Shown here piece after piece: positions 1 through 64,000 of a stretch of DNA of 64,000 nucleotides. This DNA is from a virus. Its lineage: Duplodnaviria > Caudoviricetes. The stretch lies in the IMG/VR virus record IMGVR_UViG_3300031951_000008; one strand, written 5' to 3'. The notes beneath the pieces were generated by a model, which worked only from the letters and a program-made list of their open reading frames with translations, did not search any database and was not told the origin of the DNA. A program made the position numbers and the translations under genes. Every line of letters begins with the position of its first letter. The first letter of the stretch is position 1.

Positions 1-3000
1 AACCGAAAATGCATGGGTAGCCATCGGCAAAGTCGTGATAGGAGTCTGTTCCGCACTGGCTGTAGCTATTAAATAATGGCTTGTTAGTGATAATATAACC
101 ATCAGACACTTCCGAACTATCAGAGATATCACAAGCCTGGTCTAAAGTAATAGCTGGATTACCGCCTTGCATCTCTAAATAAACACTGTGTATCACGTCG
201 GTGTCGACAAATTCCATGTCAGTACCTAGTGAATGGTCGCCTAAGTTGACAATATCTGGAGGTATTCCATTCCCAATAATCGAATAAAATACTTGATCAT
301 AAACTAGCGACTCGTTCCCGTCTGTGTCATTCTGCATGTAAAAATGTAAGAAAGATGGTTGACTACCGCATGTTTTACCACAAACTTGCGAATAAGCATC
401 ATCCCACGGCCTCGCATTGAATTCAGCAATGTAGTCGTTCATAAGGGCATACATGTTTATAAAGCGACACCCAGGTAAATGTAGAGTCGCTTTCTCGATA
501 TTTATCTCAGGTCTCTGGAGAGCCAAATTATGTTTTTGATCCCATTCTACACTGCCTATTCTATTCGTGAAATGAATGGTTTCATTGGGGTTATCGTAAG
601 CCCTATATAATTTAGACAATTGCGATAATGGTCGCGGGTCGTCGTATGATAAGTTAAGTTGTACACCTTGCGGCCCACTTGCATAATACTTTTGGCTAGC
701 ACTGCTTGAGCCGCCGCTGAATGTAGGGTTATCAGACTTGCTTTGTAATGACCTGTTAGCTGTGCCTTTTAGGGCCATTGTGGTTAAACTTGGATATGAC
801 CAGTATACCCCCGAACCCATTCCCAATCCACAGATTTTGTTGGTATAAGCTTCATTGAATGATAATGAAGACTTGTAAGATATTGTATCCCCTACACGCC
901 CTTTGTATTTGAAATCAATAGCCCCTGCATTATCACAGTATGATTCCCTTGCAGCCGGGCCATCTGACTTGTATACTCCATCATTAGCCACCGATTTACT
1001 TGATTGGCTGTTATCGCCATTCTTAGGCAAGTATTCGTATACTGTCTTGTCCAGGTAGTTATCAATAACTCTATCTTGCCCATACTCAGTATAAGCACAA
1101 TGTGTGCCTTGTGGTACATTCGGCTCGATGACGCATAACGGTGAACTATCGCTTGGTCGGTTATCTAGCATTTTGTAAGCTAGATATTCTTCCATCAGAT
1201 TCTTAAGTTTTCTCTGTCTTAATATAATATCTTCTGGCTTGTACCCAAGGCTAACTGGATCTAATTTACTGCACTCTTGCTCGTTAGGAGTGTTCGGTAA
1301 TATTGCTGGGGGGACCTGCAATTTACCAATATCGGTATACCATTCTTGTGAATAAGTTCCGCCAACGCTTAGGTCAGTTACCTCGTACGTTTCATTTTGT
1401 TCGACACTTGTTTTGACAAGGTTCAGTAAGCTATGTAAAGCACGAATTCGTCTTAAGAATTCTAGCGAGAATTCTAGCGAAGTAGGGTCTGCAAAGTCCT
1501 CACCGTCCTTGATTAGTATTTGTATATCGAATTTGTTACTTTGATTATTAGTTAATGTCTCTGGTACTATTAATTCTTGTTTATAATATGTGGCAAAGAT
1601 GAATATTCTATAATCGTCAGATTCTTCATGGTAGCCATTTAAGGTTAGGTTTAGAAAGTTATCATCTCTGTCTAAACGTACGCCGGTTGTGGTAAGCGGA
1701 TTTATCTGGCCTACAAATATTTGTTGCTTGTCTAATCCTAACTTGCCGGATACCAGGATTTGATTATGGCCAAGCAATCCTTGCGACCCTATTATTTGAA
1801 AAGAACTAACATCTAGAAAACCGGCATTATCTTGGATCACATCAACTGTGTCGCCGTACCCATCTGGATTGGCTTTGATGCTATTGCTAATATTTTGTAG
1901 TTGTGTGTAGGCATCAGAGCCGTTTTCGACTATAAATGCGTCGATAGTGATGCTTCCACCATCTAATCTTGCTTTATAATTATCTAAGCCACGTAAAACC
2001 TGTGGCCTGAATAGCAATGGGACTTTATATTGTATGTCAGTACCGGCTAGTACAGCATCAAGTAGGAGATCTACTTGTGGCAACTTTACGATATCTATCT
2101 GCTCCTGAACATACGCATCAGGTTGCTTATCGCCAGGCCTTATTAACCTCTTGCCGTCAGTAGACCAATATAAGTTCGATATTAATATTTCGAAGCCGAA
2201 TAATCTGAACAGCTCAATTATAGCTTTTTTAGACCCTTTTAGATTCTGCAGGTCTACCGTTCTGCGGAGTACTGCTCTCCTTAGTTGATCGAGTGACTTG
2301 GGAAAATATGGAAGATCCCAACCTAACAAAGATGAAAGATATGGAATTATTTCTGGTTTTACATCAAAAACCCAGTTTAGCCTCTCAAGTAGTCCCTGTT
2401 CGTCAGATATATCTTGCATCATATCTGTAAAGGGACGATATAATGCGACTGTGGTGTCTTGGGACTTGCTTGCGTTAGTGAGATATGGTGGTGGTGTATG
2501 TCGATAAAATTCTTCAAGCACCTCGCCCGGATGGTTTATTACTATACGAGTAGTCGCTAAACCGACGTGCTGATCGTCTATACATAAAAACTGGTCTTCA
2601 TCATCTTCTGATGTTATTCTATTATAATATTCCGCTACATATGATAGTATATAGCTGCCGCTAGGGAGGGTTTCTGTTTCAATTGCTATGTCCGATAGGT
2701 CATAATAGTCAGCTCCCTGATAATAGACGAGATCACCCTTTCTGCCTGATCTTGAGATATACTCGATAATATCGCCATCTTGTATATCCGAGTAAGTGAT
2801 CGTGGTCGTGCCTCTCCTGTAGGTATATTGAGATATATCGACGATTCTTTCTCTATAGTCAAAGGAGTTAAAATTTATAGCGTAAAGCTCTATATTAGGA
2901 TGTCGCATTCCGACATGGTCATGCCCGGCCACCAGTGCTTCCTGAGGTACATTTTCGATAGCGACGCGAACATTAAAGATTCCTGAATTCGCTATAGGCT

Positions 3001-3118
3001 CCTCTAATGGGTTGCGTTTACGTGGTACCGTAAGCACAACCGGCATAGATATTGGTCGCCAACCTGTACGATTATTGTTAACAGGCAACAGTGTAAAATA
3101 TGGTTGATTCTTTGACAT
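1..3118 (-). CDS. Large baseplate wedge / phage tail protein (P2 gpI / T4 gp7-like), 3' end runs off the window; missed by the ORF track
   Basis: Manual translation from ATG at 3118 (RBS GAGGAG) is open to the window edge (>=1039 codons, MSKNQPYFTLLPV...DGYPCIFG). Contains 'LNWVFDVKPEIIPYLSSLLGWDLP...LRRAVLRRTVDLQNLKGSKKAIIELFRLFG', typical of gpI-like baseplate proteins. Confidence 0.75.
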   Translation of the reverse strand, partial: MSKNQPYFTLLPVNNNRTGWRPISMPVVLTVPRKRNPLEEPIANSGIFNVRVAIENVPQEALVAGHDHVGMRHPNIELYAINFNSFDYRERIVDISQYTYRRGTTTITYSDIQDGDIIEYISRSGRKGDLVYYQGADYYDLSDIAIETETLPSGSYILSYVAEYYNRITSEDDEDQFLCIDDQHVGLATTRIVINHPGEVLEEFYRHTPPPYLTNASKSQDTTVALYRPFTDMMQDISDEQGLLERLNWVFDVKPEIIPYLSSLLGWDLPYFPKSLDQLRRAVLRRTVDLQNLKGSKKAIIELFRLFGFEILISNLYWSTDGKRLIRPGDKQPDAYVQEQIDIVKLPQVDLLLDAVLAGTDIQYKVPLLFRPQVLRGLDNYKARLDGGSITIDAFIVENGSDAYTQLQNISNSIKANPDGYGDTVDVIQDNAGFLDVSSFQIIGSQGLLGHNQILVSGKLGLDKQQIFVGQINPLTTTGVRLDRDDNFLNLTLNGYHEESDDYRIFIFATYYKQELIVPETLTNNQSNKFDIQILIKDGEDFADPTSLEFSLEFLRRIRALHSLLNLVKTSVEQNETYEVTDLSVGGTYSQEWYTDIGKLQVPPAILPNTPNEQECSKLDPVSLGYKPEDIILRQRKLKNLMEEYLAYKMLDNRPSDSSPLCVIEPNVPQGTHCAYTEYGQDRVIDNYLDKTVYEYLPKNGDNSQSSKSVANDGVYKSDGPAARESYCDNAGAIDFKYKGRVGDTISYKSSLSFNEAYTNKICGLGMGSGVYWSYPSLTTMALKGTANRSLQSKSDNPTFSGGSSSASQKYYASGPQGVQLNLSYDDPRPLSQLSKLYRAYDNPNETIHFTNRIGSVEWDQKHNLALQRPEINIEKATLHLPGCRFINMYALMNDYIAEFNARPWDDAYSQVCGKTCGSQPSFLHFYMQNDTDGNESLVYDQVFYSIIGNGIPPDIVNLGDHSLGTDMEFVDTDVIHSVYLEMQGGNPAITLDQACDISDSSEVSDGYIITNKPLFNSYSQCGTDSYHDFADGYPCIFG

Positions 3119-3195
3119 AGGCTCCTCATTTTTAGCTACTAGTATATTTTACGTATCTATTATATGAGAGCTAAAATAAGAGTAAGGATAAAATT

Positions 3196-3690
3196 ATGAT
3201 AGATACAAATGGTTCTGTGTTTTACCAAGACGATTATGGGCAGCTCTATAGGACGACTTGGGAGGTCAAATCTGACAGGATCTCTATTACGAGTGCTGTT
3301 TTCCAACCATACATATGGGGTAAAGAATCTGAAGTAATTAGACGCAATAATAACATATATAAGGAAGGCATTGTCACGGTTACTGAACAGATCTTACAAC
3401 CTGTCGAATATGGTTATATAATTATAGCCGAAGGAACTACTCAGTACGAAGATTATATACAACTAACTTTTAATTGCGAGATGGGTCCAAGAGACGATTT
3501 TAAATATCATCTCAACAATCTGTGTACAGACCAGGTAATATCAGCCATCACCTCTGGTCCTCGTTGGGCAGATCCGGATGATCCTAACGATGTTAATTGT
3601 GTATGGGCGGACGTGAATAACGATGGCAGCCCAGTTGACATTACCGCAACTGGAGGAGTAGATATATTATCTTGGATCGATGTCTGGTAA
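3196..3690 (+). CDS. Hypothetical protein (164 aa)
   Basis: ORF with AAGGA RBS; first gene of a 3-gene + strand unit. Confidence 0.7.
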   Translation: MIDTNGSVFYQDDYGQLYRTTWEVKSDRISITSAVFQPYIWGKESEVIRRNNNIYKEGIVTVTEQILQPVEYGYIIIAEGTTQYEDYIQLTFNCEMGPRDDFKYHLNNLCTDQVISAITSGPRWADPDDPNDVNCVWADVNNDGSPVDITATGGVDILSWIDVW

Positions 3691-3699
3691 TATCTGAAC

Positions 3700-5394
3700 A
3701 TGCGAACTATATTATTAATCATTTTACTGGCAAGTACCTGTATAGGGCAAGATAGATTCTCATTGGTTAATGGTGCTGTTACGCCAAAGGCCATCGATTT
3801 TAATTTATCCGATTACCAAGCATTCGTAAAAGATGTAAAGACAGCTCCTACGCCTACTAACGCTATAGATCTAGCTATAAGCGATCTAGCTACTGTCGAT
3901 GAGTTCCAAAGACCTTTCTTAAGATATGTGTGGGTACCAGATGGCGACATGGCTAAGGTCGGACAGGTATCCTTTGCTGTTAATACTGCTATATCGCATT
4001 CGAGCAATATCGTTATACCAAGCGTGGTTCAAGGTGGTAAGCTAGTTAGATGGGATCTGCGATTATTAGCTCCTATAACAAGTGACTTGACAAGGTTGAT
4101 TACTCTATGGGAAAAGCTAGCCGACGAGCCGTACTTTCACGTTAAACCAGCGTTACCTTTAAATGCCGTAGTAATCGCATCCGCTACTGGCGACCCAACA
4201 GGATCTAAGAGGTTTAGAATAGGCGATCAGCTATTTTTCCAAGCGGTAACTGGTGATATATTCCTATTTTATAACAACGCCTGGAAAAAGCAAGATATAC
4301 CAGCATTTGGTAGCCACACCAATTTACAATCAGCAGTGATATTGCAAGGCCTCACGCAATCAAATGCCCCTATTGTGAGATACGATTGGTTTATCGTAAA
4401 GATTTTGTCTGCTGTAGATGGTGGCTTGTATTATGATTTTATCAATGTAGAAAGAAATCCGAGGGGTAAATCTGCACAAGATGCATGGCTAGAAAGTTTA
4501 GGAGTGTCGGAGAAAGCGATTCAGAGCCTGAAATCCGACCAAAGGTCAGCTATCTTTAGGTCCAACGTTACCGGAAGACCCAGACGAATAGATTTATTTC
4601 AAGGCTCTTACGTTAGACCTTCTGCTGGCAGTGGCCTTATAACTATAACCCACGACATTGGAGAGGGTGATCTAGGGACTGATAAAGATCCAATAAGAAA
4701 TTTATTAGATTTTAAAGACAAGGCGAGAGAGGTTATAGCCGAAAGACCAAACGGTTTGCACATCTTTCTCTTATTTGACGGCAATGGTGGCCTGCAAAAT
4801 TCTGCACCAGATGATATCGTTAGAGATCATACCATTCCGTCCCCTCATCCCGCCAGAGTTCAACCTGCTATTGGGTGTATTCGTTGCCACGGTCCTTTCG
4901 AGGGGGTACAACCATTTGCAAATGATGTTCAGACAATGCTCAAGAGCCGTTTAGACATATTCGGCGATCTATCTAGCAAGCAATCAACACCGGACGTGCT
5001 TGATAGGCTAGCCGGGCTGTATACCGGAGACTTTCAAAAGCCTATAAGAAGGATGAGAGATGATTACTCCGATGCAGGGTTTATGGCATCTGGTGGCCAA
5101 AGCATTCCTGTCGTTTCTGCCGGTATATCGAAAATATATGGTGAGTATTTTTACGATACTGTAAGTGCTGAAAAAGCTTGTGCTGAATTAGGTTTTATAG
5201 TACCCAAAAGCAAATCTGTAGACTATTTAAAGATATTATTGCCCCCATTGCCACGGGACATAACTGGCATTATTCCTGAAGACCCTATAATTGGTGCGTT
5301 GAAGTCAGGCTTAGCGGTAAATAGATTCCAGTGGGAACTGGTCTATGGTGACGCTGCATTTCGCGTGCAACAATCATTACGGTCGAAGAAATAG
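3700..5394 (+). CDS. Secreted protein with a single CxxCH heme-c binding motif (planctomycete-like)
   Basis: Signal peptide MRTILLIILLASTCIG; 'EVIAERPNGLHIFLLFDGNG' followed by 'GCIRCHG'. Confidence 0.7.
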   Translation: MRTILLIILLASTCIGQDRFSLVNGAVTPKAIDFNLSDYQAFVKDVKTAPTPTNAIDLAISDLATVDEFQRPFLRYVWVPDGDMAKVGQVSFAVNTAISHSSNIVIPSVVQGGKLVRWDLRLLAPITSDLTRLITLWEKLADEPYFHVKPALPLNAVVIASATGDPTGSKRFRIGDQLFFQAVTGDIFLFYNNAWKKQDIPAFGSHTNLQSAVILQGLTQSNAPIVRYDWFIVKILSAVDGGLYYDFINVERNPRGKSAQDAWLESLGVSEKAIQSLKSDQRSAIFRSNVTGRPRRIDLFQGSYVRPSAGSGLITITHDIGEGDLGTDKDPIRNLLDFKDKAREVIAERPNGLHIFLLFDGNGGLQNSAPDDIVRDHTIPSPHPARVQPAIGCIRCHGPFEGVQPFANDVQTMLKSRLDIFGDLSSKQSTPDVLDRLAGLYTGDFQKPIRRMRDDYSDAGFMASGGQSIPVVSAGISKIYGEYFYDTVSAEKACAELGFIVPKSKSVDYLKILLPPLPRDITGIIPEDPIIGALKSGLAVNRFQWELVYGDAAFRVQQSLRSKK

Positions 5395-5415
5395 AGGCTG
5401 ATAAGGAGCTTAAAA

Positions 5416-6294
5416 ATGGTTAGAGTGTTAGGTATTTTAATCGTTATTATGTTTACTACTTCCGCTGACGCGCAATTGCTGCGATCGAGATCACGGGTAG
5501 TTGTTCAACAACCAGTATGTGCTAATGGTGTTTGCAATGTGCAAGCAGCACCTGTAATCCAAGCAACACCTGTAATTCAAGCAGCACCGGTAATCCAAGC
5601 ACCGGTTAACCATTTCCAGCAGCCAATCATCCAAAGCCAAGTGGTCGGAGTACCTGTCCCGGTTCAGTATACCCAGCCTCTAGTAGCACAAGGCAACACC
5701 GTATATGGCTACCACGCATTGTCACAATTCCAGAATCAAGTAGACATGGGTCTACTTTATAATCAAGCGGCGAGGTTAACAGATCAAGCACAACAATTAG
5801 CTGGTCAGGCTGCTACTGACTTTCAAAATATCGTGCAAAATGAGGGTCAAAACCGCTTAGAGATAGCTAAGATCATTGCACAGGGTCAGGCTGCTAAAGA
5901 GGCTTTGCTAGCAGCCAAAGGTCCTGAGACAATTGTTCAAAAGCGTGAATTCAGTTTTAAGATCACTCAGCAATCGGACGGTCAGTTTAAGATAGAGCAA
6001 ACGGATATGAGTCCTGACTTTGGCCTGATTAGCGGTAAACAGTCTGCTAATAATGTGGCTAGCGTATCAAATTTGTTATCTCAGAAGTGCGTTGCTTGTC
6101 ATAATGACAGTAATTCAATGGGCGGGTTAAACTTGTTGAAGCCTATAACGGAGCAGCAACAACAGTCTATCATCAACCGTGTCGTAACAGATGATGAGTC
6201 AATTAGAATGCCCAGATTGAAGTCTGGCGCACCCGCCCCTAAGCTGTCCAAAGAAGAAATAGCCTTGCTATATCAGGCTTTCAAAGCTCAGTAA
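5416..6294 (+). CDS. Secreted Q-rich protein with C-terminal planctomycete-type cytochrome c domain (PSCyt1-like)
   Basis: AAGGAG RBS; signal peptide; QAAPVI repeats; 'KCVACHNDSNSMGGLNL...RV...RMP' (CxxCH plus distal Met). Confidence 0.75.
   Translation: MVRVLGILIVIMFTTSADAQLLRSRSRVVVQQPVCANGVCNVQAAPVIQATPVIQAAPVIQAPVNHFQQPIIQSQVVGVPVPVQYTQPLVAQGNTVYGYHALSQFQNQVDMGLLYNQAARLTDQAQQLAGQAATDFQNIVQNEGQNRLEIAKIIAQGQAAKEALLAAKGPETIVQKREFSFKITQQSDGQFKIEQTDMSPDFGLISGKQSANNVASVSNLLSQKCVACHNDSNSMGGLNLLKPITEQQQQSIINRVVTDDESIRMPRLKSGAPAPKLSKEEIALLYQAFKAQ
5542..5607 (+). repeat. 18-bp coding tandem repeat (QAAPVI), about 3.5 units
   Basis: caagcagcacctgtaatc-like units. Confidence 0.8.
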
Positions 6295-6587
6295 AAATAC
6301 TTAACAGTCTTAGATTTTAGATGGTGGGTACAGTCTGGGAGGTACTCAATACTACCTTTCGTGATATAAAAGTGACATATGCTACTACCGGTCACTATTC
6401 TCACGTTAGTCATAAATGTGGGACAACTGTCAGTCCCATAGTTTGCGTTAGCATCTGGTATTTTATGTTCTTGGCAGCACGCGGGGCAAATAAAGGCACT
6501 GTGGCCATCATTCTTAGTTAGACGATGTGAGCCCGCTGGCCCGATATATTTGCCCCTGCCATGGACATTAATCTTAATATCTATCAT
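6288..6587 (-). CDS. Small Cys/His-rich phage protein (DUF6527-like)
   Basis: 'CPACCQEH...PTF...CHFYITKGSIEYLPDCTH'. Confidence 0.6.
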   Translation of the reverse strand: MIDIKINVHGRGKYIGPAGSHRLTKNDGHSAFICPACCQEHKIPDANANYGTDSCPTFMTNVRIVTGSSICHFYITKGSIEYLPDCTHHLKSKTVKYFY

Positions 6588-7003
6588 TGTGGCATCGTAG
6601 CGGTAAGGCTTAGGATGTTCACCGTGCCGCCCTTAACAAAGTCAATGAAGTCAAATTCTAAGTCTCCTCCGCCGCCGGTAGCCGTAATGCTGCCGTCCAT
6701 CACAGCACCGCTGTCACGGTTATAAATTCTAAACCATGATGCCTGCCCAGTATTATCGATATTGGTATCAGATGAGATTGTATTGGCTGTGGTTGTGCCA
6801 TTATTGACGGGACCGAAGGCTGGGTTAGAGAAAGATAATGTCGCTAGCAGTAAACCATCAGTTGGTGCGGCTTGCGGTGATGGTGGTTTAGTGCCACTCC
6901 TAATCTGCAGATAACCATTGGGTAGTGTAGTCCCTTGGTCGATCAGACTTATGATACTTGTACAAGCGATATTGCGAGCTACCAACGATATGTTAACTGT
7001 CAT
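6584..7003 (-). CDS. Conserved phage virion structural protein (139 aa)
   Basis: 'ARN...LQIRSGTKP...LLATLSFSNPAF...TGQASWFRI...DGSI...GDL' pattern seen widely in phage structural modules. Confidence 0.65.
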   Translation of the reverse strand: MTVNISLVARNIACTSIISLIDQGTTLPNGYLQIRSGTKPPSPQAAPTDGLLLATLSFSNPAFGPVNNGTTTANTISSDTNIDNTGQASWFRIYNRDSGAVMDGSITATGGGGDLEFDFIDFVKGGTVNILSLTATMPQ

Positions 7004-7007
7004 TTTA

Positions 7008-9569
7008 TTACCTTTTTGTGACTAATTTCTTTTTGTGATCATTGGTAAAGAAACTAGGCCTAGTACGAGGTGGTGATTTAACTTCGACCGGATTATCCCT
7101 GGGTTTAACTAAATCCTTGACTATAGCTGGCTTTCGTAATGTTTTAGCTTCTATAGTCTTGACTGAGCTTTGTATTACAGCCTTTTCTGTATTTTTCCGC
7201 TGCGGCCTAGCTGTATTTACATGAAATTGCGATTTTGGCTGAAATAGTGGTTGTGGCTCTAATTTAGTCTCTACTTTAATTTGTTCTTTAATTGGCTTAG
7301 CTGTTTGTATATCTTTGGTAATTATGCTTTCGACTTCTTTTTTAGGTAATGGCTTTATGTTACCAGCATCATCATTAGCAATAATTATTATACTTGGCTT
7401 TATATTAAAATTTATTAGCGTTTCTGGTAAAATCGCAGTGTCTTTAACCTCAACCGCTGGTAATTGCTCCTTTAACAGAGCACTTGGTACGGGCACTGTA
7501 AATTCATTAGTGCTCGTGATTACTACTGGAATGCCTGAGCCACAATCTTGGTTATTGGCACAGCAATCACTTAATCCGGCACTCAAATCGACAATACCAT
7601 AGCCGTAGAGATCTTTTAATATTCTCCTATTTATATTGCATGTATTAGGCTGCTGAACCTTCGGCGGAGTGTAAGACCCTTTGCTATTAACCTTTAGTTT
7701 AGGTAATACCAAGATAGCCTTGGTGGCTACTCTTGGGTTTAGTACCGATCCTATCCCTGTTAATAAAAACTTTTTAAATCGAATAACAGATTGTCCAGTA
7801 TAAGCTGCGAATAGTAGAGCATCTGTATTACTGAATAGGTTTAAGTATGAAGCTAATTTTGAATTGGTGGTAGTATTTTTAGAGCTTCTGCCTCGCAATA
7901 ATGCGTTGGTACTATTACTGACGGATTTTTGCCCACTTAGCAATGCGTCAGATGTGTGATTGACCTCAACTAAGCCAATCTGCAACCTCGTGTCCGTATT
8001 ATGCTCAGATAGTCGATTGCTTAATATCCAAGCATCTGTGGTAAAATAATTGTCGTTAGCCTTAATTAGCACTGAATCCGTAGTGCTTATGGTTGTGCGG
8101 GTTGTTAATAATCTCGTATCAGTATAGCTTTCTACACTGCCACTACCCATGATAAGGGCATCTGTATGGTTGGCTCTAGTTAGCGAAGCCAGCAGCAATG
8201 TGTTTGTATAATGAACTGTTCCCGTAGCACTAAGTAAAGAAGACTCGGTTGTATGAGAAGCGAAAGCTAATGATATAAGTAATGATTGTGTCGATTGAAC
8301 CAGATCAATCAACAAATAAATTCTGCCGCTAGTTGTCTGTGTCCTGGTATTACTGCTCTTCAGTAACGCATTAGTTGTCTGTGTCCTGGTATTACTGCTC
8401 TTCAGTAACGCATTAGTTGTCTGTGTCCTGGTATTACTGCTCTTCAGTAACGCATTAGTAGCATGCGTCCTTACGTTACTGCTCTTGAGGAGTGCGTTTG
8501 TAGTCTGTGTCCTTACGTTACTGCTCTTCAGGAGAGCATCAGTAGTATGCGTCCTGATATTACTGCTCTTCAGGAGAGCATCAGCGGTCTGCGTCCTTAC
8601 ATTACTGCTCTTCAGGAGTACATCAGTCGTATGCGTACGATTATTACTGCTCTTCAGAAACGCGGCAGTAGTCTGCGTACGGGCATTGCTACTCTTTAAC
8701 AGGGCATTGGAATAGTGTAGTGCTACATTCAAGCCAGACAAGAGTGTGTTAGCTGTGTGCGTCCTGGTATTGCTGCTCTTCAGTAACGTATCAGCAGTCT
8801 GCGTCCTGGTATTGCTGCTCTTCAGTAACGTATCAGCAGTCTGCGTCCTTACATTACTGCTCTTAAAGAGTGCATCAGTTATATGCGTGCGTATATTACT
8901 GCTCTTCAGTAAAGCATTAATGGTCTGGGTCCGAGTATTATTGCTCTTCAGCAATGCGTCAGTAGCATGAGCCTTCGTGCTTACACTATTAAGCCTACTA
9001 TCGGTGGTAAAGGATTTGGTATAGGTGCCTTTTAAAAGTACATCTGATGAACTATATAATATAGTCGTACTGCTTAATCTACTATTGGTCGTAGAAATCT
9101 GCGTCGATGTTGCCTTAATTAAAGAATCGACTGTCTGCGACCTTGTATAGTTAGCCTTGAGTAAGACATCTGTTAGATGCGATCTCGTAAAGCCGCCCTT
9201 AACCAAAGAATCAGTCGCCTGGAGTTTACTATAATTAGCCTGTAAAAGTGAATTAGTACTATTGCTAGTTACATATACTATTTTACTAGCCAACAATGCA
9301 TCAACGGTTTGCTGTTTTGAGTAACTGGCTTTGAGAAGTGTATCTGTGTTGCTAGTATTAGTATATGTTACCGTACCACCGCTTAGTAAAGAATCAGTGC
9401 TATGAGTTAATAGGTTATTGCTCTTCAGTAAAGAGCTGGTATATGAAGATATATTGTAATTTGAGCTACCGCCTAATAGGGCATCGGTCGTATGCGATAT
9501 GGAAAGGATCTGCAGTGGCAATAGACCTAAATTAGTCTGTGCCCCATCGAAAAATCTACGACTACTCAT
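7008..9569 (-). CDS. Large repeat-containing protein, probable fibre / virion appendage (853 aa)
   Basis: 14-aa periodic Thr/Ser-rich repeats over about 600 aa; Cys cluster; basic, Pro-rich C-terminus. Confidence 0.7.
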   Translation of the reverse strand: MSSRRFFDGAQTNLGLLPLQILSISHTTDALLGGSSNYNISSYTSSLLKSNNLLTHSTDSLLSGGTVTYTNTSNTDTLLKASYSKQQTVDALLASKIVYVTSNSTNSLLQANYSKLQATDSLVKGGFTRSHLTDVLLKANYTRSQTVDSLIKATSTQISTTNSRLSSTTILYSSSDVLLKGTYTKSFTTDSRLNSVSTKAHATDALLKSNNTRTQTINALLKSSNIRTHITDALFKSSNVRTQTADTLLKSSNTRTQTADTLLKSSNTRTHTANTLLSGLNVALHYSNALLKSSNARTQTTAAFLKSSNNRTHTTDVLLKSSNVRTQTADALLKSSNIRTHTTDALLKSSNVRTQTTNALLKSSNVRTHATNALLKSSNTRTQTTNALLKSSNTRTQTTNALLKSSNTRTQTTSGRIYLLIDLVQSTQSLLISLAFASHTTESSLLSATGTVHYTNTLLLASLTRANHTDALIMGSGSVESYTDTRLLTTRTTISTTDSVLIKANDNYFTTDAWILSNRLSEHNTDTRLQIGLVEVNHTSDALLSGQKSVSNSTNALLRGRSSKNTTTNSKLASYLNLFSNTDALLFAAYTGQSVIRFKKFLLTGIGSVLNPRVATKAILVLPKLKVNSKGSYTPPKVQQPNTCNINRRILKDLYGYGIVDLSAGLSDCCANNQDCGSGIPVVITSTNEFTVPVPSALLKEQLPAVEVKDTAILPETLINFNIKPSIIIIANDDAGNIKPLPKKEVESIITKDIQTAKPIKEQIKVETKLEPQPLFQPKSQFHVNTARPQRKNTEKAVIQSSVKTIEAKTLRKPAIVKDLVKPRDNPVEVKSPPRTRPSFFTNDHKKKLVTKR
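8328..8957 (-). repeat. 42-bp coding tandem repeat, 15 well-conserved units (LLKSSNxRTxTxxA)
   Basis: Unit e.g. gcattagttgtctgtgtcctggtattactgctcttcagtaac; the last three units are near-identical. Confidence 0.95.
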
Positions 9570-9580
9570 CTAATCGCCCT

Positions 9581-9847
9581 TTAGTTAGAGGCTTTTTTCC
9601 AGTGAGCAGCTCGATTGCCATTAGCGTCTGTAACGATTATTTTACGATATAACGCATTAGTAATTGCGTTATAATAATATTCATGCCTATGTGTATTGGG
9701 ATCTGGTGGAAAGGCTGTTGGTTCCAAAATATTTCCACCTAGTCTTTCAACCATGCGGATGTTGTTAAACCCTACGGACTTCGGTTGTCGCTTTTGCTTT
9801 AGGTCGTTTAAAAATTCGTTTGTTACTGCTAAGCTATTTTCTGCCAT
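9581..9847 (-). CDS. Hypothetical protein (88 aa)
   Basis: ORF co-oriented with the structural genes. Confidence 0.65.
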   Translation of the reverse strand: MAENSLAVTNEFLNDLKQKRQPKSVGFNNIRMVERLGGNILEPTAFPPDPNTHRHEYYYNAITNALYRKIIVTDANGNRAAHWKKASN

Positions 9848-10015
9848 GATTACTCGTAGTACTCGCTTTGGTAATTAGAATACGTTTTATGTATCTTTGT
9901 GCCTGGCCGATAGATATTGTTAATAATTAATTGGTGCTTTATTCGCGATGTCTAAGCTCTTGCCACATGATAGCATAATTTTCGATCTTCGTTTCTCTTA
10001 GCATGAGGTATAATA

Positions 10016-10522
10016 ATGCATAAGAAACCTTCTACTTTCAATGTAGTCCCACCATTTTCTGGAGTCATTGTTGCCCAACTCAATTGTAACATGGCATCAG
10101 ATCTAGTTCATTTCTTCAAAGAGCAGTTCGGTAGCGCACCAGAAGTGCTACGAAAAAATCTCTCACAAGATCCTGAGCTAGCCAGCCTAATTTGTCATCT
10201 TGATGATCCAAATTACGAAGATGAACAATGGGAACCATCGCAAAACTCAGCCACTTTCGAGATCATTGAAGCCTTTAATGACGTTATTCTGATCACAATG
10301 GATTCAGCGATGCGGGATATGCTTATTAATTATATCTCGGACTACGAAGGCGAAGTACAAAAGACCATTTGGGCTTTTCGGCTAGCACTGGAGAATCCAG
10401 TCGGCAAAATCCAAGCACGCCGTGATAATACTTCTCGCCGTCCTCAAAGGGACCAGGGGAGAGATCAAGGTAGAGATTATCGAGACCGTGATTATCAAAG
10501 CCGTTCTCGTCGCTACGGCTGA
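10016..10522 (+). CDS. Hypothetical protein with R/D/Q-rich low-complexity tail
   Basis: GAGG RBS; C-terminus 'RDQGRDQGRDYRDRDYQSRSRRYG'. Confidence 0.75.
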   Translation: MHKKPSTFNVVPPFSGVIVAQLNCNMASDLVHFFKEQFGSAPEVLRKNLSQDPELASLICHLDDPNYEDEQWEPSQNSATFEIIEAFNDVILITMDSAMRDMLINYISDYEGEVQKTIWAFRLALENPVGKIQARRDNTSRRPQRDQGRDQGRDYRDRDYQSRSRRYG

Positions 10523-10548
10523 GCTACAGCACATTTGTAAGGAGTACA

Positions 10549-11448
10549 ATGACCAAACCCAGCAAGCCGAGCAAGTATGAGTGGTCTATCGATAAGCCTA
10601 TCGTTTATCACTATGACGAGTCTTTCGCCACGGATGGTAAGTCAATTTTGGCTTACGATCCGGCGAATGACATGTCTGCTTATAAAAAAGAGACTAAATT
10701 CATAAGAACCAATGATGACTCTATCTCGGCAATGTTCTCTGAGCTACGGAATGTAAAAGTCCTAACCAAACAGGCTATGTTCAAGATGTTTAAGAGATAT
10801 AATTATCTTAAGCACTTGGCCGAGCAACAACGACAGGCATTCCAAGCTACTACCTTGGCTCAATTCGATTTCGAAGCTTTTCAAAAATACAATCACTACC
10901 AGCAAGAATGCCATCAAGTAAAAAACTTATTGCTTGAATCTAACCTAAAGCTGGTACTTCATGTTCTTAAGAATCTCTCCTACAGAGGCAATCTCACACT
11001 TAATGAATTATATAGTTTAGGTGTTGAAAGACTTTTTATAGTAATAGAAGGGTTTAATCCTTTTTACAATTTTGCCTTTTCTACGTATGCTTTCCACGCT
11101 TTACGCAGACACTTTTATACACAAATTAAGAGGAACAAAGACAAAGTCTTGTTTGAAGACAGCAAGGCACTTGATACAGCCAAATCATATGACACCCATC
11201 AAAATGAATTTGACAAGCAAAAGATTATACACACTGTACTGCAAACCGTCGAGTGCCTAGATGAACGAGACAAGTTCATAATCCAAAATAGATTTTTTGA
11301 GCAAAAAACATTGAAAGAGCTTGGAGAACGATTAGGCATTACGAAGGAAAGAGTCAGACAAATCGAGATCAGGTCTTTACGTATTCTTAGAGAAACATTG
11401 TTAGCTCGTAACTTCGACACTAATTTATTGGGACTCATTGATGAATAG
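10549..11448 (+). CDS. Phage-encoded sigma-70 family RNA polymerase sigma factor
   Basis: Region 2 'ESNLKLVLHV...FNPFYNFAFSTYA'; region 4 HTH 'LDERDKFIIQNRF..KTLKELGERLGITKERVRQIE'; AAGGAG RBS. Confidence 0.9.
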   Translation: MTKPSKPSKYEWSIDKPIVYHYDESFATDGKSILAYDPANDMSAYKKETKFIRTNDDSISAMFSELRNVKVLTKQAMFKMFKRYNYLKHLAEQQRQAFQATTLAQFDFEAFQKYNHYQQECHQVKNLLLESNLKLVLHVLKNLSYRGNLTLNELYSLGVERLFIVIEGFNPFYNFAFSTYAFHALRRHFYTQIKRNKDKVLFEDSKALDTAKSYDTHQNEFDKQKIIHTVLQTVECLDERDKFIIQNRFFEQKTLKELGERLGITKERVRQIEIRSLRILRETLLARNFDTNLLGLIDE

Positions 11449-11821
11449 CTTTATAATTAGCCTAATATTCTTGACAACTGCTCTAGCACAAGACATACCA
11501 AGGCTAGATGGTGAACTACAACCTGTGTTCTTAGTCATCTGTGATAGTTCACCTAGTAAGATAATTGTACTAGACGACACAGGCAAATGGCTACATAGAG
11601 TAAGAGATACTGAGATAAAGATCGATGGCAGCACACCTATCATTAAGTGTACGCTTTATGAAGGCCATTATCGGCCTACGAGTCCTGAAATTAAGGTATG
11701 GCGGCTAAATCAAATCAAAACAGTATCCGAAACAGAATTCCAAAACATGATTAATAAATTACAGTCTGATCCTGAGGCAGTCAAAAAGATCTTGATGCAA
11801 CCAGTTCCTGCTGCCAATTAA
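11438..11821 (+). CDS. Hypothetical protein with signal-peptide-like N-terminus
   Basis: MNSFIISLIFLTTALA. Confidence 0.65.
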   Translation: MMNSFIISLIFLTTALAQDIPRLDGELQPVFLVICDSSPSKIIVLDDTGKWLHRVRDTEIKIDGSTPIIKCTLYEGHYRPTSPEIKVWRLNQIKTVSETEFQNMINKLQSDPEAVKKILMQPVPAAN

Positions 11822-11915
11822 TAATTCAATTCCTACCCCCTGTTCTGACCTATAAAAATAAGATAGAGCTATAACATAGTTCTAACCAAGAGAAATGGGG
11901 GTGATTTATCTCCTT

Positions 11916-11943
11916 CGACCCTGGCCCTTACAGGCCAGGGTCG
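11916..11943. terminator. GC-rich 11-bp hairpin (possible terminator or processing site)
   Basis: CGACCCTGGCC-cttaca-GGCCAGGGTCG, intergenic; no clear U tract. Confidence 0.5.
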
Positions 11944-11961
11944 TTGTGTATATAACATATC

Positions 11962-12975
11962 ATGAATTTAGAGATAATAAAACAGCAACTAAATGTAGTC
12001 CAGATGCAATTAAATATGCTTGCATCTATGCTTGACAATTACCAGTCCGGCACAGATACGGGTCAGGAGGAACCCACCTTCTGGCAACCAAAAGAGCTTG
12101 ATAAGCCTACTAATGCCGAAGCTCTAAAAAAGATAGTATCTGAACACAGACTACCCAAGAACGCTAGGAGCCTTAACACAGATGCTATTGGAAGTATTCC
12201 AGATTTTAATAATAAAGATTGGCCAGAAGCGGTAGCAAACTATCTAATTATCAATGACCATGAAAAAGGCAAGAAAAACCACAGAGGTCGGCAAATTATT
12301 GGACTTGTCAAGCCTCCAGTCGAGAGCAACATATTAGATTATGGCTGTGGAGAAGGTTACACCACACAACATATAACACAACTAGGCGGTTACGCAGTCG
12401 GCTATGATTTATTGAGACACAAACAGTGGTCATCTTTCACTGAAAATCGAGAAAACCTCACATTTACTACAGATAAGAAAGATCTAGAACAGATCGTTGA
12501 ACGCCGTGGGTATTTCGATTTTATAATAGTTTATGATGTGCTAGACCATATCGTCGGCAGTGATCCTATTGATGAATTGTTATTTATGCAAAAAATACTG
12601 GCCCCTAATGGCTACATTTTTATAAGAACACACCCTTGGACTTCAAGAACTGGTGGTCACTATTATGAGTCTGTCAATAAGGCATTTCTACATCTGGCCA
12701 TTACTGCTGACGAGGCTAAGCAATTAGGCATCAAGCAAGAACCTAATTTGAAGATAAACAAACCTCTAGCCACGTATGAGTCCATGTTTGCAAAGGCTGG
12801 ATATAAGATCTTGGAAAAGACCGTTGATACTGCACCTGTTGAGCGGTTTTTCATTGATAATGAAGATCTGATGCGTCGAATTATCGATCTAACCTGGTCT
12901 GGCAATATCGACACCGATAAAGCTTTAAAGATTATGTCAACTAACAGTATTGACTTTCTAATAACGAAAGCCTAG
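11962..12975 (+). CDS. Class I SAM-dependent methyltransferase
   Basis: Motif I 'ILDYGCGEG'; 'FDFIIVYDVLDH'; 'LAPNGYIFI'. Confidence 0.85.
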   Translation: MNLEIIKQQLNVVQMQLNMLASMLDNYQSGTDTGQEEPTFWQPKELDKPTNAEALKKIVSEHRLPKNARSLNTDAIGSIPDFNNKDWPEAVANYLIINDHEKGKKNHRGRQIIGLVKPPVESNILDYGCGEGYTTQHITQLGGYAVGYDLLRHKQWSSFTENRENLTFTTDKKDLEQIVERRGYFDFIIVYDVLDHIVGSDPIDELLFMQKILAPNGYIFIRTHPWTSRTGGHYYESVNKAFLHLAITADEAKQLGIKQEPNLKINKPLATYESMFAKAGYKILEKTVDTAPVERFFIDNEDLMRRIIDLTWSGNIDTDKALKIMSTNSIDFLITKA

Positions 12976-13262
12976 CAGTCCCAAGCAGACAAAGATTTGC
13001 ATATATCCTTATCAGGAGTTTTACTGCAATCTATATTATGCATTTCTTTTTGACCGCCCATCCTACTGCAAAAGGACTTTCTCCTCGCCGCTTTCTTCTT
13101 AGACTTCTTAGCAGCTTCTTTGCTTACTGGTGGCTTGAGATTAGCACCCTCTGTCCTCTTGAAGTAAGCACGCCCAGCGTCGTTTAATCCACCTTTTGGG
13201 CTTTGGTACTTTTTCGCAACGCCTTCGACAAGTTGGGCATAGGCTTCTGTGTACGCTTTCAT
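12972..13262 (-). CDS. Conserved basic phage protein (DUF6321-like)
   Basis: 'KGGLNDAGRAYF...NLKPP...RRKSFCSRM...KSL.AW.C'. Confidence 0.7.
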   Translation of the reverse strand: MKAYTEAYAQLVEGVAKKYQSPKGGLNDAGRAYFKRTEGANLKPPVSKEAAKKSKKKAARRKSFCSRMGGQKEMHNIDCSKTPDKDICKSLSAWDC

Positions 13263-13308
13263 ATTATTCCTCTTCGTTATACGTAAGTTTGATTAGCAAA
13301 TATATCTT

Positions 13309-14163
13309 ATGGCCAAACTTGAATTAATACTGCCCAATAAGTTGAACACAAAAGACATGTGCTGCTGCATAGACAGCAATATCACAGAGCAAAGGATCTT
13401 TCTTAATTCACAACATACTGGTGCGGGATACAAAGCCTCACAAGTTATTACTCTAAACAATGAAAGTTATAATCTCGATATAACCATAAACCGCCTAGGT
13501 GATATGCTTGGCGGCAGTGCTAAAATAACGAAGGTGTTCCATAATAAGGTTATCGATAATGTTTTAGAACCCCAACTATCTGGCTACCCACAGCTACCAT
13601 TCGCTAACTTATGGACTGGCCTGAAGGCATATGGTATTGGAGATTTCCTATCATTAGCATTGTCAGATGAAGCCTCAACAATACCAACTACAGGTCCGAT
13701 TAATTCTTCGGTAACAGTTACACTAAGTGCTGACATAGCGAGGTTAAGTACTAATGTTGTGGAAGACTCAGTGACGACTACTTTTAGTCTAACCGGTTCA
13801 GACGCGACTGGTTGGACAAGCTCTGAAGGAGGGACCGTCACAGCTAAAATTGTTCAATCAGCCGGAGTACTATTATACCCAATTAATATATCAAATTTAA
13901 ATGTAATACCAACGCCAGGATCGATAACTTGTAGTGGTAATTTGAAGATACAACCTGGGGTAGGTCGCAGTGCAATTAGCGGCACTTTTAACACTCCCCC
14001 ACTGCTTAGTGATTATAATAGCAAATTTCCATGGAATAATCAAATAGCCTTAGTAGATTCAGCAATATTAGGAAATGGTATTTTCCCATATGATGCCTTC
14101 ACATTGGGATTACCAGATGATTATAGAATGATTATTTTTATAACTGTTTCCGGCGTGCAGTAG
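13309..14163 (+). CDS. Hypothetical, probable virion protein (284 aa)
   Basis: Beta-rich S/T/G composition; N-terminal CCC. Confidence 0.6.
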   Translation: MAKLELILPNKLNTKDMCCCIDSNITEQRIFLNSQHTGAGYKASQVITLNNESYNLDITINRLGDMLGGSAKITKVFHNKVIDNVLEPQLSGYPQLPFANLWTGLKAYGIGDFLSLALSDEASTIPTTGPINSSVTVTLSADIARLSTNVVEDSVTTTFSLTGSDATGWTSSEGGTVTAKIVQSAGVLLYPINISNLNVIPTPGSITCSGNLKIQPGVGRSAISGTFNTPPLLSDYNSKFPWNNQIALVDSAILGNGIFPYDAFTLGLPDDYRMIIFITVSGVQ

Positions 14164-14365
14164 TTTTAGATAGATTTTTATCAAATTGCACCTGAAGGAC
14201 ACGTTGTCGCATTCTTTGCTTGTTCCGAGGATGTTTTTCGTCACCCTGCTCAGCATGAAGGGTATCGTTGAGGTCGGTAGCACCGTATTGGCTGCCTATA
14301 TTCTTACGACTCATATTGGTCGTAGTTTCTTTATATTGTATTTCGCTAATGACTTTAAGCCTCAT
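14138..14365 (-). CDS. Small basic hypothetical protein
   Basis: MRLKVISE N-terminus; GAGG RBS. Confidence 0.6.
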   Translation of the reverse strand: MRLKVISEIQYKETTTNMSRKNIGSQYGATDLNDTLHAEQGDEKHPRNKQRMRQRVLQVQFDKNLSKTTARRKQL

Positions 14366-14450
14366 AAAAATATGTTTGATAGGAGAAATTATAATAAGTA
14401 GGTTTACGTATTGAGGTTAAAATAAGGTATATCACGATGGAGGATATGAG

Positions 14451-14774
14451 ATGAAAAAGATGATATTAATGCCAAGAATCCTTGGCTACCACCCCGAAAT
14501 TGCGATCCGCAACAGTAGTGGAACGGTCTCTATAATAAAGATGGATCTACCTGATTTCAAAACACACGAAGACATCCTAAGAACATTAGCACAGACGTAT
14601 GCCGTTCAAAAGGCATCTGAGTTAGTCGAAGTCCTAAAGAGCAAGATTAAAATAAATAAGTATGCAGCAGGTACGGTCAATGATGATACCGATGCTATAA
14701 TCATCAATGGTGTTGTCGACACCCATAGCTATAACGACACACAAGTAATATCAGCTGACCAAATAATAGCGTGA
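14451..14774 (+). CDS. Hypothetical protein (107 aa)
   Basis: GGAGG RBS. Confidence 0.7.
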   Translation: MKKMILMPRILGYHPEIAIRNSSGTVSIIKMDLPDFKTHEDILRTLAQTYAVQKASELVEVLKSKIKINKYAAGTVNDDTDAIIINGVVDTHSYNDTQVISADQIIA

Positions 14775-14869
14775 TCAAAAGAAGATATTAAACGATCACT
14801 TCTCCAGGCTGAGTAGCTACTGTAATAACCCTGTAGTTTCGAATAAAGCGGAAGTCAAAGGAGAAGCTC

Positions 14870-16036
14870 GTGAAAATAGCAATATATAGTAATCCCCCTT
14901 ATTCTACATCTGGTTACGGCCAACAAACGTTTCTAACAGCTCGTAAATTCATTGAGGACGGGCACGATGTGGTTGTAACACCTAATTGCGGGGCGTTAAC
15001 TAATATCAGCTTTGAAGGTATCAACGTCTTACCAGAAGGCGTGGCTAGCTTCTCGTTTGATGCAGCACCTGAAGATATCCTCCATCATATACAGCAAGAC
15101 GGTTATGCGATTATCTTAATGGATATGTGGCCACTTAATAATTGTAATGGCTTTGATCAATTTAGAAGTATATGCTGGACACCAGTCGACCACGACCCTT
15201 GTCCACCCCCAGTAGTGGAGTATCTAAAAAGGCCCAATAAGCTCCCAGTAGCGATGACTCAATTTGGGCAAGAACTATTGCATAAGGCCGGTTTCAAAGA
15301 TGTTAATTATATCCCGCTCTCTGTCGATACGCGGTTGTTCAGAGACTTAGGTATGGGCGAAAGAACCAAACTTAATGTGCCACAAGATGCATACTTAGTT
15401 GTCACAAACGCCGCGAATAGGGGGCATAGTCCAATACGAAAGGGTTTCGGTGAAATGGCGGACGTTATGAAAAGATTTATGGACGATCGGCCCGATGTCT
15501 ATTGGTTTATACATACGGAGTACAGGGGATATCAAAATGGTGTTAATTTACCGAGACTGCTGACGGCAGCCGGTGTTGACACCAGTAGAGTTATGTATCC
15601 GGAACCTCGTTTATATCGGCTTGGTATGCCGCCAGAATATTTGGCAGCGATGTATTCTTCTGCCAACTGCATCTTAGCATTATCGATGGGAGAGGGCTTT
15701 GGTATACCATCTAGTATTGAGGCACCGGCCTGCGGCTGTCCTGCTGTCGTAACTAACTTTACATGCCAGCCAGAATTTATTACACCATACGGTAAGCTAG
15801 TTAAAGCTCAAAGATTTTGGGATGAGCCTCAACAGTCATGGTTTGGCGTTGCCAATATTGAGCATGGCTATCAATGCATGCAAGAACTGTATGAGGAGAC
15901 AAAAGCCGGTCAAGTTGAACGCGGTATAATTTCTAGCAGTGTGCAAAAGTTTGATACGAATTTTGTCTATCAGAATTACTGGAAATCTCTGCTGAATAGT
16001 CTGGAGGCACATGATAAGAATGCCCGCCAATTATAA
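14870..16036 (+). CDS. Glycosyltransferase, GT-B fold (family 4-like)
   Basis: 'SNPPYSTSGYGQQT'; 'ALSMGEGFGIP..EAPACGCPAVVT'; GTG start with AAGGAG RBS. Confidence 0.85.
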   Translation: MKIAIYSNPPYSTSGYGQQTFLTARKFIEDGHDVVVTPNCGALTNISFEGINVLPEGVASFSFDAAPEDILHHIQQDGYAIILMDMWPLNNCNGFDQFRSICWTPVDHDPCPPPVVEYLKRPNKLPVAMTQFGQELLHKAGFKDVNYIPLSVDTRLFRDLGMGERTKLNVPQDAYLVVTNAANRGHSPIRKGFGEMADVMKRFMDDRPDVYWFIHTEYRGYQNGVNLPRLLTAAGVDTSRVMYPEPRLYRLGMPPEYLAAMYSSANCILALSMGEGFGIPSSIEAPACGCPAVVTNFTCQPEFITPYGKLVKAQRFWDEPQQSWFGVANIEHGYQCMQELYEETKAGQVERGIISSSVQKFDTNFVYQNYWKSLLNSLEAHDKNARQL

Positions 16037-16270
16037 GCCATCAACGGTCCAAGCCTTTAGTAGTTGATCCTTGTCTCGACCATCGAAATTAATAAACACG
16101 GGCTCACCTTCGCTCGTTCTTATTACTATCCAATCTCGGCCTTCGGCTTCGATCGTACTGCCATAAAGATCGTACCTCCGCCCTGCAAAACCATTACAGT
16201 AAGAATTGGCTATCTCTCTGCCTATGTTACTCATATTTTCTATACTATTCATCGTCATCTTGTTGTTCAT
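16031..16270 (-). CDS. Hypothetical protein
   Basis: Overlapping chain of minus-strand ORFs. Confidence 0.6.
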   Translation of the reverse strand: MNNKMTMNSIENMSNIGREIANSYCNGFAGRRYDLYGSTIEAEGRDWIVIRTSEGEPVFINFDGRDKDQLLKAWTVDGL

Positions 16271-16460
16271 CCCACTTGCTGGCCAGATGCCTTATTGTAT
16301 CTTCGTGAAACTTATCAAGCTTTGTAATCACCGCATAAACGTATCCAAGCACGAATAAGGCTCTAAGTAACACAAAAATGGCTAGGATGACAGTAATATA
16401 TCGTAAACCTGTCATCAAATCCTGCGGATAATGCTGGCTAAGAGTAATGTATGGTGTCAT
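16245..16460 (-). CDS. Small membrane protein
   Basis: Hydrophobic segment YITVILAIFVLLRALFVLGYVYAVI; acidic tail. Confidence 0.6.
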   Translation of the reverse strand: MTPYITLSQHYPQDLMTGLRYITVILAIFVLLRALFVLGYVYAVITKLDKFHEDTIRHLASKWDEQQDDDE

Positions 16461-16770
16461 CTGTGGTCCTCATTTTTGTTAAAAGTACCTGAAATGTGCG
16501 TAGCAACAATTTGAGTGAATAATAGTCTAATATATCAAAGTCATACCGCTTGCCACGGTATATCAAAGACAAAGAATATTCGCGGACATTGGTGTATACT
16601 ACTGAAAGATGGTTAGCAATTCCCTTGCTTTCAATAGTCACCTGCTGAGACCCTCCGTACTTCCTATGATAAACGCCAAAGTATCTATGTACGGCATGGC
16701 TTTGTAAATCGTTTAGGACAGAATCTACAGCTAATTGAAGATCAATCATAGGCCTACTTAAGCACTCCAC
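16438..16770 (-). CDS. Hypothetical protein
   Basis: Overlapping chain of minus-strand ORFs. Confidence 0.6.
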   Translation of the reverse strand: MECLSRPMIDLQLAVDSVLNDLQSHAVHRYFGVYHRKYGGSQQVTIESKGIANHLSVVYTNVREYSLSLIYRGKRYDFDILDYYSLKLLLRTFQVLLTKMRTTDDTIHYS

Positions 16771-17315
16771 GTTTTAGTGCTATAAACCACCGCGATCTTG
16801 GCTTGTATAGTACTTTCCTTAATGACTTCTAGGGTATGTTGGCATTTGCCGTCCCATATCGCCAACACCATGTCGGACATCCTTACAGCACGCTTATTCC
16901 TGTGTAACCTAGCCGACATCTTAAATGCTGGATCTACCTTCTCTACCAAGACCGGAACATCTAGCAACGAAAGCAGTTGGTAGCAGTTTTTATGCTTTTC
17001 TTTGTCCTCAACAAAGAGCTTGATAGCTTCGCAGACTCCCTTCTCATCATCGATGATAACAGATGTATATTGAAGGCCTAAACTCTTCAGGTAATTTAGT
17101 GCTCCCTGTATACTGATATAAGCTTCTTCAGCTTTTATTTGTGAAGTTCCGCAAATTAGCAATTGCATTGGTCGCTCCGCATAATTAAATGTTTTAGATT
17201 GTCCTTCCGTCTTTTGGCTGCCCTTGTGGTGCTTAGGAATATAAGGGCAATTGAGGCAGCCTAGGCCACAACACTTGCCCATCTTGAGTAATTCTAGCTT
17301 TGTTAGAGGTTTCAA
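16758..17315 (-). CDS. DUF5522-like Cys motif fused to a degenerate SLOG/DUF2493-like domain
   Basis: 'LLKMGKCCGLGCLNCPY'; 'RNKRAVRMSDMVLAIWDGK'. Confidence 0.55.
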   Translation of the reverse strand: MKPLTKLELLKMGKCCGLGCLNCPYIPKHHKGSQKTEGQSKTFNYAERPMQLLICGTSQIKAEEAYISIQGALNYLKSLGLQYTSVIIDDEKGVCEAIKLFVEDKEKHKNCYQLLSLLDVPVLVEKVDPAFKMSARLHRNKRAVRMSDMVLAIWDGKCQHTLEVIKESTIQAKIAVVYSTKTWSA

Positions 17316-17932
17316 GATCTAGGATAATATCTAGGCTTGCCATTTTCCAAGACTACCCTATTATTAGCCATCATAGGTCTTAGCCTAACAGCTCCATAGT
17401 ATGAAAAGCCGTCCTGTGGTAATTCATCAAATTCATCTGTTAGAGAATTATCTGGGTTTATCTTGTAATATTTTATGGGAGTTTTCACGGTCTGTATATC
17501 ACCACGCAGTGGAGAATAAACAGCACAATCACCGAAATTTATAGATTTAGCGAATTGTGCTATCGGTCCATTACAAGCCGATTGTGTAATATTGACCCCA
17601 GCTCTCGCCAAACATCTCTGTGACGCAGGATTAAGCACCGTTAATTCAAAGTTAGACAGATCTGTAATCTCACTCAGATTATAAAATATTCGATAATTAT
17701 AGCCATAACTTTTGATAACATCGAGGCCAGCTTTAGCTACAACCGGGTTAATTGTGCCTGGAAAACTTCCTAAGTAAAGCATACCCGGCAAGCTAGCAAA
17801 GAAATCGAAGTAGTACTTCATTCTAGCCGATAAGGTAGACGGATTATCGAAGAATAAAAATTTCATTAAGATTATATCTTCTATTACTTCATAATGTATC
17901 CTGTTATTTGCATCGAAAGTATAGACTGGCAT
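17312..17932 (-). CDS. Hypothetical protein (206 aa)
   Basis: ORF directly downstream of the paralog trio. Confidence 0.7.
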   Translation of the reverse strand: MPVYTFDANNRIHYEVIEDIILMKFLFFDNPSTLSARMKYYFDFFASLPGMLYLGSFPGTINPVVAKAGLDVIKSYGYNYRIFYNLSEITDLSNFELTVLNPASQRCLARAGVNITQSACNGPIAQFAKSINFGDCAVYSPLRGDIQTVKTPIKYYKINPDNSLTDEFDELPQDGFSYYGAVRLRPMMANNRVVLENGKPRYYPRS

Positions 17933-17937
17933 AATTA

Positions 17938-19170
17938 CTAGTCCACCGCTTCTATGTTAAAGGAGTCTATTACCGCATTACCATCACTAACATTTACTAC
18001 ATTTACAGACGCAGGCGATAGCTTATTAGCACCATAGCAGGTAAAGCTAACCCACTGATTGTTTTTAACTGTGAATGTAGTACCCGATCCGGATGCTATT
18101 TGTATCCAAGGAGAAGTAGGAGGAGCATCGGTCTGCGTGCCTGTAATTTCCGTATCAGTGACTCTGTACCATAACGTTACATCATCTGGTGTGGTGACGG
18201 GTTCTGTGAGATTTAACTGTATCGAGTTTTTAATACCGGTTATTTGCTTGCTGCTTATAGTACCGTACAAAGAGGCTGTAAACCAGCTTATATCATCCCA
18301 GTTAACGGCATTAGGTGTAACATCGAATGGAGACTCGTAAAAGTGCAATACGCATTGTGCTCTGCTTACACCTTTACCAGCGTTGCTTTGCTTATCAGTA
18401 AAACCTATTAGGCTTAGGCATGCATCGTCGATAATCTCTGGGATGCCACCCATAAAGCCTCCGTCAATGAAATTGTTAAAATATATGCAGGTGTCCGTGA
18501 ATGATACTATTCCTAACGGCTTGAAAAGACATACCCCAAAAGTGCCAGATGTCGCTGTTATAGAAGACGTGACACTTTCTACGCTTCTTACGCCCGTATC
18601 GCCGCTTTGCAATGAAATAATACCAAATGTCCCGATAGCACGTGCATTACCTGCTGGCATTGTTGTTGCAACTGCTGTTCTACCGCTAGTGCCACTCTGA
18701 TTGGTATATGACATGGTCACTGTACCACCAGTGAATCCAGCGTTTAGTGCGCCGTATGTTGTTATGCCTATCATAACCCCGGAGCCATCCGTATATCTTG
18801 TTAACGCCGCTGTAGGTAGATTAGTCGTTTGCGTAGTGGTGAGTGTATAAGAAAGGCCGCCCTGATGACTTAGTCTATCGACTAGCAAAAAGCTTCTATA
18901 CCATATTGTATTATAATTTTCTAGAGTACTGCCGATAAAGTATAATTTGTTACTGCCAGCACTATTGGCAATATCGACATTTAAGGCCCCTGCTGTACTT
19001 CTGCTGCATGCGGTAGCAGTAGTAGGTGCGCTAACAGTTGTAGACAAGTTATACATCCATAAATCATCCATAAATCCAGCATTGACATTGGTGCTATCAA
19101 GTGCCGAAGTGTTAATCTCCAGGCTATTGCAATTGCGTAGTGCGTATCGAAGATCTATAAGATTGTTCAT
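17938..19170 (-). CDS. Virion-type protein, paralog 3 of 3, with C-terminal extension
   Basis: 'LVDRLSHQGGL..T.TT.QTTNLPTAALTRYTDG.GVM'. Confidence 0.75.
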   Translation of the reverse strand: MNNLIDLRYALRNCNSLEINTSALDSTNVNAGFMDDLWMYNLSTTVSAPTTATACSRSTAGALNVDIANSAGSNKLYFIGSTLENYNTIWYRSFLLVDRLSHQGGLSYTLTTTQTTNLPTAALTRYTDGSGVMIGITTYGALNAGFTGGTVTMSYTNQSGTSGRTAVATTMPAGNARAIGTFGIISLQSGDTGVRSVESVTSSITATSGTFGVCLFKPLGIVSFTDTCIYFNNFIDGGFMGGIPEIIDDACLSLIGFTDKQSNAGKGVSRAQCVLHFYESPFDVTPNAVNWDDISWFTASLYGTISSKQITGIKNSIQLNLTEPVTTPDDVTLWYRVTDTEITGTQTDAPPTSPWIQIASGSGTTFTVKNNQWVSFTCYGANKLSPASVNVVNVSDGNAVIDSFNIEAVD

Positions 19171-20009
19171 GATATCTCATAGAAGAAATTGCCATGTACT
19201 CTGCCGGAAGCTCCTAAACCAGCCCTTGGGCCGTTAATTGCAATAATTGACAAGCATGCATTGTCATTTATATCAGGTATTCCTCCTAATAAGCCGCCTG
19301 TTATAAAGTCTTTTTGATATATATTAGCTCTCTCTATCATGTTTTTGCCGATCATACAAAGAGGTCTAAAAAGCGTTATTCCTAGATTACCTGCTCCTGA
19401 CTGCGTCGTAGTAGTAGTAAAGCTTTCTACGCTTCTTACGCCTCTATCGCCGTTTTGTAGAGGTAATAGCATAAAAACGCCTTGATTAGGCCAATCGTAT
19501 GGATAATTTTGCAAAGGTGATGTGCGACCGCTAGTGCCGTCTTGGTTAGTATACGAAACTGTGATTGAAAAACCTACGCCAACGCTGCTTATTGTTGACG
19601 CATAAATCGACAAACCCATCATTACACCAACTCCGTCAGTATATCTAGTGAGTGCAGCTGTAGGCAGATTGGTAGTCTGCGGAGAAGTAGTGTTGCCGAC
19701 TAGTCCGCCCTGATGCGATAAGCGATCAACAAGAATATAACATGGCATGTCGATTAGCGTCGACTGATTAACCTGAGTAATATAAACTGATGATGGCGAG
19801 AAATTGGGTAGGATAGAATTTAGACTACCGGTAGTTGTCTTGCTGCAAGCAGTCGCAGTAGAAGGCGCAGAAGATGCTGGTACCGTAGACAATGTAAATT
19901 GGTCCAAATATCTGCCGAATCCCATATAAAAATTCTCGACCATAAAGTCGAAAGATTGTTCCGCATTTTTTATACTGTCTCTGTAAGAAGAGAAATCTGG
20001 TATAGCCAT
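19167..20009 (-). CDS. Virion-type protein, paralog 2 of 3 (start re-assigned to ATG at 20009, MAIPDF)
   Basis: Same motif as paralog 3; TAATG coupling to the upstream gene and ATGA coupling to the downstream gene. Confidence 0.75.
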   Translation of the reverse strand: MAIPDFSSYRDSIKNAEQSFDFMVENFYMGFGRYLDQFTLSTVPASSAPSTATACSKTTTGSLNSILPNFSPSSVYITQVNQSTLIDMPCYILVDRLSHQGGLVGNTTSPQTTNLPTAALTRYTDGVGVMMGLSIYASTISSVGVGFSITVSYTNQDGTSGRTSPLQNYPYDWPNQGVFMLLPLQNGDRGVRSVESFTTTTTQSGAGNLGITLFRPLCMIGKNMIERANIYQKDFITGGLLGGIPDINDNACLSIIAINGPRAGLGASGRVHGNFFYEIS

Positions 20010-20857
20010 TACTTCTCCACAAAGGAAAAGGCACCAAACAATTCGGGGCCTGTAGTACTGGTCGGAATAAACATCATTGCTAAACAAGCATCAGAGTCGA
20101 CAGTAGGTATTCCAGGTAATCCAGTTGTATAGTCTCTCATTCCTAGCATCCCTGCCGCGCTAAGTGGAATGTATGCTATAGGCCTCGCTATAATTATACC
20201 AAAATTGCCTGCTGTGCCGGTTGTGGCGGTTAACCTAACTTTCTCAATAGCTTGTATTCCCTTATCCCCGCTCGCTAACGGTATCCGCTGCATTCTTTGA
20301 GCTTCTCTAAAGCCAGTAGTCCCAATGTTTACGGTAGTAGTTTGGCTTGCATTGCCCGCATCGTCCGTGTAAGTCATTGTTAATGTCGTCGATGTTGTAC
20401 CAATTTGCGTGTAGATTTCATAAAAAGCCATGTTTCCAACACCACCGGTATTGCGAGTTAAAGCCGGTGAAGCTGGTGATCCCTGAACTGTCTGGTCTAC
20501 AATGCTAGTTCCGCTCAAATTACCAATATGATATAGCCTATCATAAATCAGCAATGTCCCGACAACTGAACTGGTTGCACCTGCCTGGATCAGGTACTTC
20601 GAACGGCTGCCACCGGGTGCTGTAAAGGGAATGGCACCTGCTGTAGACCTAGTAGGAATTGCTCCGGTCGTTGGGGCGGCACCAGCACCATAAGACCCAT
20701 CATACTGCCATAAAGACGTACCACGGCCTGCGATAGTTGATGCTGCTGCAGCACCGGCCACCCTAGTATTCTTAAAAAAGAATAAATTCTCCGGAGTACC
20801 GCTGTTGCCTCCGGTAGCTAAATTAATTAGATCACCTAGATCAGTTATAGCGGCCAT
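20009..20857 (-). CDS. Virion-type protein, paralog 1 of 3
   Basis: 'LLIYDRLYHIGNLSGT..VDQTV...ALTRNTGGVG'; 'IPLASGDKG...GNFGIII.RP'. Confidence 0.75.
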   Translation of the reverse strand: MAAITDLGDLINLATGGNSGTPENLFFFKNTRVAGAAAASTIAGRGTSLWQYDGSYGAGAAPTTGAIPTRSTAGAIPFTAPGGSRSKYLIQAGATSSVVGTLLIYDRLYHIGNLSGTSIVDQTVQGSPASPALTRNTGGVGNMAFYEIYTQIGTTSTTLTMTYTDDAGNASQTTTVNIGTTGFREAQRMQRIPLASGDKGIQAIEKVRLTATTGTAGNFGIIIARPIAYIPLSAAGMLGMRDYTTGLPGIPTVDSDACLAMMFIPTSTTGPELFGAFSFVEK

Positions 20858-20890
20858 ATTCGTCTGTAGCTCTACGGTGTAACAGTGTGA

Positions 20891-21835
20891 TTGAACGTTA
20901 AAGTATTTTTGGGCATGAAAGGTTTTTCAATGGATAGGCTAACACATGACTTCCGTCGCAAGCGTAGGCAACAAATAGTCATTGATGCTAAAGAAATGCT
21001 CGATGACTTTACCACTAAGCAAATCTGTCACCATCTTGCTGAAAGGTATGGCCTTCAAAGTCAATATATCCTCCGTCTACTTGAAGACGATATCGGCAGA
21101 TCAGACCTGGCTGGTATGACGGATCGTGTCATTTTGCGTAATGCGCATGAAATTTTATCACAGGGTACTAGGATCAGGGCTAAGGAGCTTGTAACCCATC
21201 TATCGGCTCAATTGGATGTTTCTGTCAAACGTGTCCGCGACGTATTAAAGTCAGCTGATTTCCGAGTGCCCAAGGAGCCAACGCTTAATCAGCAAACGCT
21301 TATCAATCACCTAAACAAAGGGCTGGATTTTAAAACCATAGTTAAATTGATGGGTTGTACTAAACAATATGTCTACCATCTATATAACTCGATAGTCGAA
21401 CACCCCGATCTTCACGATTTAGTGCCTGACAAGCAGCAGCTTTATGATGATAAAAAACTACAAACTTCTGCTCTAAATGCAGATATTCGTAGAAAGATCG
21501 TCGAGAGCCTCGAAAGTAATCCCGAATTCACAGTCGATCAACACGCTGCTAATTGTGATTGCACTGCTAAGCAAGTGCAGGTTATTATTAATAATAGCCT
21601 TTTCACTAAAGCCAATATTTCGTATCAGGAACACAATCCACGCCGGTTTAAGTATTTGCAAGTTATAGCCGATCTTATAAATACAGATCATACTATTACC
21701 GAGCTAGCCAAAAAGCACAAAAAACCGGTCACTGCAATATTCAATATGGTATCCGACTGCAAAGCTGTTGGCATTCCAGTAAAGGAACGTCGTGACGGTA
21801 GAGTTAAGCAGCATCTAGTCGACCGCCAAGAATAA
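20891..21835 (+). CDS. Probable multi-HTH DNA-binding protein
   Basis: Repeated HTH-like segments ('DFKTIVKLMGCTKQYVY', 'TVDQHAANCDCTAKQV', 'TITELAKKHKKPVTAIF'). Confidence 0.6.
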   Translation: MNVKVFLGMKGFSMDRLTHDFRRKRRQQIVIDAKEMLDDFTTKQICHHLAERYGLQSQYILRLLEDDIGRSDLAGMTDRVILRNAHEILSQGTRIRAKELVTHLSAQLDVSVKRVRDVLKSADFRVPKEPTLNQQTLINHLNKGLDFKTIVKLMGCTKQYVYHLYNSIVEHPDLHDLVPDKQQLYDDKKLQTSALNADIRRKIVESLESNPEFTVDQHAANCDCTAKQVQVIINNSLFTKANISYQEHNPRRFKYLQVIADLINTDHTITELAKKHKKPVTAIFNMVSDCKAVGIPVKERRDGRVKQHLVDRQE

Positions 21836-21865
21836 ATGGAGATTCTATATGGTTAAAGATACCAT

Positions 21866-22195
21866 ATGCAAGATTCATTTGTAGTTATTGGTGATATCGT
21901 CAGAGGAGTATTAAAAACTCATGAGCAAAAGTATCGGTATAAGACCAGCATAAGCATTTACGACATGAAATGCCAAGCCTCTTTTCTGATTTGCAAAAGT
22001 TCTTCGTTCAGAACAGCTAAACACTCGATTGAAATAGAGATGTTAAATACTTCTTTGCATTTGACACTTACTATTAACTCCAAGCCGCTGTCTATCAATA
22101 AATATGTCAGGACATTGACTATAGATTTATCAGACCCGAAATCATTGTGTTTAATTGAACAATTATTGGTTAAGTTCTGTAGGAAAATAAAATGA
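21866..22195 (+). CDS. Outlying member of the 'IxLxDP' paralog family
   Basis: C-terminal 'LTIDLSDPKSLCLIEQLL'. Confidence 0.65.
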   Translation: MQDSFVVIGDIVRGVLKTHEQKYRYKTSISIYDMKCQASFLICKSSSFRTAKHSIEIEMLNTSLHLTLTINSKPLSINKYVRTLTIDLSDPKSLCLIEQLLVKFCRKIK

Positions 22196-22473
22196 ATAAG
22201 CATGCTGAGCTATTAATTATGCGTCAAGCTATACAAGATTATCGCGGTGGCCAGCCTCTCAGCGATCAACAGCTCAAGATCTCAGTTAAGCACCTAAAAC
22301 CGTTGGTCTGTTCGCTACGGGTGTTGGACGATCGTTTTGCTCTTATAACCAATGAACTTGATCGGGTGCTAATGCAATTCGAAGACTTTATCGAAGTAAG
22401 GAAGAGGAAAATCAGATTGGCTAAATTGGCCAATGATGCCATCGAAAAGAAATCACAAAAATCTAAAAGGTAG
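22192..22473 (+). CDS. Hypothetical protein
   Basis: ATGA-coupled ORF. Confidence 0.65.
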   Translation: MNKHAELLIMRQAIQDYRGGQPLSDQQLKISVKHLKPLVCSLRVLDDRFALITNELDRVLMQFEDFIEVRKRKIRLAKLANDAIEKKSQKSKR

Positions 22474-22481
22474 CTCTCACT

Positions 22482-22823
22482 ATGCATAACGATGAGTATA
22501 ATGCGACTATTAATATTGACTTGGTAATTAGGCATTCTCAATCGAGTGTATCTAGCGAATCAGAGTATGTGGCCGAAGGTGGTCCGTCTGAGGCTGTCTT
22601 TTCCGGCACTGGCAAGTCTGTAGAAGAGGCTATCGGGTCTTACTTCATCCAAAATCGTGAGATATTGGGTTTTAAATTCTCTACCATCAAAGCCGATAAA
22701 TTTTTGCCATCTACACATTATGGACGAGGTCGCGACGATTCTGAACTAGGTCCGAACGAGCTAGCGGCCTATCAACAATTTCTCAAATCACGTAAAGAAA
22801 ATGAGCCTCGTAGTACACAATAA
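22482..22823 (+). CDS. Hypothetical protein
   Basis: ORF in the + strand run. Confidence 0.65.
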   Translation: MHNDEYNATINIDLVIRHSQSSVSSESEYVAEGGPSEAVFSGTGKSVEEAIGSYFIQNREILGFKFSTIKADKFLPSTHYGRGRDDSELGPNELAAYQQFLKSRKENEPRSTQ

Positions 22824-23267
22824 AAAAGATCGGTTCGATGTTTACATTGGAAGACCTAGTCTATTCGGCAATCCATTTGAGATAGGCACTCACGGTTCTA
22901 GAGATGAGGTCATTGATAAGTATAAAAGCTGGTTATTAAACGGAATCAGTTTCGGTAATCCAGAAGCCTCAGAAGAGAAGAGAAGAGAAGATCAATCCTG
23001 GCTTCGCTGTCTACTTTACGCGATAAAGTGCTTGGCTGTTGGTGTAGTCCTCTAGCTTGTCATGGTGATGTCCTCGTAGAACTATCTAATAGTGTCATTT
23101 ACCAATGTGATAGGTGTAAGTTCTTATACTCAAACCCCGTATCTGCCTGCGACTGCGAGGTAGGCCTAGATCAGCCCTACAATGTTGGTTTTGTGTCCAT
23201 GACAGACATCAGTTTCATAATACACCGCGAGCAAGATCCTACCTTCTACGAGGCAGAAGATGCATAA
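22801..23267 (+). pseudogene. DUF4326-family gene split by a frameshift at an (AGAAG)4 repeat
   Basis: N-half 'VVHNKK..FDVYIGRPSLFGNPF' in one frame; C-half 'LGCWCSPLACHGDVL' in another; 3 repeat units restore a single frame. Confidence 0.85.
22971..22990 (+). repeat. Pentanucleotide microsatellite (AGAAG)4
   Basis: agaagagaagagaagagaag. Confidence 0.95.
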
Positions 23268-23958
23268 ATTCATCATTCATCATCCTAAGTTATCAGATCG
23301 GCGAGCCTATATAGAATCCTGTCGGCTTAATGATATATGCTTTATTACCAAATATAACGATGGTAGCTGTGATCCTATTAGCACCTTTAATAGATATGTC
23401 TACAGTAAACATATTTGGGACCTCAAGTGCAAGGGTAAATTCGAATTTCGACTCTTAAATAAGGGCGATATAGCGTGCATTGAGAGCCATATCGAAGCCT
23501 GGAATCGTATAGCCAAATTAGATGATTATGCGATGGTCCTTGAGGATGACGTTCAATTTAGTTCTCAGAATTCTGACCCGGCAATCACAGGGCGTTGGTT
23601 TGAGCAGTTTGTAGATGGTACTAATCCTGCGTCTGTTATGTCAAGATGTCCAAAGCCCTTTGACGTACTCTTTATAGGCGGCACTTTCCCTCACAACACT
23701 GTCTCGACCACTGTATATCAAACAGGCAATTTTCACCGGAAAGATCATCCTGCTACTAATACCGCTTTTGCTTATATTATTGGGCCGAGTGCGGCTAAAA
23801 AATTATGTAAGATAGCATTATCTGGATATAGTATGCCAGTAGACTTTGAGATGAACTACTGGTTTGATGCTCTAGACTTTATCGTATATCACCATATCCC
23901 ATATATTGTTACTGAGGGATCGGCCACCAATGTTTATAAATCTTCGCAATTAAGATAG
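23260..23958 (+). CDS. Glycosyltransferase family 25-like
   Basis: 'LSDRR','GDIACIESHIEAW','VLEDD','TAFAYII...AAKKL','PVD'. Confidence 0.8.
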   Translation: MHKFIIHHPKLSDRRAYIESCRLNDICFITKYNDGSCDPISTFNRYVYSKHIWDLKCKGKFEFRLLNKGDIACIESHIEAWNRIAKLDDYAMVLEDDVQFSSQNSDPAITGRWFEQFVDGTNPASVMSRCPKPFDVLFIGGTFPHNTVSTTVYQTGNFHRKDHPATNTAFAYIIGPSAAKKLCKIALSGYSMPVDFEMNYWFDALDFIVYHHIPYIVTEGSATNVYKSSQLR

Positions 23959-23959
23959 C

Positions 23960-24646
23960 ATGCTCAAAGTCACCTTTAATCAATATAATCCGACGATAGT
24001 ACGTGATGAGTATACATTAGCTGTTCTTGACGATATTAGCCGTGTAATCTTTAAATCTATTCGCGAAGCTTATCCTCTATCTGGTGCTGTTTGTGCTACT
24101 TCTGCCCCCTCTGCGTATAAATATGTAGGCAGTTTAAACAAAGGGGATTATATTTATCTCAAAGTAGAAATAGAAGCAAAAGATGCTCTGTCTTGGCGGA
24201 TAATCCATTTTCATATTAATATATATATCACACATTTAGTCTTTACTGCTTCTAAATGCGATCGTATGCAACAGTCTTTGCTCGTTCGGGGACACCATAA
24301 GTACGATAAGCCTAACAAGGTTAATTATGATATAAGTCAGCCTGAGTACTTATCCATAATAACTTCTAACATTCAACTGCTTGTAACAGAGACCAGCAGG
24401 CACTTAATAGATTATATATTAAATAATACTAATTCACCTGAAGTTATAGACACAGATCTAGTTAGACAGACACCGTCTGGTATGTCCCAATTGATTCGGA
24501 GCCCAATAAAGAAAAAACGTTCTAAAAGCCGTCATCAAGGACCCGTAAATCCTACGCCTACACAAACTGCTTCGACTCCGGGAAGCTTCTATACTAAGCT
24601 AATCAGATATATTAAAAGCCTATTCGACCGTTATTATTGTATATAA
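23960..24646 (+). CDS. Hypothetical protein, possible distant 'IxLxDP' family member
   Basis: 'VNYDISQPEYLSII' plus basic tail. Confidence 0.6.
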   Translation: MLKVTFNQYNPTIVRDEYTLAVLDDISRVIFKSIREAYPLSGAVCATSAPSAYKYVGSLNKGDYIYLKVEIEAKDALSWRIIHFHINIYITHLVFTASKCDRMQQSLLVRGHHKYDKPNKVNYDISQPEYLSIITSNIQLLVTETSRHLIDYILNNTNSPEVIDTDLVRQTPSGMSQLIRSPIKKKRSKSRHQGPVNPTPTQTASTPGSFYTKLIRYIKSLFDRYYCI

Positions 24647-24675
24647 TGATGTAACTTTACATAAGGTAATCTACT

Positions 24676-25407
24676 ATGGCATCTATATTACGTCAACTGA
24701 AGAAATACCAGCAGACCGGCTTAACAAATACCGAGCAGAAAGTTGACCCTGACAGTAAGGCAGTTATCGTGGTCCCGGAACATAATCATCCTTTTGCAGA
24801 GATGATCGAAGCGATACTACGGTCTACCTACCCACCTGAACCAAGCTTCGATGATAGTCGTAAAGAATTTACCATCAAGTCACTAAAGGCTCTAGAGGGC
24901 TACACGCTACCACCCTTGGCTGGTAAGTTATATCCAGTAGAACTAGCCGTTCTTTACTATCTATTCTATCATCATAAAATTCAGCTAGGAGAACATGTTG
25001 CTGAATCATATCTAAGTAAGTTTTTACAGGATATTCGTGCAAAAGAGGGATCACTTGAAAGGTATTTAATAGAGCTAAAAGACAGTATGGATAAGACGGC
25101 TACTACAGCATTTTTATATAGGGTAATGCTTGCGTCACTCGGCGAGAGGGACAATTATACCGTAGCCCGTGATATCCTTGATCCAAAATATGGCCCGATG
25201 GCTGCAGACGCTTTAGGTGTAGAAGCCAGTGCCAAGAGAGCTTGGAAAGGGTTAGAGAGCATTAGAAATGAGGACATAGAGCAACTTATCTTCGGCAGAA
25301 TCGCTTATATTGCATTTTGGCAAATTAGTAGATCACCATCGTCCACCAACTGCAATAAATTTCTAAGTTTTAAGCCACACAATATTGGACAAGCCCATTA
25401 TGAATAG
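24676..25407 (+). CDS. Hypothetical protein (243 aa)
   Basis: AAGG RBS; long ORF. Confidence 0.75.
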   Translation: MASILRQLKKYQQTGLTNTEQKVDPDSKAVIVVPEHNHPFAEMIEAILRSTYPPEPSFDDSRKEFTIKSLKALEGYTLPPLAGKLYPVELAVLYYLFYHHKIQLGEHVAESYLSKFLQDIRAKEGSLERYLIELKDSMDKTATTAFLYRVMLASLGERDNYTVARDILDPKYGPMAADALGVEASAKRAWKGLESIRNEDIEQLIFGRIAYIAFWQISRSPSSTNCNKFLSFKPHNIGQAHYE

Positions 25408-25486
25408 CTTCTCGATAACTGTAATAGCTGTTTTTGTAGGCTTGTACCTGCTTATGTCCGTATTGACATCATATATTAATGACTAG
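25400..25486 (+). CDS. Putative 28-aa membrane peptide
   Basis: MNSFSITVIAVFVGLYLLMSVLTSYIND; overlaps the upstream stop. Confidence 0.4.
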   Translation: MNSFSITVIAVFVGLYLLMSVLTSYIND

Positions 25487-25544
25487 CGATATTCGTAGCT
25501 ATCATTAGCCTGCCACACACTGCTAACTCAATTAGGAATCTATT

Positions 25545-25841
25545 ATGATCAAGCCGACTCAAGTTAAGTTTAGCATAAGATTATTTAGGAATGAACACGC
25601 GTGGGCTATTAGCTCAGTGTCTAGTAGACTAGGCCAAATCACTAGCGTGCTTACCCACACTGCAGACTCTGTGATAGGTGAACGATATTCGATTGGCACT
25701 TTGCCACTCGACTGCACACCAGAACTAGCATTAGCAAAATTGCGGGAAGTGGTTACAGGAGAAAATCATCATTATTTGGCAGGAGAAGTTACGGCTTCTG
25801 GAGATCTTTATTGGATTCAATGGGAATCCAATGCTGCTTAG
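25545..25841 (+). CDS. Hypothetical protein
   Basis: AGGA RBS. Confidence 0.65.
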   Translation: MIKPTQVKFSIRLFRNEHAWAISSVSSRLGQITSVLTHTADSVIGERYSIGTLPLDCTPELALAKLREVVTGENHHYLAGEVTASGDLYWIQWESNAA

Positions 25842-25865
25842 TATTATACTTTAATCGAGGATCGC

Positions 25866-26411
25866 ATGACAACAATTAGGCATTTCGCTGCTAAACTGAC
25901 TGACCTACAATTCAAGCACAATCCCCAATATACCCCGGTCGATTTTTTCTTTGAAATCAAAGTAGATAGATCTGGACTTAAGCCTAAAGACTCTTTTACT
26001 GCTGGAGTCTTCTCTTATAACAGTCTCGATGATGCGATTTCTCACCATTGTCGTCAACATCTACAAGAAAATGGTCTAACTGCTCACAAATCTTCGCAAT
26101 TTGATGTATTTTTCGAGGTCCATGAGATCAAATTAGTCAGCGGCCAAGCCGTGCGTAACTTATGGAAGAAAAAGCTTGGTGTCGCAGTACCAATTCGGCC
26201 TACAACGGAGGAAGAATTTTATGAAGAGCAGCGTCAAGCACTTGAGCAACTTCCACCTGAATTTAGAGAATTCGTGTCTTCGCACGCTTGGAGCGATAAA
26301 CACGCTTACGGATATGACGAAGTCCTTAGCGAGGTCCGTGACCTTGCCAACGAGTTAGCTGGCTGCGTTTCATCTTACAACTTACGAATCATGCGCGAAA
26401 AGACAAGCTAA
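25866..26411 (+). CDS. Hypothetical protein
   Basis: GAGG RBS; C-terminal 'AWSDKHAYGYDEVLSEV'. Confidence 0.7.
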   Translation: MTTIRHFAAKLTDLQFKHNPQYTPVDFFFEIKVDRSGLKPKDSFTAGVFSYNSLDDAISHHCRQHLQENGLTAHKSSQFDVFFEVHEIKLVSGQAVRNLWKKKLGVAVPIRPTTEEEFYEEQRQALEQLPPEFREFVSSHAWSDKHAYGYDEVLSEVRDLANELAGCVSSYNLRIMREKTS

Positions 26412-26650
26412 TGCAAAGACTATTAGATTGCAGGATCAATGAACTACAAGGTTATGTTGACTTCTATCAACGGTTAATAACCTGTGATTGTGATGAGCTT
26501 CGCGAATGCGTTCGTAGAGATCTATACCTTGATGTTGACGCTGATATAGATGCTAATATCCTTAATATGCCTGACGCTATAAGTCTTTATCGCATTTTAA
26601 ATGCCCCTACTGCTAAGACACGGAATTGGCTCATTCAAAGGATGAAGTGA
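26411..26650 (+). CDS. Hypothetical protein
   Basis: TAATG coupling. Confidence 0.6.
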   Translation: MQRLLDCRINELQGYVDFYQRLITCDCDELRECVRRDLYLDVDADIDANILNMPDAISLYRILNAPTAKTRNWLIQRMK

Positions 26651-26653
26651 AAA

Positions 26654-26776
26654 ATGGAAGCTTTTAGGTCATTACACCCTGCTGTCCAAGCGACCTTAAT
26701 AGTAGTGGCAGGCATAGTAGCGGTTGTTTACATTCTGGCTCTGTTTACGGACGTTTTTCATAGTAGACGCGATTAA
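26654..26776 (+). CDS. Putative 40-aa membrane peptide
   Basis: MEAFRSLHPAVQATLIVVAGIVAVVYILALFTDVFHSRRD. Confidence 0.5.
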   Translation: MEAFRSLHPAVQATLIVVAGIVAVVYILALFTDVFHSRRD

Positions 26777-26778
26777 CT

Positions 26779-27126
26779 GTGTTAGAAATTGTGCGAGCTA
26801 TTGCGACTACATTGCATCACGATACAGGATTCGATTTTTCTATATTAGACACGACCTATTCACTTGGGCTGTACTTCACTTCTTCTGTTAGAGCACATCC
26901 AATTATCTGTTTTCTGTTCGATTCTAGACAAGCTAATGGGCTTGTAGCAACAATCATACCACTAGAGGTAACTGCGGTGTCTAATAAAAAATTTTCAGAC
27001 ACGTTACGAGTTATACTCAATACTAATCAGATCGGCTCTCCAGCCATAAACATGGATAATCCAGATTCTATTATTAAACTTAGGATGGTATTGCAAAAAG
27101 TCAACGAAATGGTAAAATTAAGTTAA
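26779..27126 (+). CDS. 'IxLxDP' family member 1
   Basis: MLEIVRAIATTL ... INMDNPDSIIKL. Confidence 0.7.
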   Translation: MLEIVRAIATTLHHDTGFDFSILDTTYSLGLYFTSSVRAHPIICFLFDSRQANGLVATIIPLEVTAVSNKKFSDTLRVILNTNQIGSPAINMDNPDSIIKLRMVLQKVNEMVKLS

Positions 27127-27131
27127 GTTTA

Positions 27132-27596
27132 ATGATCAACATAATAGAATTACTTTGTGATTATTTCATAACTACTAAGCCTCAAATAGGTGGCTTTAAA
27201 TTTATTTATGGGCTTGATGACACTAATTGCGATCAAGGTTACTTCATAAAAGTAATAGATAATAACAACATAGATATTTTTCTACGCTTAGAAAAATTGG
27301 TAATCAGAGCAGGCTGTATTATTCGTACTAGTCTTAAAGGTGCTGAATTAAAAATATCTAGAGACTTGCATGTTACTCATAGGATTAAGTGGCATACATT
27401 TTTTAATGTTACGGCTATTCCCTTAGTTCCGTATCGGTTAGGTATATCTTATGTAGCTCAACATCTAGACATTCAAGATCCCGCATGTATCGAACAATTA
27501 TTATCTATATTAAACGAACAGTTTCGTACGGTGATTAACCATGAGTCGTTAGGTACAATCATTCGCCATCTTCGGTATGATTTAACATACCGATGA
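27132..27596 (+). CDS. 'IxLxDP' family member 2
   Basis: MINIIELLCDYF ... LDIQDPACIEQL. Confidence 0.7.
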   Translation: MINIIELLCDYFITTKPQIGGFKFIYGLDDTNCDQGYFIKVIDNNNIDIFLRLEKLVIRAGCIIRTSLKGAELKISRDLHVTHRIKWHTFFNVTAIPLVPYRLGISYVAQHLDIQDPACIEQLLSILNEQFRTVINHESLGTIIRHLRYDLTYR

Positions 27597-27608
27597 GTTC
27601 GACAATGC

Positions 27609-28061
27609 TTGAATTCCTACAAAATAACCTTTCACAGTTCGAGGCCGATTTTGTCTGAGTCTCTACAGGCCATTGCGAGCGAGTTAGATTCTTATCTACC
27701 GAGCACTCTTGCTATATGCATTAATGAATCTACCGCAACTCAAGCTAGCATACGATTTGGTTATGTAACTGATTCACATCTTACGATAACGATTCCGACA
27801 TTGTTCGGTGAAGATTGGGTATTTACGATCTTTATAAATGAAGACAATGTCGTTTTATTATGCCGTAAGTTTATCCGGACTTTCCACATTCCAACCGGCT
27901 CTTCCAGATTAATATTACAACCACAGACTGCTCGCAAAGAGTCTCAAGGGCGACATGCATCTTTCACCTTTAGGAAAGTAAGCCTTCATGATCCATCAAT
28001 GATGTACAAGATAGTACAAATAGTTAAACAACGATCAGAGACAATTATGGGCAGTAAATGA
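27609..28061 (+). CDS. 'IxLxDP' family member 3
   Basis: ESLQAIASEL ... VSLHDPSMMYKI. Confidence 0.7.
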   Translation: MNSYKITFHSSRPILSESLQAIASELDSYLPSTLAICINESTATQASIRFGYVTDSHLTITIPTLFGEDWVFTIFINEDNVVLLCRKFIRTFHIPTGSSRLILQPQTARKESQGRHASFTFRKVSLHDPSMMYKIVQIVKQRSETIMGSK

Positions 28062-28423
28062 ATGACGTAATTAGAGCTATTGAACAACATTTGAAACTAA
28101 CTATCGGCGATCAGTTACATATTTATTCAAGAGACGACCACATATCTGCCTATGTCGTTTATTCATATGTAGGCAATCCTATTAGGTGCGAACTGTGGTT
28201 CACCATGGAGTTCTCATTGGATACTGTAGAGATACGAAGCAGAGAACAAGTAACTGAATGGAGTGATGGAGTTCAAACTGGCATTATTAGCGACAAAAAA
28301 CTTGGAACTGACCAATTAAGCCTAAGTGATCCTCAACTAATCCCAAAAATTTTCGCCAGTCTCCAATTTCAGTTTAGTAAATCAGACGATCGTCGCTGGT
28401 TACGTTTAGTATCAAACTTATAA
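28058..28423 (+). CDS. 'IxLxDP' family member 4
   Basis: MNDVIRAIEQHL ... LSLSDPQLIPKI. Confidence 0.75.
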   Translation: MNDVIRAIEQHLKLTIGDQLHIYSRDDHISAYVVYSYVGNPIRCELWFTMEFSLDTVEIRSREQVTEWSDGVQTGIISDKKLGTDQLSLSDPQLIPKIFASLQFQFSKSDDRRWLRLVSNL

Positions 28424-28426
28424 ATC

Positions 28427-28804
28427 ATGCAACAGTTACTACAAGCTTTAGAAAGTATTCGTGTGTATGGCTTTGCGGACAATAGTGCTTATTTATTTGA
28501 ATTAGACTTGTAGGCTCTAATGATTGTTGAATCTGAGGTGCTAAGCGTCAACTATTAACCTGTCGCCATCGATGTAGATTCTAACAGAATGAATACCAAT
28601 ATGTGCGTATTCATTCTCGATCTTTACGTGTTGGATGATACTGAATATCCTCTCCTGCCGCGAGCTAAAATGGATATATATGATGAGGAATCGAGGCTAA
28701 TAATGGCAGGAAGCAAGGAGATCACGCTACATGGCCCTGACATTGTCACAAGAATATTAAACACCATACAGACATTGGTCTCTGAGATTAGATTCGATTA
28801 TTAA
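28427..28804 (+). pseudogene. 'IxLxDP' family member 5, two in-frame stops
   Basis: MQQLLQALESI..., TAG 28511-13 and TAA 28556-58, then the same frame continues to ITLHGPDIVTRI. Confidence 0.75.
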
Positions 28805-28806
28805 TT

Positions 28807-29364
28807 ATGGCCGTCAAACCATTTCTCGACTTGAGTAGAGTATTCATTCCTAAATTCAAAGTACCAATGAATCACTTACAAGACCAGCTTATCAACGAGA
28901 TAGCTGTATTAGAAGCCATAAAGATGGCTTTAAGCTGCCATTTCGACAAGAGCATTCCTAACAATGTGGTCTCCTACCATATTTATACAACGCCATCAGC
29001 ATCTAAGCACTACAGACAATGTGGACGCTTCGAGATTAATCATCGCATGAAACCATACCTGTTAGTTGATGAACTTTATACAGTAAACACCGAGTGTCAT
29101 GATATGAAAATCTGTGTAAATGGAGATTCTATTAGATTGTCAACTACTCACGGTGAAATGGGAGCGGTCCTAATCGATGTGAGCTTGCATAATACTGAAT
29201 TTTTATCTAAAATCGTAGCAATAGTGCAAGAATTCGTTCAAGTTCATAGAAATCATGGTGGTAGTTTAGAAAACGCTTTGAAGCGATTAGCTAGTCTACG
29301 ATCTCGTGGAGGAAATGGTTCACCGTTCGTTTTCGACGTATTGAGTCGTCCTAATGAATCATAA
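28807..29364 (+). CDS. 'IxLxDP' family member 6
   Basis: AVLEAIKMAL ... VSLHNTEFLSKI. Confidence 0.7.
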   Translation: MAVKPFLDLSRVFIPKFKVPMNHLQDQLINEIAVLEAIKMALSCHFDKSIPNNVVSYHIYTTPSASKHYRQCGRFEINHRMKPYLLVDELYTVNTECHDMKICVNGDSIRLSTTHGEMGAVLIDVSLHNTEFLSKIVAIVQEFVQVHRNHGGSLENALKRLASLRSRGGNGSPFVFDVLSRPNES

Positions 29365-29728
29365 TTATACAGCCACAGAAGCGATGCTAGTAGAGTTGCA
29401 GAAAGCGATTTTGTCGCTTAGTGTTGATTTGACAAAAATTCAATGCTATTTAATTAGTTCGCATTTGTCAATTAAGAATTTAGAGGATCGAGTTACCACG
29501 ACTATCACTATAGTTAATGGCTATATTTACATAGAAGCCAACCCATATTACGATGGCTCTTATATAATTGCAGATCCTCCTAAGGCCATAGTTCCAAGGT
29601 ATACAACAAATACAAGTCCTCGTTTGGAAAACAAGTTCGCCGTCAGTCTACATCACCAAGACTTTATAGACCAAACAGTTAAAGCTATTGTGAATATGGG
29701 ATCGGTTATATTCAATGATAGACCCTGA
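29354..29728 (+). CDS. 'IxLxDP' family member 7
   Basis: AMLVELQKAI ... VSLHHQDFIDQT. Confidence 0.7.
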   Translation: MNHNYTATEAMLVELQKAILSLSVDLTKIQCYLISSHLSIKNLEDRVTTTITIVNGYIYIEANPYYDGSYIIADPPKAIVPRYTTNTSPRLENKFAVSLHHQDFIDQTVKAIVNMGSVIFNDRP

Positions 29729-30107
29729 GCAAAGTATCGCCTTCACAATACTGCAGCAAATAAGGGAAACTATATTGCAGGAGTCTAAATATTTTGTTGA
29801 GTTTATTGGTAAAGAACTCACGCCAGCATACAATGGGGTCCTGTCTTTATCTGTCAGCAATCCGACCACTGGCGTATACTTGGTGGCTGCTATTAAGAAA
29901 GACCGTATCATACTAGTAGCAATACCATCCGTACCTTACCTTAATAACCTACACAAAGCCACACTTAATCCAGGTCTATATGATCTTAATCCGGTTCTTA
30001 CAAAAACCATACGGGACATAGACAACAAAAGGCAAATAATTAGTTTACATGACCAGGATTTCATCAATATAACCGTGCGAACAATAATACAGATGTGCGA
30101 GCAGTAA
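29715..30107 (+). CDS. 'IxLxDP' family member 8
   Basis: TILQQIRETI ... ISLHDQDFINIT. Confidence 0.7.
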   Translation: MIDPEQSIAFTILQQIRETILQESKYFVEFIGKELTPAYNGVLSLSVSNPTTGVYLVAAIKKDRIILVAIPSVPYLNNLHKATLNPGLYDLNPVLTKTIRDIDNKRQIISLHDQDFINITVRTIIQMCEQ

Positions 30108-30449
30108 ATGATAGACTTAATGCAAGCCATATATGACTACCTTAAATCACGGCTTGAATCAGAATCGGTATCCATAGATATATTATGGAGATTACAAGTT
30201 ACGCCAGGCAAATTGCAAAACCAGATCGAAGTAGGAAATGAATGCTATATACAAGTTCTTAAGGAGGTCAATCTTAACATTTATATAAGGGAACAGATAT
30301 TAGAAATAACGCAGTATAATGCTTTCCATTCTTATCCCACCATGCTGATTTGTATACACGATCCACAATTATTAAGCAAGTTAGAGCAGGCTGTGATGGC
30401 ACCTGTTGATATAGGTAGATATCCTCACGAAACAATAATCAAGTGGTAG
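30108..30449 (+). CDS. 'IxLxDP' family member 9
   Basis: MIDLMQAIYDYL ... ICIHDPQLLSKL. Confidence 0.75.
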   Translation: MIDLMQAIYDYLKSRLESESVSIDILWRLQVTPGKLQNQIEVGNECYIQVLKEVNLNIYIREQILEITQYNAFHSYPTMLICIHDPQLLSKLEQAVMAPVDIGRYPHETIIKW

Positions 30450-30455
30450 AGCACC

Positions 30456-30779
30456 TTGGAGACCATGCTAAATTCACCTGACATTATCCTAGCTATCAAA
30501 GACCTCATTGAACCGATGGTCGTAGCAGAGGGGTATAAAGCAAGCATTGTAAATGATTCACTGTGGTCCGGAACAGATCTTGCACAAGCATATATTAGCA
30601 TAGATCCAGCCACGGATAGACTTGAAGATGGTTTATCAATAAGCTTTGATCATGACAAGTTAATTGTTAGGAGGTATCACTTACAAGCTCGTGGTACAAC
30701 TAACATCCATATCAGTTTACACGAACAGGATTTGTTGCCTAAATTAGTAAAAGCGATAACTACGCTCATAACTTACTGA
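30456..30779 (+). CDS. 'IxLxDP' family member 10
   Basis: SPDIILAIKDLI ... ISLHEQDLLPKL. Confidence 0.75.
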   Translation: METMLNSPDIILAIKDLIEPMVVAEGYKASIVNDSLWSGTDLAQAYISIDPATDRLEDGLSISFDHDKLIVRRYHLQARGTTNIHISLHEQDLLPKLVKAITTLITY

Positions 30780-30841
30780 CACCGAACGCCGCTATACTAG
30801 CCCTACCCTTTTCATAGATCTATAGCTCAAAGACAGCGACA

Positions 30842-31195
30842 ATGCAAAAATCACCTGATATTATTCTAGCTATCAAAGGCCTCATTGAACCGATAGTCGC
30901 AGCAGGTGGGTATAAAGCAAGCATCCATAAGGACAATACCAGAACCTATATATACATAGATCAAATCATAACTGAAGATTACATACCCAGATATAGTTTA
31001 TCAATAAATATAGATAGCGATAGGTTAGTTATAATGAGATATGACTTACAAACTCAATCTGTAGATTTTGTAGTAGCTTACTCGGTAACAACTTGTTATA
31101 TCAGTCTACACGACCCGGATTTATTACCAGAATTAGTAAAAGCGATAACTACACTCATCAAAAACCATGATTATATACCACGATGTAGTATTTGA
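30842..31195 (+). CDS. 'IxLxDP' family member 11 (recent duplicate of member 10)
   Basis: SPDIILAIKGLI ... ISLHDPDLLPEL. Confidence 0.75.
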   Translation: MQKSPDIILAIKGLIEPIVAAGGYKASIHKDNTRTYIYIDQIITEDYIPRYSLSINIDSDRLVIMRYDLQTQSVDFVVAYSVTTCYISLHDPDLLPELVKAITTLIKNHDYIPRCSI

Positions 31196-31204
31196 CTATT
31201 ACCC

Positions 31205-31609
31205 ATGGACTGCCTTATCCAAGCTATCTCACAACACCTACAACAACGATTTCATCGCGAAATAGCCGCTGAAGTCATAGTTATAGAACAGCCACAACTA
31301 ACAATTAAGCCATCTCAATACGGACCAGTACATGAATTTGTTGTCAAAAGCCAATTAGATAACGGTACGGTAATTCATCACATTGCAGACAACGGAAGCA
31401 AGCTCGATGTAACATCTTCCGCATATGTCCCCACGTGGGACGATCCCTATCGATATTTAGGCGAAGCCATAATAGATACAGTAGATCCAGATAGCTTAAA
31501 GCTGTTAGATGATTTAATAGCCAAATGGCTACCAAATAACGACCAGCAGGCTGGTAGCTACTTCATCTTCGACAAAGCACTCGTATGTGTTAGAGGTCAG
31601 ATACTTTAA
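31205..31609 (+). CDS. 'IxLxDP' family member 12
   Basis: MDCLIQAISQHL ... IDTVDPDSLKLL. Confidence 0.75.
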   Translation: MDCLIQAISQHLQQRFHREIAAEVIVIEQPQLTIKPSQYGPVHEFVVKSQLDNGTVIHHIADNGSKLDVTSSAYVPTWDDPYRYLGEAIIDTVDPDSLKLLDDLIAKWLPNNDQQAGSYFIFDKALVCVRGQIL

Positions 31610-31644
31610 TCGCCAAATGGTTACATATGTGGAGGATTAGTGTT

Positions 31645-31968
31645 GTGCAAGACTTGATCCAAGCGATATACGGACACTTAAAAAACGAGTTATTCTCCAG
31701 GCCAGGAATGCCTACTTTGGTCGGCGTTATAACCGACAATAAGATAAGGCTTAAAGTCAGTAGCGAAAAATACGAGATCCAAATATCTATCCTTGGTGTA
31801 CCACGCACGGCATTTCACGTGGTCAAGTATCGTAATTATACGCCTGTAATTACGCAGAGCCATATTATTAGTTTACATGACCCAAACTTCCTAAGCGAAA
31901 TAGAGCAAGCTGTAATTGATTTAGCAACCTTCCCAAGAATAACACCTAAACTGGCAAAGAATGAATAA
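31645..31968 (+). CDS. 'IxLxDP' family member 13 (GTG start after GGAGG)
   Basis: VQDLIQAIYGHL ... ISLHDPNFLSEI. Confidence 0.75.
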   Translation: MQDLIQAIYGHLKNELFSRPGMPTLVGVITDNKIRLKVSSEKYEIQISILGVPRTAFHVVKYRNYTPVITQSHIISLHDPNFLSEIEQAVIDLATFPRITPKLAKNE

Positions 31969-32341
31969 TACTACTGTAGTTCTTCTACAAATAGCCGATC
32001 TTATCAGCAATAGGTTGCCGGACTGCAGTGTAGACACTAACCATGTTAATCCTAATTCACACATAAGACAACTTATTTATATCAAGTATCAGGGCAATTA
32101 TATAGCTACACTAATAATTGACGGCGATACTATAAAGCTCTTGCAATATATTGATAGTAATTATTGGGTACGCAAGACACAACAACGTAATAAAGAACTA
32201 CAAGGAGTAAAAGACTACATAGCAAGTGTCAGTCTACACGACCACAATTTTGAGAGCAAAATAATAGATGGAATCAAACTCATACAAAGCTATAATCTCG
32301 TGTATATACGCCGAGTACTACGGCCCAGAAAACGTCGATAA
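31961..32341 (+). CDS. 'IxLxDP' family member 14
   Basis: VVLLQIADLI ... VSLHDHNFESKI. Confidence 0.7.
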   Translation: MNNTTVVLLQIADLISNRLPDCSVDTNHVNPNSHIRQLIYIKYQGNYIATLIIDGDTIKLLQYIDSNYWVRKTQQRNKELQGVKDYIASVSLHDHNFESKIIDGIKLIQSYNLVYIRRVLRPRKRR

Positions 32342-32359
32342 TGTGACAAGAGATAAACA

Positions 32360-32680
32360 ATGCAAGACCTAGTCTCAGCTATATTTCAACATCTCAAGCA
32401 AAGGCTGCCGCACATCAACATATCGACCTACAATTGCAGCAAGATAGTTAACGGTATGGCCGTGGAGAGTCTAGGCATAAAGATTAGGTTCACTGAGGAA
32501 TATTTAGACATAAGCCTAGACACAACCATGAGTCAGATAAAAGTTAACCACCATAATAAATTACCAGCCGACGTAGCGTGGACTGTTGAAAATTTGCAGC
32601 CGAAGTCAATGATCCATATCGATCTAAATGACCCTAACTCCTTAGAACTGTTAATCGAATATATCACCAAAAGAGCATAA
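32360..32680 (+). CDS. 'IxLxDP' family member 15
   Basis: MQDLVSAIFQHL ... IDLNDPNSLELL. Confidence 0.75.
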   Translation: MQDLVSAIFQHLKQRLPHINISTYNCSKIVNGMAVESLGIKIRFTEEYLDISLDTTMSQIKVNHHNKLPADVAWTVENLQPKSMIHIDLNDPNSLELLIEYITKRA

Positions 32681-32682
32681 TT

Positions 32683-33192
32683 ATGGATACCTCTACTAAT
32701 TCAGTACCAGATGCTGAAAGCCTTATACTGCGATCCACTGCAGACCATATAAAAGAAAGGCTGAAGGAGAATCCGCATCTTATCTCTTGTGCATATTTTC
32801 ATTATACTGTACCACGGTCAATAGAGATACGATGCGAGATAGTCAAAGAAATACAACATCCAGAAATCCAAGAGGTGGATTCATGGACAGGGACATGCGA
32901 AACTCCAGAGGGATGGAGGCTACCTCCCGTCCGGCAAGCTGCTAGTGAGCCACAAATTATATATCTCCTGCCTAAGGTTGTTATAATACACGTAATTACC
33001 TTACAGTCAGATCGTCTAATAATAGCCTCAAAATGCTTTGTCGGCACCACAAAACGCTCCCTATACGGACGAGGTCGCGAAACCTCATTAGATATACATG
33101 TACCGGACCTTATCGATCAAATAGTCGAAATAGTTAGCGATATGGCCTATCCTAAGTCGCAGGCAGAAACATACTTAGATAATACGCCCTAG
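32683..33192 (+). CDS. 'IxLxDP' family member 16
   Basis: ILRSTADHI ... LDIHVPDLIDQI. Confidence 0.7.
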   Translation: MDTSTNSVPDAESLILRSTADHIKERLKENPHLISCAYFHYTVPRSIEIRCEIVKEIQHPEIQEVDSWTGTCETPEGWRLPPVRQAASEPQIIYLLPKVVIIHVITLQSDRLIIASKCFVGTTKRSLYGRGRETSLDIHVPDLIDQIVEIVSDMAYPKSQAETYLDNTP

Positions 33193-33233
33193 CCGCCGTT
33201 CACACAAAGTAAAGCTGTTGCCACAAATAAATT

Positions 33234-33572
33234 ATGCGAGACTTAACAATAGCAATATATGAACATCTCTGTCGAGCCACCCCCGGAAAAAGACGAGCCT
33301 CTTGTAAGCCACTCCACGATCACATATATTTGAGATTTATCGGCCCCGGAGAACGCGACCAATTAGCACCAGGCAGCTGGGTAATATTCATAGAAACAGA
33401 CACATCATACGAAATAAAAATCAACGCAAAAGCCCAGCTTCAGATCATATCTTACGTGGAAAACCAGGAAAGCTCTGAATGGCCTCCTAATCATATAGAA
33501 GTAACAACCATAGACCTCAACGAACCAAACTGCCTAGAACGACTCACTCGACTAATAAACAAATGCAACTGA
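33234..33572 (+). CDS. 'IxLxDP' family member 17
   Basis: MRDLTIAIYEHL ... IDLNEPNCLERL. Confidence 0.75.
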   Translation: MRDLTIAIYEHLCRATPGKRRASCKPLHDHIYLRFIGPGERDQLAPGSWVIFIETDTSYEIKINAKAQLQIISYVENQESSEWPPNHIEVTTIDLNEPNCLERLTRLINKCN

Positions 33573-33892
33573 TACAAGCCATATACGACCACTTAATGCA
33601 AGCAATTCCAGAACGCAGGTACGGACGTATATCTCAGAACTACAACGATGAATTAACTATAGAAATACAAACCCACAAAATGTTTGAAATCACAATCGCA
33701 GAAGATCTGAACAGTCTCAAGATAAAATCATACTATTACATATATCGAGATTCTGTCGAGCCAGGCAATGATGTACCTCTTTATTCAGGCTTAGACTACA
33801 ACTGGATCGATATCCATGCAACTAACCTATTAGATCTACTAATACATATAATAAAGACAAAGTCCCAAGCCGATGAATTCGCAATACTATGA
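33563..33892 (+). CDS. 'IxLxDP' family member 18
   Basis: MQLIQAIYDHL ... IDIHATNLLDLL. Confidence 0.75.
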   Translation: MQLIQAIYDHLMQAIPERRYGRISQNYNDELTIEIQTHKMFEITIAEDLNSLKIKSYYYIYRDSVEPGNDVPLYSGLDYNWIDIHATNLLDLLIHIIKTKSQADEFAIL

Positions 33893-34683
33893 GGAATTCG
33901 ATGAGCCAGACAAACACAGAAATGCTTTTGTCTCTTCGTGACCACCTGAGACAAAAGCTACAAGGTTATGAACAAATGATGGTAGAGTTATACGTGTATC
34001 CACACCAATCTCATATATTGGTAGTGTATGTTATACGCGTACCCGAACCACTGACAAGAGCCCACACCATCCAACTACAGCCAGACACAGACATAGTTAA
34101 TATCGAAACTATTGATTATGAAGCTTACGGCAAAAACGGCAACAAGATAGACAGCCACAACATCAGTATCTGTCGACCGGACTTCTTGGAACAAATCGAA
34201 CGAGTAGCCACAAACATGCAAGGCCAAGCCACACCAACATTACTCGCCATATCAAAGCACTTAGAAGAACTATTGCGAGATCGTCTGTCACCAGCACACC
34301 ATCGAGAGTTATACCAAAAAATCTATAAAATAGACATTTATACATATGCTACGTCACAAGAACGAATTAAAGTTGCTATAGAGGTTTTCGCAACAGCACC
34401 AACTACTATGCCATATCATGCTGGAACCTGCTACCTCCAAATAAAAGACGGGAAGGTAGGCCTAAATATATGCGTAAGCCAAACCGCCCAACGCCAGTTA
34501 ATCGCCGGGACCAGCATGCTTAGAGGCGAACAGTTTTACGACATAGATGAATATGTTATAGACCTGAATCGGCCAAACGCACTAGAGCAAATAACACAAC
34601 ATATAGTAACAAACGTAACAACAGGCATCACCGTCTGGTTAAGTGAATGCGAGTACGTAAAAGCCAAGACCAACCAAGTATGA
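33889..34683 (+). CDS. 'IxLxDP' family member 19, two fused domains
   Basis: LLSLRDHL...ISICRPDFLEQI followed by LLAISKHL...IDLNRPNALEQI. Confidence 0.75.
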   Translation: MRNSMSQTNTEMLLSLRDHLRQKLQGYEQMMVELYVYPHQSHILVVYVIRVPEPLTRAHTIQLQPDTDIVNIETIDYEAYGKNGNKIDSHNISICRPDFLEQIERVATNMQGQATPTLLAISKHLEELLRDRLSPAHHRELYQKIYKIDIYTYATSQERIKVAIEVFATAPTTMPYHAGTCYLQIKDGKVGLNICVSQTAQRQLIAGTSMLRGEQFYDIDEYVIDLNRPNALEQITQHIVTNVTTGITVWLSECEYVKAKTNQV

Positions 34684-35096
34684 TACAACTCATAAAAGCA
34701 TTGCATAACCACCTCCGAAAAACTTATCACGACCAAGTCGTACTATACGAGTATGGCGAAGGACCAAACCAAAAGCAAGGGCTAATAGTCAACATTTATG
34801 AAAAAGACGGCATCAAGGAGGAACTAACACACTGTGTTATCATAGTGGACCCAGACGATTCCAACCAGTTAAGAGTCACTAAAATTAGACAATCCATCGT
34901 ACAAACAGTACGAGATGGTCGACACTTTGACTCGCTCAACCATCTCCTCGACCTGGCAGACAATAAACTTATCCACTTCATGGCCTTTAACTATGTGCCA
35001 CTCGTCGATTACAGCACCAAGAGGTGCTACCAAAATATAGACCTACATGCACCGAACTTCTTAGATATAGTAGACAGCATAATCAAAAGCAAATGA
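34680..35096 (+). CDS. 'IxLxDP' family member 20
   Basis: MIQLIKALHNHL ... IDLHAPNFLDIV; ATGA coupling. Confidence 0.75.
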   Translation: MIQLIKALHNHLRKTYHDQVVLYEYGEGPNQKQGLIVNIYEKDGIKEELTHCVIIVDPDDSNQLRVTKIRQSIVQTVRDGRHFDSLNHLLDLADNKLIHFMAFNYVPLVDYSTKRCYQNIDLHAPNFLDIVDSIIKSK

Positions 35097-35587
35097 AAGA
35101 ACTCGTTCAAGCTATAAAAGAACACCTAGAACAAACATTCCGAGATCCAGATATAAATATTATAGATACTATTCACCACCAACCAAAGACACGGCGATTC
35201 GGACATTACGCGACAATCAGATACACCTTAGAAGGGTTATGGCCCATAAATAATCAGTCTAATGCGACACAGTCACAAAAGCAATATGTCAATACCGTTC
35301 TAAGTTTCGCTCAAAGCGAATTAATTATAGCAGCGTTCAACCACATAATTAGTGGCACGCTTGGAGACTTTTCGATACACCCACGTATCAAATTAGCATA
35401 TCACGAGCCGGGTCTACTAGATAGAATAACCACAATCGCATTAGAACATAAACACTTAATCCAAAACCCAACAATATACAAGCAACTATTGGATTGCTGG
35501 TCATGTAGAGGCCCATATCACCCTCATGCGATAGACCACTTAGAAGAAATAAGCAAGTCAATTTGGTCACACCACCAACACAATTAG
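35093..35587 (+). CDS. 'IxLxDP' family member 21
   Basis: MKELVQAIKEHL ... LAYHEPGLLDRI; ATGA coupling. Confidence 0.75.
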   Translation: MKELVQAIKEHLEQTFRDPDINIIDTIHHQPKTRRFGHYATIRYTLEGLWPINNQSNATQSQKQYVNTVLSFAQSELIIAAFNHIISGTLGDFSIHPRIKLAYHEPGLLDRITTIALEHKHLIQNPTIYKQLLDCWSCRGPYHPHAIDHLEEISKSIWSHHQHN

Positions 35588-35710
35588 CTGTCAATTCAAC
35601 AAGGCTCTGTAGCTGCCACACAAACGTATAGACTACCCACGTGCGGGACCACATGTTTAACGGCCTAACAAATGAAGCACAAGACATAATTCAAAACGGG
35701 AACCGAGCAA

Positions 35711-35905
35711 ATGAATCTAGACGAAACAGCCAAAAGAAAAGTAGACGCATTGATCCACATACTAGAGGGCGAAGTCATGCTCCTAAGGGACACTGTTCAC
35801 GAATCAATGCACTGGAACGACGCTAGGGCAGCACAAGTAGCGATATCCAAAATCCAATCAAGTGCAAACAAGATCCTCCTTGCCCTAGGGATAGAGAAGA
35901 CATAA
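35711..35905 (+). CDS. Small helical hypothetical protein
   Basis: ORF in the + strand run; not a family member. Confidence 0.6.
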   Translation: MNLDETAKRKVDALIHILEGEVMLLRDTVHESMHWNDARAAQVAISKIQSSANKILLALGIEKT

Positions 35906-35966
35906 ACGAACATCCACTAAAAACCATGGCCCACACCTAAACATAGGCATAGGATAAATCACGATA

Positions 35967-36170
35967 ATGAAAGACAAACTCATAAAACTGATCGAAAGCA
36001 CTCACGGCCCCATGGAATGGGGAGGATCAATGGGCTGGGGAGACGGCATAATCACCTGCTCAGTTAAAAAAGATGACATGATAATCAAGGGAGTGAGTGG
36101 CGGTGATTGCACATCGCTTGAAGCCCTAATCGATCTAGCTAGCAAATTGAATATTAAACTCGGAACATAA
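35967..36170 (+). CDS. Small hypothetical protein
   Basis: AGGA RBS; 'WGGSMGWGDG'. Confidence 0.6.
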   Translation: MKDKLIKLIESTHGPMEWGGSMGWGDGIITCSVKKDDMIIKGVSGGDCTSLEALIDLASKLNIKLGT

Positions 36171-36203
36171 AGAGCTAACAACATCGTCCCTGGGGATACA
36201 GTT

Positions 36204-36461
36204 ATGATAGCGAATGAGGCTATAGAAATCAACAAAAAGGCTACAGAAGGAAACTACGATTGCAAAGTAGCGATATTCGAGCTAATCGACGAATCGGGCG
36301 TAGACTACGCGTTTTTAAGCGGGTTTGGATATAAAGAGTCTTGGAAAGGCAAGGTCTGCTCAGGGCATCGCAATGATAATGGCACAATCACGTGGCAGCA
36401 GCCATGCGGCTGCGGTACCTACACGGCTGATGAATCTCACTTCAAAGAAATAAAGGCTTAA
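36204..36461 (+). CDS. Small hypothetical protein
   Basis: 'CSGH...PCGCG' possible metal ligands. Confidence 0.55.
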   Translation: MIANEAIEINKKATEGNYDCKVAIFELIDESGVDYAFLSGFGYKESWKGKVCSGHRNDNGTITWQQPCGCGTYTADESHFKEIKA

Positions 36462-36506
36462 GATATATGGCAACGATACTACTAGGACAACGAAGCCAAA
36501 CAACCA

Positions 36507-36977
36507 ATGAACGACCTCACCCAAGCAATCAAGCAACACCTAACCGAAATATTCGAACAAAGCCGGGCACAATATAGAAGCATGTTTGTTTCTGAAGTGC
36601 AATGCAGGCATACCATCTTCTACGATATAGAGCTAATCGACTATGATGACGATACAAGGAAGAATGGCTATCGAAATATCGGTTCAAATTACGCGACCCT
36701 ATCATACCGACTCAGCTGCACAATACCAGGCCTACACATACAAACAAGAATAGACTTCCTGAGGCAAAATGAAATAATATACGAAACCCACTACATCAAA
36801 ATCAAAAACAGCCACAACAAAGAAACAAGCACAAGCTCACCTAAGATCAAAATATCAATACTCCAACCAGACTTCCTAGACAGAATCACCACAATCGCCC
36901 AAGAACACATCAAAATAATAAACAACCCCAAACTAATGGATACTAAAATGAAAAGGGCCAACATGTTTGTCTGGTAG
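36507..36977 (+). CDS. 'IxLxDP' family member 22
   Basis: MNDLTQAIKQHL ... ISILQPDFLDRI. Confidence 0.75.
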   Translation: MNDLTQAIKQHLTEIFEQSRAQYRSMFVSEVQCRHTIFYDIELIDYDDDTRKNGYRNIGSNYATLSYRLSCTIPGLHIQTRIDFLRQNEIIYETHYIKIKNSHNKETSTSSPKIKISILQPDFLDRITTIAQEHIKIINNPKLMDTKMKRANMFVW

Positions 36978-37010
36978 GGATTTTATCAACAGGCACAGAT
37001 TATAAACTAG

Positions 37011-37634
37011 TTGTCAATTCTCCATTATCCTCTCAAGACCATGCTATACATCAAAACAATCAAAATTAGCCAAAACCACAGATGCCTCAAGCAAGGCCTA
37101 GCCATAGAAGCCAAACAACTAACACTCCTCGTCGGAGATCAAGGATCAGGCAAATCAACAATCCTACAAGGCTTGGCCCAACTAGGTCAATCTAAAGAAT
37201 CATTCATAACCATAGAGTTGACACCAGAAGGCGAAAAAGGTGTAAACTCATACTATTTCGATTCCGAAAAGCACAATCCTCGCATTAAAGACCCACATCT
37301 TTACGCCACAGCAGGCGGAAAGAACGAAGGAATCGGCTTCGCATCTGCACTAAAAAGCCGATTCCAGTCTCACGGTGAAGTAATAAAAGAATTCACTGTC
37401 AATCCCATCAAAAAGGCACAAAACTGCATCGTTAATATCGACGAGCCAGAATCAGGCCTCTCAATAAGAAATCAATATAAACTAGTCAGTGCGATCCAAG
37501 CAGCTATACATAACAAAACTCAATTCTTCATAGCCACCCACTGCCTACCACTGATTCAATCTGTAGACCAAGTCTACTCCATGGAACATCTACGATGGAT
37601 GGATGCAAAAGAGTTCATACAAACCCAAATGTAG
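37011..37634 (+). CDS. ABC-type / AAA_21-like ATPase
   Basis: Walker A 'GDQGSGKST'; signature 'QSHGE'; Walker B 'VNIDEPESGLS'; H-loop 'IATH'. Confidence 0.85.
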   Translation: MSILHYPLKTMLYIKTIKISQNHRCLKQGLAIEAKQLTLLVGDQGSGKSTILQGLAQLGQSKESFITIELTPEGEKGVNSYYFDSEKHNPRIKDPHLYATAGGKNEGIGFASALKSRFQSHGEVIKEFTVNPIKKAQNCIVNIDEPESGLSIRNQYKLVSAIQAAIHNKTQFFIATHCLPLIQSVDQVYSMEHLRWMDAKEFIQTQM

Positions 37635-37655
37635 AGACTCATAGCCTACCTAAGC

Positions 37656-37976
37656 ATGAACCAAACCATAAGTGCAATCCTCGACTACCTTAAAACAAAC
37701 CTAGGCAACCCCATAGCAGGCTCAACCGTACAATGGTACCCATCAGGCATACAAATCACCAAACCATCAATTAAATTATATATCGATATAATCATAACCG
37801 CCGACACAAAAGCCAACATAATAATTGAAGGAATTCGCTATAAAGTAGTCACCAGGGATAGTAATAGCGAAGTTGTGCAGCCCATAACAAAACGATTCAT
37901 AATATACGCACACCAGCCAAACCTCCTAGAACAAATACTAACAGCAATCAACCAAATAACACAACTCACCGACTAA
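37656..37976 (+). CDS. 'IxLxDP' family member 23
   Basis: MNQTISAILDYL ... IYAHQPNLLEQI. Confidence 0.75.
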   Translation: MNQTISAILDYLKTNLGNPIAGSTVQWYPSGIQITKPSIKLYIDIIITADTKANIIIEGIRYKVVTRDSNSEVVQPITKRFIIYAHQPNLLEQILTAINQITQLTD

Positions 37977-38004
37977 CCAGGCAGCACAAAGTCTCCGCCC
38001 TATA

Positions 38005-38409
38005 ATGACAATGCTAGAAACACTCGAAGCAATAAAAACCCACCTCAACAACGACCCCACCTTACAAACAAACCAAATATATGTCATCGGTCCCGACAGA
38101 TCAATCGGGTGGGGTAAAACGTGGGGTAAAACAGGAAGATCAGCTAATTCCCACCAAGCCAAAAGACTCCTAGCTTACCACCACTACAAGGCCAAGAGCC
38201 GAACAAGCTACGTAGCACAAATCAGCATCAAACAAGACACAATCCACATAATAAAAAGCACCCTAGACCTATTAGACCCACATCCAAGCATAGAGATCGA
38301 CCTGAACGACCCCAACTTCATCCGACAAATAGTACAAAATCTCTACCAAATCGCCCAAAAATCCCACTCTTTCGAGCTAATTCCACACTCCCCAGGAGAA
38401 TTATCATAA
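38005..38409 (+). CDS. 'IxLxDP' family member 24
   Basis: MLETLEAIKTHL ... IDLNDPNFIRQI. Confidence 0.8.
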   Translation: MTMLETLEAIKTHLNNDPTLQTNQIYVIGPDRSIGWGKTWGKTGRSANSHQAKRLLAYHHYKAKSRTSYVAQISIKQDTIHIIKSTLDLLDPHPSIEIDLNDPNFIRQIVQNLYQIAQKSHSFELIPHSPGELS

Positions 38410-38801
38410 CAAGCAAGCTCGAAACACTCCAAGCAATCCAAGACCACCTAAATCAACACCCAATAATCAAAAAACACAAACTGCCAACCCTCATCAGACC
38501 TATATATACCATATCTAGAAATATAGACTCGTATTACATAGATATATACTACACATACCCGTACCAACAAGCACTATTACGAGATAGCAAAATAACAGTA
38601 TTAAAGATAAAAATCAACGAACAACAAACACAACTAGTGATAGACTATCCCACCCAACCAAGCATCAACTACCTAGACCTACAAAATCCCAACCTCCTCG
38701 TACAACTAAACAACATCGTAGAAAACAAAATAATGCACTTCACCGAACGCATACATCCATTCATCACCATGCACAAACACGCATCCAGCCTAAACAAATA
38801 A
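38406..38801 (+). pseudogene. 'IxLxDP' family member 25; start codon lost (ATG>AAG) or ATA start; missed by the ORF track
   Basis: Open frame (ITS)KLETLQAIQDHL ... YLDLQNPNLLVQL; AAG at 38415 occupies the position of ATG in neighbours (atgctcgaaacactccaagca). Confidence 0.75.
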
Positions 38802-38802
38802 C

Positions 38803-39132
38803 ATGCTCGAAACACTCCAAGCAATAAGAGCCCACCTAAACGCCGAACCCGACCTCATAAAACACCAAATCTATCTAATTGTATCACCGCTGCATGTACC
38901 ATCCACACTCATAGCCTACCACCATATTAAAGACAAAGGACAAATAATAGGTACGTGCTTCATAGCACATATCACCATCAAAGAACACACAATAGGCATA
39001 ACAAATGACCGCCACAACAACAGCATCGACCTTAGCGACCCCAACTTCATCCAGAAAATAGTATACAACATCTGCCAACTAATAGTGCCACCAGCCGACA
39101 GAATCTTCAAAGTCGTCATACAAGACAGATAG
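38803..39132 (+). CDS. 'IxLxDP' family member 26
   Basis: MLETLQAIRAHL ... IDLSDPNFIQKI. Confidence 0.8.
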   Translation: MLETLQAIRAHLNAEPDLIKHQIYLIVSPLHVPSTLIAYHHIKDKGQIIGTCFIAHITIKEHTIGITNDRHNNSIDLSDPNFIQKIVYNICQLIVPPADRIFKVVIQDR

Positions 39133-39133
39133 C

Positions 39134-39416
39134 ATGCACGAAACGCTCCAAGCAATAAAAACCCACCTCAACGCCGACCCCGAACTCACAAAACGCCAAA
39201 TCTATCTAGTCGATTCGTCAACTAAAAACCAAGTCATAGCCTACTATAACATAAACAACAAAAGACAAATAAAAGTAGCAGAACTCACCATCCAAGAACA
39301 ACATCCACCACTACAGTATTAACCTACACGACCCCAACTGCCTAAAACAAATAACACAGCACCTCAGCTACCTAACAGGCATCATCCAGAGTTTCATGAA
39401 AGCCCTTCAAGCATGA
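39134..39416 (+). pseudogene. 'IxLxDP' family member 27, frameshifted
   Basis: MHETLQAIKTHL... stops at 39322; C-motif 'SINLHDPNCLKQI' lies in the +1 frame from about 39300 to TGA 39416. Confidence 0.8.
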
Positions 39417-39481
39417 CTACCGTGGATATAGCCGAAATGGTCGCCGATTGGGCTGCTGTGGCAGGCAAGTTGGCTCCGTAA
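39413..39481 (+). pseudogene. 22-codon remnant resembling DUF5662/HD-like proteins
   Basis: MTTVDIAEMVADWAAV; locally G-richer than its A/C-rich surroundings. Confidence 0.35.
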
Positions 39482-39489
39482 CTAATAAC

Positions 39490-39927
39490 ATGCTCGAAAT
39501 ACTCCAAGTAATCAAAGCCCACCTAGATAAAGAAGTACCCACCTATCACTACGAAATAAGACACCTCAAAAACAGTCCCGGACGCGATCTACCAATAATA
39601 ATCATCCAACACAAACAAACACCCGGAACAAAGCGAAACTCCCCTATCCACGAACCAACAGTCGCTTTCCGAGGATCAGACATCGCCCAAATCAGCATAA
39701 CAAACCAACAAGAAATCTGCCTATACTCACAAACAGACAGATTCTCTCCCGGTAACAACTCCCGCACACTAACACTCTTGTGCAATAACTACGAAGTGAA
39801 ATACGCAACCTGGGGCACAGAAGAACATGGATACAGCACAACAATCACAATAGACCTAGAAAACCCAAACAGCCTCAATATGCTAACCCAAATAATCAAA
39901 GACGCAACCACACCAAGTCCCCAATAA
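39490..39927 (+). CDS. 'IxLxDP' family member 28
   Basis: MLEILQVIKAHL ... IDLENPNSLNML. Confidence 0.8.
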   Translation: MLEILQVIKAHLDKEVPTYHYEIRHLKNSPGRDLPIIIIQHKQTPGTKRNSPIHEPTVAFRGSDIAQISITNQQEICLYSQTDRFSPGNNSRTLTLLCNNYEVKYATWGTEEHGYSTTITIDLENPNSLNMLTQIIKDATTPSPQ

Positions 39928-39961
39928 ATCAACAAGCAAGTACGTCAAAAAAGGAATAGAA

Positions 39962-40177
39962 ATGACTAAACAATACTACATCGAAATAATCCAAGAAGAA
40001 ATAAGCGGCCATATAACCCGCAGCGAGGTAAGAAAAGCCACAACAGAAGAAATCGAAGAGGCCAAGTCAAGCTATCTAGCAGGAAAATGTAAGCACAAAC
40101 TCGTACAAGACACCACTTCTCACTTATTTGACGTTAGATCTTGTGCATTATGCGGTGCAGGCTTGGGTGCGATATAA
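39962..40177 (+). CDS. Small Cys/His protein (possible zinc ribbon)
   Basis: AAGGA RBS; 'CKH....CALC'. Confidence 0.6.
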   Translation: MTKQYYIEIIQEEISGHITRSEVRKATTEEIEEAKSSYLAGKCKHKLVQDTTSHLFDVRSCALCGAGLGAI

Positions 40178-40214
40178 CTTCCCAGCAATAAACAAAACCA
40201 ATCAATAAACAAAA

Positions 40215-40760
40215 ATGAACGATCTAATCCAAGCAATATACGAATACATAAACCAAATACTCACCAACCAAACAAAAGACAACCCACACATCAAACAAAC
40301 AATCATAACCGCAGGCCGCCCCCAACCAAGCTACATCCACTACGTCCTAACCAACCAAACACAAAAAATAAATACCCGCATAAGATTCCCAACAAACGAA
40401 ATAAGCATAAACACCTGCTACGAACAAAAAGACCTAACCTGGCAAGGAGAACACAAAGAAGGCCATCAAACATCAAAAACAATCCCAGACATAACACTCA
40501 CACTAAACGAACCAAACACACTAAACCAAATAGCAACAATCACCAAAGAAAACATCGAAATAATACAAAACCCAACAACACTCCTAGCAATAATCCTAGG
40601 CCCCCACATAGTAGGCAAACAACACTACGAAAAACAAATAAGCCACCTCACAGAAACAAGCAAAGCACTAAAACAAGAACCATACGCAACCGAAAATCGT
40701 GCGATTTCAACCGACCCTGCGACTCTCCTAAAACTAAATCCCCAGGCCCCAAGTCGCTAA
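40215..40760 (+). CDS. 'IxLxDP' family member 29
   Basis: MNDLIQAIYEYI ... LTLNEPNTLNQI. Confidence 0.8.
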   Translation: MNDLIQAIYEYINQILTNQTKDNPHIKQTIITAGRPQPSYIHYVLTNQTQKINTRIRFPTNEISINTCYEQKDLTWQGEHKEGHQTSKTIPDITLTLNEPNTLNQIATITKENIEIIQNPTTLLAIILGPHIVGKQHYEKQISHLTETSKALKQEPYATENRAISTDPATLLKLNPQAPSR

Positions 40761-40768
40761 AAACCAAC

Positions 40769-41344
40769 ATGAACGATCTGCTCCAAGCAATAAAAAACCA
40801 CATCGAACAAACACTAACCAACCAATTAAAGCACATAAACTATACAATCAAAGCAATAAGCACCTCAAAACCAAGATATATCCATTACCGCATAAATAAC
40901 GACAAGCAAAACATCTCCTGCTTCCTCTGGATATACAAAGACTTATCAATCCAAATAGAAACCATCTGCGGAGAAAAAGACCTAACACTAGAAGGCAAAG
41001 AACAAGAAGACTATATACGAGGCTATAAACTAAGCTATGAAATAACCAAAACAATCCCAAAAATAACACTCACACTAAACGAACCCCACTCACTAGACAC
41101 AATAACTGCAATCACCAAAGAAAACACCGAAATAATACAAAACCCAATAACACTCCGAGCAATAATCCTAGGACCAGAAAAAACAACCACAGAACAATAC
41201 GAAGAACAATACGAACAAATAAGCCACCTAAAAGAAACAAGCAAAGCACTAAAACGGCAACCACATATAATAAACCGGTATAGTAAACACAAAACGCTAC
41301 TTAGCTCAGCGGACAAAGTAAACTTATGCCGTGCAAATAAATAG
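40769..41344 (+). CDS. 'IxLxDP' family member 30 (recent duplicate of member 29)
   Basis: MNDLLQAIKNHI ... LTLNEPHSLDTI. Confidence 0.8.
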   Translation: MNDLLQAIKNHIEQTLTNQLKHINYTIKAISTSKPRYIHYRINNDKQNISCFLWIYKDLSIQIETICGEKDLTLEGKEQEDYIRGYKLSYEITKTIPKITLTLNEPHSLDTITAITKENTEIIQNPITLRAIILGPEKTTTEQYEEQYEQISHLKETSKALKRQPHIINRYSKHKTLLSSADKVNLCRANK

Positions 41345-41600
41345 AATTATAAATAATTAGAAACATTTCTTTGAAAACGGGCCTAGAAAGAAAGCTAAAA
41401 CAGGGCCTAAAAGAAGCTACGGAAGTAATGAAGTAGGGCCGCCGAGCCCTTTGAGCCCGGCTCCCTTAATTCCGGGCCTCACGTGACGAGAGTTCAACCG
41501 GACGCAAAGGAAGGCCCTTCCTGAGCCTGTCTTGGGCGTTATCTGACTTTTCTTTGACATTTTTATTTCCAGGGAGGAAATGTGCCTATTGGTCAGTTGA
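41345..41600. other. Strand-composition switch region; candidate replication origin
   Basis: Non-coding; AT-rich tract 41335-41372; direct repeats AAAAC(A)GGGCCTA..AAAGAA(A)GCTA at 41374-41419; several GGGCC/GGCCC motifs; A+C-rich to the left, G+T-rich to the right. Confidence 0.5.
41566..41581 (+). repeat. Dispersed 16-bp site copy 1 (TTTCCAGGGAGGAAAT)
   Basis: Exact match among 5 copies. Confidence 0.95.
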
Positions 41601-41631
41601 CCTAAGGGTTGCCCGGTGGCGTGCTTATCGC

Positions 41632-41835
41632 TTATTGGCTGCCCGGTCGGGTTGTTGCTTTGGTGCGTTCGTGTAGTTGTTGTGCTTGTTGGTCTACTTG
41701 GTTCATTCTTTGTACTACGTCTTGTAGGCTTTTGGCTTCTTGTTCGACCAGGTTTGGGTATTTTGTTGTTTTATACTGTTTTTGCCAGGCCCAGTTGTTT
41801 GTTGTTTTTCTTAGTTGTTCCCATATGGTTTTCAT
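41632..41835 (-). CDS. Small Q/T-rich hypothetical protein
   Basis: ATGA-type overlap; A/C-rich coding strand. Confidence 0.5.
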   Translation of the reverse strand: MKTIWEQLRKTTNNWAWQKQYKTTKYPNLVEQEAKSLQDVVQRMNQVDQQAQQLHERTKATTRPGSQ

Positions 41836-42037
41836 TGGTCTAACAGGTTTTCTATTATGATTGTTGGTATAATGTAGTCTATGATGTTGGGTGTTTGGCT
41901 TGGCTTGCCTTGGTTGTTGCTAGTTTTTTGTTGGTCTTTTTTCTTTGGTGGGGGTACTGATGTGGGTGCGTTTCTGGTGGTTTGTTTTGGGGTTGGTGGT
42001 GTTCCGTTGGTTCCCATGTTTTTCTCTCTGCTTCTGG

Positions 42038-42154
42038 TTATTCGTTCCACCACCATCGTTTTGTTAGTGTGAGGGTGGCTTCTATGATTGTTTGTGCGCA
42101 GTAGATGAGGGCTAGTATGATTATGATTGCTATTGGTATGATGATCGGTAGCAT
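42038..42154 (-). CDS. Putative 38-aa membrane peptide
   Basis: MLPIIIPIAIIIILALIYCAQTIIEATLTLTKRWWWNE. Confidence 0.4.
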   Translation of the reverse strand: MLPIIIPIAIIIILALIYCAQTIIEATLTLTKRWWWNE

Positions 42155-42217
42155 GAAACTGATTAGGGCTACCCATGCTCCGGCTGTTGTGTCTGGCTTC
42201 ATTCCAAGGCCTTTTTG

Positions 42218-42249
42218 ATCAAACGTAATTATTATAAATTACGTTTGAT
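42218..42249. other. Perfect 13-6-13 inverted repeat (recombinase- or operator-like)
   Basis: ATCAAACGTAATT-ATTATA-AATTACGTTTGAT, intergenic. Confidence 0.85.
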
Positions 42250-42299
42250 TCGAATTTGTTTTGCTTGTATGTGTATTCTTTGGTGATTATGAGGCTTGG

Positions 42300-42321
42300 T
42301 TTCCAGGGAGGAAATCGCGTG
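42300..42321 (+). repeat. Dispersed site copy 2 (TTTCCAGGGAGGAAATCGCGTG)
   Basis: Abuts the stop codon of the 42322-42825 gene. Confidence 0.95.
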
Positions 42322-42825
42322 CTATGTGGTGATTGTTTTTCTTGTTTCTCCGGCTAATTTCCTTTTTTCTCCGGCTAGTTGTTGTTCTTGGGTTGGGATG
42401 ATTGCTTTGAGGTCTTGCTGGACTTCGTAGTTGACGCATTCTACGGTTTGGCCGGGTTTGATTACTGTTGCGTAGTCTTTGATTGTATCTCCGTTTGTTG
42501 CGATTAGGTGTTGCTTGGTGATTGGGGTTAGTGTTGTGTAGGGTATGAATGTTATTGGGTCGAGGATTGTTGCATGGTCTTGGTAGTCTTTTGAGTAGAT
42601 TCTCCAGGTTTCTTGGTTTATTTGTATTTCTTTTTCGAATTTGTATTCTTTGCTTTTTTCTTGGATGGTCATGGGTTGTTCCTTATTCTTTGTTGATTCG
42701 ATTGGTTGACGCGGGATTGGTGTCGTCGCCATGGTCGTTACCAGTAAACTATTTTGTTTCCAGGTTGGCCATTTATCTACCGTCTTTTTTGCGGTTTGTA
42801 ACGCTTCTTGGAATTTCTTGTCCAT
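42322..42825 (-). CDS. Hypothetical protein
   Basis: A/C-rich ORF. Confidence 0.6.
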   Translation of the reverse strand: MDKKFQEALQTAKKTVDKWPTWKQNSLLVTTMATTPIPRQPIESTKNKEQPMTIQEKSKEYKFEKEIQINQETWRIYSKDYQDHATILDPITFIPYTTLTPITKQHLIATNGDTIKDYATVIKPGQTVECVNYEVQQDLKAIIPTQEQQLAGEKRKLAGETRKTITT

Positions 42826-42897
42826 CTTCTGTTGTTTATTTGTGTGTATTCTTTGGTTTGTTGTTTGTTGCCATAGGTATGTAGTGGCTGTATCTTA

Positions 42898-44592
42898 GTG
42901 ATTTTTTACTTAGGATATTCGGTGGTTATTATGGGTAAGGTTTGGGTTGAGTGTGATGTTCTTGAAGAGGGTGAACATAATTATCTTGTGGCTTTTTCAG
43001 GTGCTGCTGTACCGAGTGGTCTGAATTTGCAGAGGGCTACGCAGCAGGATCGTGGTTGTTTTTGGGCTCCTAAGTCTTCTTGCCGTCAAGATGCTATTGA
43101 GAAGATCGATAAGGGGCCTGTGTACAAGGTTGGTGATTTTGTCAAGGTGGTTGGGTCTCATGTTTGTTTTGGCATGATCCGCAAGGTTACTGAAGTTTTA
43201 AACGATGGTCATGGCCGATTCTACTACATGATTGAAGACTTTGAGCTTTCTATTCGCGAAGATTCCCTTGTGCCTGCTGCTGATGATCCTCGTTTTGTGT
43301 TAGACAACCTCAATAGGAATATGAGGGAGGCGCGGCAACGGGGTGCAGTTGCTTCGTTTCAGGTTGGTAAGGTTTTAGATGTTGGGGATTTGTTGGTTTC
43401 TCGTGATGGGCCTCATACTTTCGTTGTTCGGGATGAGAGCCAAGGTCTTTTTCTTGTGCATTTTTTGGCGAATGGTAGCTTTACTGGTTCGCCTTTTGCG
43501 ATTCAGAATACGGGTTTGGTTCAGCTCTTGGCTGTTCCGACCAATCTTCAGATTATCAGCATGCTTAAGGCCGGTGAGTGTTCTTTGAGGGAGGCTTTAT
43601 GCTTGCCTGGTCATGATTACTTGAGGTCCATGCTCGATAGTGATCGGAGTCCACCTGGACTTAGGGCGAGCAGGACTACTTTTGGGTTGATTAGTGTGTT
43701 GCCGACTATTGTTATGCAGTCTGGCAAGAGAGTTATCTCTCAGTATACGGTTGTTGATTGTTCGTTTAGTACTTTGGATAAGTTGATTGAGCTTGTTCCT
43801 GCCGCTTGTTTTCCGCTCGATGGTGTTAGCTTGTCTGACTATTCGAAGTCCGATTGTCTGGGAACGCCAGGTAGTGATAATATATCGACCGAATCGCAGA
43901 AACTGTTTGAACCAGCCGACATAATGCCCCGATCAGAACACGAGCCTTCGAAAGACTCTTTACCACAGGAACAGACTCCTGACGGCGATGATGAGCTTGC
44001 TATCTCAAGACTTCATTGTAGGCTAGCTGGTCTTGAAGCAAGGATTGATAGTTTGTCTAAGAGGATAGAACTTTTAGAGGCTTCTTCTAAGCGTAGTGCC
44101 TTTGAATCTAGTGTCAATAATACTCCTGTTGACTTGGTACGCCAATGCATCGCTAAGGGTTGTTCTTTGCAGACGATTTCAGATACCCTTTATTCTGTTT
44201 TGGGCGACTCTCGCACGCAGGACGAGGTTAGTATGGGTGTTGCTCATCCTTTCCTTGCTTCGAATCTTAAGTTGTTCTTTTCGCCTGTTAGCGTTAAGGA
44301 TTTTGGTAAGCAGTGCTTGTTTTTCGTTGAGCCCGGCCCTGATAAGGATGCTATTCCTGTGATTGGTGTTATCAAAGGGGTTGAGAATGTTATAGACATC
44401 AAGGATGGTAATTCTTTTTGTGGGACAGCTTCTAATATTAGTTATATGTCACTGAATGGTTCGTTGCCTCAGTTTATTGGTTGCTGTCGCGTTGATAAAG
44501 ATAGTCCTCCGCGTGATTTGTGTAGTCTTACGTCTCTAGGCCCGGTGCCGATGGTTCTGAATACGAGTTTAGCTCAGTTTATGGTTGAGTAA
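42898..44592 (+). CDS. Hypothetical multidomain protein (564 aa), possible KOW/SH3-like segment
   Basis: 'YKVGDFVKVV'; long ORF with G/T-ending codons. Confidence 0.7.
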   Translation: MIFYLGYSVVIMGKVWVECDVLEEGEHNYLVAFSGAAVPSGLNLQRATQQDRGCFWAPKSSCRQDAIEKIDKGPVYKVGDFVKVVGSHVCFGMIRKVTEVLNDGHGRFYYMIEDFELSIREDSLVPAADDPRFVLDNLNRNMREARQRGAVASFQVGKVLDVGDLLVSRDGPHTFVVRDESQGLFLVHFLANGSFTGSPFAIQNTGLVQLLAVPTNLQIISMLKAGECSLREALCLPGHDYLRSMLDSDRSPPGLRASRTTFGLISVLPTIVMQSGKRVISQYTVVDCSFSTLDKLIELVPAACFPLDGVSLSDYSKSDCLGTPGSDNISTESQKLFEPADIMPRSEHEPSKDSLPQEQTPDGDDELAISRLHCRLAGLEARIDSLSKRIELLEASSKRSAFESSVNNTPVDLVRQCIAKGCSLQTISDTLYSVLGDSRTQDEVSMGVAHPFLASNLKLFFSPVSVKDFGKQCLFFVEPGPDKDAIPVIGVIKGVENVIDIKDGNSFCGTASNISYMSLNGSLPQFIGCCRVDKDSPPRDLCSLTSLGPVPMVLNTSLAQFMVE

Positions 44593-44618
44593 GGTCGCTG
44601 GTTCTTTTTGGAGTTATT

Positions 44619-45005
44619 ATGAAGCCTGTTTACAAGATTTCTAGTGTTAGTATTGGTTCTGAGTCTTTGGATAATGTTGCTCTTTTCCATGCTTTTTTGC
44701 CTTACACGGATGGTTTGGTGTTTGTGGTTGATGCTGGGTCTGAGTTGTTTCGGAATTTGCAGGATTTCAATAAGCTTAGGCCTTGGATTCTTGATAGTGG
44801 TCTTTTGGATATGGCTCAGGCTGCTTTCTTTTTGAAGCGGTGTTTGGCTTGTGTTGATATTAGTTTGCTTTCGTCTGAGGCGGCTGCTGATGCTCGTGCT
44901 AATGAGGCGGCTGCTAATGATTTTGTTGTGGATTTTATTAAGCATAAGTGTGTTACGGAGTTTTCTTTGAATCATAACAAGGGGGATTTTTCTGCTATTC
45001 TTTGA
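44619..45005 (+). CDS. Hypothetical protein
   Basis: GGAG RBS. Confidence 0.7.
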   Translation: MKPVYKISSVSIGSESLDNVALFHAFLPYTDGLVFVVDAGSELFRNLQDFNKLRPWILDSGLLDMAQAAFFLKRCLACVDISLLSSEAAADARANEAAANDFVVDFIKHKCVTEFSLNHNKGDFSAIL

Positions 45006-45031
45006 GTTCGCTTTATTTGCCATATTAGGTT

Positions 45032-45220
45032 GAGGCTTTTTAGCGGGGGCCACAGCTCGGTATGAACGAGGGCTCCTTCGCAGGTCGTAGGGGATGCTTC
45101 GGACCGTACTTGATTGCGACGACGGTGATCAAGTTAGATGTCCTCTTGATGGACGTGTTCGAAAGTAGGTGCGACCGCAGGCATGCGGTTTAATCCTTCT
45201 GGCCCCCGCTAAAGGGTCTC
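45032..45220 (+). ncRNA. Putative ~190-nt multi-stem structured RNA
   Basis: 21-bp terminal stem (45032-52 with 45200-20, 3 G-U pairs); internal stems GGTCGTA/TGCGACC, ACTTGATTGC/GTGATCAAGT, ATGTCC/GGACGT, ACCGCA/TGCGGT. Confidence 0.65.
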
Positions 45221-45235
45221 ATAACACTATAATAA

Positions 45236-45257
45236 TTTCCAGGGAGGAAATCGCGTG
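45236..45257 (+). repeat. Dispersed site copy 3
   Basis: TTTCCAGGGAGGAAATCGCGTG. Confidence 0.95.
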
Positions 45258-45587
45258 CTACGTATGATGTATAGGCTTTGTTTGGTTCCGTTTGTTTGGC
45301 CCTATTATGTTCTTCGGAACCTTGTTTACTACAGGTTTGAGCATGGTGTGAGTCCTGCTTTGTTTGATGAGATGCAGGCTGAGGCCGATAGGATACAGGC
45401 TCAGGGTGGTGATGAGCGAGATAATGCGTACTTCAAGCTTGTTTTGACGAAGTGTGTATTGTCTAGGGTTGGGCTTCGTGTTGTTGATGTGGCAGAGGAC
45501 GTGGTTCCTTGGTACATTCCTCTTTCAGAGATTCAGCGTGATTATCGTCAGATGGTTGAGGTATATGGTTATAAGGTCGGCCTTTAG
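45255..45587 (+). CDS. Hypothetical protein
   Basis: GTG or nearby ATG start just after the repeated site. Confidence 0.65.
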   Translation: MLRMMYRLCLVPFVWPYYVLRNLVYYRFEHGVSPALFDEMQAEADRIQAQGGDERDNAYFKLVLTKCVLSRVGLRVVDVAEDVVPWYIPLSEIQRDYRQMVEVYGYKVGL

Positions 45588-45612
45588 CAAATCTATTGTT
45601 AAGGAGACTATT

Positions 45613-46068
45613 ATGCCACGTAAAGCAAGACGACCAGACGTTGAATTGACTACTCAGCAGGGGAATCCTGCTAATGCCATTAAGAGTGTTTATCCGCAGT
45701 TGATGGCTATTGATGATACTAATGAACTTGTGCAGTTTGCGTTACAAACTGTGGAGCCTTTGGTCGGTCATGGGATGAGCCCGGCAAATTATGCTAAGTT
45801 TGTGAAGAATCTTGAAGCGTCGTCTAAGAAGGGTGTGACGGATGTCAAGTTCTTTTTGACGAATTTTCTTCTTGCGGCAGATAATCAGTCAGTTATCAAT
45901 CCGGGTGGTCCTAGGGTTTTTAAGAACTCGATTGAGGCGATTGCGGCTTGCATTGCTGAGGATTTGTCTGATCCGTATTTGAATCAGGTTGAGGTTCTTA
46001 CGCCTCGTCAGCAGGAATTGAAGTTTCTTATTGAGTCTCATACTGATTTTATTGTTGTGTTTTCGTAA
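45613..46068 (+). CDS. Hypothetical protein (MPRKARRPDV...)
   Basis: AAGGAG RBS before ATG 45613. Confidence 0.75.
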   Translation: MPRKARRPDVELTTQQGNPANAIKSVYPQLMAIDDTNELVQFALQTVEPLVGHGMSPANYAKFVKNLEASSKKGVTDVKFFLTNFLLAADNQSVINPGGPRVFKNSIEAIAACIAEDLSDPYLNQVEVLTPRQQELKFLIESHTDFIVVFS

Positions 46069-46085
46069 TATAGGCTCGTAACGTA

Positions 46086-46107
46086 TTTCCAGGGAGGAAA
46101 TCGCGTG
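46086..46107 (+). repeat. Dispersed site copy 4
   Basis: TTTCCAGGGAGGAAATCGCGTG. Confidence 0.95.
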
Positions 46108-46114
46108 TGGGCCT

Positions 46115-46690
46115 GTGTGGTGGGTTAATATTTTGAGTTCTGAGTTTGATAATGTATGTGCTGAACGTGATAGCTTAGTTGCGTTAGCGGGCTTTATCTT
46201 GTCCGAGAGGCCTGGTTTTCGCATTTCTATTCAGAGTCAGTTGTTTGCGTGGAAAACTTTTAATTATAGTTGCATTGTTGTTAAGGCTTGCTGGTTAACT
46301 CTTCAGACAATTCCTATCAGTTGTCCGATGTGCAATCCTGAGGAGCAACAGGTTGTACCGTATGGGGAATCCGGCCTCGATAGATGGCTTTCGTTTGTTT
46401 CTACACACTTTGGTTTAGTAGCCAGCTACGGTCCGGGTGATCGTCGTACAGAGAAGAAGATGGTGTACGTCGAGCTAGCGAGTATAAATTTGTCTTCTGC
46501 TATAGCTAAGTTTATTAGTCAAAATGGCCACCGTTATACGATTAAGAAATGGTGTCCTGAAGATCCTGATTCTTTGAATTGGCTGCTTGGTAGATTGGAT
46601 GCGTGTCTTGATAGCATCCGAAGGATCGGTATTTGTAAAGAATTTGAGTTTTTGAAGGACTCGACCCCTAATCCTGCTTCACTGCTGTGA
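46115..46690 (+). CDS. Hypothetical protein; C-terminal 'CPEDPDSLNWL' faintly resembles the paralog-family motif
   Basis: CPMC motif; start uncertain. Confidence 0.55.
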   Translation: MWWVNILSSEFDNVCAERDSLVALAGFILSERPGFRISIQSQLFAWKTFNYSCIVVKACWLTLQTIPISCPMCNPEEQQVVPYGESGLDRWLSFVSTHFGLVASYGPGDRRTEKKMVYVELASINLSSAIAKFISQNGHRYTIKKWCPEDPDSLNWLLGRLDACLDSIRRIGICKEFEFLKDSTPNPASLL

Positions 46691-46729
46691 TAGCAGGTTT
46701 GGTGGTATTATATGGCGGAGACCTGGTCT

Positions 46730-47029
46730 CTATGAATTACTATTCAGCTTGATCTTGTAGTTCTGGTTGCGTATTATGGATAGTGCGTCGGCGGATAGCT
46801 TTGGTTCATACTGGTCTTGCTTGGCTGCGTTGTATAGCCATTGCATGACGTAGATGTTTACTCCGCAAAGCCTTTCATACCTAGCTATGAGTTCATGGGA
46901 TGGCGTGGCTTGGCCGTTTTCGATGTTGCTGATGTAAACGGTGGTTATCCCTAGCAGTTCAGCTAGTTTTGCCTGGGTTAGGCCTAGTGTGTGCCTAACT
47001 GATTTTGCTGCTTGTCCTATGTCTTTCAT
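46730..47029 (-). CDS. XRE-family HTH transcriptional regulator
   Basis: 'VRHTLGLTQAKLAELLGITTVYISNIENGQATPS'; start re-assigned to ATG 47029. Confidence 0.85.
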   Translation of the reverse strand: MKDIGQAAKSVRHTLGLTQAKLAELLGITTVYISNIENGQATPSHELIARYERLCGVNIYVMQWLYNAAKQDQYEPKLSADALSIIRNQNYKIKLNSNS

Positions 47030-47682
47030 TGGAGTCCTCTTGCTTTCAGGGTTAGTTGGAATTCTTGTTTGAACCATTGGGCGTAGATGTTTGTTGCGGT
47101 GTTTGCGTTGATTATTGGGACTTCGCAAATTTCGATGATTTTTCTGGGGTTGAGCATTTTATTGATGTCGGTCGAGGTTTTCATGTCTTTTTTCTCATAG
47201 AAACAGATTTTGACCTTTGTTTGGCTTTGTAGATTTTTGTATAGGTCATTGTAGTGTTGTGTGATTGATTTGCTGGTGAATGTAATTGGTTTGGTGATTA
47301 CGGTGAAGTTGTCGCCTAGTGGCTGGGTGCGTGCGTGGAGTGCTTTGATGTTGTATCGCACTTTTGATTTGTCCATGTCTGCCATGATGCAGATTTGGTA
47401 GAAGTTTTTGCCGTCGTCGCCGTAGATGAGTTTGAACCAGTCTTCGGGTTTGTTGTCGCTCCATTCTGTCATGTGGTTGGCCAGTTCTTTGGCATTGTCC
47501 ATCACGAGGATGGGGGATGCTTGTTCGTTTTCTATGGCCCAGATGGTTGCAGCTACGTTTGGTGATTTTGCCTTGGCTACGATTTCCATGGCCTTTGCGG
47601 GGTTTTTGTAGGCTTTCTTGTAGTCGAAGAGTGGGACGTAGCTGAAGAGGACCTGTGGTTGTTTGGGTGCGAGGCTTACCAT
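47026..47682 (-). CDS. Hypothetical protein
   Basis: ATGA coupling to the HTH gene; AGGAG RBS. Confidence 0.7.
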   Translation of the reverse strand: MVSLAPKQPQVLFSYVPLFDYKKAYKNPAKAMEIVAKAKSPNVAATIWAIENEQASPILVMDNAKELANHMTEWSDNKPEDWFKLIYGDDGKNFYQICIMADMDKSKVRYNIKALHARTQPLGDNFTVITKPITFTSKSITQHYNDLYKNLQSQTKVKICFYEKKDMKTSTDINKMLNPRKIIEICEVPIINANTATNIYAQWFKQEFQLTLKARGLQ

Positions 47683-47748
47683 GTTTTTGCTCCTGTTGGG
47701 GGATGGGAATTGTGTATTTTTATTTGGCAGTTTTGGGGGTTGTATGAA

Positions 47749-48423
47749 TTAGAATCTGTGTCGTCCGGTTTTTACTCTGGATTTGACCATCCATGAGGTG
47801 TTGTTGTCGGATTTGTAGCCCATTTCGAGTGTGCCGTTTGGGTCTTTGTAGACGATTCCTTCGAGCAGTGGCGTTGGGTATGGTTGGTTTACTGTTTCTA
47901 CTAGGTCCCAGAGTTGTTGGCTTTGGTCTGGTTGGTAGTATTCAGCTAGGAATACGTTGTCGGTGTAGGCGTAGCCGAGTTGGTGTTCTTTGAAGTACCA
48001 TGGTTTGGTTCTTGCTTGTAGTTGTTGGTATCGGTGGAGGTATGTGGTGCCGAGGAGGTGTTGGTCGTCTTTTACTAGGATGTCCCAGATGACGATTGTG
48101 TCTTTGATGGCTTTGTGTTTTTGGTCTAATAGACCGCCGTCGAGCATGTGGTATTTGCCGTGTTGGAGTCCTATTTGCTTGGCTGTTTCGCTGATTTGGT
48201 CGATTAGCCAGCTTGGGACTGTGTAGGCTCTGAATCTTTCTGCGTGCCTGTTCCACAATTCGATTGTTTGGTCTGGGTGGATTTTGATGATGGTGCGTGA
48301 GTCGTTGTATTTGAGTTGTGGTCTGTATCCTAGGCCGACGAAGAGGTCTGCTTGGTCTTTTGGTATGCAGTTTTTGGGCCTGGGTGGGTAGATGTATTTG
48401 CTTGGTTGGACTTTGGTGATCAT
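47749..48423 (-). CDS. ATP-dependent ligase / capping-enzyme-like nucleotidyltransferase (adenylation domain only)
   Basis: Motif I 'QLKYNDSR'; 'NRH'; 'MLDGGLL'; 'IWDIL'; 'EGIVYKD'; 'WMVKSR'; AAGGAG RBS. Confidence 0.7.
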   Translation of the reverse strand: MITKVQPSKYIYPPRPKNCIPKDQADLFVGLGYRPQLKYNDSRTIIKIHPDQTIELWNRHAERFRAYTVPSWLIDQISETAKQIGLQHGKYHMLDGGLLDQKHKAIKDTIVIWDILVKDDQHLLGTTYLHRYQQLQARTKPWYFKEHQLGYAYTDNVFLAEYYQPDQSQQLWDLVETVNQPYPTPLLEGIVYKDPNGTLEMGYKSDNNTSWMVKSRVKTGRHRF

Positions 48424-48667
48424 TGTTGTCTCCTTTGGTGTAAGAAATTGTCTTCTTTTTTGTGGCGGGTGGGGGTATTTTTGTGAATGGTTTTTATACC
48501 CCTCTTTGGTGGGGTTTTAGCGGTTTGCCTTGGTCGATATTCACGGTTGGTTGGTTGCTGTCATAACCTATTATCAGATTGCTCAGCGATGGTCGCTGGG
48601 CTGGTGCTGGGCGGTGGTCGCCTGGCTTGTAATATCGGTTGGTTGTTTTTGATGAGGGTATAATACG

Positions 48668-48937
48668 ATGGCTAGTGCAACGAAAGAAGTCAAGAAGGCG
48701 AAGGCTCCTAAGGCTCCTAAGGCTCCAAAGCCTGTGGTTGACATTTCGAAGTTCCCGGTGGCTGCGAAGGCCAATCCGAAGGCGAATTACACGATTGAGG
48801 GCATGGACGGCGAGTTCCGTTACTGCTTCGACAAGTACGACCTGTCGAAGGACCCACCAGCTTCTGCAAATGGGAAGCTCCGGGTTTACGCTCGGCAGGG
48901 TTCCAAGAACTCGGCTGCTCTTTTTGAGCAGATCTAG
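48668..48937 (+). CDS. Small basic protein with (KAP)n N-terminus
   Basis: KKAKAPKAPKAPKP; GAGGG RBS. Confidence 0.7.
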   Translation: MASATKEVKKAKAPKAPKAPKPVVDISKFPVAAKANPKANYTIEGMDGEFRYCFDKYDLSKDPPASANGKLRVYARQGSKNSAALFEQI

Positions 48938-49000
48938 TTTTGGTTGATCGATCTTAGGGTCAAGCAGGTAGCCACTCCTGCTTGGCTCTTTTCCTAAAGA

Positions 49001-49064
49001 GGGGCCGGGATTCAGCGACTTTAAGCGGGATCGCTGAGCGAGTTTGTGTGGCTCGCCCGGCCCC
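49001..49064 (+). ncRNA. Three-way-junction hairpin followed by a U-rich tract (terminator or cis element)
   Basis: GGGGCCGGG/CCCGGCCCC enclosing TCAGCGA/TCGCTGA and GCGAG/CTCGC; upstream hairpin CAAGCAGG/CCTGCTTG. Confidence 0.5.
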
Positions 49065-49097
49065 TTTCTTTCCTTATTTGCTGTGGAGTTGATAAGT

Positions 49098-49733
49098 ATG
49101 AGGCGTGCCTACCTTTTTCCGTCTGATGGCAGTGGTGGTACTCGCGGTGGTGTTGCTGACGCTGATGGTGAATCATTTGAACTAGAAGTAGGTAACCGCC
49201 AAGCTGCTTCTACTCAGATGCTTGCTTTGTGTGCTCACTATGACGAGATTATGGAGTATCTTAAGCTTACCGACAGCCATGTGGGGAGAATTATTTGCTC
49301 TTCTATCGAAGCTGAGGAGCGAAGACTGTTAGCCGAGTATAATGCCGAGTTAGGCCCGCCAACAGTGCAATCAGAATCGCAATTGACGCTTGGCGGTCTG
49401 ATCGATCGATTGTCGCAGCTAGATCCTTCGATGGAGATGTGCGGAATTCGTATGCCTCACAGCTATCGAGGGTATTATAAAGATCTGGCCTTTGAATTGT
49501 GCGACAGCAAGCGGTCGAATTCACGCCAAAAAGTCGCCGACATCCTTAACACAGCAAAAAGCTGTGTTGGCAAGGACTTTGTGGGTTACAAAGGCGGTGA
49601 TTATCGTATGACGCGTGATACGCTAGTATGGATTGCCGATCACGGTAATCTTGGCGAGAAGATCATATCGATTGGTGACGATGGATTGATTGCTACGGCG
49701 AAAGATGAGTCGTCGTCACTGGGTCTGTTGTAG
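49098..49733 (+). CDS. Conserved phage hypothetical protein
   Basis: 'HSYRGYY.DLAF ... GYKGGDY.M ... WIA' pattern. Confidence 0.7.
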   Translation: MRRAYLFPSDGSGGTRGGVADADGESFELEVGNRQAASTQMLALCAHYDEIMEYLKLTDSHVGRIICSSIEAEERRLLAEYNAELGPPTVQSESQLTLGGLIDRLSQLDPSMEMCGIRMPHSYRGYYKDLAFELCDSKRSNSRQKVADILNTAKSCVGKDFVGYKGGDYRMTRDTLVWIADHGNLGEKIISIGDDGLIATAKDESSSLGLL

Positions 49734-49758
49734 GTTTACACTTGATTCACTTGTGCCT

Positions 49759-49814
49759 GGGTTTACGAAGGGTTTCGAAGGCTAAGTTATCTTGGCCACT
49801 TACTTCGTAGACTT
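49759..49814 (+). ncRNA. Intergenic nested hairpin
   Basis: GGGTTTACGAAG/CTTCGTAGACTT enclosing GGCTAAG/CTTGGCC. Confidence 0.45.
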
Positions 49815-49832
49815 GCTCAGGTATTTAGTGGC

Positions 49833-50030
49833 GGATCGGAAGCGTAATAGAAGATAGAAGTTCGCTCACGATGATACAAGTTTACTGGGGCACGTACGCC
49901 GGTAAACTAGTGTTGTGGGAGAGCTTCATAACGCACACGTTGAAGATGGAGTGAAATTGCTGCGAGAGTAGCTCCCGCGTGGTCTTAGCAGGGCGCAGAC
50001 CTTATAGAGTGGGTAAAATCCACCCGATCC
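49833..50030 (+). ncRNA. tRNA-like RNA A (198 nt)
   Basis: GGATCGG/CCGATCC acceptor; T-arm-like GTGG-GTAAAAT-CCAC; followed by a T-run. Confidence 0.55.
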
Positions 50031-50049
50031 GTTTTTACTTTTTCGGAGT

Positions 50050-50442
50050 TTGAGGATGAAGGTTAAGAAGTTTGGTGACTTGGTCACGCTGTACACTGAA
50101 GATGAAGATCCTGCTATGGGTAGGGTTGGTAGTGCTAGTATTGGCTGGTCCAGTATTTTGCCGACTAGTGATACTAAGTTAGTTCGACAGCTTGCTGCGG
50201 ATTTGCTTAAGGCGGCTGCGGAGGCAGAGGAGTTTCAATCTATTGCGGCTGAAGTTGCTGCGGCAGATCGTATGGATGAGAACGATGAGGAATGCTTAAC
50301 AAACAAATTGCCTAAGGCGGTTGCGGAGGCAGAGATTGCGGCTGCAGCAGATCGTATGGATGGCGAAGATGGTTCGCCAGTTATTAAACGTCATGGAAGG
50401 AGTAATACACAAGCTCGAACGACAGTTCCCCGGAAGCGTTAA
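50050..50442 (+). CDS. Hypothetical protein with internal duplication
   Basis: 'AEAE..AAADRMD' occurs twice. Confidence 0.65.
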   Translation: MRMKVKKFGDLVTLYTEDEDPAMGRVGSASIGWSSILPTSDTKLVRQLAADLLKAAAEAEEFQSIAAEVAAADRMDENDEECLTNKLPKAVAEAEIAAAADRMDGEDGSPVIKRHGRSNTQARTTVPRKR

Positions 50443-50756
50443 TGCCTAAAGCGACAAGACTTCTTGAAATTCCTAGTATTCCAGCTCGGCCTCACGCTAA
50501 TGTGATGGATACTCTCTCTAAGCTTTATGTTATTGAGGGTGTGCCTGGTATCTTTTTCTTTTTGAATGTTGTAGGTCCTAATTATCCGGATCTTCCTGGT
50601 GAGGTTGTTGCTGAGGTTTTCCTTTGGAGTAAGGATGAGCAAAGGAAGGTTTGGAAGCGTGGTTTGTTTAAGCATGATCTTGCTATGGAGCACGTTATGC
50701 GTGTGGCTATGAACGGTTCTTATGTTGCTCCTGATAGTGATATTCAGCCAGAGTAG
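50442..50756 (+). CDS. Hypothetical protein
   Basis: TAATG coupling. Confidence 0.7.
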   Translation: MPKATRLLEIPSIPARPHANVMDTLSKLYVIEGVPGIFFFLNVVGPNYPDLPGEVVAEVFLWSKDEQRKVWKRGLFKHDLAMEHVMRVAMNGSYVAPDSDIQPE

Positions 50757-50820
50757 TCTCTTTGTCATATATTATAGCTAATCTGGTCAGTTCTACACAG
50801 GACTTGGGGCGAGGCATATT

Positions 50821-51072
50821 ATGACGAAGTTTTCCGATAAGGTACGTGAACGAGTTAGATCCAGCGGTTTGGCGAGCATGAGGGTCGCCAAAATGGCTTC
50901 TATCGAGACAAGCCATTTTACCAGGTTTATGAATGGTCAGAAAGGCCTTTCTTTGAACGCTTTGGATAGGTTGATTGCTGTCTTGGATGACATTCAGATT
51001 GGTTTTATTCCGGAAGACGAGGAGTATGATTGTGATTGTCCCGGTTGCAAAGTAATACGTAGTGAGGACTAG
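50821..51072 (+). CDS. XRE/Cro-like HTH protein
   Basis: 'VRSSGLASMRVAKMASIETSHFTRFMNGQKGLSLNALDRL'. Confidence 0.75.
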   Translation: MTKFSDKVRERVRSSGLASMRVAKMASIETSHFTRFMNGQKGLSLNALDRLIAVLDDIQIGFIPEDEEYDCDCPGCKVIRSED

Positions 51073-51099
51073 GGCGATGGGCACGAAGAGTAATCCACA

Positions 51100-51486
51100 T
51101 TGGAGGCGAGGGCGGAGGCCTATATGCTAGGGAAGCTAAGTTCTGCTTTATGCTGGTGTAGCAGTTTCGTCAATGTGCGTATCGAGCGATTTGATCGTTT
51201 CATTTTTGGTGATTCTATACCTGAAGAGGACTTTTTTGTGCCTGTGAAGCATGAGAGCATCCATCCTCTACCCTGGCGTGTCGTCTTTAAGCCTAGGAGT
51301 TCGCAGTGGCACCAGAGGAGTTGTCCTGTTGTTGTTGATGCTAATGATGCTACGGTCTTGGTACCTCAACAGCATGTGAATCATCCTGGTTTGAGGGATT
51401 TTTTAGCTGAGTCTATCTGTTTTGCGATCGTTGATAATGTTAACAAAACTGGTTGTTGGCATTTTGATCGTTACACTTTTGATTAG
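51100..51486 (+). CDS. Hypothetical protein
   Basis: ORF in the + strand run; start uncertain. Confidence 0.55.
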   Translation: MEARAEAYMLGKLSSALCWCSSFVNVRIERFDRFIFGDSIPEEDFFVPVKHESIHPLPWRVVFKPRSSQWHQRSCPVVVDANDATVLVPQQHVNHPGLRDFLAESICFAIVDNVNKTGCWHFDRYTFD

Positions 51487-51495
51487 GGGTTCGTT

Positions 51496-52212
51496 ATGTC
51501 TTTGCTCGATTTATTGTCCGATAGTTCTGTCACCAAAAATGTACGTGAGTTCATGAGCTGGCCTACACATACGCAGAATTTGTGTATCGCTATTCAGAAG
51601 GTGGTTGGCTCTCCTGCTGGTAGCAAGAGTCCGATGCGGGTTGTAAAGCCTAGGAAGGTTCGCCAGCAGAAGGAGCGAAAGAATGCCACCGGTATTCTCT
51701 CGGCCCTGGCTGACGCGACCATAAAACCTGCGAGGAAGGCTCGCCAGCAGAAGGGGCGAAAGAATTATTCTTCCTCTGACAGGGCTTTGATGGCTTCCCT
51801 TTTCCGTGGTATCACCGACAATGGATCGGTTGTCTATGAGCATGATGGTAAGCATCAAGGGCATGGACCTGTCAGGCTTTATACGAAGGTCGCTGTTTTC
51901 CGTCGTTTGGCGGATCGTTTTGGTGTTTCTCGGAATGCTGTTTCTTCTCAGTACTTTTTGTGGCTGAAGAACCGGGATAAGTATGCTCTTTCGCTACGCA
52001 ACGAAGAGATCCGGCCTGTAAGTGAGATTATCGATCTCGGCCATGCAAAAGCCAAAGCAAAAGCGGCTAAGGCCAAGAAGGCAGTGAAGACTGCGAAGGC
52101 GGCTAAGGCCAAGAAGGCTGTGAAGGCCAAGAAAGCTGTGAAGACCAAGGAACCATTTTCTGTATCGCGTAGCACGTGGTCGCCATCACAACCTCTTGTG
52201 GTTCATTCCTGA
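51496..52212 (+). CDS. Basic protein with histone-H1-like K/A repeats
   Basis: 'KAKAKAAKAKKAVKTAKAAKAKKAVKAKKAVKTK'; duplicated 'KARQQK.RKN'. Confidence 0.7.
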   Translation: MSLLDLLSDSSVTKNVREFMSWPTHTQNLCIAIQKVVGSPAGSKSPMRVVKPRKVRQQKERKNATGILSALADATIKPARKARQQKGRKNYSSSDRALMASLFRGITDNGSVVYEHDGKHQGHGPVRLYTKVAVFRRLADRFGVSRNAVSSQYFLWLKNRDKYALSLRNEEIRPVSEIIDLGHAKAKAKAAKAKKAVKTAKAAKAKKAVKAKKAVKTKEPFSVSRSTWSPSQPLVVHS

Positions 52213-52383
52213 AAAGATTTAATGCGTTTCTTTTTTCTGATCCTATTAGATTATATCTAGTAGGATATCGGATTGAAGTCTTGACCTGATATTCTTGGCT
52301 TAGAGGTTGTCGCCACAGGGTATTATGCGAGAGGCGATGTGCCAAGCTCGACTGCGGCAGCTATGCGAAGAGAGGTTTGTGCT

Positions 52384-53049
52384 ATGAGTTTGTTCAAGAA
52401 AGCGACGGCGGTTAAGAAGGCTGAACCAGCGAAGAAGGCCAAGGGTATTGCTTGGCTTGTTGGTGATCCTTTGCAGGATGCCGTGGCCAAGGCGGTCAAG
52501 GCGATTGTTGGTATTTCCGCTGAACAGAAGGCTTTGGAAGCCAAGATGGAGGTCCACAAGACCGTCGTCAAGAAGTATGCTCATGACAATTTCGTGGGTG
52601 ATTTTACCCGCGATGGGGTGCTTCCTGAGACTCCGATGAAGGTTCAGACTGCTGATGGCGAGGCGGTGACTTACGTTGTTCAGGACCGTAGCAGCCAGTA
52701 CAAGGTTTCTGAGGAGCAGCAGGAGGCTTTGTGTGAATTGCTCGGTGCGGACGCTGTTCCGGATCTGCTCTACACTGAGTATACGTTCAAGTTCAATCGT
52801 CAGATCATGGCGATTCCTGGTGTGCAGGAGGCGATCGACAAGGCTTTGTCGTCTGCTGTCACGAAGCTTGTCAAGGGTGGTGAGTTGACTGAGGAGCAGG
52901 GCGATTCTTTGATTGAGGCTGACGAGCGGACTACGTTCCGTCCTGGTACGCTTGATCGTGTGCCTCAGATCGTCGGTAGCGATACGAATCGCGTGCGTCA
53001 GTTCATTGAGATTATGGGATCGTGCTGCACTCGCTATGTGAAGGCGTAG
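52384..53049 (+). CDS. Hypothetical protein (MSLFKKATAV...), GC-rich codons
   Basis: GAGG RBS; followed by a strong terminator. Confidence 0.8.
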   Translation: MSLFKKATAVKKAEPAKKAKGIAWLVGDPLQDAVAKAVKAIVGISAEQKALEAKMEVHKTVVKKYAHDNFVGDFTRDGVLPETPMKVQTADGEAVTYVVQDRSSQYKVSEEQQEALCELLGADAVPDLLYTEYTFKFNRQIMAIPGVQEAIDKALSSAVTKLVKGGELTEEQGDSLIEADERTTFRPGTLDRVPQIVGSDTNRVRQFIEIMGSCCTRYVKA

Positions 53050-53075
53050 CATTCCCTTCGTGTTTTGACCCCGAT

Positions 53076-53110
53076 GCCCCGCTGGCGGTGACGCTGGCGG
53101 GGCTTTTCTT
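53076..53110 (+). terminator. Rho-independent terminator
   Basis: GCCCCGCTGGCG-GTGA-CGCTGGCGGGGC-TTTTCTT. Confidence 0.85.
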
Positions 53111-53140
53111 ATATTCTAAATTCGTTACTGGTGTTATATC

Positions 53141-53953
53141 ATGCAAGAATCGGGTCTCTCAAGCTTTCAATTTGTGCTCGTTAAAGCTCATACCGCTGTA
53201 CAAGTCTACGAAGGGGCCGGTATTGGTGACATTGTAGCGTCACCAGAGTGGGATCCTGATCCGGATTGTTTTGTTGGATTTAGGTGTAAGTATCCGCCAG
53301 CTGATTACCGCAGACAGAAAGGATTGGTGGGTATTCGGAACACGAGTGATGGTTGGTATTATATGAACGGTGGTTATGGCGAACCACCTGCGTCCACATT
53401 GTACCGTGGTGAAGACGGGCCTGCTGGTGCTGAGTGGCTTGTTGTTAAGGTTTCTGATGCCGATTTGGTGGATGTCGATTATACGGCCCATATGGATGAA
53501 AAAACGAGTGCACAATATAACAAGACGTTCTGCAGTCTAGGCCATGTCTTTTGCAAATTCAGGAGGGGCCAGATTATTTTCAGAGGAGGTTCTGAGGAAT
53601 TATCACGTTCCGGATTCGCTGATGTAATACCTCTAAGCTCTAAGTGTGCTTATTATTGGGCAAAGGAGGTAGGTAATCGCGATTTAATGCTCACAAGGAT
53701 GGTAGATGATAAAATGGTGTTGTTCTGGGCAATGGATACGGATCTTTGTGATAATGATACGCGGTTGATGCTGCGTGATCGCATCAATGAGCAATGGGCT
53801 GCTAGACTGTGGGGTATTTTCATTGGCGACCGTGAGATCATGAGATCTCGCATAGTCGACCAAGTATGGATTGATTCGTGGAACGCATCGATGACGTTAT
53901 TTCCGAAGCCTTTGCTTTCTAAGAAGCTGGCGGTTAATAGCATACAAGCCTAA
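53141..53953 (+). CDS. Phage protein with DUF7666-like N-domain
   Basis: 'GDIVASPEWDPDPDC..G ... WLVVKV ... KFRRGQIIFRG'. Confidence 0.55.
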   Translation: MQESGLSSFQFVLVKAHTAVQVYEGAGIGDIVASPEWDPDPDCFVGFRCKYPPADYRRQKGLVGIRNTSDGWYYMNGGYGEPPASTLYRGEDGPAGAEWLVVKVSDADLVDVDYTAHMDEKTSAQYNKTFCSLGHVFCKFRRGQIIFRGGSEELSRSGFADVIPLSSKCAYYWAKEVGNRDLMLTRMVDDKMVLFWAMDTDLCDNDTRLMLRDRINEQWAARLWGIFIGDREIMRSRIVDQVWIDSWNASMTLFPKPLLSKKLAVNSIQA

Positions 53954-53992
53954 TATGAATAATAGTGCCTTGAAGCAGAAAGAATCACAAAA

Positions 53993-54250
53993 ATGAAATT
54001 GAAATATCAAGATTGTGACGGTCGCAATTCAGCAAATGATAGAGTTGGAAATCCAAAAGTCATCATCGAGATGACAGTTGATGAAATGATGAAATTTTCT
54101 GCGAAAACACATGCAGAAAAAATTGACCAAAGCATCAAAATCTTGAAAAACACCCTCACCGTAATCGAAAATTTGAAGTATGGGGATCGTAATCCCTATA
54201 TGAAACTTGACGGTGTTGTGCGTTTGGATATTAACATCGATAATCCTTGA
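53993..54250 (+). CDS. Hypothetical protein, AT-rich
   Basis: ORF. Confidence 0.65.
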   Translation: MKLKYQDCDGRNSANDRVGNPKVIIEMTVDEMMKFSAKTHAEKIDQSIKILKNTLTVIENLKYGDRNPYMKLDGVVRLDINIDNP

Positions 54251-54288
54251 ACAGTAGTACCACTTGTTGTGTTAGTATTTAGTAAGTT

Positions 54289-54389
54289 GGATCGGTAGTG
54301 AGTTGGGGTTAGTGACCTGTAAAATGATTGCAGCACTCTGCAATCGTAGCTTGCGAGCGGAACACGCTGGTTCGAATCCGGCCCGATCC
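54289..54389 (+). ncRNA. tRNA-like RNA B (101 nt)
   Basis: GGATCGG-TAG start; T-arm GCTGG-TTCGAAT-CCGGC; CCGATCC-TTTT end; no canonical anticodon arm. Confidence 0.7.
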
Positions 54390-54393
54390 TTTT

Positions 54394-54505
54394 GAAGTTA
54401 GGAGAGTGTGGCCTAAACCGGAAAGCGGGATGGGTGGCAGGTCAGGTCAGTAATGACCCTTTGGTAGCATCATAGTGCGAAAGGCACAGTATACACCCTG
54501 ACTTC
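54394..54505 (+). ncRNA. Structured RNA with GNRA hairpins
   Basis: Closing stem GAAGTTAGG/CCTGACTTC; GGTCA-GTAA-TGACC; GTGC-GAAAG-GCAC; CCTAA...ATGG receptor-like motif. Confidence 0.55.
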
Positions 54506-54512
54506 ATTTTTT

Positions 54513-54632
54513 GGATCGGCGGCGTTGTGGGTACACGCGACCCGTGGCGAGGGCGACTAGGGGCCACACACGGCGATAAAACGAAAGCGAGTTGTACATA
54601 GCTTGCGAGCAGGTTCGAATCCTGTCCGGTCC
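54513..54632 (+). ncRNA. tRNA-like RNA C (120 nt)
   Basis: GGATCGG/CCGGTCC; T-arm GCAGG-TTCGAAT-CCTGT; shares TAGCTTGCGAGC with RNA B. Confidence 0.7.
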
Positions 54633-54755
54633 TTTGAGTCACTAGCAATCACGGCAGCGATGCCGTCAAGTGACGCGACGAGACCGATTGCTTATATCGT
54701 TGCCAGGGCCGTGACTGACTGTAGCGCGACAGTGGATGCAAGCACGGAGACTGTG

Positions 54756-54779
54756 ACAGCCGGAGAGACGGCGAGGATC
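54756..54779 (+). repeat. 24-bp direct repeat, copy 1 (second copy 55008-55031)
   Basis: ACAGCCGGAGAGACGGCGAGGATC, containing hairpin GCCG/CGGC. Confidence 0.9.
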
Positions 54780-54876
54780 GGTGGCAATCCTAAAGATTGC
54801 AGGGGTGTTGATCGCGACAACACTACCAGAAGTTCTGCCCATAAGCGACTTGGCAGGAGAATCACCTGCCCGATCC
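54775..54876 (+). ncRNA. tRNA-like RNA D (102 nt)
   Basis: GGATCGG/CCGATCC; T-arm-like GCAGG-AGAATCA-CCTGC; T6 tail. Confidence 0.6.
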
Positions 54877-55007
54877 TTTTTTAAGCGAACAGCGGTTATA
54901 GAACGTCACAACAGTTACCAGTGGTGAACCCAATAGTTGGGGAACTTCTCCTATTAAGCTCTGCAGAGCCCAACGGTGATGGAAAACACAAAAACTATAC
55001 GGGCGTA

Positions 55008-55031
55008 ACAGCCGGAGAGACGGCGAGGATC
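55008..55031 (+). repeat. 24-bp direct repeat, copy 2
   Basis: ACAGCCGGAGAGACGGCGAGGATC. Confidence 0.9.
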
Positions 55032-55123
55032 ATCGCGTCGTGACGGTAATCACGACAGCACAAGAGGCGTGCGGGATTGTTTGCTGCTAGCGTTAAAGCC
55101 CTTTTGCAAACCTTTCGAAGTGA

Positions 55124-55345
55124 GTGAGAAGCTCACATGGTCCTTTTACTTTTAGGTGTACAATGGAATGCACTGAATACACTGAATACTCATATGTCGT
55201 GTTCGATTCAAAAGCGAATGTAATCGCGGTGTACACCGCGAAAGATTATGCATACAGATTAGCACAAAAGCTAGATGGTCATGTGCAGATTTGTGAACTC
55301 GATCCGCATATTGGTACAAGTATAGATGGAATACTTAGCTCATGA
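55124..55345 (+). CDS. Small hypothetical protein
   Basis: 'YVVFDSKANVIAVY...AYRLA'; start uncertain. Confidence 0.55.
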   Translation: MRSSHGPFTFRCTMECTEYTEYSYVVFDSKANVIAVYTAKDYAYRLAQKLDGHVQICELDPHIGTSIDGILSS

Positions 55346-55574
55346 GCCATATTCCTTTCGGGGCCTTATCCGCCATAATACATCGGCAGGTCGTTTAAAT
55401 AAGACATGCTGCCCATTTGTCCGGAGTGGGTAGCATATGCAAGCAAGCCAATCAAGCCAGGTTATCCGGTACCCAGGAGGCAAAGGGCTTCACGATAGGG
55501 GAGGGGTGATTGGGGCTGTGCAAGTCTTGCCCTGCTTTTATACTGTTTGTTTCATTTCTATATGGAGGAGCGTT

Positions 55575-56372
55575 ATGCTACCGCGTTTATTTGTGATGGT
55601 TTTGTGTCTGTCCGGCTTAGTGGCTGGGCAAGAGCTTTCTGCTGACAGGGTCGAGAAGCTTGGCAAGGCCATGCTTGCTGCTACTTTGGACTTTCAGAAA
55701 GCAAGGCTTGAGGTTTACAATCAACAAATTCTGGCTTGCGAGGGTGAGATGGCGAAGGCCAATCACCCGCAGTACGGAAACCGCAGAACGGCACCTCAAG
55801 TTACCAAGCAGATGAAACAAGAGATTAAGAGATTGGAGGCTCTGCGTGATCTTGTCTACGACGACGCGATACCGCTGCTAGAGGTCAGGACCCTTGCTAC
55901 TGGCCAAGCTGGTTACTTAGGGTCAGGCGATCTGTTTACGCCGGTCAAGGTTATGCAGGTTCTGCAGGATTCGAGGATTCTTATCTCTTGTGGCAGGGAA
56001 ACGCTGATTTTAACGGGTGTAAAGACAACCGATGTGACAGATGGAAAGGTCATCGATTTGCCTGGACCGGTTGAGGTTATCGGTACAGAATCCTATAAGA
56101 CAGTCACCGGTGCTTCAAACACTGTGTTTGTTATTCGGGGAATGCCGAGTCATGAGTGGGAGCAAGTCAGAGAATACTTGAAAAAGAATCTTCCAGGTAA
56201 GCCTCTTAAATTGCGTAAGTGGACAGATTTGGCCGGGAAGGTCTTGGTTGAGGCCGAATATGTCTCTCATGATAAGACCGAAGTCACTGTTCGGCTTGCT
56301 GATAAGACTGAGCAGAAGCTACCTATCAGTAAGCTAAACAAAATCGATCGCATGTTCATCAAGGACAAGTAG
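55575..56372 (+). CDS. Secreted protein with C-terminal SHD1 (SLA1-homology)-like domain
   Basis: GGAGGAG RBS; signal peptide MLPRLFVMVLCLSGLVAG; 'RKWTDLAGKVLVEAEYV....VTVRLADKTEQKLPISKLNKIDRMFI'. Confidence 0.75.
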   Translation: MLPRLFVMVLCLSGLVAGQELSADRVEKLGKAMLAATLDFQKARLEVYNQQILACEGEMAKANHPQYGNRRTAPQVTKQMKQEIKRLEALRDLVYDDAIPLLEVRTLATGQAGYLGSGDLFTPVKVMQVLQDSRILISCGRETLILTGVKTTDVTDGKVIDLPGPVEVIGTESYKTVTGASNTVFVIRGMPSHEWEQVREYLKKNLPGKPLKLRKWTDLAGKVLVEAEYVSHDKTEVTVRLADKTEQKLPISKLNKIDRMFIKDK

Positions 56373-56373
56373 C

Positions 56374-57012
56374 ATGAGGCCTGAGATAAAGGATACTATC
56401 CAGCAGGAGATTGATAAGGCTTTTGCTGGATTTTACAATAATCTTCCAGATATGCTACATAAACATCTGGAACAGATTACTCTTGCGATGATGGGCTTTA
56501 AGAAGGATTCTTTTAATGGCCTAACGCACATTGATGGATCGAAAGGGTCGATGGTCCATAGTGCCTTGCGGGTAGCTGTACTAAAGTATTTCGAATATGA
56601 TGTGCAGCCTATTATCGCTGAGGCTGTCAATTCTGAAAGCTTCAAGAAGGTAGTGAAAAAATTAGTTAGAAGTGAGCTAAAGAAGCAGCTATTTGAGATC
56701 ATCAAATCCAGAGCCACCAGTGAAGTTCGGACTACAATGAAGGCGGAGGTCGATCGATTGATTGGATCGATACAACGGGATTTTACCGAGGGCTTGAAAT
56801 CGTCTTGCTTTATGTTTCCTGTCGAAGACCCGTCTTCTGCGGTAAGGGTACATGGACGTAACTTGGCCGTCGACACTAACCATGTGCCAAATAGCGATTT
56901 TATCGCAAGCCAGGAAAACTTTGGTACTTTTATTGGTTCTGTGTTCTTGAGTCAAATTGCTGAGACTACCGTAAATGAGGCAATTGAAAAGGCCTCCCAA
57001 GACCCATTTTAA
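56374..57012 (+). CDS. Hypothetical helical protein
   Basis: ORF immediately after the upstream stop. Confidence 0.7.
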   Translation: MRPEIKDTIQQEIDKAFAGFYNNLPDMLHKHLEQITLAMMGFKKDSFNGLTHIDGSKGSMVHSALRVAVLKYFEYDVQPIIAEAVNSESFKKVVKKLVRSELKKQLFEIIKSRATSEVRTTMKAEVDRLIGSIQRDFTEGLKSSCFMFPVEDPSSAVRVHGRNLAVDTNHVPNSDFIASQENFGTFIGSVFLSQIAETTVNEAIEKASQDPF

Positions 57013-57088
57013 GGCCATATTCTCCTTGTATCTGATCCTGCCACAACGATATATCGGACGGCAGTTTCTAATAATGGGAGATATAATA

Positions 57089-58573
57089 ATGGCCAACGTC
57101 ACGATCGGACCAGAATTCTTCAAAAAAGAACTAAACGAGTACGCTGATTGGGTTTGGGCCTTCATCCGCGAGGCTTGCCAGAACTCGATTGACGCTAGAG
57201 GCTGCGATCATATCAGGTGGGATATCAGGCACGGTGCTCATGGTGATACCGTTGTTGTTTGGGAGAACAATGGAGCTGTTATGGATGAAGATATCATCCT
57301 CAATAAGCTCTTTTCTCTTGGTACATCTGGTAAAAATTTCGAAGGTTCTGTGGGCGGCTTTGGTAAGGCCAAGGTTTTGCTCTACTTTGCTCAAGACAGC
57401 TATGTGATCCAGAGTGGCGATCTGCAGGTGTCTGGTGTCGGCGGCACTTATGATCTACAGCGTGTCAATAGCTACCAGCCTGGTACTTGCTCTGTTGTGG
57501 TGATTAAGGGCGATCATGTGGAGAATCTTTCTAATGCGGTCAAGAAGTTTGCCGCTTATTGCCAGTGGCGTGGTTCCATTAGTTTGAGGGTCGGTAATGC
57601 GGACCCTTCGATTTATCATTGTAACCTTCGCAAAGGTTCCCCTCGTCGTGATCTAAGTTTTGGTAAGGTCTATACGAACAAGTCGTTTAAGAATCGGCTG
57701 ATTGTTCGTATGGGCGGTATGCCGATGTTCAGCCAGTATGTTGATTATGAGGGTACTGTGCTGATTGAGTTGACCGGTTCGAGTGCTGAGTGCTTGACTG
57801 CCAATCGTGATGGCTTGAATTACAAGTTTGGCAGTGAGCTACGATCTTTCGTGGCGGATTTGTCCAATAATAGGCAGAAGGCTTTGAACAGCGGTGGGTC
57901 TTATGTTATCTATGAGGGAGACCTCTTGGGTAATACTGAGAAGAATGCTCCTGTCTCTAGCAGCTCGGAAGATGCTCTTTTTGGCCTCTTTGGCGATCAA
58001 AGTGCTCAGGCAGCCAAGGGCAGCTTTGAAGCTCCTGAGTGCGACGGAAGGCAAGAGAGCGGTATCCGTGCGGTCGTTAAGGAGCTAGTCGAGGTCGCTA
58101 TCTCGACAAGATTTGTTCTGCTCAATAGGACAGATTTGAAGATTCCTTCGTGCTACATTCCGCAGAAGGATTTTAGTGATTATTCCTCTAAGCTGTTGAA
58201 GGCTTGGGGTAAATTGCTGGTAGAGTTGTACAAGATGGAGAAGATCGATGGATCGTTTTCTGTCGGCTTTGTTTTCAGCGAGCCTGATGACTGTGGTCGC
58301 GACACTGAGGCTTCATATGAAGGATCTAAGGATGGGCATGTTTACTTCATTAGTCCTGCCCAATTGGTTAAACAGTCGAGTGGTTCTAGCCGGAGCTTCA
58401 AGAAGAGGTTCTTGTTGACGGAGCGTGACCGGTTGCTTTCGATTGCTGTGCATGAGTTTGTGCACGGTGCTTATGGTCTGCATCAGCATAATGAGACTTA
58501 TGCTGCTGTACTGACCGAGATTTTCGCAAAGGTGATGAAGAATCGTAAGAGATTCAATAAGTGCTTTAGCTGA
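57089..58573 (+). CDS. GHKL (HSP90/MutL-like) ATPase fused to a C-terminal HExxH metallopeptidase-like motif
   Basis: N-box 'FIREACQNSIDA'; G1 'ENNGAVM'; G2 'GGFGKAK'; C-terminal 'AVHEFVHG...HNETY'. Confidence 0.8.
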   Translation: MANVTIGPEFFKKELNEYADWVWAFIREACQNSIDARGCDHIRWDIRHGAHGDTVVVWENNGAVMDEDIILNKLFSLGTSGKNFEGSVGGFGKAKVLLYFAQDSYVIQSGDLQVSGVGGTYDLQRVNSYQPGTCSVVVIKGDHVENLSNAVKKFAAYCQWRGSISLRVGNADPSIYHCNLRKGSPRRDLSFGKVYTNKSFKNRLIVRMGGMPMFSQYVDYEGTVLIELTGSSAECLTANRDGLNYKFGSELRSFVADLSNNRQKALNSGGSYVIYEGDLLGNTEKNAPVSSSSEDALFGLFGDQSAQAAKGSFEAPECDGRQESGIRAVVKELVEVAISTRFVLLNRTDLKIPSCYIPQKDFSDYSSKLLKAWGKLLVELYKMEKIDGSFSVGFVFSEPDDCGRDTEASYEGSKDGHVYFISPAQLVKQSSGSSRSFKKRFLLTERDRLLSIAVHEFVHGAYGLHQHNETYAAVLTEIFAKVMKNRKRFNKCFS

Positions 58574-58604
58574 GTATAGCTCAAAATCTTTTATACGGTG
58601 TGAT

Positions 58605-58955
58605 ATGGCAAAGTATGTTGATGGTGGTTATCCGCTTTACATCTTGGATGATGGTACAGTATTTCTCTGCGACAAGGGCATGAACCATGTCGATTATTGG
58701 GAGGAGACTGTCTGTTTTGCGGCTGCTAGGGCACTAGGTGTATCTGCGTCCGAAATCGCTAATATGCCATACTGTCAAAAGCGGGCCAGGGTTGTTGGTG
58801 ACAACTTGTATTGTGGTGACAAGCTGTCGAAAGCAGTACTCAAGAAGATTAATAAGCTCGTTGGGCGTGAGCTAGTCTTGAAGTATGATGACCATGAGAC
58901 TAGGTGTGATATAAGTGTGAGGCACTTGAAGGGTCTTAGAACCCAAGGTCGATAA
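58605..58955 (+). CDS. Hypothetical protein
   Basis: ORF. Confidence 0.7.
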   Translation: MAKYVDGGYPLYILDDGTVFLCDKGMNHVDYWEETVCFAAARALGVSASEIANMPYCQKRARVVGDNLYCGDKLSKAVLKKINKLVGRELVLKYDDHETRCDISVRHLKGLRTQGR

Positions 58956-59565
58956 TTACGTATTTTGTGCCGTCGTCTATGATGTTTTGGTCTAGGTCGG
59001 ATAGGTGTATTCCTATCCTTTCTAGGCCGTGCAGTGCTTTGAATAAGTCTGCTAGTTTGTATTTTTCATCGTCGTTGTTTTTGCCGTATTTTTCTAGCAT
59101 TTTGTTTTGTGGCGGTGATCCGCCTGCTAGCAGCCAGTCTTTTGCTTTGTCGTAGCTGCCGTTATATGCTAGGGTGAATAGGGCGTTGGTGGCGTATTCT
59201 ATTGGTTGCCCTACTACTTTTTGCGGCATCATTGCGTATGTTTTTAGTTCTGGTATGTCTTGGTATAGTTTTCCACTTGGCCATGGGTAGAGCTTAACTA
59301 TATTTGGGCTATTTAGTCTTTGTGCTCTTACTGAGTTTTGTATATCGTCTTTGTGGGCTGTGACCTTGATCAGAAGGTTTTCTTCTGTCGGGTGCTGGTA
59401 GATTGTTGCAAATGTTCCTCTTGCGTATTGCTTAAGGGGTTCATTAAATCCTAGCAGTTTGGAGATGTCGGTTTTAGAGGTTTTTTCTCTTTTTGCTACT
59501 GCTGTATCGAAGCCTTTGTCCGTCATTGTTTTACGGGTTGCTTCTGCTATGGCTGCTAGTTTCAT
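58936..59565 (-). CDS. Protein-kinase-like fold protein
   Basis: Gly-loop 'ARGTFATIY'; 'LLIKVT'; catalytic loop 'IHLSDLDQNII'; 'VIIDLG'. Confidence 0.7.
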   Translation of the reverse strand: MKLAAIAEATRKTMTDKGFDTAVAKREKTSKTDISKLLGFNEPLKQYARGTFATIYQHPTEENLLIKVTAHKDDIQNSVRAQRLNSPNIVKLYPWPSGKLYQDIPELKTYAMMPQKVVGQPIEYATNALFTLAYNGSYDKAKDWLLAGGSPPQNKMLEKYGKNNDDEKYKLADLFKALHGLERIGIHLSDLDQNIIDDGTKYVIIDLGF

Positions 59566-59572
59566 TTGGACG

Positions 59573-59588
59573 TTTCCAGGGAGGAAAT
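59573..59588 (+). repeat. Dispersed site copy 5 (TTTCCAGGGAGGAAAT-TGCGTA)
   Basis: Fills the 33-bp gap between two minus-strand genes. Confidence 0.95.
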
Positions 59589-59598
59589 TGCGTATGTG

Positions 59599-60771
59599 TT
59601 ATGCTTGATTGATAGCATCTTGATACATCTCGTAGATCAAATCGGCTGGCTTTTGGCCAAAAGCTCCTACGGCGAAACCGGCTTGGTTTACTCCGCCTCT
59701 AACGAAATCGTTATGCTCGGTGAGAGTATCTAGGATTTCTCCTATGAATTGTGCATTGTAGACATTAAATTTCAAGGGTTTAGGTGCTGTTGGAGGTGCT
59801 GCTGGAGGTGCTGCTGGAGGTGCTGCTGGAGGTGCTGCTGGAGGTGCTGCTGGAGGTGCTGCTGGAGGTGCTGCTGGAGGTACTGCTGGAGGTGCTGCTG
59901 GAGGTGCTGCTGGAGTTGGGGATGGTTGGGCTGCCGGAGGTGCTCCTGGTGGAGCCGCTGGTGGGGTCGCTGGAGCTGGCTTCTTTGTGGCTGGGGCCGG
60001 GGCTGGGGCTGGGGCCTTTGTAGCTGCAGGTGTGGTTGTAGTCTGCGATGATGCTTGTGATTGGCTTTGAGTCGATGGTGTAGTTGTGGCTTGCGAAGAC
60101 TGGGTAGAACTTCTCCCTCTTCTACCGTTGCGATTTCTGCTACTCCTATTGCTTCCACCACTACCTGCGGTGGCTCCAGTGCCTATTTCCAGGATCTTAG
60201 CTGCTATGGGTCCTGCGATAGCGAGTCCTGCTGTTATGTTTCGGACAAACCAGGCTCCTAGTTTTTCGAACATGTCAACAAATGAGGATATTATCCCCTC
60301 TTCGAGTCTACCACCTAAGCTGCTGTAATTTTCTTGCGTGTTTTTGATACTGGCTAGGACTGTCCTATCGCAAGTACGCTTCCAACTCTTTTCTAGTCCG
60401 ACACCTGCATGAGGATATGTTTCATCGAAGGTTTTAATAACTTCTGGTTTGAGTAATAGGGCCTTTTGTAGAGCCACTAGTGCCGCTTTGCCTTGAGGTG
60501 TTTCGAGCGGATCCCATGGTTGAGATGTACCGCTTGAAAAATCACTGCTTGCTATTTTCAAGCATACTCTATACAATTCCTTTGAATCGGCAACTATCTG
60601 ACCTAAGCCTGTGTTGTCGATTTTGCTGATCGCTAGTCGGTGTACCTTATCCATATCCTCTTGCATTTGCTTGAGTTTTTGGATCTGGTCGTCTGTTAGC
60701 TGCTGTGGAGCGGCTGGACTTGCTGATGGCTGATCTGTTGTTTCGTCTTCTGCGATGTTGTACAATTTCAT
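59599..60771 (-). CDS. Hypothetical protein with S/T/P/A low-complexity linker
   Basis: MKLYNIAED N-terminus; (PAAP)n. Confidence 0.75.
   Translation of the reverse strand: MKLYNIAEDETTDQPSASPAAPQQLTDDQIQKLKQMQEDMDKVHRLAISKIDNTGLGQIVADSKELYRVCLKIASSDFSSGTSQPWDPLETPQGKAALVALQKALLLKPEVIKTFDETYPHAGVGLEKSWKRTCDRTVLASIKNTQENYSSLGGRLEEGIISSFVDMFEKLGAWFVRNITAGLAIAGPIAAKILEIGTGATAGSGGSNRSSRNRNGRRGRSSTQSSQATTTPSTQSQSQASSQTTTTPAATKAPAPAPAPATKKPAPATPPAAPPGAPPAAQPSPTPAAPPAAPPAVPPAAPPAAPPAAPPAAPPAAPPAAPPAAPPTAPKPLKFNVYNAQFIGEILDTLTEHNDFVRGGVNQAGFAVGAFGQKPADLIYEMYQDAINQA
59783..59914 (-). repeat. 12-bp coding tandem repeat x11 (PAAP)
   Basis: gctggaggtgct units on the + strand. Confidence 0.95.
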
Positions 60772-60872
60772 ATTAATATCCTTCAGAGGTATTTTTGGTC
60801 GATATTCCTGATTCTAGGCCTGTTGCCACAATATATCACAGGGTTCGATTCTTCCTTTAGCACAGGTGAATT

Positions 60873-62024
60873 ATGGTTGATCAAATTATCGCTGGCACTA
60901 ACGTGCAGCCAAGGCCGTACCAACGGCGGATCGTCGGCAAAGTCCTCGATATGTACGGGGGCAATCACATCAACAAGGACGGGCATCAAGAGAATGCTGC
61001 TAAGTCCATCATCATCGTCAGCCCTACGGGTAGTGGCAAGACCGTCATGGGCCTGCTGGCTGCTAAGGGCTGGCAAGCGATGAATCCAGATATCCACGTG
61101 GCTTGGATCGCGATGCGACGCAATCTGCTCAAGCAAGCCGAGTCTGAGAACATCAGCAAAGGCATCAATGTTCAGAATATCCACTTCGTGTCCATGTTCG
61201 ATAGCGAGCCTGAATCCTTGATTCAAGCCAAGCGTGACGGCAAGCAGATTCTTCTGGTGATCGATGAAGCCCAGCACGACGCTGCGTCGTCCATGACGCA
61301 CCTTCACACGATCATCGATCCTTCTTGGATTCTCGGCTTGACTGCGACACCTTTTAGGACCGATAAGGTCAAGCTGGTCTTCGACAAAGTGATCCAAGAC
61401 GCTGGCATCCACGCCTTGATCCAAGACGGGTTCCTGAGTCGCTACGATCACTACACGATCCCAGACTGGCATCCGGAGACGGTGGCGAAGCACTACTCGA
61501 TCGAGCCTGACCGTTGGGGCAAGTCGATTTTCTACTTCAAGAATCTCACGCTGTGCATGCAGATGCAGACTGAGCTTGCCAAGTATGGACACTTCGCAGA
61601 AGTCGTGACCGGCGACAGCGATTGGGAAGACCAGCTTGACCGATTCAGAGACGGTGAGGTAAAGCTCCTTATCAACTGCATGAAGCTCACTGAGGGTTTC
61701 GACGAGCCTAGCCTGCACACGGCTTGGGTCCGTGATTCTGGCAAGGGCTGTACGATGCAGATGGGTGGTCGGGCTTTCCGATTGTACAACAGCTTGCCTG
61801 TCAAGAACGTTGTGCAGTCCAAGAATACTCGGTGGCCTTTCATCAAGACTGCGATGCCTGAGCTACAGTATCTCTGGCAGGAAGATTCTTGGGTTTCTCT
61901 GAAGGTTAATCCGTTTACTAACGTGATTAATGACAATGCGAGAATGGCGATTGCTCAGTCGACGACGAAGATGCCCGCATTCATCACTCAGCGACAGCGA
62001 AAGGTTCGTCCTATTCGCTTCTAA
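60873..62024 (+). CDS. Superfamily 2 DEAD/DEAH-box helicase (ResIII-like)
   Basis: Q-motif 'PRPYQ'; 'SPTGSGKT'; 'IDEAQH'; 'GLTATP'; 'KLTEGFD'; 'QMGGRAFR'. Confidence 0.9.
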   Translation: MVDQIIAGTNVQPRPYQRRIVGKVLDMYGGNHINKDGHQENAAKSIIIVSPTGSGKTVMGLLAAKGWQAMNPDIHVAWIAMRRNLLKQAESENISKGINVQNIHFVSMFDSEPESLIQAKRDGKQILLVIDEAQHDAASSMTHLHTIIDPSWILGLTATPFRTDKVKLVFDKVIQDAGIHALIQDGFLSRYDHYTIPDWHPETVAKHYSIEPDRWGKSIFYFKNLTLCMQMQTELAKYGHFAEVVTGDSDWEDQLDRFRDGEVKLLINCMKLTEGFDEPSLHTAWVRDSGKGCTMQMGGRAFRLYNSLPVKNVVQSKNTRWPFIKTAMPELQYLWQEDSWVSLKVNPFTNVINDNARMAIAQSTTKMPAFITQRQRKVRPIRF

Positions 62025-62036
62025 TTCCTGTGCTAG

Positions 62037-62078
62037 CCGGACCGCTTGCTGACTATTTGGTAGGCGGTCCGGTTTTTT
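62037..62078 (+). terminator. Rho-independent terminator
   Basis: CCGGACCGC...GCGGTCCGG-TTTTTT. Confidence 0.8.
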
Positions 62079-62215
62079 CAGTTTTTGATATATATTAATA
62101 TCGGGGATGTATTGCAGGTAGTACCCGATATTCTTTGCCGGATTGGACCTGCCACAGTATAGTATCGGGGATCAGACGATCCAATTTTCCACACTCTTTT
62201 TCGGGAGCTTTGACT

Positions 62216-63406
62216 ATGGTTGCACCTGCTTTTGATTACGATTTTGTTACTATCCGCGATTTGGACGTTAAGTCCAGCATCAACGAGAAGACCGGCAGAA
62301 GGGTTGTTGAGGCCGTTGCCGTTAACGGTGAGCGGCTCGACCCATCGAACCGGTTCTGGAACAGCCTGTTCGCTCGTTACGGGATCAACAGTGCCTTCTT
62401 TAAGTATTACGAATACGAAGAGGTCTTCTCTCGGATTTCCGAGGTTGAGGCCAACGATCGGCTTCGGATTTGCGTTGAGCGTCAGTCAGACGGCAAAGGT
62501 CGTCTGCTGGCGGTCAGCAATCCGGCCAAGCCTCTCGTGGCTTACAATGAGCTGCAAGGCCTTCTTGATAGCAACGAGTCGAAGTTCTCATACCATGATG
62601 GTATCGTCGAGAGCACGCACGAGCCTCGCGTTGGTGGACACATGTTCGCGATCAAGGGCGACCAGTTCCAGAACCGATTCGTGATGTGCACGCCGATCGA
62701 CGGTTACGGTGCTCCTAACGTCTACTTGAGCCTTCTCCGCATGATCTGCACCAACGGTGTGATCGGATACAGCAAGGTCTTCAAGTCGGCCATCAGCCTT
62801 GGCAAGGCCTCCGACAACGTTGTGCCTGCTTTGGAGCGAGTGATCGATGGTTTCGGCTCCGACGAGGGCTACGCTGCGATCCGCGAGAGGGTTGAGGCTT
62901 CGATGCAATCGTGGGCATCTGTTCACGAAGCATTGTCGCTCCACCAAGTCTTGCATAAGGGCATCTTCGATAAGACCGTCCACAGTGTTTCGAAGCAGTC
63001 CATGACTGACGGTACGTCGCTCAAGATGTGGTACGACAACCGCATCGATGAGCGAGCCGGTTGGGAAGGGGTCGAAGCTCGATCGCCAATGTTTGACGCA
63101 TTTGAAGCCATGACCGGCAACATCATGCGGACTTACGGCGTGGCGAACGTTGATGCCTTCTCTCCGAAGAAGCAACGGACCTTGCCAGTGCGTTGCACAG
63201 TTTATGATCTGATCAACTTCGCTACGGAAGTTGCGTCGCACCATGCTGAGGCTGAGGGTGCACGCAAGATCCAAGCGTGGGTTGGTGATTGCTTGGCCAA
63301 CGAGTACGACATGGAAGGCACCCGCGACAAGATCACGGATTTCAAGGACTTCCACCTTGCTCCTGGTGTCGGCAGTACGACTCATGAAGCTGCAATGGCT
63401 TCCTAG
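62216..63406 (+). CDS. DUF932-like protein
   Basis: 'PIDGYGAPNVYLSLLRMICTNGVIG'; GGGAG RBS. Confidence 0.65.
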   Translation: MVAPAFDYDFVTIRDLDVKSSINEKTGRRVVEAVAVNGERLDPSNRFWNSLFARYGINSAFFKYYEYEEVFSRISEVEANDRLRICVERQSDGKGRLLAVSNPAKPLVAYNELQGLLDSNESKFSYHDGIVESTHEPRVGGHMFAIKGDQFQNRFVMCTPIDGYGAPNVYLSLLRMICTNGVIGYSKVFKSAISLGKASDNVVPALERVIDGFGSDEGYAAIRERVEASMQSWASVHEALSLHQVLHKGIFDKTVHSVSKQSMTDGTSLKMWYDNRIDERAGWEGVEARSPMFDAFEAMTGNIMRTYGVANVDAFSPKKQRTLPVRCTVYDLINFATEVASHHAEAEGARKIQAWVGDCLANEYDMEGTRDKITDFKDFHLAPGVGSTTHEAAMAS

Positions 63407-63420
63407 TTTTGGTCCCTTTT

Positions 63421-63452
63421 GCGGGGTGATCTTCTCGATCACCCCGCTTTTT
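63421..63452 (+). terminator. Rho-independent terminator
   Basis: GCGGGGTGATC-TTCTC-GATCACCCCGC-TTTTT. Confidence 0.85.
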
Positions 63453-63465
63453 CATGGAGGATATC

Positions 63466-63624
63466 ATGGTTAGATTGGTTTTGGCTTTGGTTCTTTTTAC
63501 CGGTTGTGCTTCTAGTAATAGCTTGGAGCGTAAACGATCTGCCGTGAAGGTAGAAGTTATACCGGAATTTTGTGGTCCTGTCTTCTTGTTTGAGGGCAGT
63601 TCCGATAGCTACTGCATTAAGTAA
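63466..63624 (+). CDS. Putative 52-aa lipoprotein; missed by the ORF track
   Basis: GGAGG RBS; MVRLVLALVLFTG-C lipobox-like. Confidence 0.55.
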   Translation: MVRLVLALVLFTGCASSNSLERKRSAVKVEVIPEFCGPVFLFEGSSDSYCIK

Positions 63625-63667
63625 CTAATTATGGGTAATCTGCTCTACAGAGCAGATTTTCCTTTTT

Positions 63668-63741
63668 GCCTCTGTAGCTCAGGTGGATAGAGCAGCAGAT
63701 TTCTAATCTGCTGGTCGTAGGTTCGATTCCTACCAGAGGTG
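63668..63741 (+). tRNA. trnR: tRNA-Arg (anticodon TCT)
   Basis: Acceptor GCCTCTG/CAGAGGT; D arm TAGCTCAGGTGGATAGAGC; anticodon arm GCAGA-TTTCTAA-TCTGC; T-loop GGTTCGATTCC; no encoded CCA. Confidence 0.95.
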
Positions 63742-63777
63742 CTTCGAGTTCGTCTTCAATATGTTCGTTGCCACAAG

Positions 63778-63803
63778 AAAAGGCGGGGGAAACCTCGCCT
63801 TTT
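63778..63803. terminator. Bidirectional intrinsic terminator
   Basis: AAAAGGCGGGG-GAAA-CCTCGCCTTTT. Confidence 0.8.
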
Positions 63804-63824
63804 CGCTTATAATGGGAGATAGTG

Positions 63825-64000
63825 ATGACCAGTGATGGATGGGAGAAATTCAATACCTTCTGCGAAGAGGCGAAGGTTGCAATAGGGCAAGGTTTGAAGC
63901 CTATGAACTTCGTTCGCGATGGCCAGGTCACGACAGTTCTCCATCCTAGCTTACTTACTGGTATTTTGAGCGGTGATTCCGCTTTCAATTCTGCTTTTCT
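63825..64000 (+). CDS. Partial hypothetical ORF running off the window end
   Basis: GGGAG RBS; MTSDGWEKFNTFCEEAK... open to 64000. Confidence 0.55.
   Translation, partial: MTSDGWEKFNTFCEEAKVAIGQGLKPMNFVRDGQVTTVLHPSLLTGILSGDSAFNSAF

Follow-up and report, generated by a model that had tools for sequence, protein, structure and literature searches.

The window, by which we mean the whole stretch of 64,000 nucleotides of viral DNA that was analysed, carries 29-30 mutually homologous, adjacent and co-oriented loci within 14.6 kb, all of them on the + strand (Table 1). The window has a Tail_P2_I match (Pfam), and the 323,894-bp contig of a close relative, L002, which is about 90% identical to the phage (84-94% nucleotide identity), indicates that the genome carrying the array belongs to a tailed phage and reaches 200 kb or more. 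Contigs that are 99-100% identical to the array are present in four runs from four studies, and the array is therefore not an assembly artefact. It is set in a long co-oriented stretch of small orphan genes; the longest ORF between 26.7 and 41.3 kb has 264 aa, and what adjoins the array genes are further members or small orphans. Five genes within the array do not belong to the family (35711, 35967, 36204, 37011 and 39962). One of these, 37011, is a defence-system-like ATPase nested within the array, and it is the only gene that matches PADLOC models (AriA, PtuA, GajA). Genes overlap at about 9 of the 29 array junctions, several of them as ATGA, and no Shine-Dalgarno motif was found upstream of the family genes. 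In the family proteins, neither a signal peptide nor a hydrophobic segment was found, and their pI values range from 4.4 to 9.7, so that charge is not uniform across the family.

Membership was assessed with a profile HMM that was seeded with 14 obvious members and iterated over all six-frame ORFs of the window; the same HMM was later broadened with L002 and a further contig, L001, and noise begins at E > 0.5. All matches lie on the + strand between 21.8 and 41.3 kb of the window, and the alignments cover nearly the whole model of about 105 positions, i.e. they extend beyond the end motifs alone. The initial annotation had counted 30 co-oriented loci with 31 domains in the array, 29 of which are scored by the iterated HMM (E 1e-6 to 3.8e-32), while the first, 26779, has the motifs only. 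Three outliers had been suggested in addition: 21866 is a member, 23960 is weakly supported, and 46115 has no HMM support. The one fusion gene that had been noticed indeed contains two complete domains, and the closest pairs are, as described, neighbours (30456/30842 with 50%, 40215/40769 with 49% and 38005/38803 with 39% identity). Most paralog pairs are less than 30% identical, and the majority of pairs is undetectable by BLASTP. Column conservation agrees with the terminal motifs that had been seen around a variable middle, as the most conserved columns are found in an N-terminal helix block (A7, I8, H11, L12) and in a C-terminal block, I-[DS]-L-[HN]-[DE]-P-[ND]-[FL]-L..I. The conserved columns correspond to the two helices and to alternating hydrophobic strand positions, which supports the view that all members are homologous and share a conserved scaffold around a middle that varies.

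Table 1. Loci of the array and its surroundings, in window coordinates. L002 is the close relative; unless another model is named, E values refer to the family HMM.
Feature	Coordinates	Strand	Evidence and remarks
Member outside the array (4.6 kb to its left), 109 aa	21866..22195	+	HMM E 4.2e-12; 5' 185 bp deleted in L002
Possible distant member, 228 aa, long C-terminal extension	23960..24646	+	HMM E 3.5e-5, model 18-105; weak
First array locus, 115 aa	26779..27126	+	Both motifs by eye only; HMM E 0.55
Member, 154 aa	27132..27596	+	HMM E 5.8e-12
Member, domain start near 27651	27609..28061	+	HMM E 7e-16
Member, 121 aa, ATGA overlap with preceding gene	28058..28423	+	HMM E 1.8e-19
Decaying copy, N-terminal half hit by ~145-180 bp inversion	28426..28804	+	Inverted blastn segments; only C-terminal ORF 28589-28804 left (HMM E 1e-6); L002 orthologue intact, 122 aa
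Member, 185 aa, N- and C-terminal extensions	28807..29364	+	HMM E 2.3e-23; dN/dS 0.06
Member, 124 aa, without L002 orthologue	29354..29728	+	HMM E 7.7e-12
Member, 130 aa	29715..30107	+	HMM E 1.5e-13
Member, 113 aa, modelled protein	30108..30449	+	HMM E 8.2e-24; AF2 pLDDT 74, H-5E-H
Member, 107 aa, left copy of mosaic pair	30456..30779	+	HMM E 5.8e-15; low synonymous difference to 30842 limited to first 30 codons
Member, 117 aa, right copy of pair	30842..31195	+	HMM E 5.3e-17
Member, 134 aa	31205..31609	+	HMM E 7.3e-17
Member, 113 aa	31627..31968	+	HMM E 1.4e-16
Member, 126 aa	31961..32341	+	HMM E 1.7e-13
Member, 106 aa	32360..32680	+	HMM E 1.2e-17
Member, 169 aa, big insert in sheet region	32683..33192	+	HMM E 1.7e-19
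Member, 112 aa	33234..33572	+	HMM E 7.6e-19
Member, 109 aa, without L002 orthologue	33563..33892	+	HMM E 4.8e-17
Two-domain fusion, 264 aa	33889..34683	+	HMM E 1.6e-13 and 1.6e-19; domain 1 disrupted in L002 by 58-bp inversion
Member, likely start 34680 (ATGA overlap)	34647..35096	+	HMM E 2.3e-18
Member, C-terminal extension, likely start 35093	35024..35587	+	HMM E 1.9e-19; extension common to 36507, 40215 and 40769
Three small non-family genes (35711, 35967, 36204)	35711..36461	+	No match: HMM, Pfam, PADLOC
Member, 156 aa, inside block missing from L002	36507..36977	+	HMM E 1.2e-18
Non-family short ABC-type ATPase like AriA, PtuA or GajA	37011..37634	+	Pfam AAA_15 3.6e-14, AAA_21 8.8e-11; PADLOC AriA 8e-16; absent from L002
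Member, 106 aa, absent from L002	37656..37976	+	HMM E 1.3e-13
Member, 134 aa, first of young subcluster	38005..38409	+	HMM E 1.2e-20
Full-length start-less copy, probable pseudogene	38409..38801	+	130 open codons; HMM E 3.1e-16; AAG at position of ATG in paralogs
Member, 109 aa	38803..39132	+	HMM E 1.7e-17
Frameshifted copy	39134..39420	+	Alignment to intact 95-aa L002 orthologue; HMM E 1e-10; 20-bp deletion leads to stop after 62 codons, C-terminal motif runs on in another frame
Member, likely start 39490	39448..39927	+	HMM E 7e-22
Non-family small Cys-rich gene, 71 aa, conserved	39962..40177	+	No HMM match; dN/dS 0.10
Member, 181 aa, C-terminal extension	40215..40760	+	HMM E 5.5e-24
Last member, 191 aa	40769..41344	+	HMM E 8e-24

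The initial annotation did not recognise the family, and profile searches likewise place it in no characterised family: no match was obtained in Pfam, PHROGs, NCBIfam, PADLOC and PDB sequences (0 matches at E <= 1 in the profile search of the latter), and no member matches the catalogued defence and anti-defence models of PADLOC-DB. A tblastn search with one member against 50,697 phage records found nothing, and among 1.84 billion representative proteins all matches except one were the phage's own proteins or close orthologues. In a second lineage, the 2.6-kb contig L001 contains six tandem family members, and more distant relatives, with about 40% identity in a flanking gene, have no array at the corresponding locus. 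The family is lineage-restricted; in this jumbo phage, which is uncultured and comes from freshwater, it has about 30 loci plus one or two outliers. The size of the array as such is less exceptional than had been thought, as the statement that it is much larger than usual in phages overlooks the jumbo phages G and 121Q, for which tandem arrays with over 30 similar genes have been reported; these copies were called "very similar", and their origin was attributed to tandem duplication (Hua et al. 2017, mBio, PMC5646251). The systems resemble each other in that a jumbo phage has dozens of adjacent, co-oriented homologous copies, but a sequence relation was not detected (no shared PHROG, no tblastn match for one member), and only the end blocks are conserved in the far more divergent copies described here. 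Tandem arrays of jumbo phages are already known.

Two AF2 models were generated from disjoint alignments, one of 25 window paralogs and the other of 8 proteins of other contigs, and both show the same topology of helix, five-stranded meander and helix (H-5E-H), with pLDDT values of 74 and 71, in line with one shared fold. The domain of about 105 residues is accordingly modelled as a soluble two-layer sandwich, in which the five-stranded antiparallel sheet is predicted to carry both terminal helices on the same face; the helices and the inward strand residues are conserved, and all else varies. PDB matches common to both models are Med17C, the TriTu immunity protein, capping protein, frataxin/CyaY, type III chaperones and PsiB, with Z values of 6.5-9.4, which is about the background of the aligner (stated as 7-8). 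As the matches are near background and include functionally unrelated proteins, the fold does not imply any function. Frataxin/CyaY and type III secretion chaperones (4hs5, 4jpd, 1ttw, 1xkp), for example, have the same two layers of helices on a sheet (Z 5.4-7.0), but neither Pfam, including the frataxin/CyaY model PF01491, nor the PDB profile search detected a sequence relation. The predicted topology is a common sandwich, with no specific relative.

The comparison with L002 directly reveals how the array changes. This relative differs by whole family genes and has about seven fewer family loci; three members are absent, and two pairs are each collapsed to a single chimeric gene. One chimera replaces the 30456/30842 pair, the other has its 5' part from 40215 and its 3' part from 40769, and both are of the 5'-copy1/3'-copy2 type. 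They bear the marks of unequal recombination within the conserved blocks that encode the protein ends, and the expansion by tandem duplication that had been assumed for the family finds its direct counterpart in this tandem recombination. A block of 2.3 kb (36276-38591), which comprises three intact members, part of a start-less fourth copy and the ATPase gene, is missing from L002. The synonymous divergence of paralog pairs is mosaic, with a pS of 0.00-0.25 in the conserved blocks versus 0.4-1.1 elsewhere, and the end-coding blocks appear to be locally homogenised by conversion. Three copies of the array are decaying (28426, 38409, 39134). As these cases show, the array expands and contracts through homologous recombination that joins neighbouring copies unequally at their conserved end-coding blocks, and copies are lost via deletion, inversion, frameshift and loss of the start codon. 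Among viruses, multigene families whose copy number changes by recombination include the "genomic accordion" of poxvirus K3L and the paralog arrays of giant viruses; in accordions, the amplified copies are recent and near-identical, and selection is acute. The analogy to accordions drawn in the initial annotation holds for the copy-number change by unequal recombination, seen here in the two chimeras, but it does not hold for the age of the copies, which are old and diverged even in the best pairs (49-50%). The array is an old standing repertoire shaped by birth and death.

The surviving copies evolve fast, and mostly under purifying selection. The median dN/dS of the family is 0.63 (n=22) versus 0.14 (n=13) in neighbouring genes (Mann-Whitney p 0.0009); several copies have values near 1, and most are clearly below 1. 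Orthologues differ by substitutions more often in the middle (13.6% versus 8.9%, Fisher p 0.004), and column conservation shows conserved core and variable surface positions. Paralogs with less than 25% identity retain intact frames and the same core residues, which argues for a long purifying selection on the fold.

What could such a family be good for? We tentatively favour the reading, plausible though far from secure, that the array is a turnover-prone repertoire of cytoplasmic binding modules for host takeover or anti-defence. Each family protein would display a different surface and act as a binding module in the cytoplasm, and the repertoire could be aimed at variable host proteins, either for host takeover or for the inhibition of defence systems or toxins in the manner of immunity proteins, with host diversity maintaining the many variants in the genome. 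The dN/dS of 0.6 with some copies around 1 can be reconciled with weak constraint as readily as with diversifying selection, and the same holds for the three pseudogenes and for the roughly seven loci that a viable relative has lost. The same data would suit duplicates that drift without individual function because a jumbo capsid filled by headful packaging can accommodate, or even requires, additional DNA, and tandem duplication has been proposed as a route of jumbo-genome expansion (Hua et al., PMC5646251). We nevertheless consider this unlikely, as strongly diverged paralogs still keep their frames and core, as most copies are clearly constrained, and as the different lineage of L001 retains an array of its own.

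The family might alternatively consist of TriTu-like toxin neutralisers that shield the infected cell from abortive infection or from polymorphic toxins of competitors. TriTu, the immunity protein of the Salmonella Rhs toxin TreTu (7zhm chain D, PF24689), is likewise small and soluble, with an antiparallel sheet between its N-terminal and its C-terminal helix, and its whole chain of 87 residues superposes with both models (first model, Z 6.5; second model, Z 8.5, rmsd 2.6 Å, 85 residues). A cluster of the ESM Atlas, 32% of whose members carry TriTu, matches at TM 0.55-0.60, and immunity genes of polymorphic toxin loci are frequently arranged as tandem paralog arrays. However, the Z values are close to the stated background, frataxin, Mediator and capping protein match the same models equally well, the Pfam TriTu model has no match at E <= 0.1 among 25 members, and no cognate toxin gene adjoins the array, all of which makes this explanation quite improbable. 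Giant phages of the phiKZ-like and SPN3US-like types do possess paralogous families of inner-body and ejection proteins, but packaged internal, ejected or decoration proteins are a very unlikely identity for this family, as the N-terminus is predicted to form a structural helix of the fold and has no conserved I-x-E type cleavage motif, the array lies among small orphan genes and not within a structural module, and stoichiometric parts of a virion do not usually gain and lose copies so fast.

The binding-module reading can be extended by a bolder and rather improbable idea, namely that the end-coding blocks are built-in recombination handles, by which the variable sheet-coding middles would be swapped, duplicated and deleted as cassettes. 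This would generate, at the level of the phage population, a combinatorial, fast-renewing binder repertoire that tracks variable defence or toxin proteins of the hosts, i.e. a germline-encoded counter-immunity library.

Giant phages are rich in orphan genes, among which few patterns recur; tandem arrays of paralogs are one of them. The array described here is well suited to study such arrays, as its scaffold can be modelled, the conserved core and the variable surface separate cleanly, a close relative displays how copies are gained and lost by recombination, and the phage recurs in freshwater metagenomes of many studies. If the members are dispensable, the array would support an inflation of jumbo genomes by neutral duplication. 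If they are target-specific inhibitors, it would constitute a ready-made library of small binders and a model for the standing diversity that a phage may hold against host defences.

A single protein family runs through the small plus-strand genes that form a continuous series from 20.9 to 41.3 kb in the ORF listing. An HMM seeded with 14 obvious members and searched against all 381 six-frame ORFs of the window found non-seed members at E-values down to 2.5e-10 and detected two separate domains in the fusion gene at 33889-34683, and iteration converged at 25 ORFs with 26 domains. With the final HMM, which was widened with orthologues from the relative phage L002 and members from a second lineage, 29 of the 30 in-array loci scored between 1e-6 and 3.8e-32 in alignments that span nearly the whole model, all unrelated window ORFs stayed above E 0.5, and no minus-strand ORF of the window scored. 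The count of 30 loci with 31 domains in the initial annotation is thus right, and of the three outliers proposed there 21866 is indeed a member and 23960 a weak, possible one, whereas 46115 gave no score with the widened HMM and is not supported as a member. Column statistics confirm both terminal motifs that had been described, i.e. an N-terminal helix block with conserved A7, I8, H11 and L12 and a C-terminal block of the form I-[DS]-L-[HN]-[DE]-P-[ND]-[FL]-L..I, with alternating hydrophobic strand positions between them. As had also been claimed, the closest pairs are neighbouring paralogs (39-50% identity); most pairs are undetected by BLASTP. In an alignment made for modelling the fusion gene, all paralogs were placed on domain 2.

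Features of the array and its surroundings (window coordinates; L002, relative phage)
Position	Feature	Observation
5416-6294, 55437-56372, 10549-11448	genes outside the array	weak PSCyt1 (Planctomycete cytochrome c) and SHD1 matches, sigma-70-like protein (regions 2 and 4)
21866	outlying family member	E 4e-12 (widened HMM)
23960	possible distant member	E 3.5e-5 (widened HMM)
26779	first in-array locus	motifs only; E 0.55 (widened HMM)
28426-28804	broken family locus	N-terminal half lies inverted (orthologue intact, 122 aa); short inverted repeats flank the inversion
28446-28626	inversion, ~145-180 bp	L002 8272-8465
34021-34078	inversion, 58 bp	L002 12916-12973; between GTAGT and ACTAC
36204-36461	small non-family gene within the array	Cys-rich, zinc-ribbon-like
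36276-38591	block absent from L002	three intact members, 5' part of the start-less copy 38409, ATPase gene
37011-37634	non-family gene within the array	short ABC-type ATPase, 207 aa
38409-38801	broken family locus	full-length open frame; AAG at the position of the paralogs' ATG; E 3e-16 (HMM)
39134-39420	broken family locus	20 bp deleted compared with the intact orthologue (95 aa); stop after 62 codons; C-terminal motif in another frame
39962-40177	small non-family gene within the array	Cys-rich, zinc-ribbon-like; strongly conserved, dN/dS 0.10, unlike neighbouring genes
41380-41560	non-coding switch region	several GC-rich hairpin-forming repeats containing GGGCC
41566, 42300	repeated sequence	TTTCCAGGGAGGAAAT
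42217-42250	AT-rich palindrome between minus-strand genes	14-bp stem, then T run; may be a bidirectional terminator

The family had been described as unrecognised, and this holds: scans of 25 or 10 members against Pfam, PHROGs, NCBIfam and PADLOC matched no family, and the family profile had no match among PDB sequences. Searched against 1.84 billion representative proteins, the profile gave 21 matches, 20 of which either stem from the window itself or are orthologues (71-93%). The remaining one, P0021, belongs to another lineage and is encoded on a 2.6-kb contig (L001) of a different sample, together with five more co-oriented small genes that score against the window HMM. The L001 proteins have in common an N-terminal I-A..I helix and a C-terminal T-D-P-Q-x-L-D-K-I block, and hhalign aligned the two families at the C-terminal motif only (probability 61%, E 8e-5). 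Their kinship is supported by the HMM matches, the common motifs and a matching fold model. Two more L001-like proteins were found on short contigs, again with small co-oriented genes alongside. The family thus forms arrays in two or more lineages, yet public data contain very little of it. IMG/VR scans with one family member, one flanking protein and a degenerate motif pattern found no relatives, and neither megablast nor tblastn gave a match among 50,697 records of cultured phages. In JGI metagenome contigs, the motif pattern hit 22 loci, all judged by HMM to be chance matches. In distant relatives (~40%), the gene homologous to 24676-25407 (39-43% identity of the product) lies in a different neighbourhood: on three contigs of 81-124 kb (L026, L028, L029) it is found beside thymidylate kinase, dUTPase and Mom-like genes, with no family member or small-gene array within 10 kb.

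One common fold had been expected for the family, and structure prediction agrees with this, as two AlphaFold2 models from disjoint alignments gave the same topology. The first, based on 25 window paralogs, has a pLDDT of 74 with a helix at 2-19, five strands and a helix at 88-97; the second, based on eight proteins from contigs outside the window, has a pLDDT of 71 and likewise comprises a helix, five strands and a helix. Exhaustive structural alignment gave overlapping match lists for both, including the Med17 C-terminal domain, the TriTu immunity protein, actin-capping protein, frataxin/CyaY, FP domains, type III chaperones and PsiB, with Z-scores of 6.5-7.4 for the first and up to 9.4 for the second model, where best Z-scores of 7-8 are typical without any true relative. 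Foldseek searches of PDB, AFDB clusters and BFVD had no match at E <= 0.001, and searching the ESM Atlas by feature and by shape yielded just unnamed clusters and weak leads. As the Z-scores are near background and no Foldseek match is significant, the predicted fold is a common small sandwich without a specific relative. Such a model does not by itself give the function, though protein binders are frequent among the matches.

The array is no assembly artefact, since contigs identical to it (99-100%) are present in four runs from four studies; no deletion joints were supported by the contigs of these runs. About nine junctions overlap, several as ATGA, and no Shine-Dalgarno motif was found upstream of the array genes. 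Matches to sigma-70-type promoters are no more frequent than by chance (60 versus 58 expected). Several of the larger intergenic gaps in 20858-37655 carry TGTAGC or CATAG-type words (e.g. at 20858, 25408, 26651, 30780, 35588 and 35906), which could be part of a phage-specific promoter. Five non-family genes interrupt the array, and the product of one of them, the nested ATPase, matches AAA_15 and AAA_21 as well as the AriA, PtuA and GajA defence ATPase models.

How the array gains and loses copies can be read from the relative phage L002, a JGI contig of 323,894 bp (identical sequence in L003) with 84-94% DNA identity across the region. Every length difference of L002 maps to family genes or to DNA within the array: three members (21866, 29354 and 33563) are absent or incomplete, a 2.3-kb block with the ATPase gene is absent, and the pairs 30456/30842 and 40215/40769 correspond to one gene each. 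By windowed identity, both single genes are chimeras, the former matching copy 1 as far as the N-terminal helix block extends and copy 2 from there on, the latter matching copy 1 for ~440 nt and copy 2 past the C-terminal block. Such chimeras are the signature of unequal homologous recombination inside the conserved end-coding segments, and they bear out the proposed tandem expansion as copy gain and loss by recombination. Synonymous differences between paralogs of a pair are 0.00-0.25 in the conserved blocks versus 0.4-1.1 elsewhere, which suggests local gene conversion beyond protein-level constraint alone. Three array loci are broken, and two intragenic inversions, both flanked by inverted repeats of 5-7 bp, each disrupt a family gene in one lineage; the 58-bp inversion in L002 disrupts domain 1 of the fusion gene.

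Between window and L002, the median dN/dS is 0.63 for family genes (n=22) versus 0.14 for neighbouring non-family genes (n=13; Mann-Whitney p 0.0009), and family values are mostly below 1. Amino-acid differences amount to 13.6% in the domain middle versus 8.9% in the helices (p 0.004).

The right half of the array also takes part in an extreme, mirror-image strand asymmetry in 36000-46000, which changes sign at ~41.5 kb (switch at ~41350-41600). Third codon positions of array genes at 36.5-41.3 kb are A 0.47, C 0.38, G 0.06 and T 0.09, those of plus-strand genes right of 42.9 kb A 0.13, C 0.17, G 0.30 and T 0.40. Because plus-strand genes lie on both sides of the switch, this is not a coding-strand effect; it points to a strand-specific mutational process at a likely replication origin and resembles an origin with a steep, mtDNA-like gradient. 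In the youngest copies, the bias affects amino-acid composition. Further products encoded in the window include a sigma-70-like protein, methyl- and glycosyltransferases, a PSCyt1-type cytochrome and a protein with an SHD1 domain, and the phage is present in freshwater metagenomes from many studies. The weak PSCyt1/SHD1 matches, the sigma-70-like protein, the missing Shine-Dalgarno motifs and the freshwater occurrence hint at a possible host among Planctomycetota or PVC-type bacteria, or at another one with little Shine-Dalgarno use.

Homology, a scaffold with a variable surface, lineage restriction and birth-and-death by recombination can be regarded as solid. As to function, we infer that the family, whose proteins are small and soluble with pI 4.4-9.7 and no uniform charge, may form a repertoire of binding proteins against variable host targets. 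Such a function fits small soluble proteins with a conserved core and a free surface, fast evolution at dN/dS mostly below 1, rapid turnover, and an orphan-gene block with a nested defence-like ATPase. These observations are also compatible with weakly constrained filler DNA, which we consider a rather improbable explanation of the array. A binding repertoire would serve to take over the host, to counter its defences or to inhibit toxins in an immunity-like manner. The jumbo phages G and 121Q carry tandem arrays of >30 “very similar” genes (Hua et al. 2017, PMC5646251), whereas the copies described here are far more diverged. As the family has no sequence relation in PHROGs or cultured phages either, it is a new orphan family in the already known pattern of a jumbo-phage paralog array, and one for which the recombination mechanism is unusually well documented.

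What the first reader, a model, noticed from the sequence alone, without database searches (positions are those of the whole stretch)
36500..48500. Extreme mirror-image A+C / G+T strand asymmetry flipping at about 41.35-41.6 kb
Seen: + strand A+C content rises through the paralog array (51 of 60 bases A/C at 40261-40320) and flips to G+T (51 of 60 at 41881-41940). The bias persists on the right in both + strand genes (42898-46690) and minus-strand genes, so it is not only coding-strand bias. The switch is a non-coding gap with an AT-rich tract and direct repeats (41374-41419). Established: G/T-rich leading strands diverge from bidirectional origins. Inference: replication origin, or a region with prolonged single-strand exposure. 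The local hypermutation could be what diversifies the adjacent paralog array.
Basis: partly seen in the sequence, partly recalled or inferred. Interest (0 to 1): 0.62.

Follow-up and report, generated by a model that had tools for sequence, protein, structure and literature searches.

The report
Extreme local strand-bias flip in giant phage
In this uncultured giant phage, one DNA strand is almost only A and C at freely changeable sites for about 13 kb, then flips within 200-300 bases to almost only G and T for 12-25 kb whichever way the genes point; this most likely marks a fixed start site for DNA synthesis in both directions, but that is not proven.

Summary
Cumulative G+T (keto) skew reaches its window minimum at 41,517. 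The G+T fraction in 1-kb windows jumps from 0.23-0.31 to 0.73. That step (0.43) is five times the largest seen in 100 kb of phage T4.

At four-fold degenerate sites, plus-strand G+T falls from about 0.5 (27-30 kb) to 0.07-0.17 (37.6-41.3 kb). Right of the switch it is 0.87-0.96 in minus-strand genes and 0.75-0.85 in plus-strand genes. Unskewed genes at 1-26 kb give 0.51-0.52 in both orientations. The bias therefore follows position and strand, not coding strand.

Transition-only two-fold sites show the same shift. This implies C>T plus A>G on the strand that runs 5'>3' away from about 41.45 kb. There is no neighbour-base preference.

A close relative (about 96-97% protein identity) shares the bias. 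Genes next to the switch are as conserved as distant ones.

Best reading (about 0.45): the footprint of a fixed, bidirectional start site for DNA synthesis whose outgoing strand stays single-stranded. I could not get the whole genome or any relative's DNA, so this stays inferred. The idea that the bias diversifies the paralog array is not supported.

The scan has found similar flips and ramps in other phages.

The parts
28700..41344 (+). Left arm. Plus-strand genes of one paralog family become steadily more A+C-rich toward the switch.
   Evidence: Four-fold G+T falls from about 0.5 to 0.07-0.17. Spearman rho is -0.90 (p 4e-11) over 28 genes. A linear fit reaches 0.5 at about 28.7 kb. Two-fold sites give T/(C+T) 0.20 and G/(A+G) 0.07, against 0.66 and 0.40 at baseline. 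The share of K, N, T, Q, H and P rises from 0.27 to 0.48; F, V, G, W and C fall from 0.18 to 0.05.
41345..41530 (.). Compositionally neutral core between the convergent genes. It holds an AT-rich tract (about 41335-41375), four direct GGGCC pentamers (41379, 41403, 41436, 41474) and one inverted copy (41513). It also has short GC-rich palindromes.
   Evidence: G+T is 0.41-0.47 here. The GGGCC cluster is the densest in the window: 5 in about 140 nt, against 0.18 per 200 nt overall. A sigma-70-like site on the minus strand (41375>41346, 10/12 matches) points left, but promoter-like sites are not enriched overall. No Rfam match and no significant fold.
41531..48423 (.). Strong right arm. The plus strand is G+T-rich in genes of both orientations.
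   Evidence: Four-fold G+T is 0.87-0.96 in minus genes (41632-41835, 42038-42202, 42322-42825, 47026-47682, 47749-48423). It is 0.77 in the HTH gene (46730-47128) and 0.75-0.85 in plus genes (42898-44592, 45255-45587, 45613-46068, 46115-46690). Two-fold sites in plus genes give T/(C+T) 0.79 and G/(A+G) 0.75.
48424..60771 (.). Fading right arm.
   Evidence: Plus genes give four-fold G+T of 0.54-0.90, declining with distance (rho -0.77, p 3e-4). Beyond about 52 kb, T/(C+T) is back at baseline, but G/(A+G) stays at 0.60-0.76 and GC content rises to 0.45-0.53. Minus genes at 58936-60771 still give 0.71-0.82.
41566..41581 (+). First of five exact, co-oriented copies of TTTCCAGGGAGGAAAT. The others are at 42300, 45236, 46086 and 59573. 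All are on the plus strand, right of the switch, at gene borders.
   Evidence: 5 matches against 0.06 expected; no shuffle reached 5. No copy lies on either strand left of the switch. Any link to the skew is only inferred.
42898..44592 (+). A 564-aa plus-strand gene. It is the key witness that the bias does not follow the coding strand.
   Evidence: C-terminal 257 aa are 91% identical to P0001 from a 323,894-bp contig; the N-terminal domain is swapped. Four-fold G+T is 0.81 (A 21, C 30, G 57, T 154).

Best explanation
A fixed site at about 41.35-41.6 kb is where DNA synthesis starts and runs outward in both directions. It could be an origin of the T4 R-loop or D-loop kind, or another strand-displacing start. 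On each side, the strand that runs 5'>3' away from the site spends extra time unpaired or is re-made more often. That strand is the lagging-strand template, or equally the displaced or nascent outgoing strand. It gains C>T and A>G changes and becomes G+T-rich. The effect fades over about 13 kb on the left and 12-25 kb on the right, as if exposure or abortive synthesis shortens with distance. Most genes near the site point toward it. Minus-strand genes on the right are more skewed than plus-strand genes there, so orientation adds to the strand effect. Shown: the position- and strand-dependent, transition-type, context-free bias; its gradient; and its presence in a relative. Inferred: that DNA synthesis or single-strandedness causes it, and that the site is an origin.
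For: The sign flips within 200-300 nt, and the in-window cumulative keto minimum is at 41,517. The dominant gene orientation is plus on both sides (20.9-41.3 kb, 42.9-46.7 kb, 49-58.9 kb), yet the skew reverses. Four-fold and two-fold synonymous sites shift the same way in plus and minus genes, while genes at 1-26 kb show no strand or orientation effect (0.51 and 0.52). Third positions are more skewed than first or second positions, as expected for a mutational pressure. Both arms show monotonic gradients. No 5'-neighbour preference appears, which argues against a motif-specific deaminase. The core has an AT-rich tract and an iteron-like GGGCC cluster. In T4, oriE, oriF and oriG lie at shifts of nucleotide bias; oriF works through an R-loop that leaves the non-template strand single-stranded; oriE has iterons (PMC3016281). 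The relative's copy of the array gene (P0003) is equally rich in A/C-coded residues, so the bias is old and maintained.
Against: No origin activity, initiator gene or whole-genome skew could be examined. The skew is local, unlike classical replichore-wide skew. Genes immediately flanking the site converge on it, whereas T4 origins sit at transcriptional divergence (PMC3016281). An origin here would put the whole paralog array head-on to the fork. The sampled T4 origins (oriA, oriF) show nothing comparable: the largest 1-kb step is 0.085, against 0.43 here. The arms are unequal in length, and only the A>G part persists on the far right.
Confidence: 0.45

Rival explanations
1. A fixed double-strand break or nick lies at the site, for example a packaging or homing-endonuclease cut. 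It triggers recombination-dependent, bubble-migration repair synthesis outward, and the nascent outgoing strands stay single-stranded.
For: It gives the same outward 5'>3' geometry and a processivity-limited gradient. From my own knowledge, not tested here: T4-type phages replicate largely by recombination-dependent synthesis, and breaks act as pseudo-origins. The recombination-dependent mode is summarised in PMC3016281.
Against: No endonuclease or terminase gene was recognised near the site. Resection at a break would expose the opposite (3'-ended) strand and work against the observed sign. No evidence of ends was obtainable.
Confidence: 0.15
2. Selection, not mutation, keeps the two strands non-self-complementary near this site. 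Possible reasons are to avoid hairpins, R-loops or palindromic restriction sites, or to make unstructured A+C-rich mRNAs.
For: The bias is stable across relatives with about 97% protein identity, and protein divergence is not raised next to the switch. Most nearby genes give A+C-rich mRNAs.
Against: Plus genes on the right give G+U-rich messages, so there is no common RNA-level property. The least constrained sites are the most biased, and protein composition is dragged along, which looks like pressure rather than benefit. The smooth 13-25 kb gradient has no obvious selective logic.
Confidence: 0.15
3. Transcription-associated mutation. Heavy rightward transcription on the right arm and leftward antisense transcription over the array would expose the non-template strands.
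For: Five co-oriented 16-mers sit on the plus strand of the right arm. A leftward sigma-70-like site is at 41375>41346. Minus genes are more skewed than plus genes on the right.
Against: In the left arm, every gene is transcribed rightward, yet its coding strand is A+C-rich. That is the opposite of the non-template C>T and A>G rule. Genes at 1-26 kb show no orientation effect at all. There is no 16-mer copy on the left.
Confidence: 0.1
4. The site is a replication terminus or fork-convergence point, and in this phage the leading strand is A+C-rich.
For: The genes flanking the site converge on it, as at bacterial termini.
Against: The sign is opposite to the near-universal G-rich leading strand (established knowledge, not tested here). 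The flip is sharp and strongest at the site, which is typical of origins. Right of 42.9 kb most genes point away from the site.
Confidence: 0.07
5. The flip is an assembly join: physical genome ends, or a fold-back chimera.
For: End-initiated strand displacement would give the same mirror pattern, with the maximum at the ends.
Against: The arms share no inverted duplication, only chance 20-34 nt matches. Gene products from both flanks occur on a 323,894-bp contig of a relative (P0003 left; P0137, P0001 and P0142 right). The window's own products from both flanks occur on contigs of up to 33,988 bp. The wrong-strand ORF 42549-42884 is recorded on the 320,971-bp contig. Adjacency on those contigs was not seen directly. 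No skew-free plateau, as a terminal repeat would give, separates the arms.
Confidence: 0.04

Closest known systems
Replication-associated strand asymmetry at origins: bacterial GC/keto skew, GC skew used to call bidirectional replication in about 30% of huge phages (PMC7162821), and T4 oriE/oriF/oriG lying at shifts of nucleotide bias (PMC3016281)
   Same: The sign flips at one point. The G+T-rich strand is the one with leading-strand polarity away from the site. The bias is visible at synonymous sites whatever the gene orientation.
   Different: The amplitude is far larger: synonymous sites reach 88-98% of one base class, and the 1-kb step is 0.43 against 0.085 or less in 100 kb of T4. The skew is local, fading within 13-25 kb instead of filling a replichore. 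Flanking genes converge on the site rather than diverge from it.
Heavy/light-strand asymmetry of vertebrate mitochondrial DNA, with its gradient in time spent single-stranded (recalled from general knowledge; PMC4182315 surfaced in the paper search but only its abstract was read)
   Same: Both transitions (C>T and A>G) accumulate on one strand. The effect is strongest at four-fold sites, graded with distance from the start of synthesis, and strong enough to shift protein composition.
   Different: Here there are two mirror-image arms around an internal site in a roughly 320-kb double-stranded phage genome. The bias appears at least as strong as my recollection of mitochondrial values (not measured here). 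Whether replication is strand-displacing is unknown.
Other local strand-bias flips and ramps noted by this scan in unrelated phages (e1-5363195, e1-130834, e1-1979701, e1-5889816)
   Same: Kilobase-scale, near two-letter strands in working phage genes, independent of coding strand, and sometimes conserved among relatives.
   Different: They lie on different genomes and in different contexts (packaging end, early-region end, another giant phage). None was re-examined here, so any kinship of mechanism is unknown.

Membership tests
Replication origin marked by a strand-composition switch | Skew changes sign at the site, with G+T excess on the strand running 5'>3' away from it | tested here: met
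Replication origin marked by a strand-composition switch | Bias is independent of gene orientation at synonymous sites | tested here: met
   Right-arm plus genes give 0.75-0.85 and minus genes 0.87-0.96 four-fold G+T, against a baseline of 0.51-0.52
Replication origin marked by a strand-composition switch | Skew persists over the whole replichore, and the site is the global extremum of cumulative skew | tested here: not met
   Within the window the skew is back to baseline about 13 kb to the left. The whole genome is not held, so the global extremum could not be tested.
Replication origin marked by a strand-composition switch | Origin hardware: unwinding element, repeated binding sites, nearby initiator or priming promoter | tested here: inconclusive
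   An AT-rich tract and a GGGCC x5 cluster are present. There is a weak leftward sigma-70-like site. No initiator was recognised by Pfam or PHROGs.
Replication origin marked by a strand-composition switch | Demonstrated initiation of DNA synthesis | not testable with these tools
   Needs marker-frequency analysis, 2D gels or nascent-strand mapping
Mitochondrial-type single-strand exposure gradient | Both C>T and A>G on one strand at synonymous sites | tested here: met
   Two-fold sites: T/(C+T) and G/(A+G) both shift, from 0.66/0.40 to 0.79/0.75 in right-arm plus genes and, in coding terms, to 0.12-0.20/0.07-0.12 elsewhere
Mitochondrial-type single-strand exposure gradient | Bias graded with distance from the start point | tested here: met
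   rho -0.90 (left) and -0.77 (right plus genes)
Mitochondrial-type single-strand exposure gradient | Strand-displacement replication that leaves one strand unpaired | not testable with these tools
   No replication data are available
Transcription- or coding-strand bias | Sign of the skew follows gene orientation | tested here: not met
   Plus genes left of the switch are A+C-rich and plus genes right of it are G+T-rich at four-fold sites. Baseline genes show no orientation effect.
Motif-specific ssDNA deaminase footprint (APOBEC-like) | Strong 5'-neighbour preference of the depleted C (or A) | tested here: not met
   The shift has similar size after A, C, G or T
Fold-back or chimeric assembly join | The arms are reverse complements of each other, or the flanks never co-occur in other assemblies | tested here: not met
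   No long inverted repeat. Products of both flanks are recorded on other contigs. Read-level proof was not available.

The most novel reading that the evidence does not exclude
This giant phage starts DNA synthesis at one fixed site by a mode that leaves more than 10 kb of the outgoing strand on each side single-stranded. Examples are uncoupled, bubble-migration or repeatedly aborted leading-strand synthesis. If so, it creates an exceptionally strong strand asymmetry for a double-stranded genome. Such a start-site zone would rewrite the codons and amino acids of every gene that sits in it. It may belong to a recurrent, undescribed class of local two-letter ramps in phage genomes.
Probability: 0.15. 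Interest if true: 0.75.

Novelty: new variant of a known kind. Interest (0 to 1): 0.55.

Why it matters
If the flip marks a start site for DNA synthesis, it gives a sequence-only way to locate initiation sites in uncultured giant phages. It would also point to an unusual, strongly single-stranded replication intermediate. Whatever the cause, three consequences hold:

- The bias pushes synonymous sites to 88-98% of one base class.
- It bends protein composition: residues coded by A/C-only codons rise from 27% to 48% within one gene family.
- It misleads gene callers. A wrong-strand ORF at 42549-42884 is recorded as a protein on 13 public contigs. The true minus-strand gene is recorded only on contigs of up to 33,988 bp.

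Annotation of such zones therefore needs care.

Tried and rejected
- **Relatives' DNA.** Megablast of 36.5-48.5 kb against GenBank phages found nothing. tblastn of two window proteins gave only one remote hit.
- **Collection scans.** Four IMG/VR scans found no relative: 564-aa protein, ligase-like protein, tail protein and the 16-mer pattern.
- **Paralog alignment.** It was too diverged to use as a search query.
- **Closed or missing sources.** No whole genome is held. So neither whole-genome skew nor synonymous divergence could be computed.
- **The gap itself.** Rfam and RNA folding gave nothing significant. The T4 late-promoter motif TATAAATA is not enriched.
- **Polarising amino-acid differences.** Using the window's codons against close variants gave small, mixed counts, as expected at compositional equilibrium. 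This was uninformative.
- **Ligase-like protein.** A PDB sequence search returned only a spurious repeat match. The ligase assignment rests on a Pfam hit just below the gathering score and a weak PHROG hit.
- **Readings rejected.** Coding-strand bias, a motif-specific deaminase and a fold-back chimera were rejected; see the membership tests.
Full report
**What is there**

The window comes from an uncultured giant phage. Earlier notes of this scan call it a freshwater phage with a T4-type head. Exact copies of its proteins occur on a 320,971-bp contig. No whole genome is held for it.

Composition profiles show GC skew and AT skew changing sign together. They are -0.39/+0.51 at 40-41 kb and +0.30/-0.49 at 42-43 kb. 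The G+T (keto) fraction in 500-nt windows is 0.25-0.31 over 38-41.5 kb and 0.74 at 41.5-42 kb. Cumulative keto skew has its window minimum at 41,517.

As a yardstick, I measured 100 kb of phage T4 that includes the annotated oriA and oriF. Its 1-kb keto values span only 0.448-0.537, and its largest step between adjacent kilobases is 0.085. Here the step is 0.431.

**It is not coding-strand bias**

I measured plus-strand G+T at four-fold degenerate sites, gene by gene.

- Genes at 1-26 kb give 0.510 (plus genes, n=1515 sites) and 0.522 (minus genes, n=1530). Far from the switch there is neither a strand nor an orientation effect.
- Along the co-oriented paralog array the value falls from about 0.5 (27-30 kb) to about 0.3 (33-35 kb) and then to 0.07-0.17 (37.6-41.3 kb). 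Spearman rho is -0.90 (p 4e-11), and the fit reaches baseline at about 28.7 kb.
- Right of the switch, most minus-strand genes give 0.87-0.96. The HTH gene at 46730-47128 gives 0.77.
- Plus-strand genes at 42.9-46.7 kb give 0.75-0.85, pooled 367/457 (p about 1e-38 against 0.51).

The plus genes are real. The 564-codon frame at 42898-44592 would stay open by chance with a probability of about 1e-11 at local composition. Its C-terminal half is 91% identical to a protein from a 323,894-bp contig. Its third positions are much more skewed than its second positions. The gene at 49044-49733 matches phrog_12889.

The dominant gene orientation is plus on both sides of the switch, yet the skew reverses. 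The bias therefore follows position and DNA strand. An orientation component is added on top, because minus genes on the right are more skewed than plus genes.

**What kind of change it is**

At two-fold degenerate sites, only transitions are silent. There the baseline is T/(C+T) 0.66 and G/(A+G) 0.40-0.45, in coding-strand terms.

| Gene set | T/(C+T) | G/(A+G) |
|---|---|---|
| Baseline (1-26 kb) | 0.66 | 0.40-0.45 |
| Left-arm plus genes | 0.20 | 0.07 |
| Right-arm minus genes | 0.12 | 0.12 |
| Right-arm plus genes | 0.79 | 0.75 |

The pattern is C>T plus A>G on the strand that runs 5'>3' away from about 41.45 kb, on both sides. The shift has similar size after each 5' neighbour. That argues against a motif-specific deaminase.

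Third positions are the most skewed, then first, then second. Protein composition follows. Within one gene family, K, N, T, Q, H and P rise from 0.27 to 0.48 of residues, while F, V, G, W and C fall from 0.18 to 0.05. Plus genes on the right are enriched in F, V, G, W and C instead (0.25-0.28).

On the right the C>T part is back at baseline by about 52 kb. The A>G part and a higher GC content persist to the window's end.

**The switch itself**

The arms meet in a 190-290 nt gap between convergent genes. The last array gene ends at 41344, and a small minus-strand gene occupies 41632-41835. The core at 41345-41530 is compositionally neutral (keto 0.41-0.47).

The core holds:

- an AT-rich tract;
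- the densest GGGCC cluster of the window, with four direct copies and one inverted copy in about 140 nt;
- a few short GC-rich palindromes (read directly from the sequence).

Immediately to its right lies the first of five exact, co-oriented copies of TTTCCAGGGAGGAAAT. All five are on the plus strand and right of the switch. There is no Rfam match and no significant fold. Promoter- and terminator-like sites are not enriched. No replication initiator was recognised among the neighbouring proteins. A helix-turn-helix protein, a ligase-like protein, an SF2 helicase and a DUF932 protein lie 5-22 kb to the right.

**Artefact checks**

The arms share no inverted duplication, so this is not a fold-back chimera.

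Public protein collections record products from both flanks on other contigs:

- A 323,894-bp contig of a close relative carries P0003 (about 77-80% identical to the array gene at 40215-40760, and equally rich in A/C-coded residues). It also carries P0137, P0001 and P0142 from the right flank.
- The window's own products from both flanks occur on contigs of up to 33,988 bp.
- The wrong-strand ORF at 42549-42884 is recorded on 13 contigs, including the 320,971-bp one. The true minus-strand gene at 42322-42825 is recorded only on contigs of up to 33,988 bp, beside close variants on the relative's 323,894-bp contig and a 973-bp contig.

This shows that the zone is present in several assemblies and that the skew misleads gene callers. 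I did not see adjacency on those contigs directly. Read-level proof was not available.

**Age and rate**

Against the relative, protein identity is as follows.

| Gene | Position relative to the switch | Identity |
|---|---|---|
| Glycosyltransferase (14870-16036) | 26 kb left | 96.4% |
| Gene at 24676-25407 | 16 kb left | 97.5% |
| 167-aa gene (42322-42825) | 1 kb right | 97.6% |
| Ligase-like gene (47749-48423) | 6.6 kb right | 96.9% |

The bias is therefore shared, old and near equilibrium. Proteins next to the switch do not evolve faster. The unskewed half of the array is as diverged as the skewed half. I found no support for the idea that the bias is what diversifies the array.

**Interpretation**

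The geometry is that of DNA synthesis starting at the site and running outward both ways. The G+T-rich strand on each side is the lagging-strand template, or equally the displaced or nascent outgoing strand. Deamination of exposed single strands (C>U, A>hypoxanthine) gives exactly this signature. So do the common G.T and T.G mispairs made during repeated re-synthesis. Both points are established chemistry, not tested here.

The local, graded extent suggests exposure or abortive synthesis that shortens with distance, rather than ordinary coupled forks. T4 offers a precedent for the parts. OriE, oriF and oriG lie at shifts of nucleotide bias. OriF uses a persistent R-loop that leaves the non-template strand single-stranded. 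OriE has iterons (PMC3016281). GC skew is already used to infer bidirectional replication in huge phages (PMC7162821).

Several facts weigh against a simple origin reading:

- The skew is not replichore-wide.
- The flanking genes converge on the site.
- The array would be head-on to the fork.
- The sampled T4 origins show nothing of this size.

I put the origin-like start site at about 0.45. Rivals are a fixed break with repair synthesis (0.15), selection for strand asymmetry (0.15), transcription-associated mutation (0.10), a terminus (0.07) and an assembly join or physical ends (0.04).

**Limits**

No DNA of any relative could be fetched. Whole-genome skew, synonymous divergence and read-level checks are therefore left as next steps.

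This scan has noted similar local strand-bias flips and ramps in other phages. I did not re-examine them.

Noticed in passing
41566-41581, 42300-42315, 45236-45251, 46086-46101, 59573-59588 (+): Five exact, co-oriented copies of the quasi-palindromic 16-mer TTTCCAGGGAGGAAAT (5-6 bp stem, AGGGA loop, contains GGAGG). All lie right of the switch at gene borders. Three are followed by CGCGTG. Only the copy at 45236 is placed as a ribosome site for a long ORF. Function is unknown: a promoter, an RNA processing site or a single-strand initiation signal are possible.
   Followed up: partly
42549-42884 (+) versus 42322-42825 (-): The wrong-strand, hydrophobic junk ORF is recorded as a protein on 13 public contigs, including the 320,971-bp one. 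The plausible minus-strand gene is recorded only on contigs of up to 33,988 bp, beside close variants on the relative's 323,894-bp contig and a 973-bp contig. The extreme skew misleads automatic gene callers.
   Followed up: partly
42217-42250: A near-perfect 34-bp palindrome (arms of about 14 bp, AT-rich loop) followed by a T-run on the plus strand. It lies between two minus-strand genes and just upstream of a 16-mer copy. It is terminator- or operator-like.
   Followed up: no
42898-44592 (+): The 564-aa protein shares only its C-terminal 257 aa (91%) with the relative's 498-aa protein P0001. The N-terminal domains are unrelated, so this is a domain swap between close phages.
   Followed up: partly
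35711-36461 (+): Three small genes that do not belong to the paralog family interrupt the array. The last one (36204-36461) is much less skewed (four-fold G+T 0.48) than its neighbours (about 0.2). It may be a recent arrival that has not yet equilibrated.
   Followed up: partly
48500-64000: GC content steps up from about 0.40 to 0.45-0.53. G/(A+G) at silent sites stays at 0.60-0.76 while T/(C+T) returns to baseline or below. This is either a separate compositional domain or a long A>G tail of the right arm.
   Followed up: partly
60873-62024 (+), 62135-63406 (+): An SF2 helicase (ResIII, phrog_16) and a DUF932 protein. The helicase frame overlaps a long spurious minus-strand ORF (60783-61718). 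Its domain make-up recalls the T4 UvsW R-loop helicase; this is a recollection, not tested.
   Followed up: no
47749-48423 (-): The 224-aa ligase-like protein matches only the C-terminal part of the adenylation domain and falls just below Pfam's gathering score. The candidate lysine motif reads KYNDSR rather than the usual KxDGxR. Whether it is an active ligase is open.
   Followed up: partly

What the first reader, a model, noticed from the sequence alone, without database searches (positions are those of the whole stretch)
54280..55110. About 830-bp gene-free island packed with GNRA-capped hairpins: possibly one large ncRNA
Seen: besides tRNA-like B-D, the interval has a closed domain 54394-54505 (GTAA and GAAA loops, CCTAA...ATGG tetraloop-receptor-like motif). 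It also has GTCACT/AGTGAC enclosing CGGCA-GCGA-TGCCG, TCGTGA/TCACGA, and a 24-bp duplication ACAGCCGGAGAGACGGCGAGGATC whose first copy leads straight into RNA D. There is no convincing ORF in an otherwise gene-dense genome. Established: phages carry large structured RNAs near tRNAs (GOLLD, ROOL). Inference: either a polycistronic ncRNA precursor or one large structured RNA.
Basis: partly seen in the sequence, partly recalled or inferred. Interest (0 to 1): 0.65.

Follow-up and report, generated by a model that had tools for sequence, protein, structure and literature searches.

The report
Phage array of swappable small RNAs
The 900-base gene-free stretch of this giant freshwater phage is a chain of seven separate small RNA genes, not one big RNA: four are tRNA-shaped but cannot read codons, and three belong to two RNA families absent from Rfam, one of which occurs in phages of many host phyla.

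Summary
Window 54251-55162 has no credible ORF and is packed with plus-strand RNA structure. It is not one large RNA. It holds seven discrete modules. Four are tRNA-shaped "shell" RNAs: B, C, D and a newly found E at 55027-55143. Three structured spacer RNAs alternate with them.

- **S1** (54394-54505) belongs to a conserved family with compensatory base-pair changes.
- **S2 and S3** end in the 17-mer ACAGCCGGAGAGACGGC. This 17-mer follows a covarying stem, is exact in at least 120 viral contigs, and occurs in cultured phages and in genomes of many phyla. No Rfam family matches it.

The same modules occur in other phages in other orders. In a near-identical relative, S2-D-S3 is replaced by one different cassette and B has lost 51 interior bases. 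Metatranscriptome contigs from three studies cover only 54901-55120, which is S3 joined to E.

My best reading is a tRNA-punctuated, cassette-swapping array of stable small RNAs, of the kind typified by T4 rnaC and rnaD. Function is unknown. This scan has already reported similar arrays of tRNA look-alikes on other phage DNA.

The parts
54251..54288 (+). Unassigned leader between the stop of the 85-aa ORF and module B
   Evidence: Sequence. No sigma-70-like promoter was found. Two differences from relative L358 lie at 54230-54288, one of them in this leader.
54289..54389 (+). B: tRNA-shaped shell RNA. It has a 7-bp GGATCGG/CCGATCC stem, a T arm GCTGG-TTCGAAT-CCGGC, then TTTT. A 51-nt insert sits in the D-loop-like region, and there is no anticodon arm.
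   Evidence: Script scan. Rfam tRNA model gives 24.2 bits, below the gathering score of 29. ARAGORN is negative. Relative L358 keeps the shell but lacks the 51-nt interior.
54394..54505 (+). S1: closed multi-helix RNA with GNRA-capped hairpins, followed by A and T6 (to 54512)
   Evidence: Fold z-score -3.7. The family has 8 distinct members, and 10 of 28 pairs are compensatory. It is 83-89% identical to L193, L208, L202 and L137. No Rfam match.
54513..54632 (+). C: tRNA-shaped shell RNA with canonical D arm (GCGT-TGTGGGTAC-ACGC) and T arm. About 70 nt stand in place of the anticodon and variable arms. The acceptor stem has a U-G pair.
   Evidence: It has an 83% homolog over 112 nt in L014/L015. 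It differs by 1 nt from L358.
54633..54774 (+). S2: structured spacer RNA ending in the stem plus 17-mer motif (17-mer at 54756-54772)
   Evidence: Homologous over its whole length to L012 and L100, each directly after a shell RNA. Compensatory changes: AGCAATC/GATTGCT vs AGCCATC/GATGGCT, and CCGTG/CACGG vs CCATG/CATGG. Indels are not multiples of 3.
54775..54876 (+). D: tRNA-shaped shell RNA. It has a 6-bp first hairpin and a long second hairpin with a 7-nt loop AUCGCGA. A variable-arm-like hairpin follows, then a T-arm-like GGCAGG-AGAATCA-CCTGCC and T6.
   Evidence: Absent from relative L358. No homolog among the fetched loci.
54877..55026 (+). S3: second motif RNA. Stem ACGTC (54903-54907) pairs with GGCGT (55002-55006) around a 94-nt insert. 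The 17-mer lies at 55008-55024.
   Evidence: RNA contigs start at 54901 or 54904, the base of this stem.
55027..55143 (+). GGATCAT/ATGGTCC stem, T-arm-like GTGAG-TGAGAAG-CTCAC, then TTTT.
   Evidence: Conserved in L358 with changes mainly in loops. A strain variant in one RNA run turns the U-G pair of the closing stem into C-G.
54901..55120 (+). Stretch present as stand-alone contigs in four metatranscriptome runs (three studies), bridging S3 into E
   Evidence: contigs at 54901-55120, 54901-55068, 54904-55087 and 54904-55097. Nothing else of 53900-55500 was laid.
49833..50030 (+). A: a fifth, 198-nt shell RNA of the same family, outside the island
   Evidence: Sequence printed (GGATCGG...CCGATCC). 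Noted by an earlier finding. Not studied further here.

Best explanation
The island is a co-oriented array of seven separate small-RNA cassettes.

**The cassettes.** Four are tRNA-derived scaffolds (B, C, D, E). They keep the acceptor-type closing stem stacked on a T arm, and C also keeps the D arm. The anticodon arm is deleted or replaced by unrelated structured inserts. Three structured RNAs alternate with them. One is S1, a closed multi-helix RNA. The other two, S2 and S3, belong to a very widespread phage RNA family. That family is built from a covarying stem (in some members an H-type pseudoknot) followed by the invariant tail G-ACA-GCCG-GAGAGA-CGGC.

**Shown here:**
- the modules and their plus-strand structure;
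- their separate conservation;
- their reshuffling between phages;
- cassette replacement between near-identical genomes;
- the presence of an S3-E RNA in environmental RNA libraries.

**Inferred mechanism.** I infer that the array is transcribed as one or a few precursors. The host's tRNA-processing enzymes would then cut at the tRNA-shaped elements: RNase P at their 5' ends, and RNase Z or RNase E in the U-rich trailers. This would release both the scaffolds and the spacer RNAs, as in tRNA-punctuated transcripts. The terminal stems and the motif hairpin would protect the new ends. The conserved junctions (GGAGAGACGGC-GA-GGATC and CCGATCC-TTTT) would serve as processing sites and as recombination points for cassette exchange.

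**Function.** This is not established. My best guess, at low confidence, is that these are stable RNAs acting on host tRNA- or translation-linked machinery, for example as decoys.
For: - **Four shell RNAs.** Each has a 7-bp closing stem plus an adjacent 5-bp hairpin and a T run. All are co-oriented within 860 nt.
- **Plus-strand RNA.** G-U pairs in the stems of C, E and S1 fit RNA from the plus strand.
- **The shell recurs elsewhere.** The same GGATCGG shell with unrelated interiors occurs in IMG/VR contigs, several times directly beside real tRNA genes. A looser regular-expression scan of the fetched loci listed 25 distinct candidate sequences; several of these lack a tRNA-like T loop and may be chance hits.
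- **S1 family.** It shows compensatory pairs.
- **S2 homologs.** They show compensatory pairs.
- **Motif family.**
  - The 17-mer is exact in at least 120 viral contigs.
  - The 18-mer GACAGCCGGAGAGACGGC is exact in at least 120 genome stretches from many phyla. I estimate about 17 by chance.
  - The stem is found in 67 of 121 instances against 28.9 +/- 4.3 in permuted controls.
  - Hairpin stem variants keep GACAG and the GARAGA loop.
- **Different module orders.** L003 reads tRNA-Met, shell, motif RNA, tRNA-Asn, short shell, S1-type. L182 and L202 read motif-GA-shell-TTTT-S1-type.
- **Motif lies close to tRNAs.** A tRNA or shell RNA starts 2-10 nt after the motif in about a dozen loci.
- **Relative L358.** About 99% of aligned bases match in the shared parts. 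S2-D-S3 is replaced by one 97-nt motif RNA, and B has lost 51 interior nt with its shell intact.
- **RNA evidence.** RNA contigs run from 54901/54904 to 55068-55120 in 4 runs from 3 studies.
Against: - No processing site has been mapped. The RNA data are assembled contigs, which cannot show true ends.
- Those contigs show S3 still joined to E. RNase P cleavage at 55026/55027 is therefore at best incomplete, or S3+E is a single functional RNA.
- No promoter was identified.
- D and E have non-canonical T loops, and a hairpin sits only 2 nt before their 5' ends. Either could hinder RNase P.
- Each shell and S1 is followed by a T run. The modules could therefore be separately terminated units rather than punctuated ones.
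- The interiors of B, D, E and S3 have no homologs among the fetched loci, so their structures are untested.
Confidence: 0.7

Rival explanations
1. The modules are independent small-RNA genes. Each would end at its own terminator-like closing stem plus U run, and some would have their own start (for example at 54901). They would not be pieces cut from a precursor by tRNA-processing enzymes.
For: T runs follow B, S1, C, D and E. D is picked up by the terminator scan. RNA contigs from three studies begin within 3 nt of each other, at 54901 or 54904. In Morganella phage IME1369_02 the motif RNA is followed by a hairpin plus T run.
Against: No promoter-like sites lie inside the island. Only 0-6 nt separate most modules, which leaves no room for promoters. 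The S3-E contig crosses a module boundary.
Confidence: 0.15
2. The island is a graveyard of decaying tRNA genes with no function of its own.
For: B has lost 51 nt in a close relative. D and E have non-canonical T loops. ARAGORN and Rfam do not call any of them as a tRNA.
Against: The helices are intact. The same shell with intact stems recurs in many phages. S1 is 83-89% identical across phages in which the two window proteins tested have no detectable relative. The spacers show compensatory changes. RNA is present in metatranscriptomes.
Confidence: 0.08
3. The whole interval is one large structured RNA of the GOLLD/ROOL type.
For: The 901-nt fold has z = -2.97 with 20 shuffles. The region has dense structure and no ORF.
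Against: No Rfam match. The predicted structure is almost wholly local domains. Modules are permuted in other phages. 391 nt are replaced in a near-identical genome. RNA contigs cover only a ~220-nt part.
Confidence: 0.04
4. The shell RNAs are real decoding tRNAs that carry unusual introns or expansions, which are removed or tolerated.
For: D has a 7-nt loop AUCGCGA with U at the position of U33, on a long stem, plus a long variable-arm-like hairpin. C has canonical D and T arms.
Against: B (and its 50-nt form in L358) has no anticodon arm at all. C and E have no 7-nt anticodon-like loop. No group I intron or tRNA model matches at E<=10 apart from B's sub-threshold hit.
Confidence: 0.03

Closest known systems
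Bacteriophage T4 rnaC (species 1, 139 nt) and rnaD (species 2, 119 nt), small stable RNAs of the tRNA cluster
   Same: They are small stable RNAs of unknown role, encoded head-to-tail with tRNA genes on one strand. rnaC ends in a canonical T arm (CCGGG-TTCGAAT-CCCGG). PMC3014915 states their 'biological roles are unknown'.
   Different: I found no sequence similarity: the island gave no match in GenBank phages. T4 has two such RNAs beside eight real tRNAs. Here there are four scaffold RNAs with one shared acceptor stem, three conserved spacer RNAs, and no ordinary tRNA in the island.
Ordinary tRNA genes and phage tRNA arrays (Rfam RF00005)
   Same: The shell RNAs have a 7-bp acceptor-type stem stacked on a 5-bp T stem. 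B and C have the TTCGAAT loop, and C has a D arm with GG. In related loci they sit among real tRNAs.
   Different: There is no anticodon arm, or it is replaced. Lengths are 101-120 nt here, and 198 nt for A. Scores fall below the model threshold or are absent. D and E have non-canonical T loops. No CCA is encoded.
GOLLD (RF01998) and ROOL (RF03087) large phage ncRNAs
   Same: They are phage-borne, lie near tRNA genes, and fill ORF-free, heavily structured stretches.
   Different: They are single large RNAs with one conserved architecture. Here there is no model match, and the stretch is a mosaic of exchangeable ~100-150-nt modules.
Theta (minimal HDV-like) ribozymes next to phage tRNAs (PMC10879173)
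   Same: They are small pseudoknotted RNA elements placed within a few nucleotides of phage tRNA genes, and are thought to shape tRNA ends.
   Different: Theta ribozymes lie 3' of the tRNA and cut at their own 5' end. The 17-mer motif lies 5' of the tRNA or shell. Loops as short as 8 nt leave no room for HDV-type P2 and P3 helices. The position that would hold the catalytic C is not conserved.
Anticodon-less tRNA-mimic arrays reported earlier by this scan on other phage DNA
   Same: They show the same design: a tRNA chassis with varied middle domains, alternating with structured spacer RNAs, in swappable cassettes.
   Different: Those are AI notes on other genomes, and I did not check them.

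Membership tests
tRNA (Rfam RF00005; ARAGORN) | 7-bp acceptor stem whose 3' strand directly follows the T stem | tested here: met
   B, C, D and E all have it.
tRNA (Rfam RF00005; ARAGORN) | T arm with a 5-bp stem and a T-loop of the UUCRANY type | tested here: inconclusive
   Met by B and C (TTCGAAT). Not met by D (AGAATCA) or E (TGAGAAG).
tRNA (Rfam RF00005; ARAGORN) | Anticodon arm: 5-bp stem and 7-nt loop with U33 | tested here: not met
   Constrained folds show no such arm in B, C or E. D has a 7-nt loop on a 7-9-bp stem. L358's B has no room for one.
tRNA (Rfam RF00005; ARAGORN) | Score at or above the curated model threshold | tested here: not met
   B scores 24.2 bits against a gathering score of 29. 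C, D and E give no hit at E<=10. ARAGORN finds only tRNA-Arg at 63668.
GOLLD / ROOL large ncRNAs | Match to the family covariance model | tested here: not met
   No hit at the gathering threshold or at E<=10.
GOLLD / ROOL large ncRNAs | One conserved large architecture kept intact in relatives | tested here: not met
   Modules are permuted in L003, L182 and L202. S2-D-S3 is replaced in L358.
T4 rnaC/rnaD-type tRNA-cluster stable RNAs | Small non-decoding RNA encoded in line with tRNA genes, with tRNA-like terminal parts | tested here: met
   The shell RNAs have tRNA-like ends. In related loci they abut real tRNAs. T4 rnaC has a canonical T arm.
T4 rnaC/rnaD-type tRNA-cluster stable RNAs | Sequence homology to rnaC or rnaD | tested here: not met
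   blastn of 54200-55200 against 50,697 phage records gave no match.
T4 rnaC/rnaD-type tRNA-cluster stable RNAs | Accumulates as a stable, processed RNA | tested here: inconclusive
   Only S3-E is seen, as contigs in RNA libraries. True ends and stability are not measurable with contigs.
tmRNA (RF00023) | tRNA-like domain plus tag reading frame and pseudoknots; model match | tested here: not met
   No Rfam or ARAGORN tmRNA call in the window.
HDV-like / theta ribozymes | Nested double pseudoknot with P1, P2 and P3 and an invariant catalytic C after P4; located 3' of the tRNA | tested here: not met
   The loop between the stem strands is as short as 8 nt. The base two positions after the hairpin is C in only 58% of instances, and is A in both window copies. 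The element lies 5' of tRNAs.

The most novel reading that the evidence does not exclude
The stem/pseudoknot plus G-ACA-GCCG-GAGAGA-CGGC element at the ends of S2 and S3 could be a new class of self-contained RNA device. It might be a self-cleaving ribozyme or an end-protecting fold that works without host-specific factors. It would define and shield RNA ends in phages of bacteria from many phyla, and perhaps of archaea. In this island it would be combined with tRNA-shaped scaffolds to manufacture a changeable set of stable small RNAs. In its favour, environmental RNA begins within 2 nt of the base of its stem, and the element usually sits 2-60 nt before the next tRNA or start codon.
Probability: 0.12. 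Interest if true: 0.85.

Novelty: new variant of a known kind. Interest (0 to 1): 0.55.

Why it matters
Phage tRNA clusters have been known since the 1970s to include stable RNAs of unknown role, and these have stayed unexplained. This island shows the phenomenon in a clear modular form. One tRNA chassis carries different inserts. It is interleaved with conserved structured RNAs, and cassettes are exchanged between a 320-kb phage and small freshwater phages, and between near-identical strains.

The work also yields two RNA families absent from Rfam 15. One has an invariant 17-18-nt core. That core occurs in cultured phages of Pseudomonas, Morganella, Rhizobium, Stenotrophomonas and cyanobacteria. 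It also occurs in genomes or MAGs from more than ten phyla. Because cultured phages carry it, its function can be tested directly at the bench.

Tried and rejected
- **Whole genome.** None is held for this window.
- **Flanking proteins.** Searches of IMG/VR with the 270-aa and 311-aa proteins found no relatives.
- **GenBank phages.** blastn of the island found nothing.
- **E. coli genomes.** They do not hold the Morganella-type motif RNA.
- **Rfam.** Searches at the gathering threshold and at E<=10 on the window, on 17 related loci and on a canonical motif instance gave only tRNA and tmRNA hits elsewhere.
- **Full-text search.** A search for GCCGGAGAGACGGC found no paper. Two topic searches found no description of such arrays.
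- **Covariance model.** I meant to build one for the motif family. MAFFT could not align the variable loop, so I used permutation tests in scripts instead.
- **Gene association.** A fixed gene partner for the motif was rejected. Neighbouring genes include capsid, SSB, exonuclease, Erf, HNH, tail, PAPS reductase and ThyX genes. No TnpB-like gene lies upstream.
- **Known ribozyme and aptamer folds.** I compared the motif from memory with HDV-like, hatchet, pistol and twister ribozymes and with guanidine-III, preQ1 and SRP folds. None fits the consensus, and none is found by Rfam.
- **RNA cover.** B, S1, C, S2 and D were not covered in the four RNA runs. This says nothing either way.
- **Promoters.** The sigma-70 promoter scan found nothing inside the island. 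This phage may use other promoters.
- **ARAGORN 'tmRNA*' calls.** The calls at L008 and L011 are seeded on a shell T arm and look spurious.
Full report
**What is in the sequence**

Between the stop codon of an 85-aa ORF (54250) and an ATG with a Shine-Dalgarno sequence at 55163 there is no credible ORF. On the plus strand, a script looked for a 7-bp closing stem whose 3' strand directly follows a 5-bp hairpin with a 7-nt loop. It found four co-oriented elements:

| Module | Coordinates | Closing stem |
|---|---|---|
| B | 54289-54389 | GGATCGG/CCGATCC |
| C | 54513-54632 | GGATCGG/CCGGTCC |
| D | 54775-54876 | GGATCGG/CCGATCC |
| E | 55027-55143 | GGATCAT/ATGGTCC |

- Each element is followed by a T run.
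- Their 3' ends lie 243-244 nt apart.
- ARAGORN calls none of them.
- The Rfam tRNA model gives B 24.2 bits, below its threshold of 29. It gives nothing for C, D or E at E<=10, and no other Rfam family matches the island.

Three spacers lie between the shells: S1 (54394-54505), S2 (54633-54774) and S3 (54877-55026). Its 17-mer core, ACAGCCGGAGAGACGGC, occurs twice in the window against 0.06 expected.

**The tRNA-shaped shells**

A pattern for the shell found 13 IMG/VR loci. Most share GGATCGG-CG-GCGTGGTGGGAACACGC (acceptor strand plus a D arm with GG) and GCAGGTTCGAATCCTGC-CCGATCC. The 55-70 nt between these two parts are unrelated from locus to locus. Several sit directly beside real tRNA genes, for example between tRNA-Met and tRNA-Asn in L003. 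A looser regular-expression scan of the fetched loci listed 25 distinct candidate sequences; several lack a tRNA-like T loop and may be chance hits.

- C is of the common type and has an 83% homolog in L014/L015.
- D and E have non-canonical loops in the T-arm position.
- Constrained folds show no standard anticodon arm in B, C or E.

These are tRNA-derived scaffolds, not decoders. U-G pairs in the closing stems of C and E fit RNA made from the plus strand.

**S1**

S1 folds much better than shuffled sequence, with z = -3.7. A 14-mer scan, filtered for the 5' block GGAGAGTGTGG, gave 8 distinct family members. In their alignment, 10 of 28 predicted pairs show compensatory changes. These include five pairs of the closing stem and three pairs of the first hairpin. 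Long blocks are invariant (GAGUGUGG, GAUGGGUGGCUGG, CAUAGUSCGARAGGCACAGUAUACACCCU).

- S1 is 83-89% identical to copies in L193, L208, L202 and L137, although the two flanking window proteins I tested have no relatives in IMG/VR.
- In most loci S1 follows a shell RNA plus TTTT and ends the island before an ORF. In two loci it stands alone.

**S2, S3 and the 17-mer family**

The 18-mer with the preceding G is exact in at least 120 stretches of bacterial and archaeal genomes or MAGs. I estimate about 17 such hits by chance. The hits include Clostridia, Bacteroidales, Alpha- and Gammaproteobacteria, Planctomycetes, Actinobacteria, Acidobacteriota, Verrucomicrobiota, CPR bacteria and two Methanomethylophilaceae MAGs. 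MAG hits may be binned phage contigs.

The motif also lies in unannotated gaps of cultured phages: Pseudomonas Itty13, Morganella IME1369_02, Synechococcus MinM2, and Rhizobium and Stenotrophomonas phages.

Structure around the motif:

- **Stem.** Just 5' of the motif is a 5-bp stem of variable sequence (RA-ACGNN ... NNCGU-G). It is present in 67 of 121 distinct instances, against 28.9 +/- 4.3 (maximum 45) when stems and flanks are permuted.
- **Pseudoknot.** A second helix would make an H-type pseudoknot. It is present with 4 or more pairs in 22 of 66, against 9.3 +/- 2.7.
- **Hairpin.** Variants with other hairpin stems keep GACAG and the GARAGA loop.

Context of the motif:

- No Rfam family covers it, and the string is in no paper of the library.
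- Neighbouring genes are unrelated to one another.
- About a dozen instances are followed within 2-10 nt by a tRNA or shell RNA. Many others are followed within 2-62 nt by a start codon.
- S2 is homologous over its whole length to RNAs in L012 and L100. Both directly follow a shell RNA and show compensatory changes.

**Modularity**

L003 reads: a ~145-nt structured RNA, tRNA-Met, shell, motif RNA, tRNA-Asn, short shell, S1-type, T run, ORF. L182 and L202 read motif-GA-shell-TTTT-S1-type. L015 reads two tRNA-like elements, motif RNA, then a C-like RNA. The window reads B, S1, C, S2, D, S3, E.

The strongest test is L358, a 323,894-bp contig found through the only homolog of the upstream 270-aa protein. 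About 99% of aligned bases match in the shared parts. Compared with the window:

- S1 and C differ by one base each.
- E differs mainly in loops.
- B has lost 51 interior bases but keeps its shell.
- The 391 nt of S2-D-S3 are replaced by one different 97-nt motif RNA. The replacement lies exactly between the junctions CCGGTCC-(T/A)TT and ACAGCCGGAGAGACGGCGAGGATC.

A single large RNA would not tolerate this. An array of cassettes explains it.

**Expression**

The stretch is held by freshwater DNA runs and, in part, by RNA runs. In four metatranscriptome runs from three studies the only contigs on 53900-55500 are 54901-55120, 54901-55068, 54904-55087 and 54904-55097. They are stand-alone contigs of 169-220 nt. 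They begin within 2 nt of the base of S3's stem (GAACGUC) and cross the S3/E junction. One is a strain variant whose T-to-C change at 55030 turns the U-G pair of E's closing stem into C-G.

Contigs cannot give true ends or abundance, and DNA carry-over cannot be excluded in principle. Even so, the same short piece in three studies argues for a stable RNA that includes S3 and E. Lack of cover elsewhere is not evidence.

**How it most likely works**

*Shown here:*
- seven plus-strand structured modules;
- separate conservation of most of them;
- reshuffling and replacement of modules;
- at least one RNA species in environmental RNA libraries.

*Inferred:*
- The array is transcribed as a precursor.
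- Host tRNA-processing enzymes cut at the tRNA-shaped elements, with RNase P at the 5' side and RNase Z or E in the U-rich trailers.
- This releases scaffolds and spacers, and the terminal stems protect the new ends.
- The conserved junctions double as recombination points.

*Against simple punctuation:*
- S3 and E are seen joined.
- A hairpin lies 2 nt before D and E.
- No promoter was found.
- The T runs could be terminators.

Function is unknown. A role toward host tRNA- or translation-linked machinery is a guess.

**Comparison with what is known**

The nearest described things are T4 rnaC and rnaD. They are stable RNAs in the tRNA cluster, and rnaC has a canonical T arm. Their roles are unknown (PMC3014915).

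- GOLLD and ROOL do not match.
- Theta ribozymes (PMC10879173) sit on the other side of tRNAs and do not fit the fold.
- Earlier notes of this scan describe similar arrays of anticodon-less tRNA mimics on other phage DNA, so the kind is not new to the scan.

New here are module E, the S1 family, the breadth and structure of the 17-mer family, the cassette replacement in a near-identical genome, and the RNA-library evidence.

**Verdict**

I class it as a new variant of a known but poorly understood kind, with moderate interest. The 17-mer element is the part most worth bench work.

Noticed in passing
L135 (Pseudomonas phage Itty13, MW460249.1) 1459-2340: An unannotated ~880-bp gap near the small terminase gene holds the 17-mer motif (about 1508-1530). 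About 40 nt later comes a ~100-nt long tRNA-like RNA (GGCAATG...CATTGCC with canonical D and T arms), and a further T arm lies near 2115. This looks like a similar RNA island in a cultured phage.
   Followed up: partly
L136 (Morganella phage IME1369_02, KY653119.1) 1347-1576: The motif RNA lies just upstream of the holin gene and is followed by a hairpin plus T run. That is the position of the late-leader RNA in lambdoid phages.
   Followed up: partly
L003 1-144; also L137, L208, L231: A conserved ~145-nt, GC-rich, apparently structured sequence (GTGCGACTCGCG...CCGGCAA) heads the RNA islands of several freshwater phages, just before their first tRNA. It is not present in the window.
   Followed up: no
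L070 (minus strand) about 9815-10235 in reverse-complement coordinates: Three tandem 116-118-nt tRNA-like RNAs have canonical D and T arms and different acceptor stems. Two of their interiors contain a hairpin followed by GACAGCAA, which recalls the GACAGCC of the 17-mer motif. L119 has similar cases (CGTGACAGCGG and CGTGACAGCCGC).
   Followed up: no
window 49833-50030: A fifth shell RNA (A, 198 nt, GGATCGG...CCGATCC, 4-bp T-like stem) lies 4 kb upstream in another intergenic gap. No 17-mer motif lies next to it.
   Followed up: partly
window 55163-55345 vs L358 2327-2434: The small ORF after the island (60 aa here, 35 aa as called in the relative) diverges sharply after its first ~10 codons, while the surrounding DNA is about 95-99% identical.
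   Followed up: no
L008 7078-7688 and L011 1367-1977: ARAGORN calls a permuted tmRNA with tag AAARRSVKRQVAA. The call is seeded on the T arm of a GGATCGG shell RNA and is probably a false call, but I did not check it.
   Followed up: no
window 33000-60000: There is strong mirror-image GC and AT skew that flips near 41-42 kb. Earlier readers of this window have already noted it.
   Followed up: no
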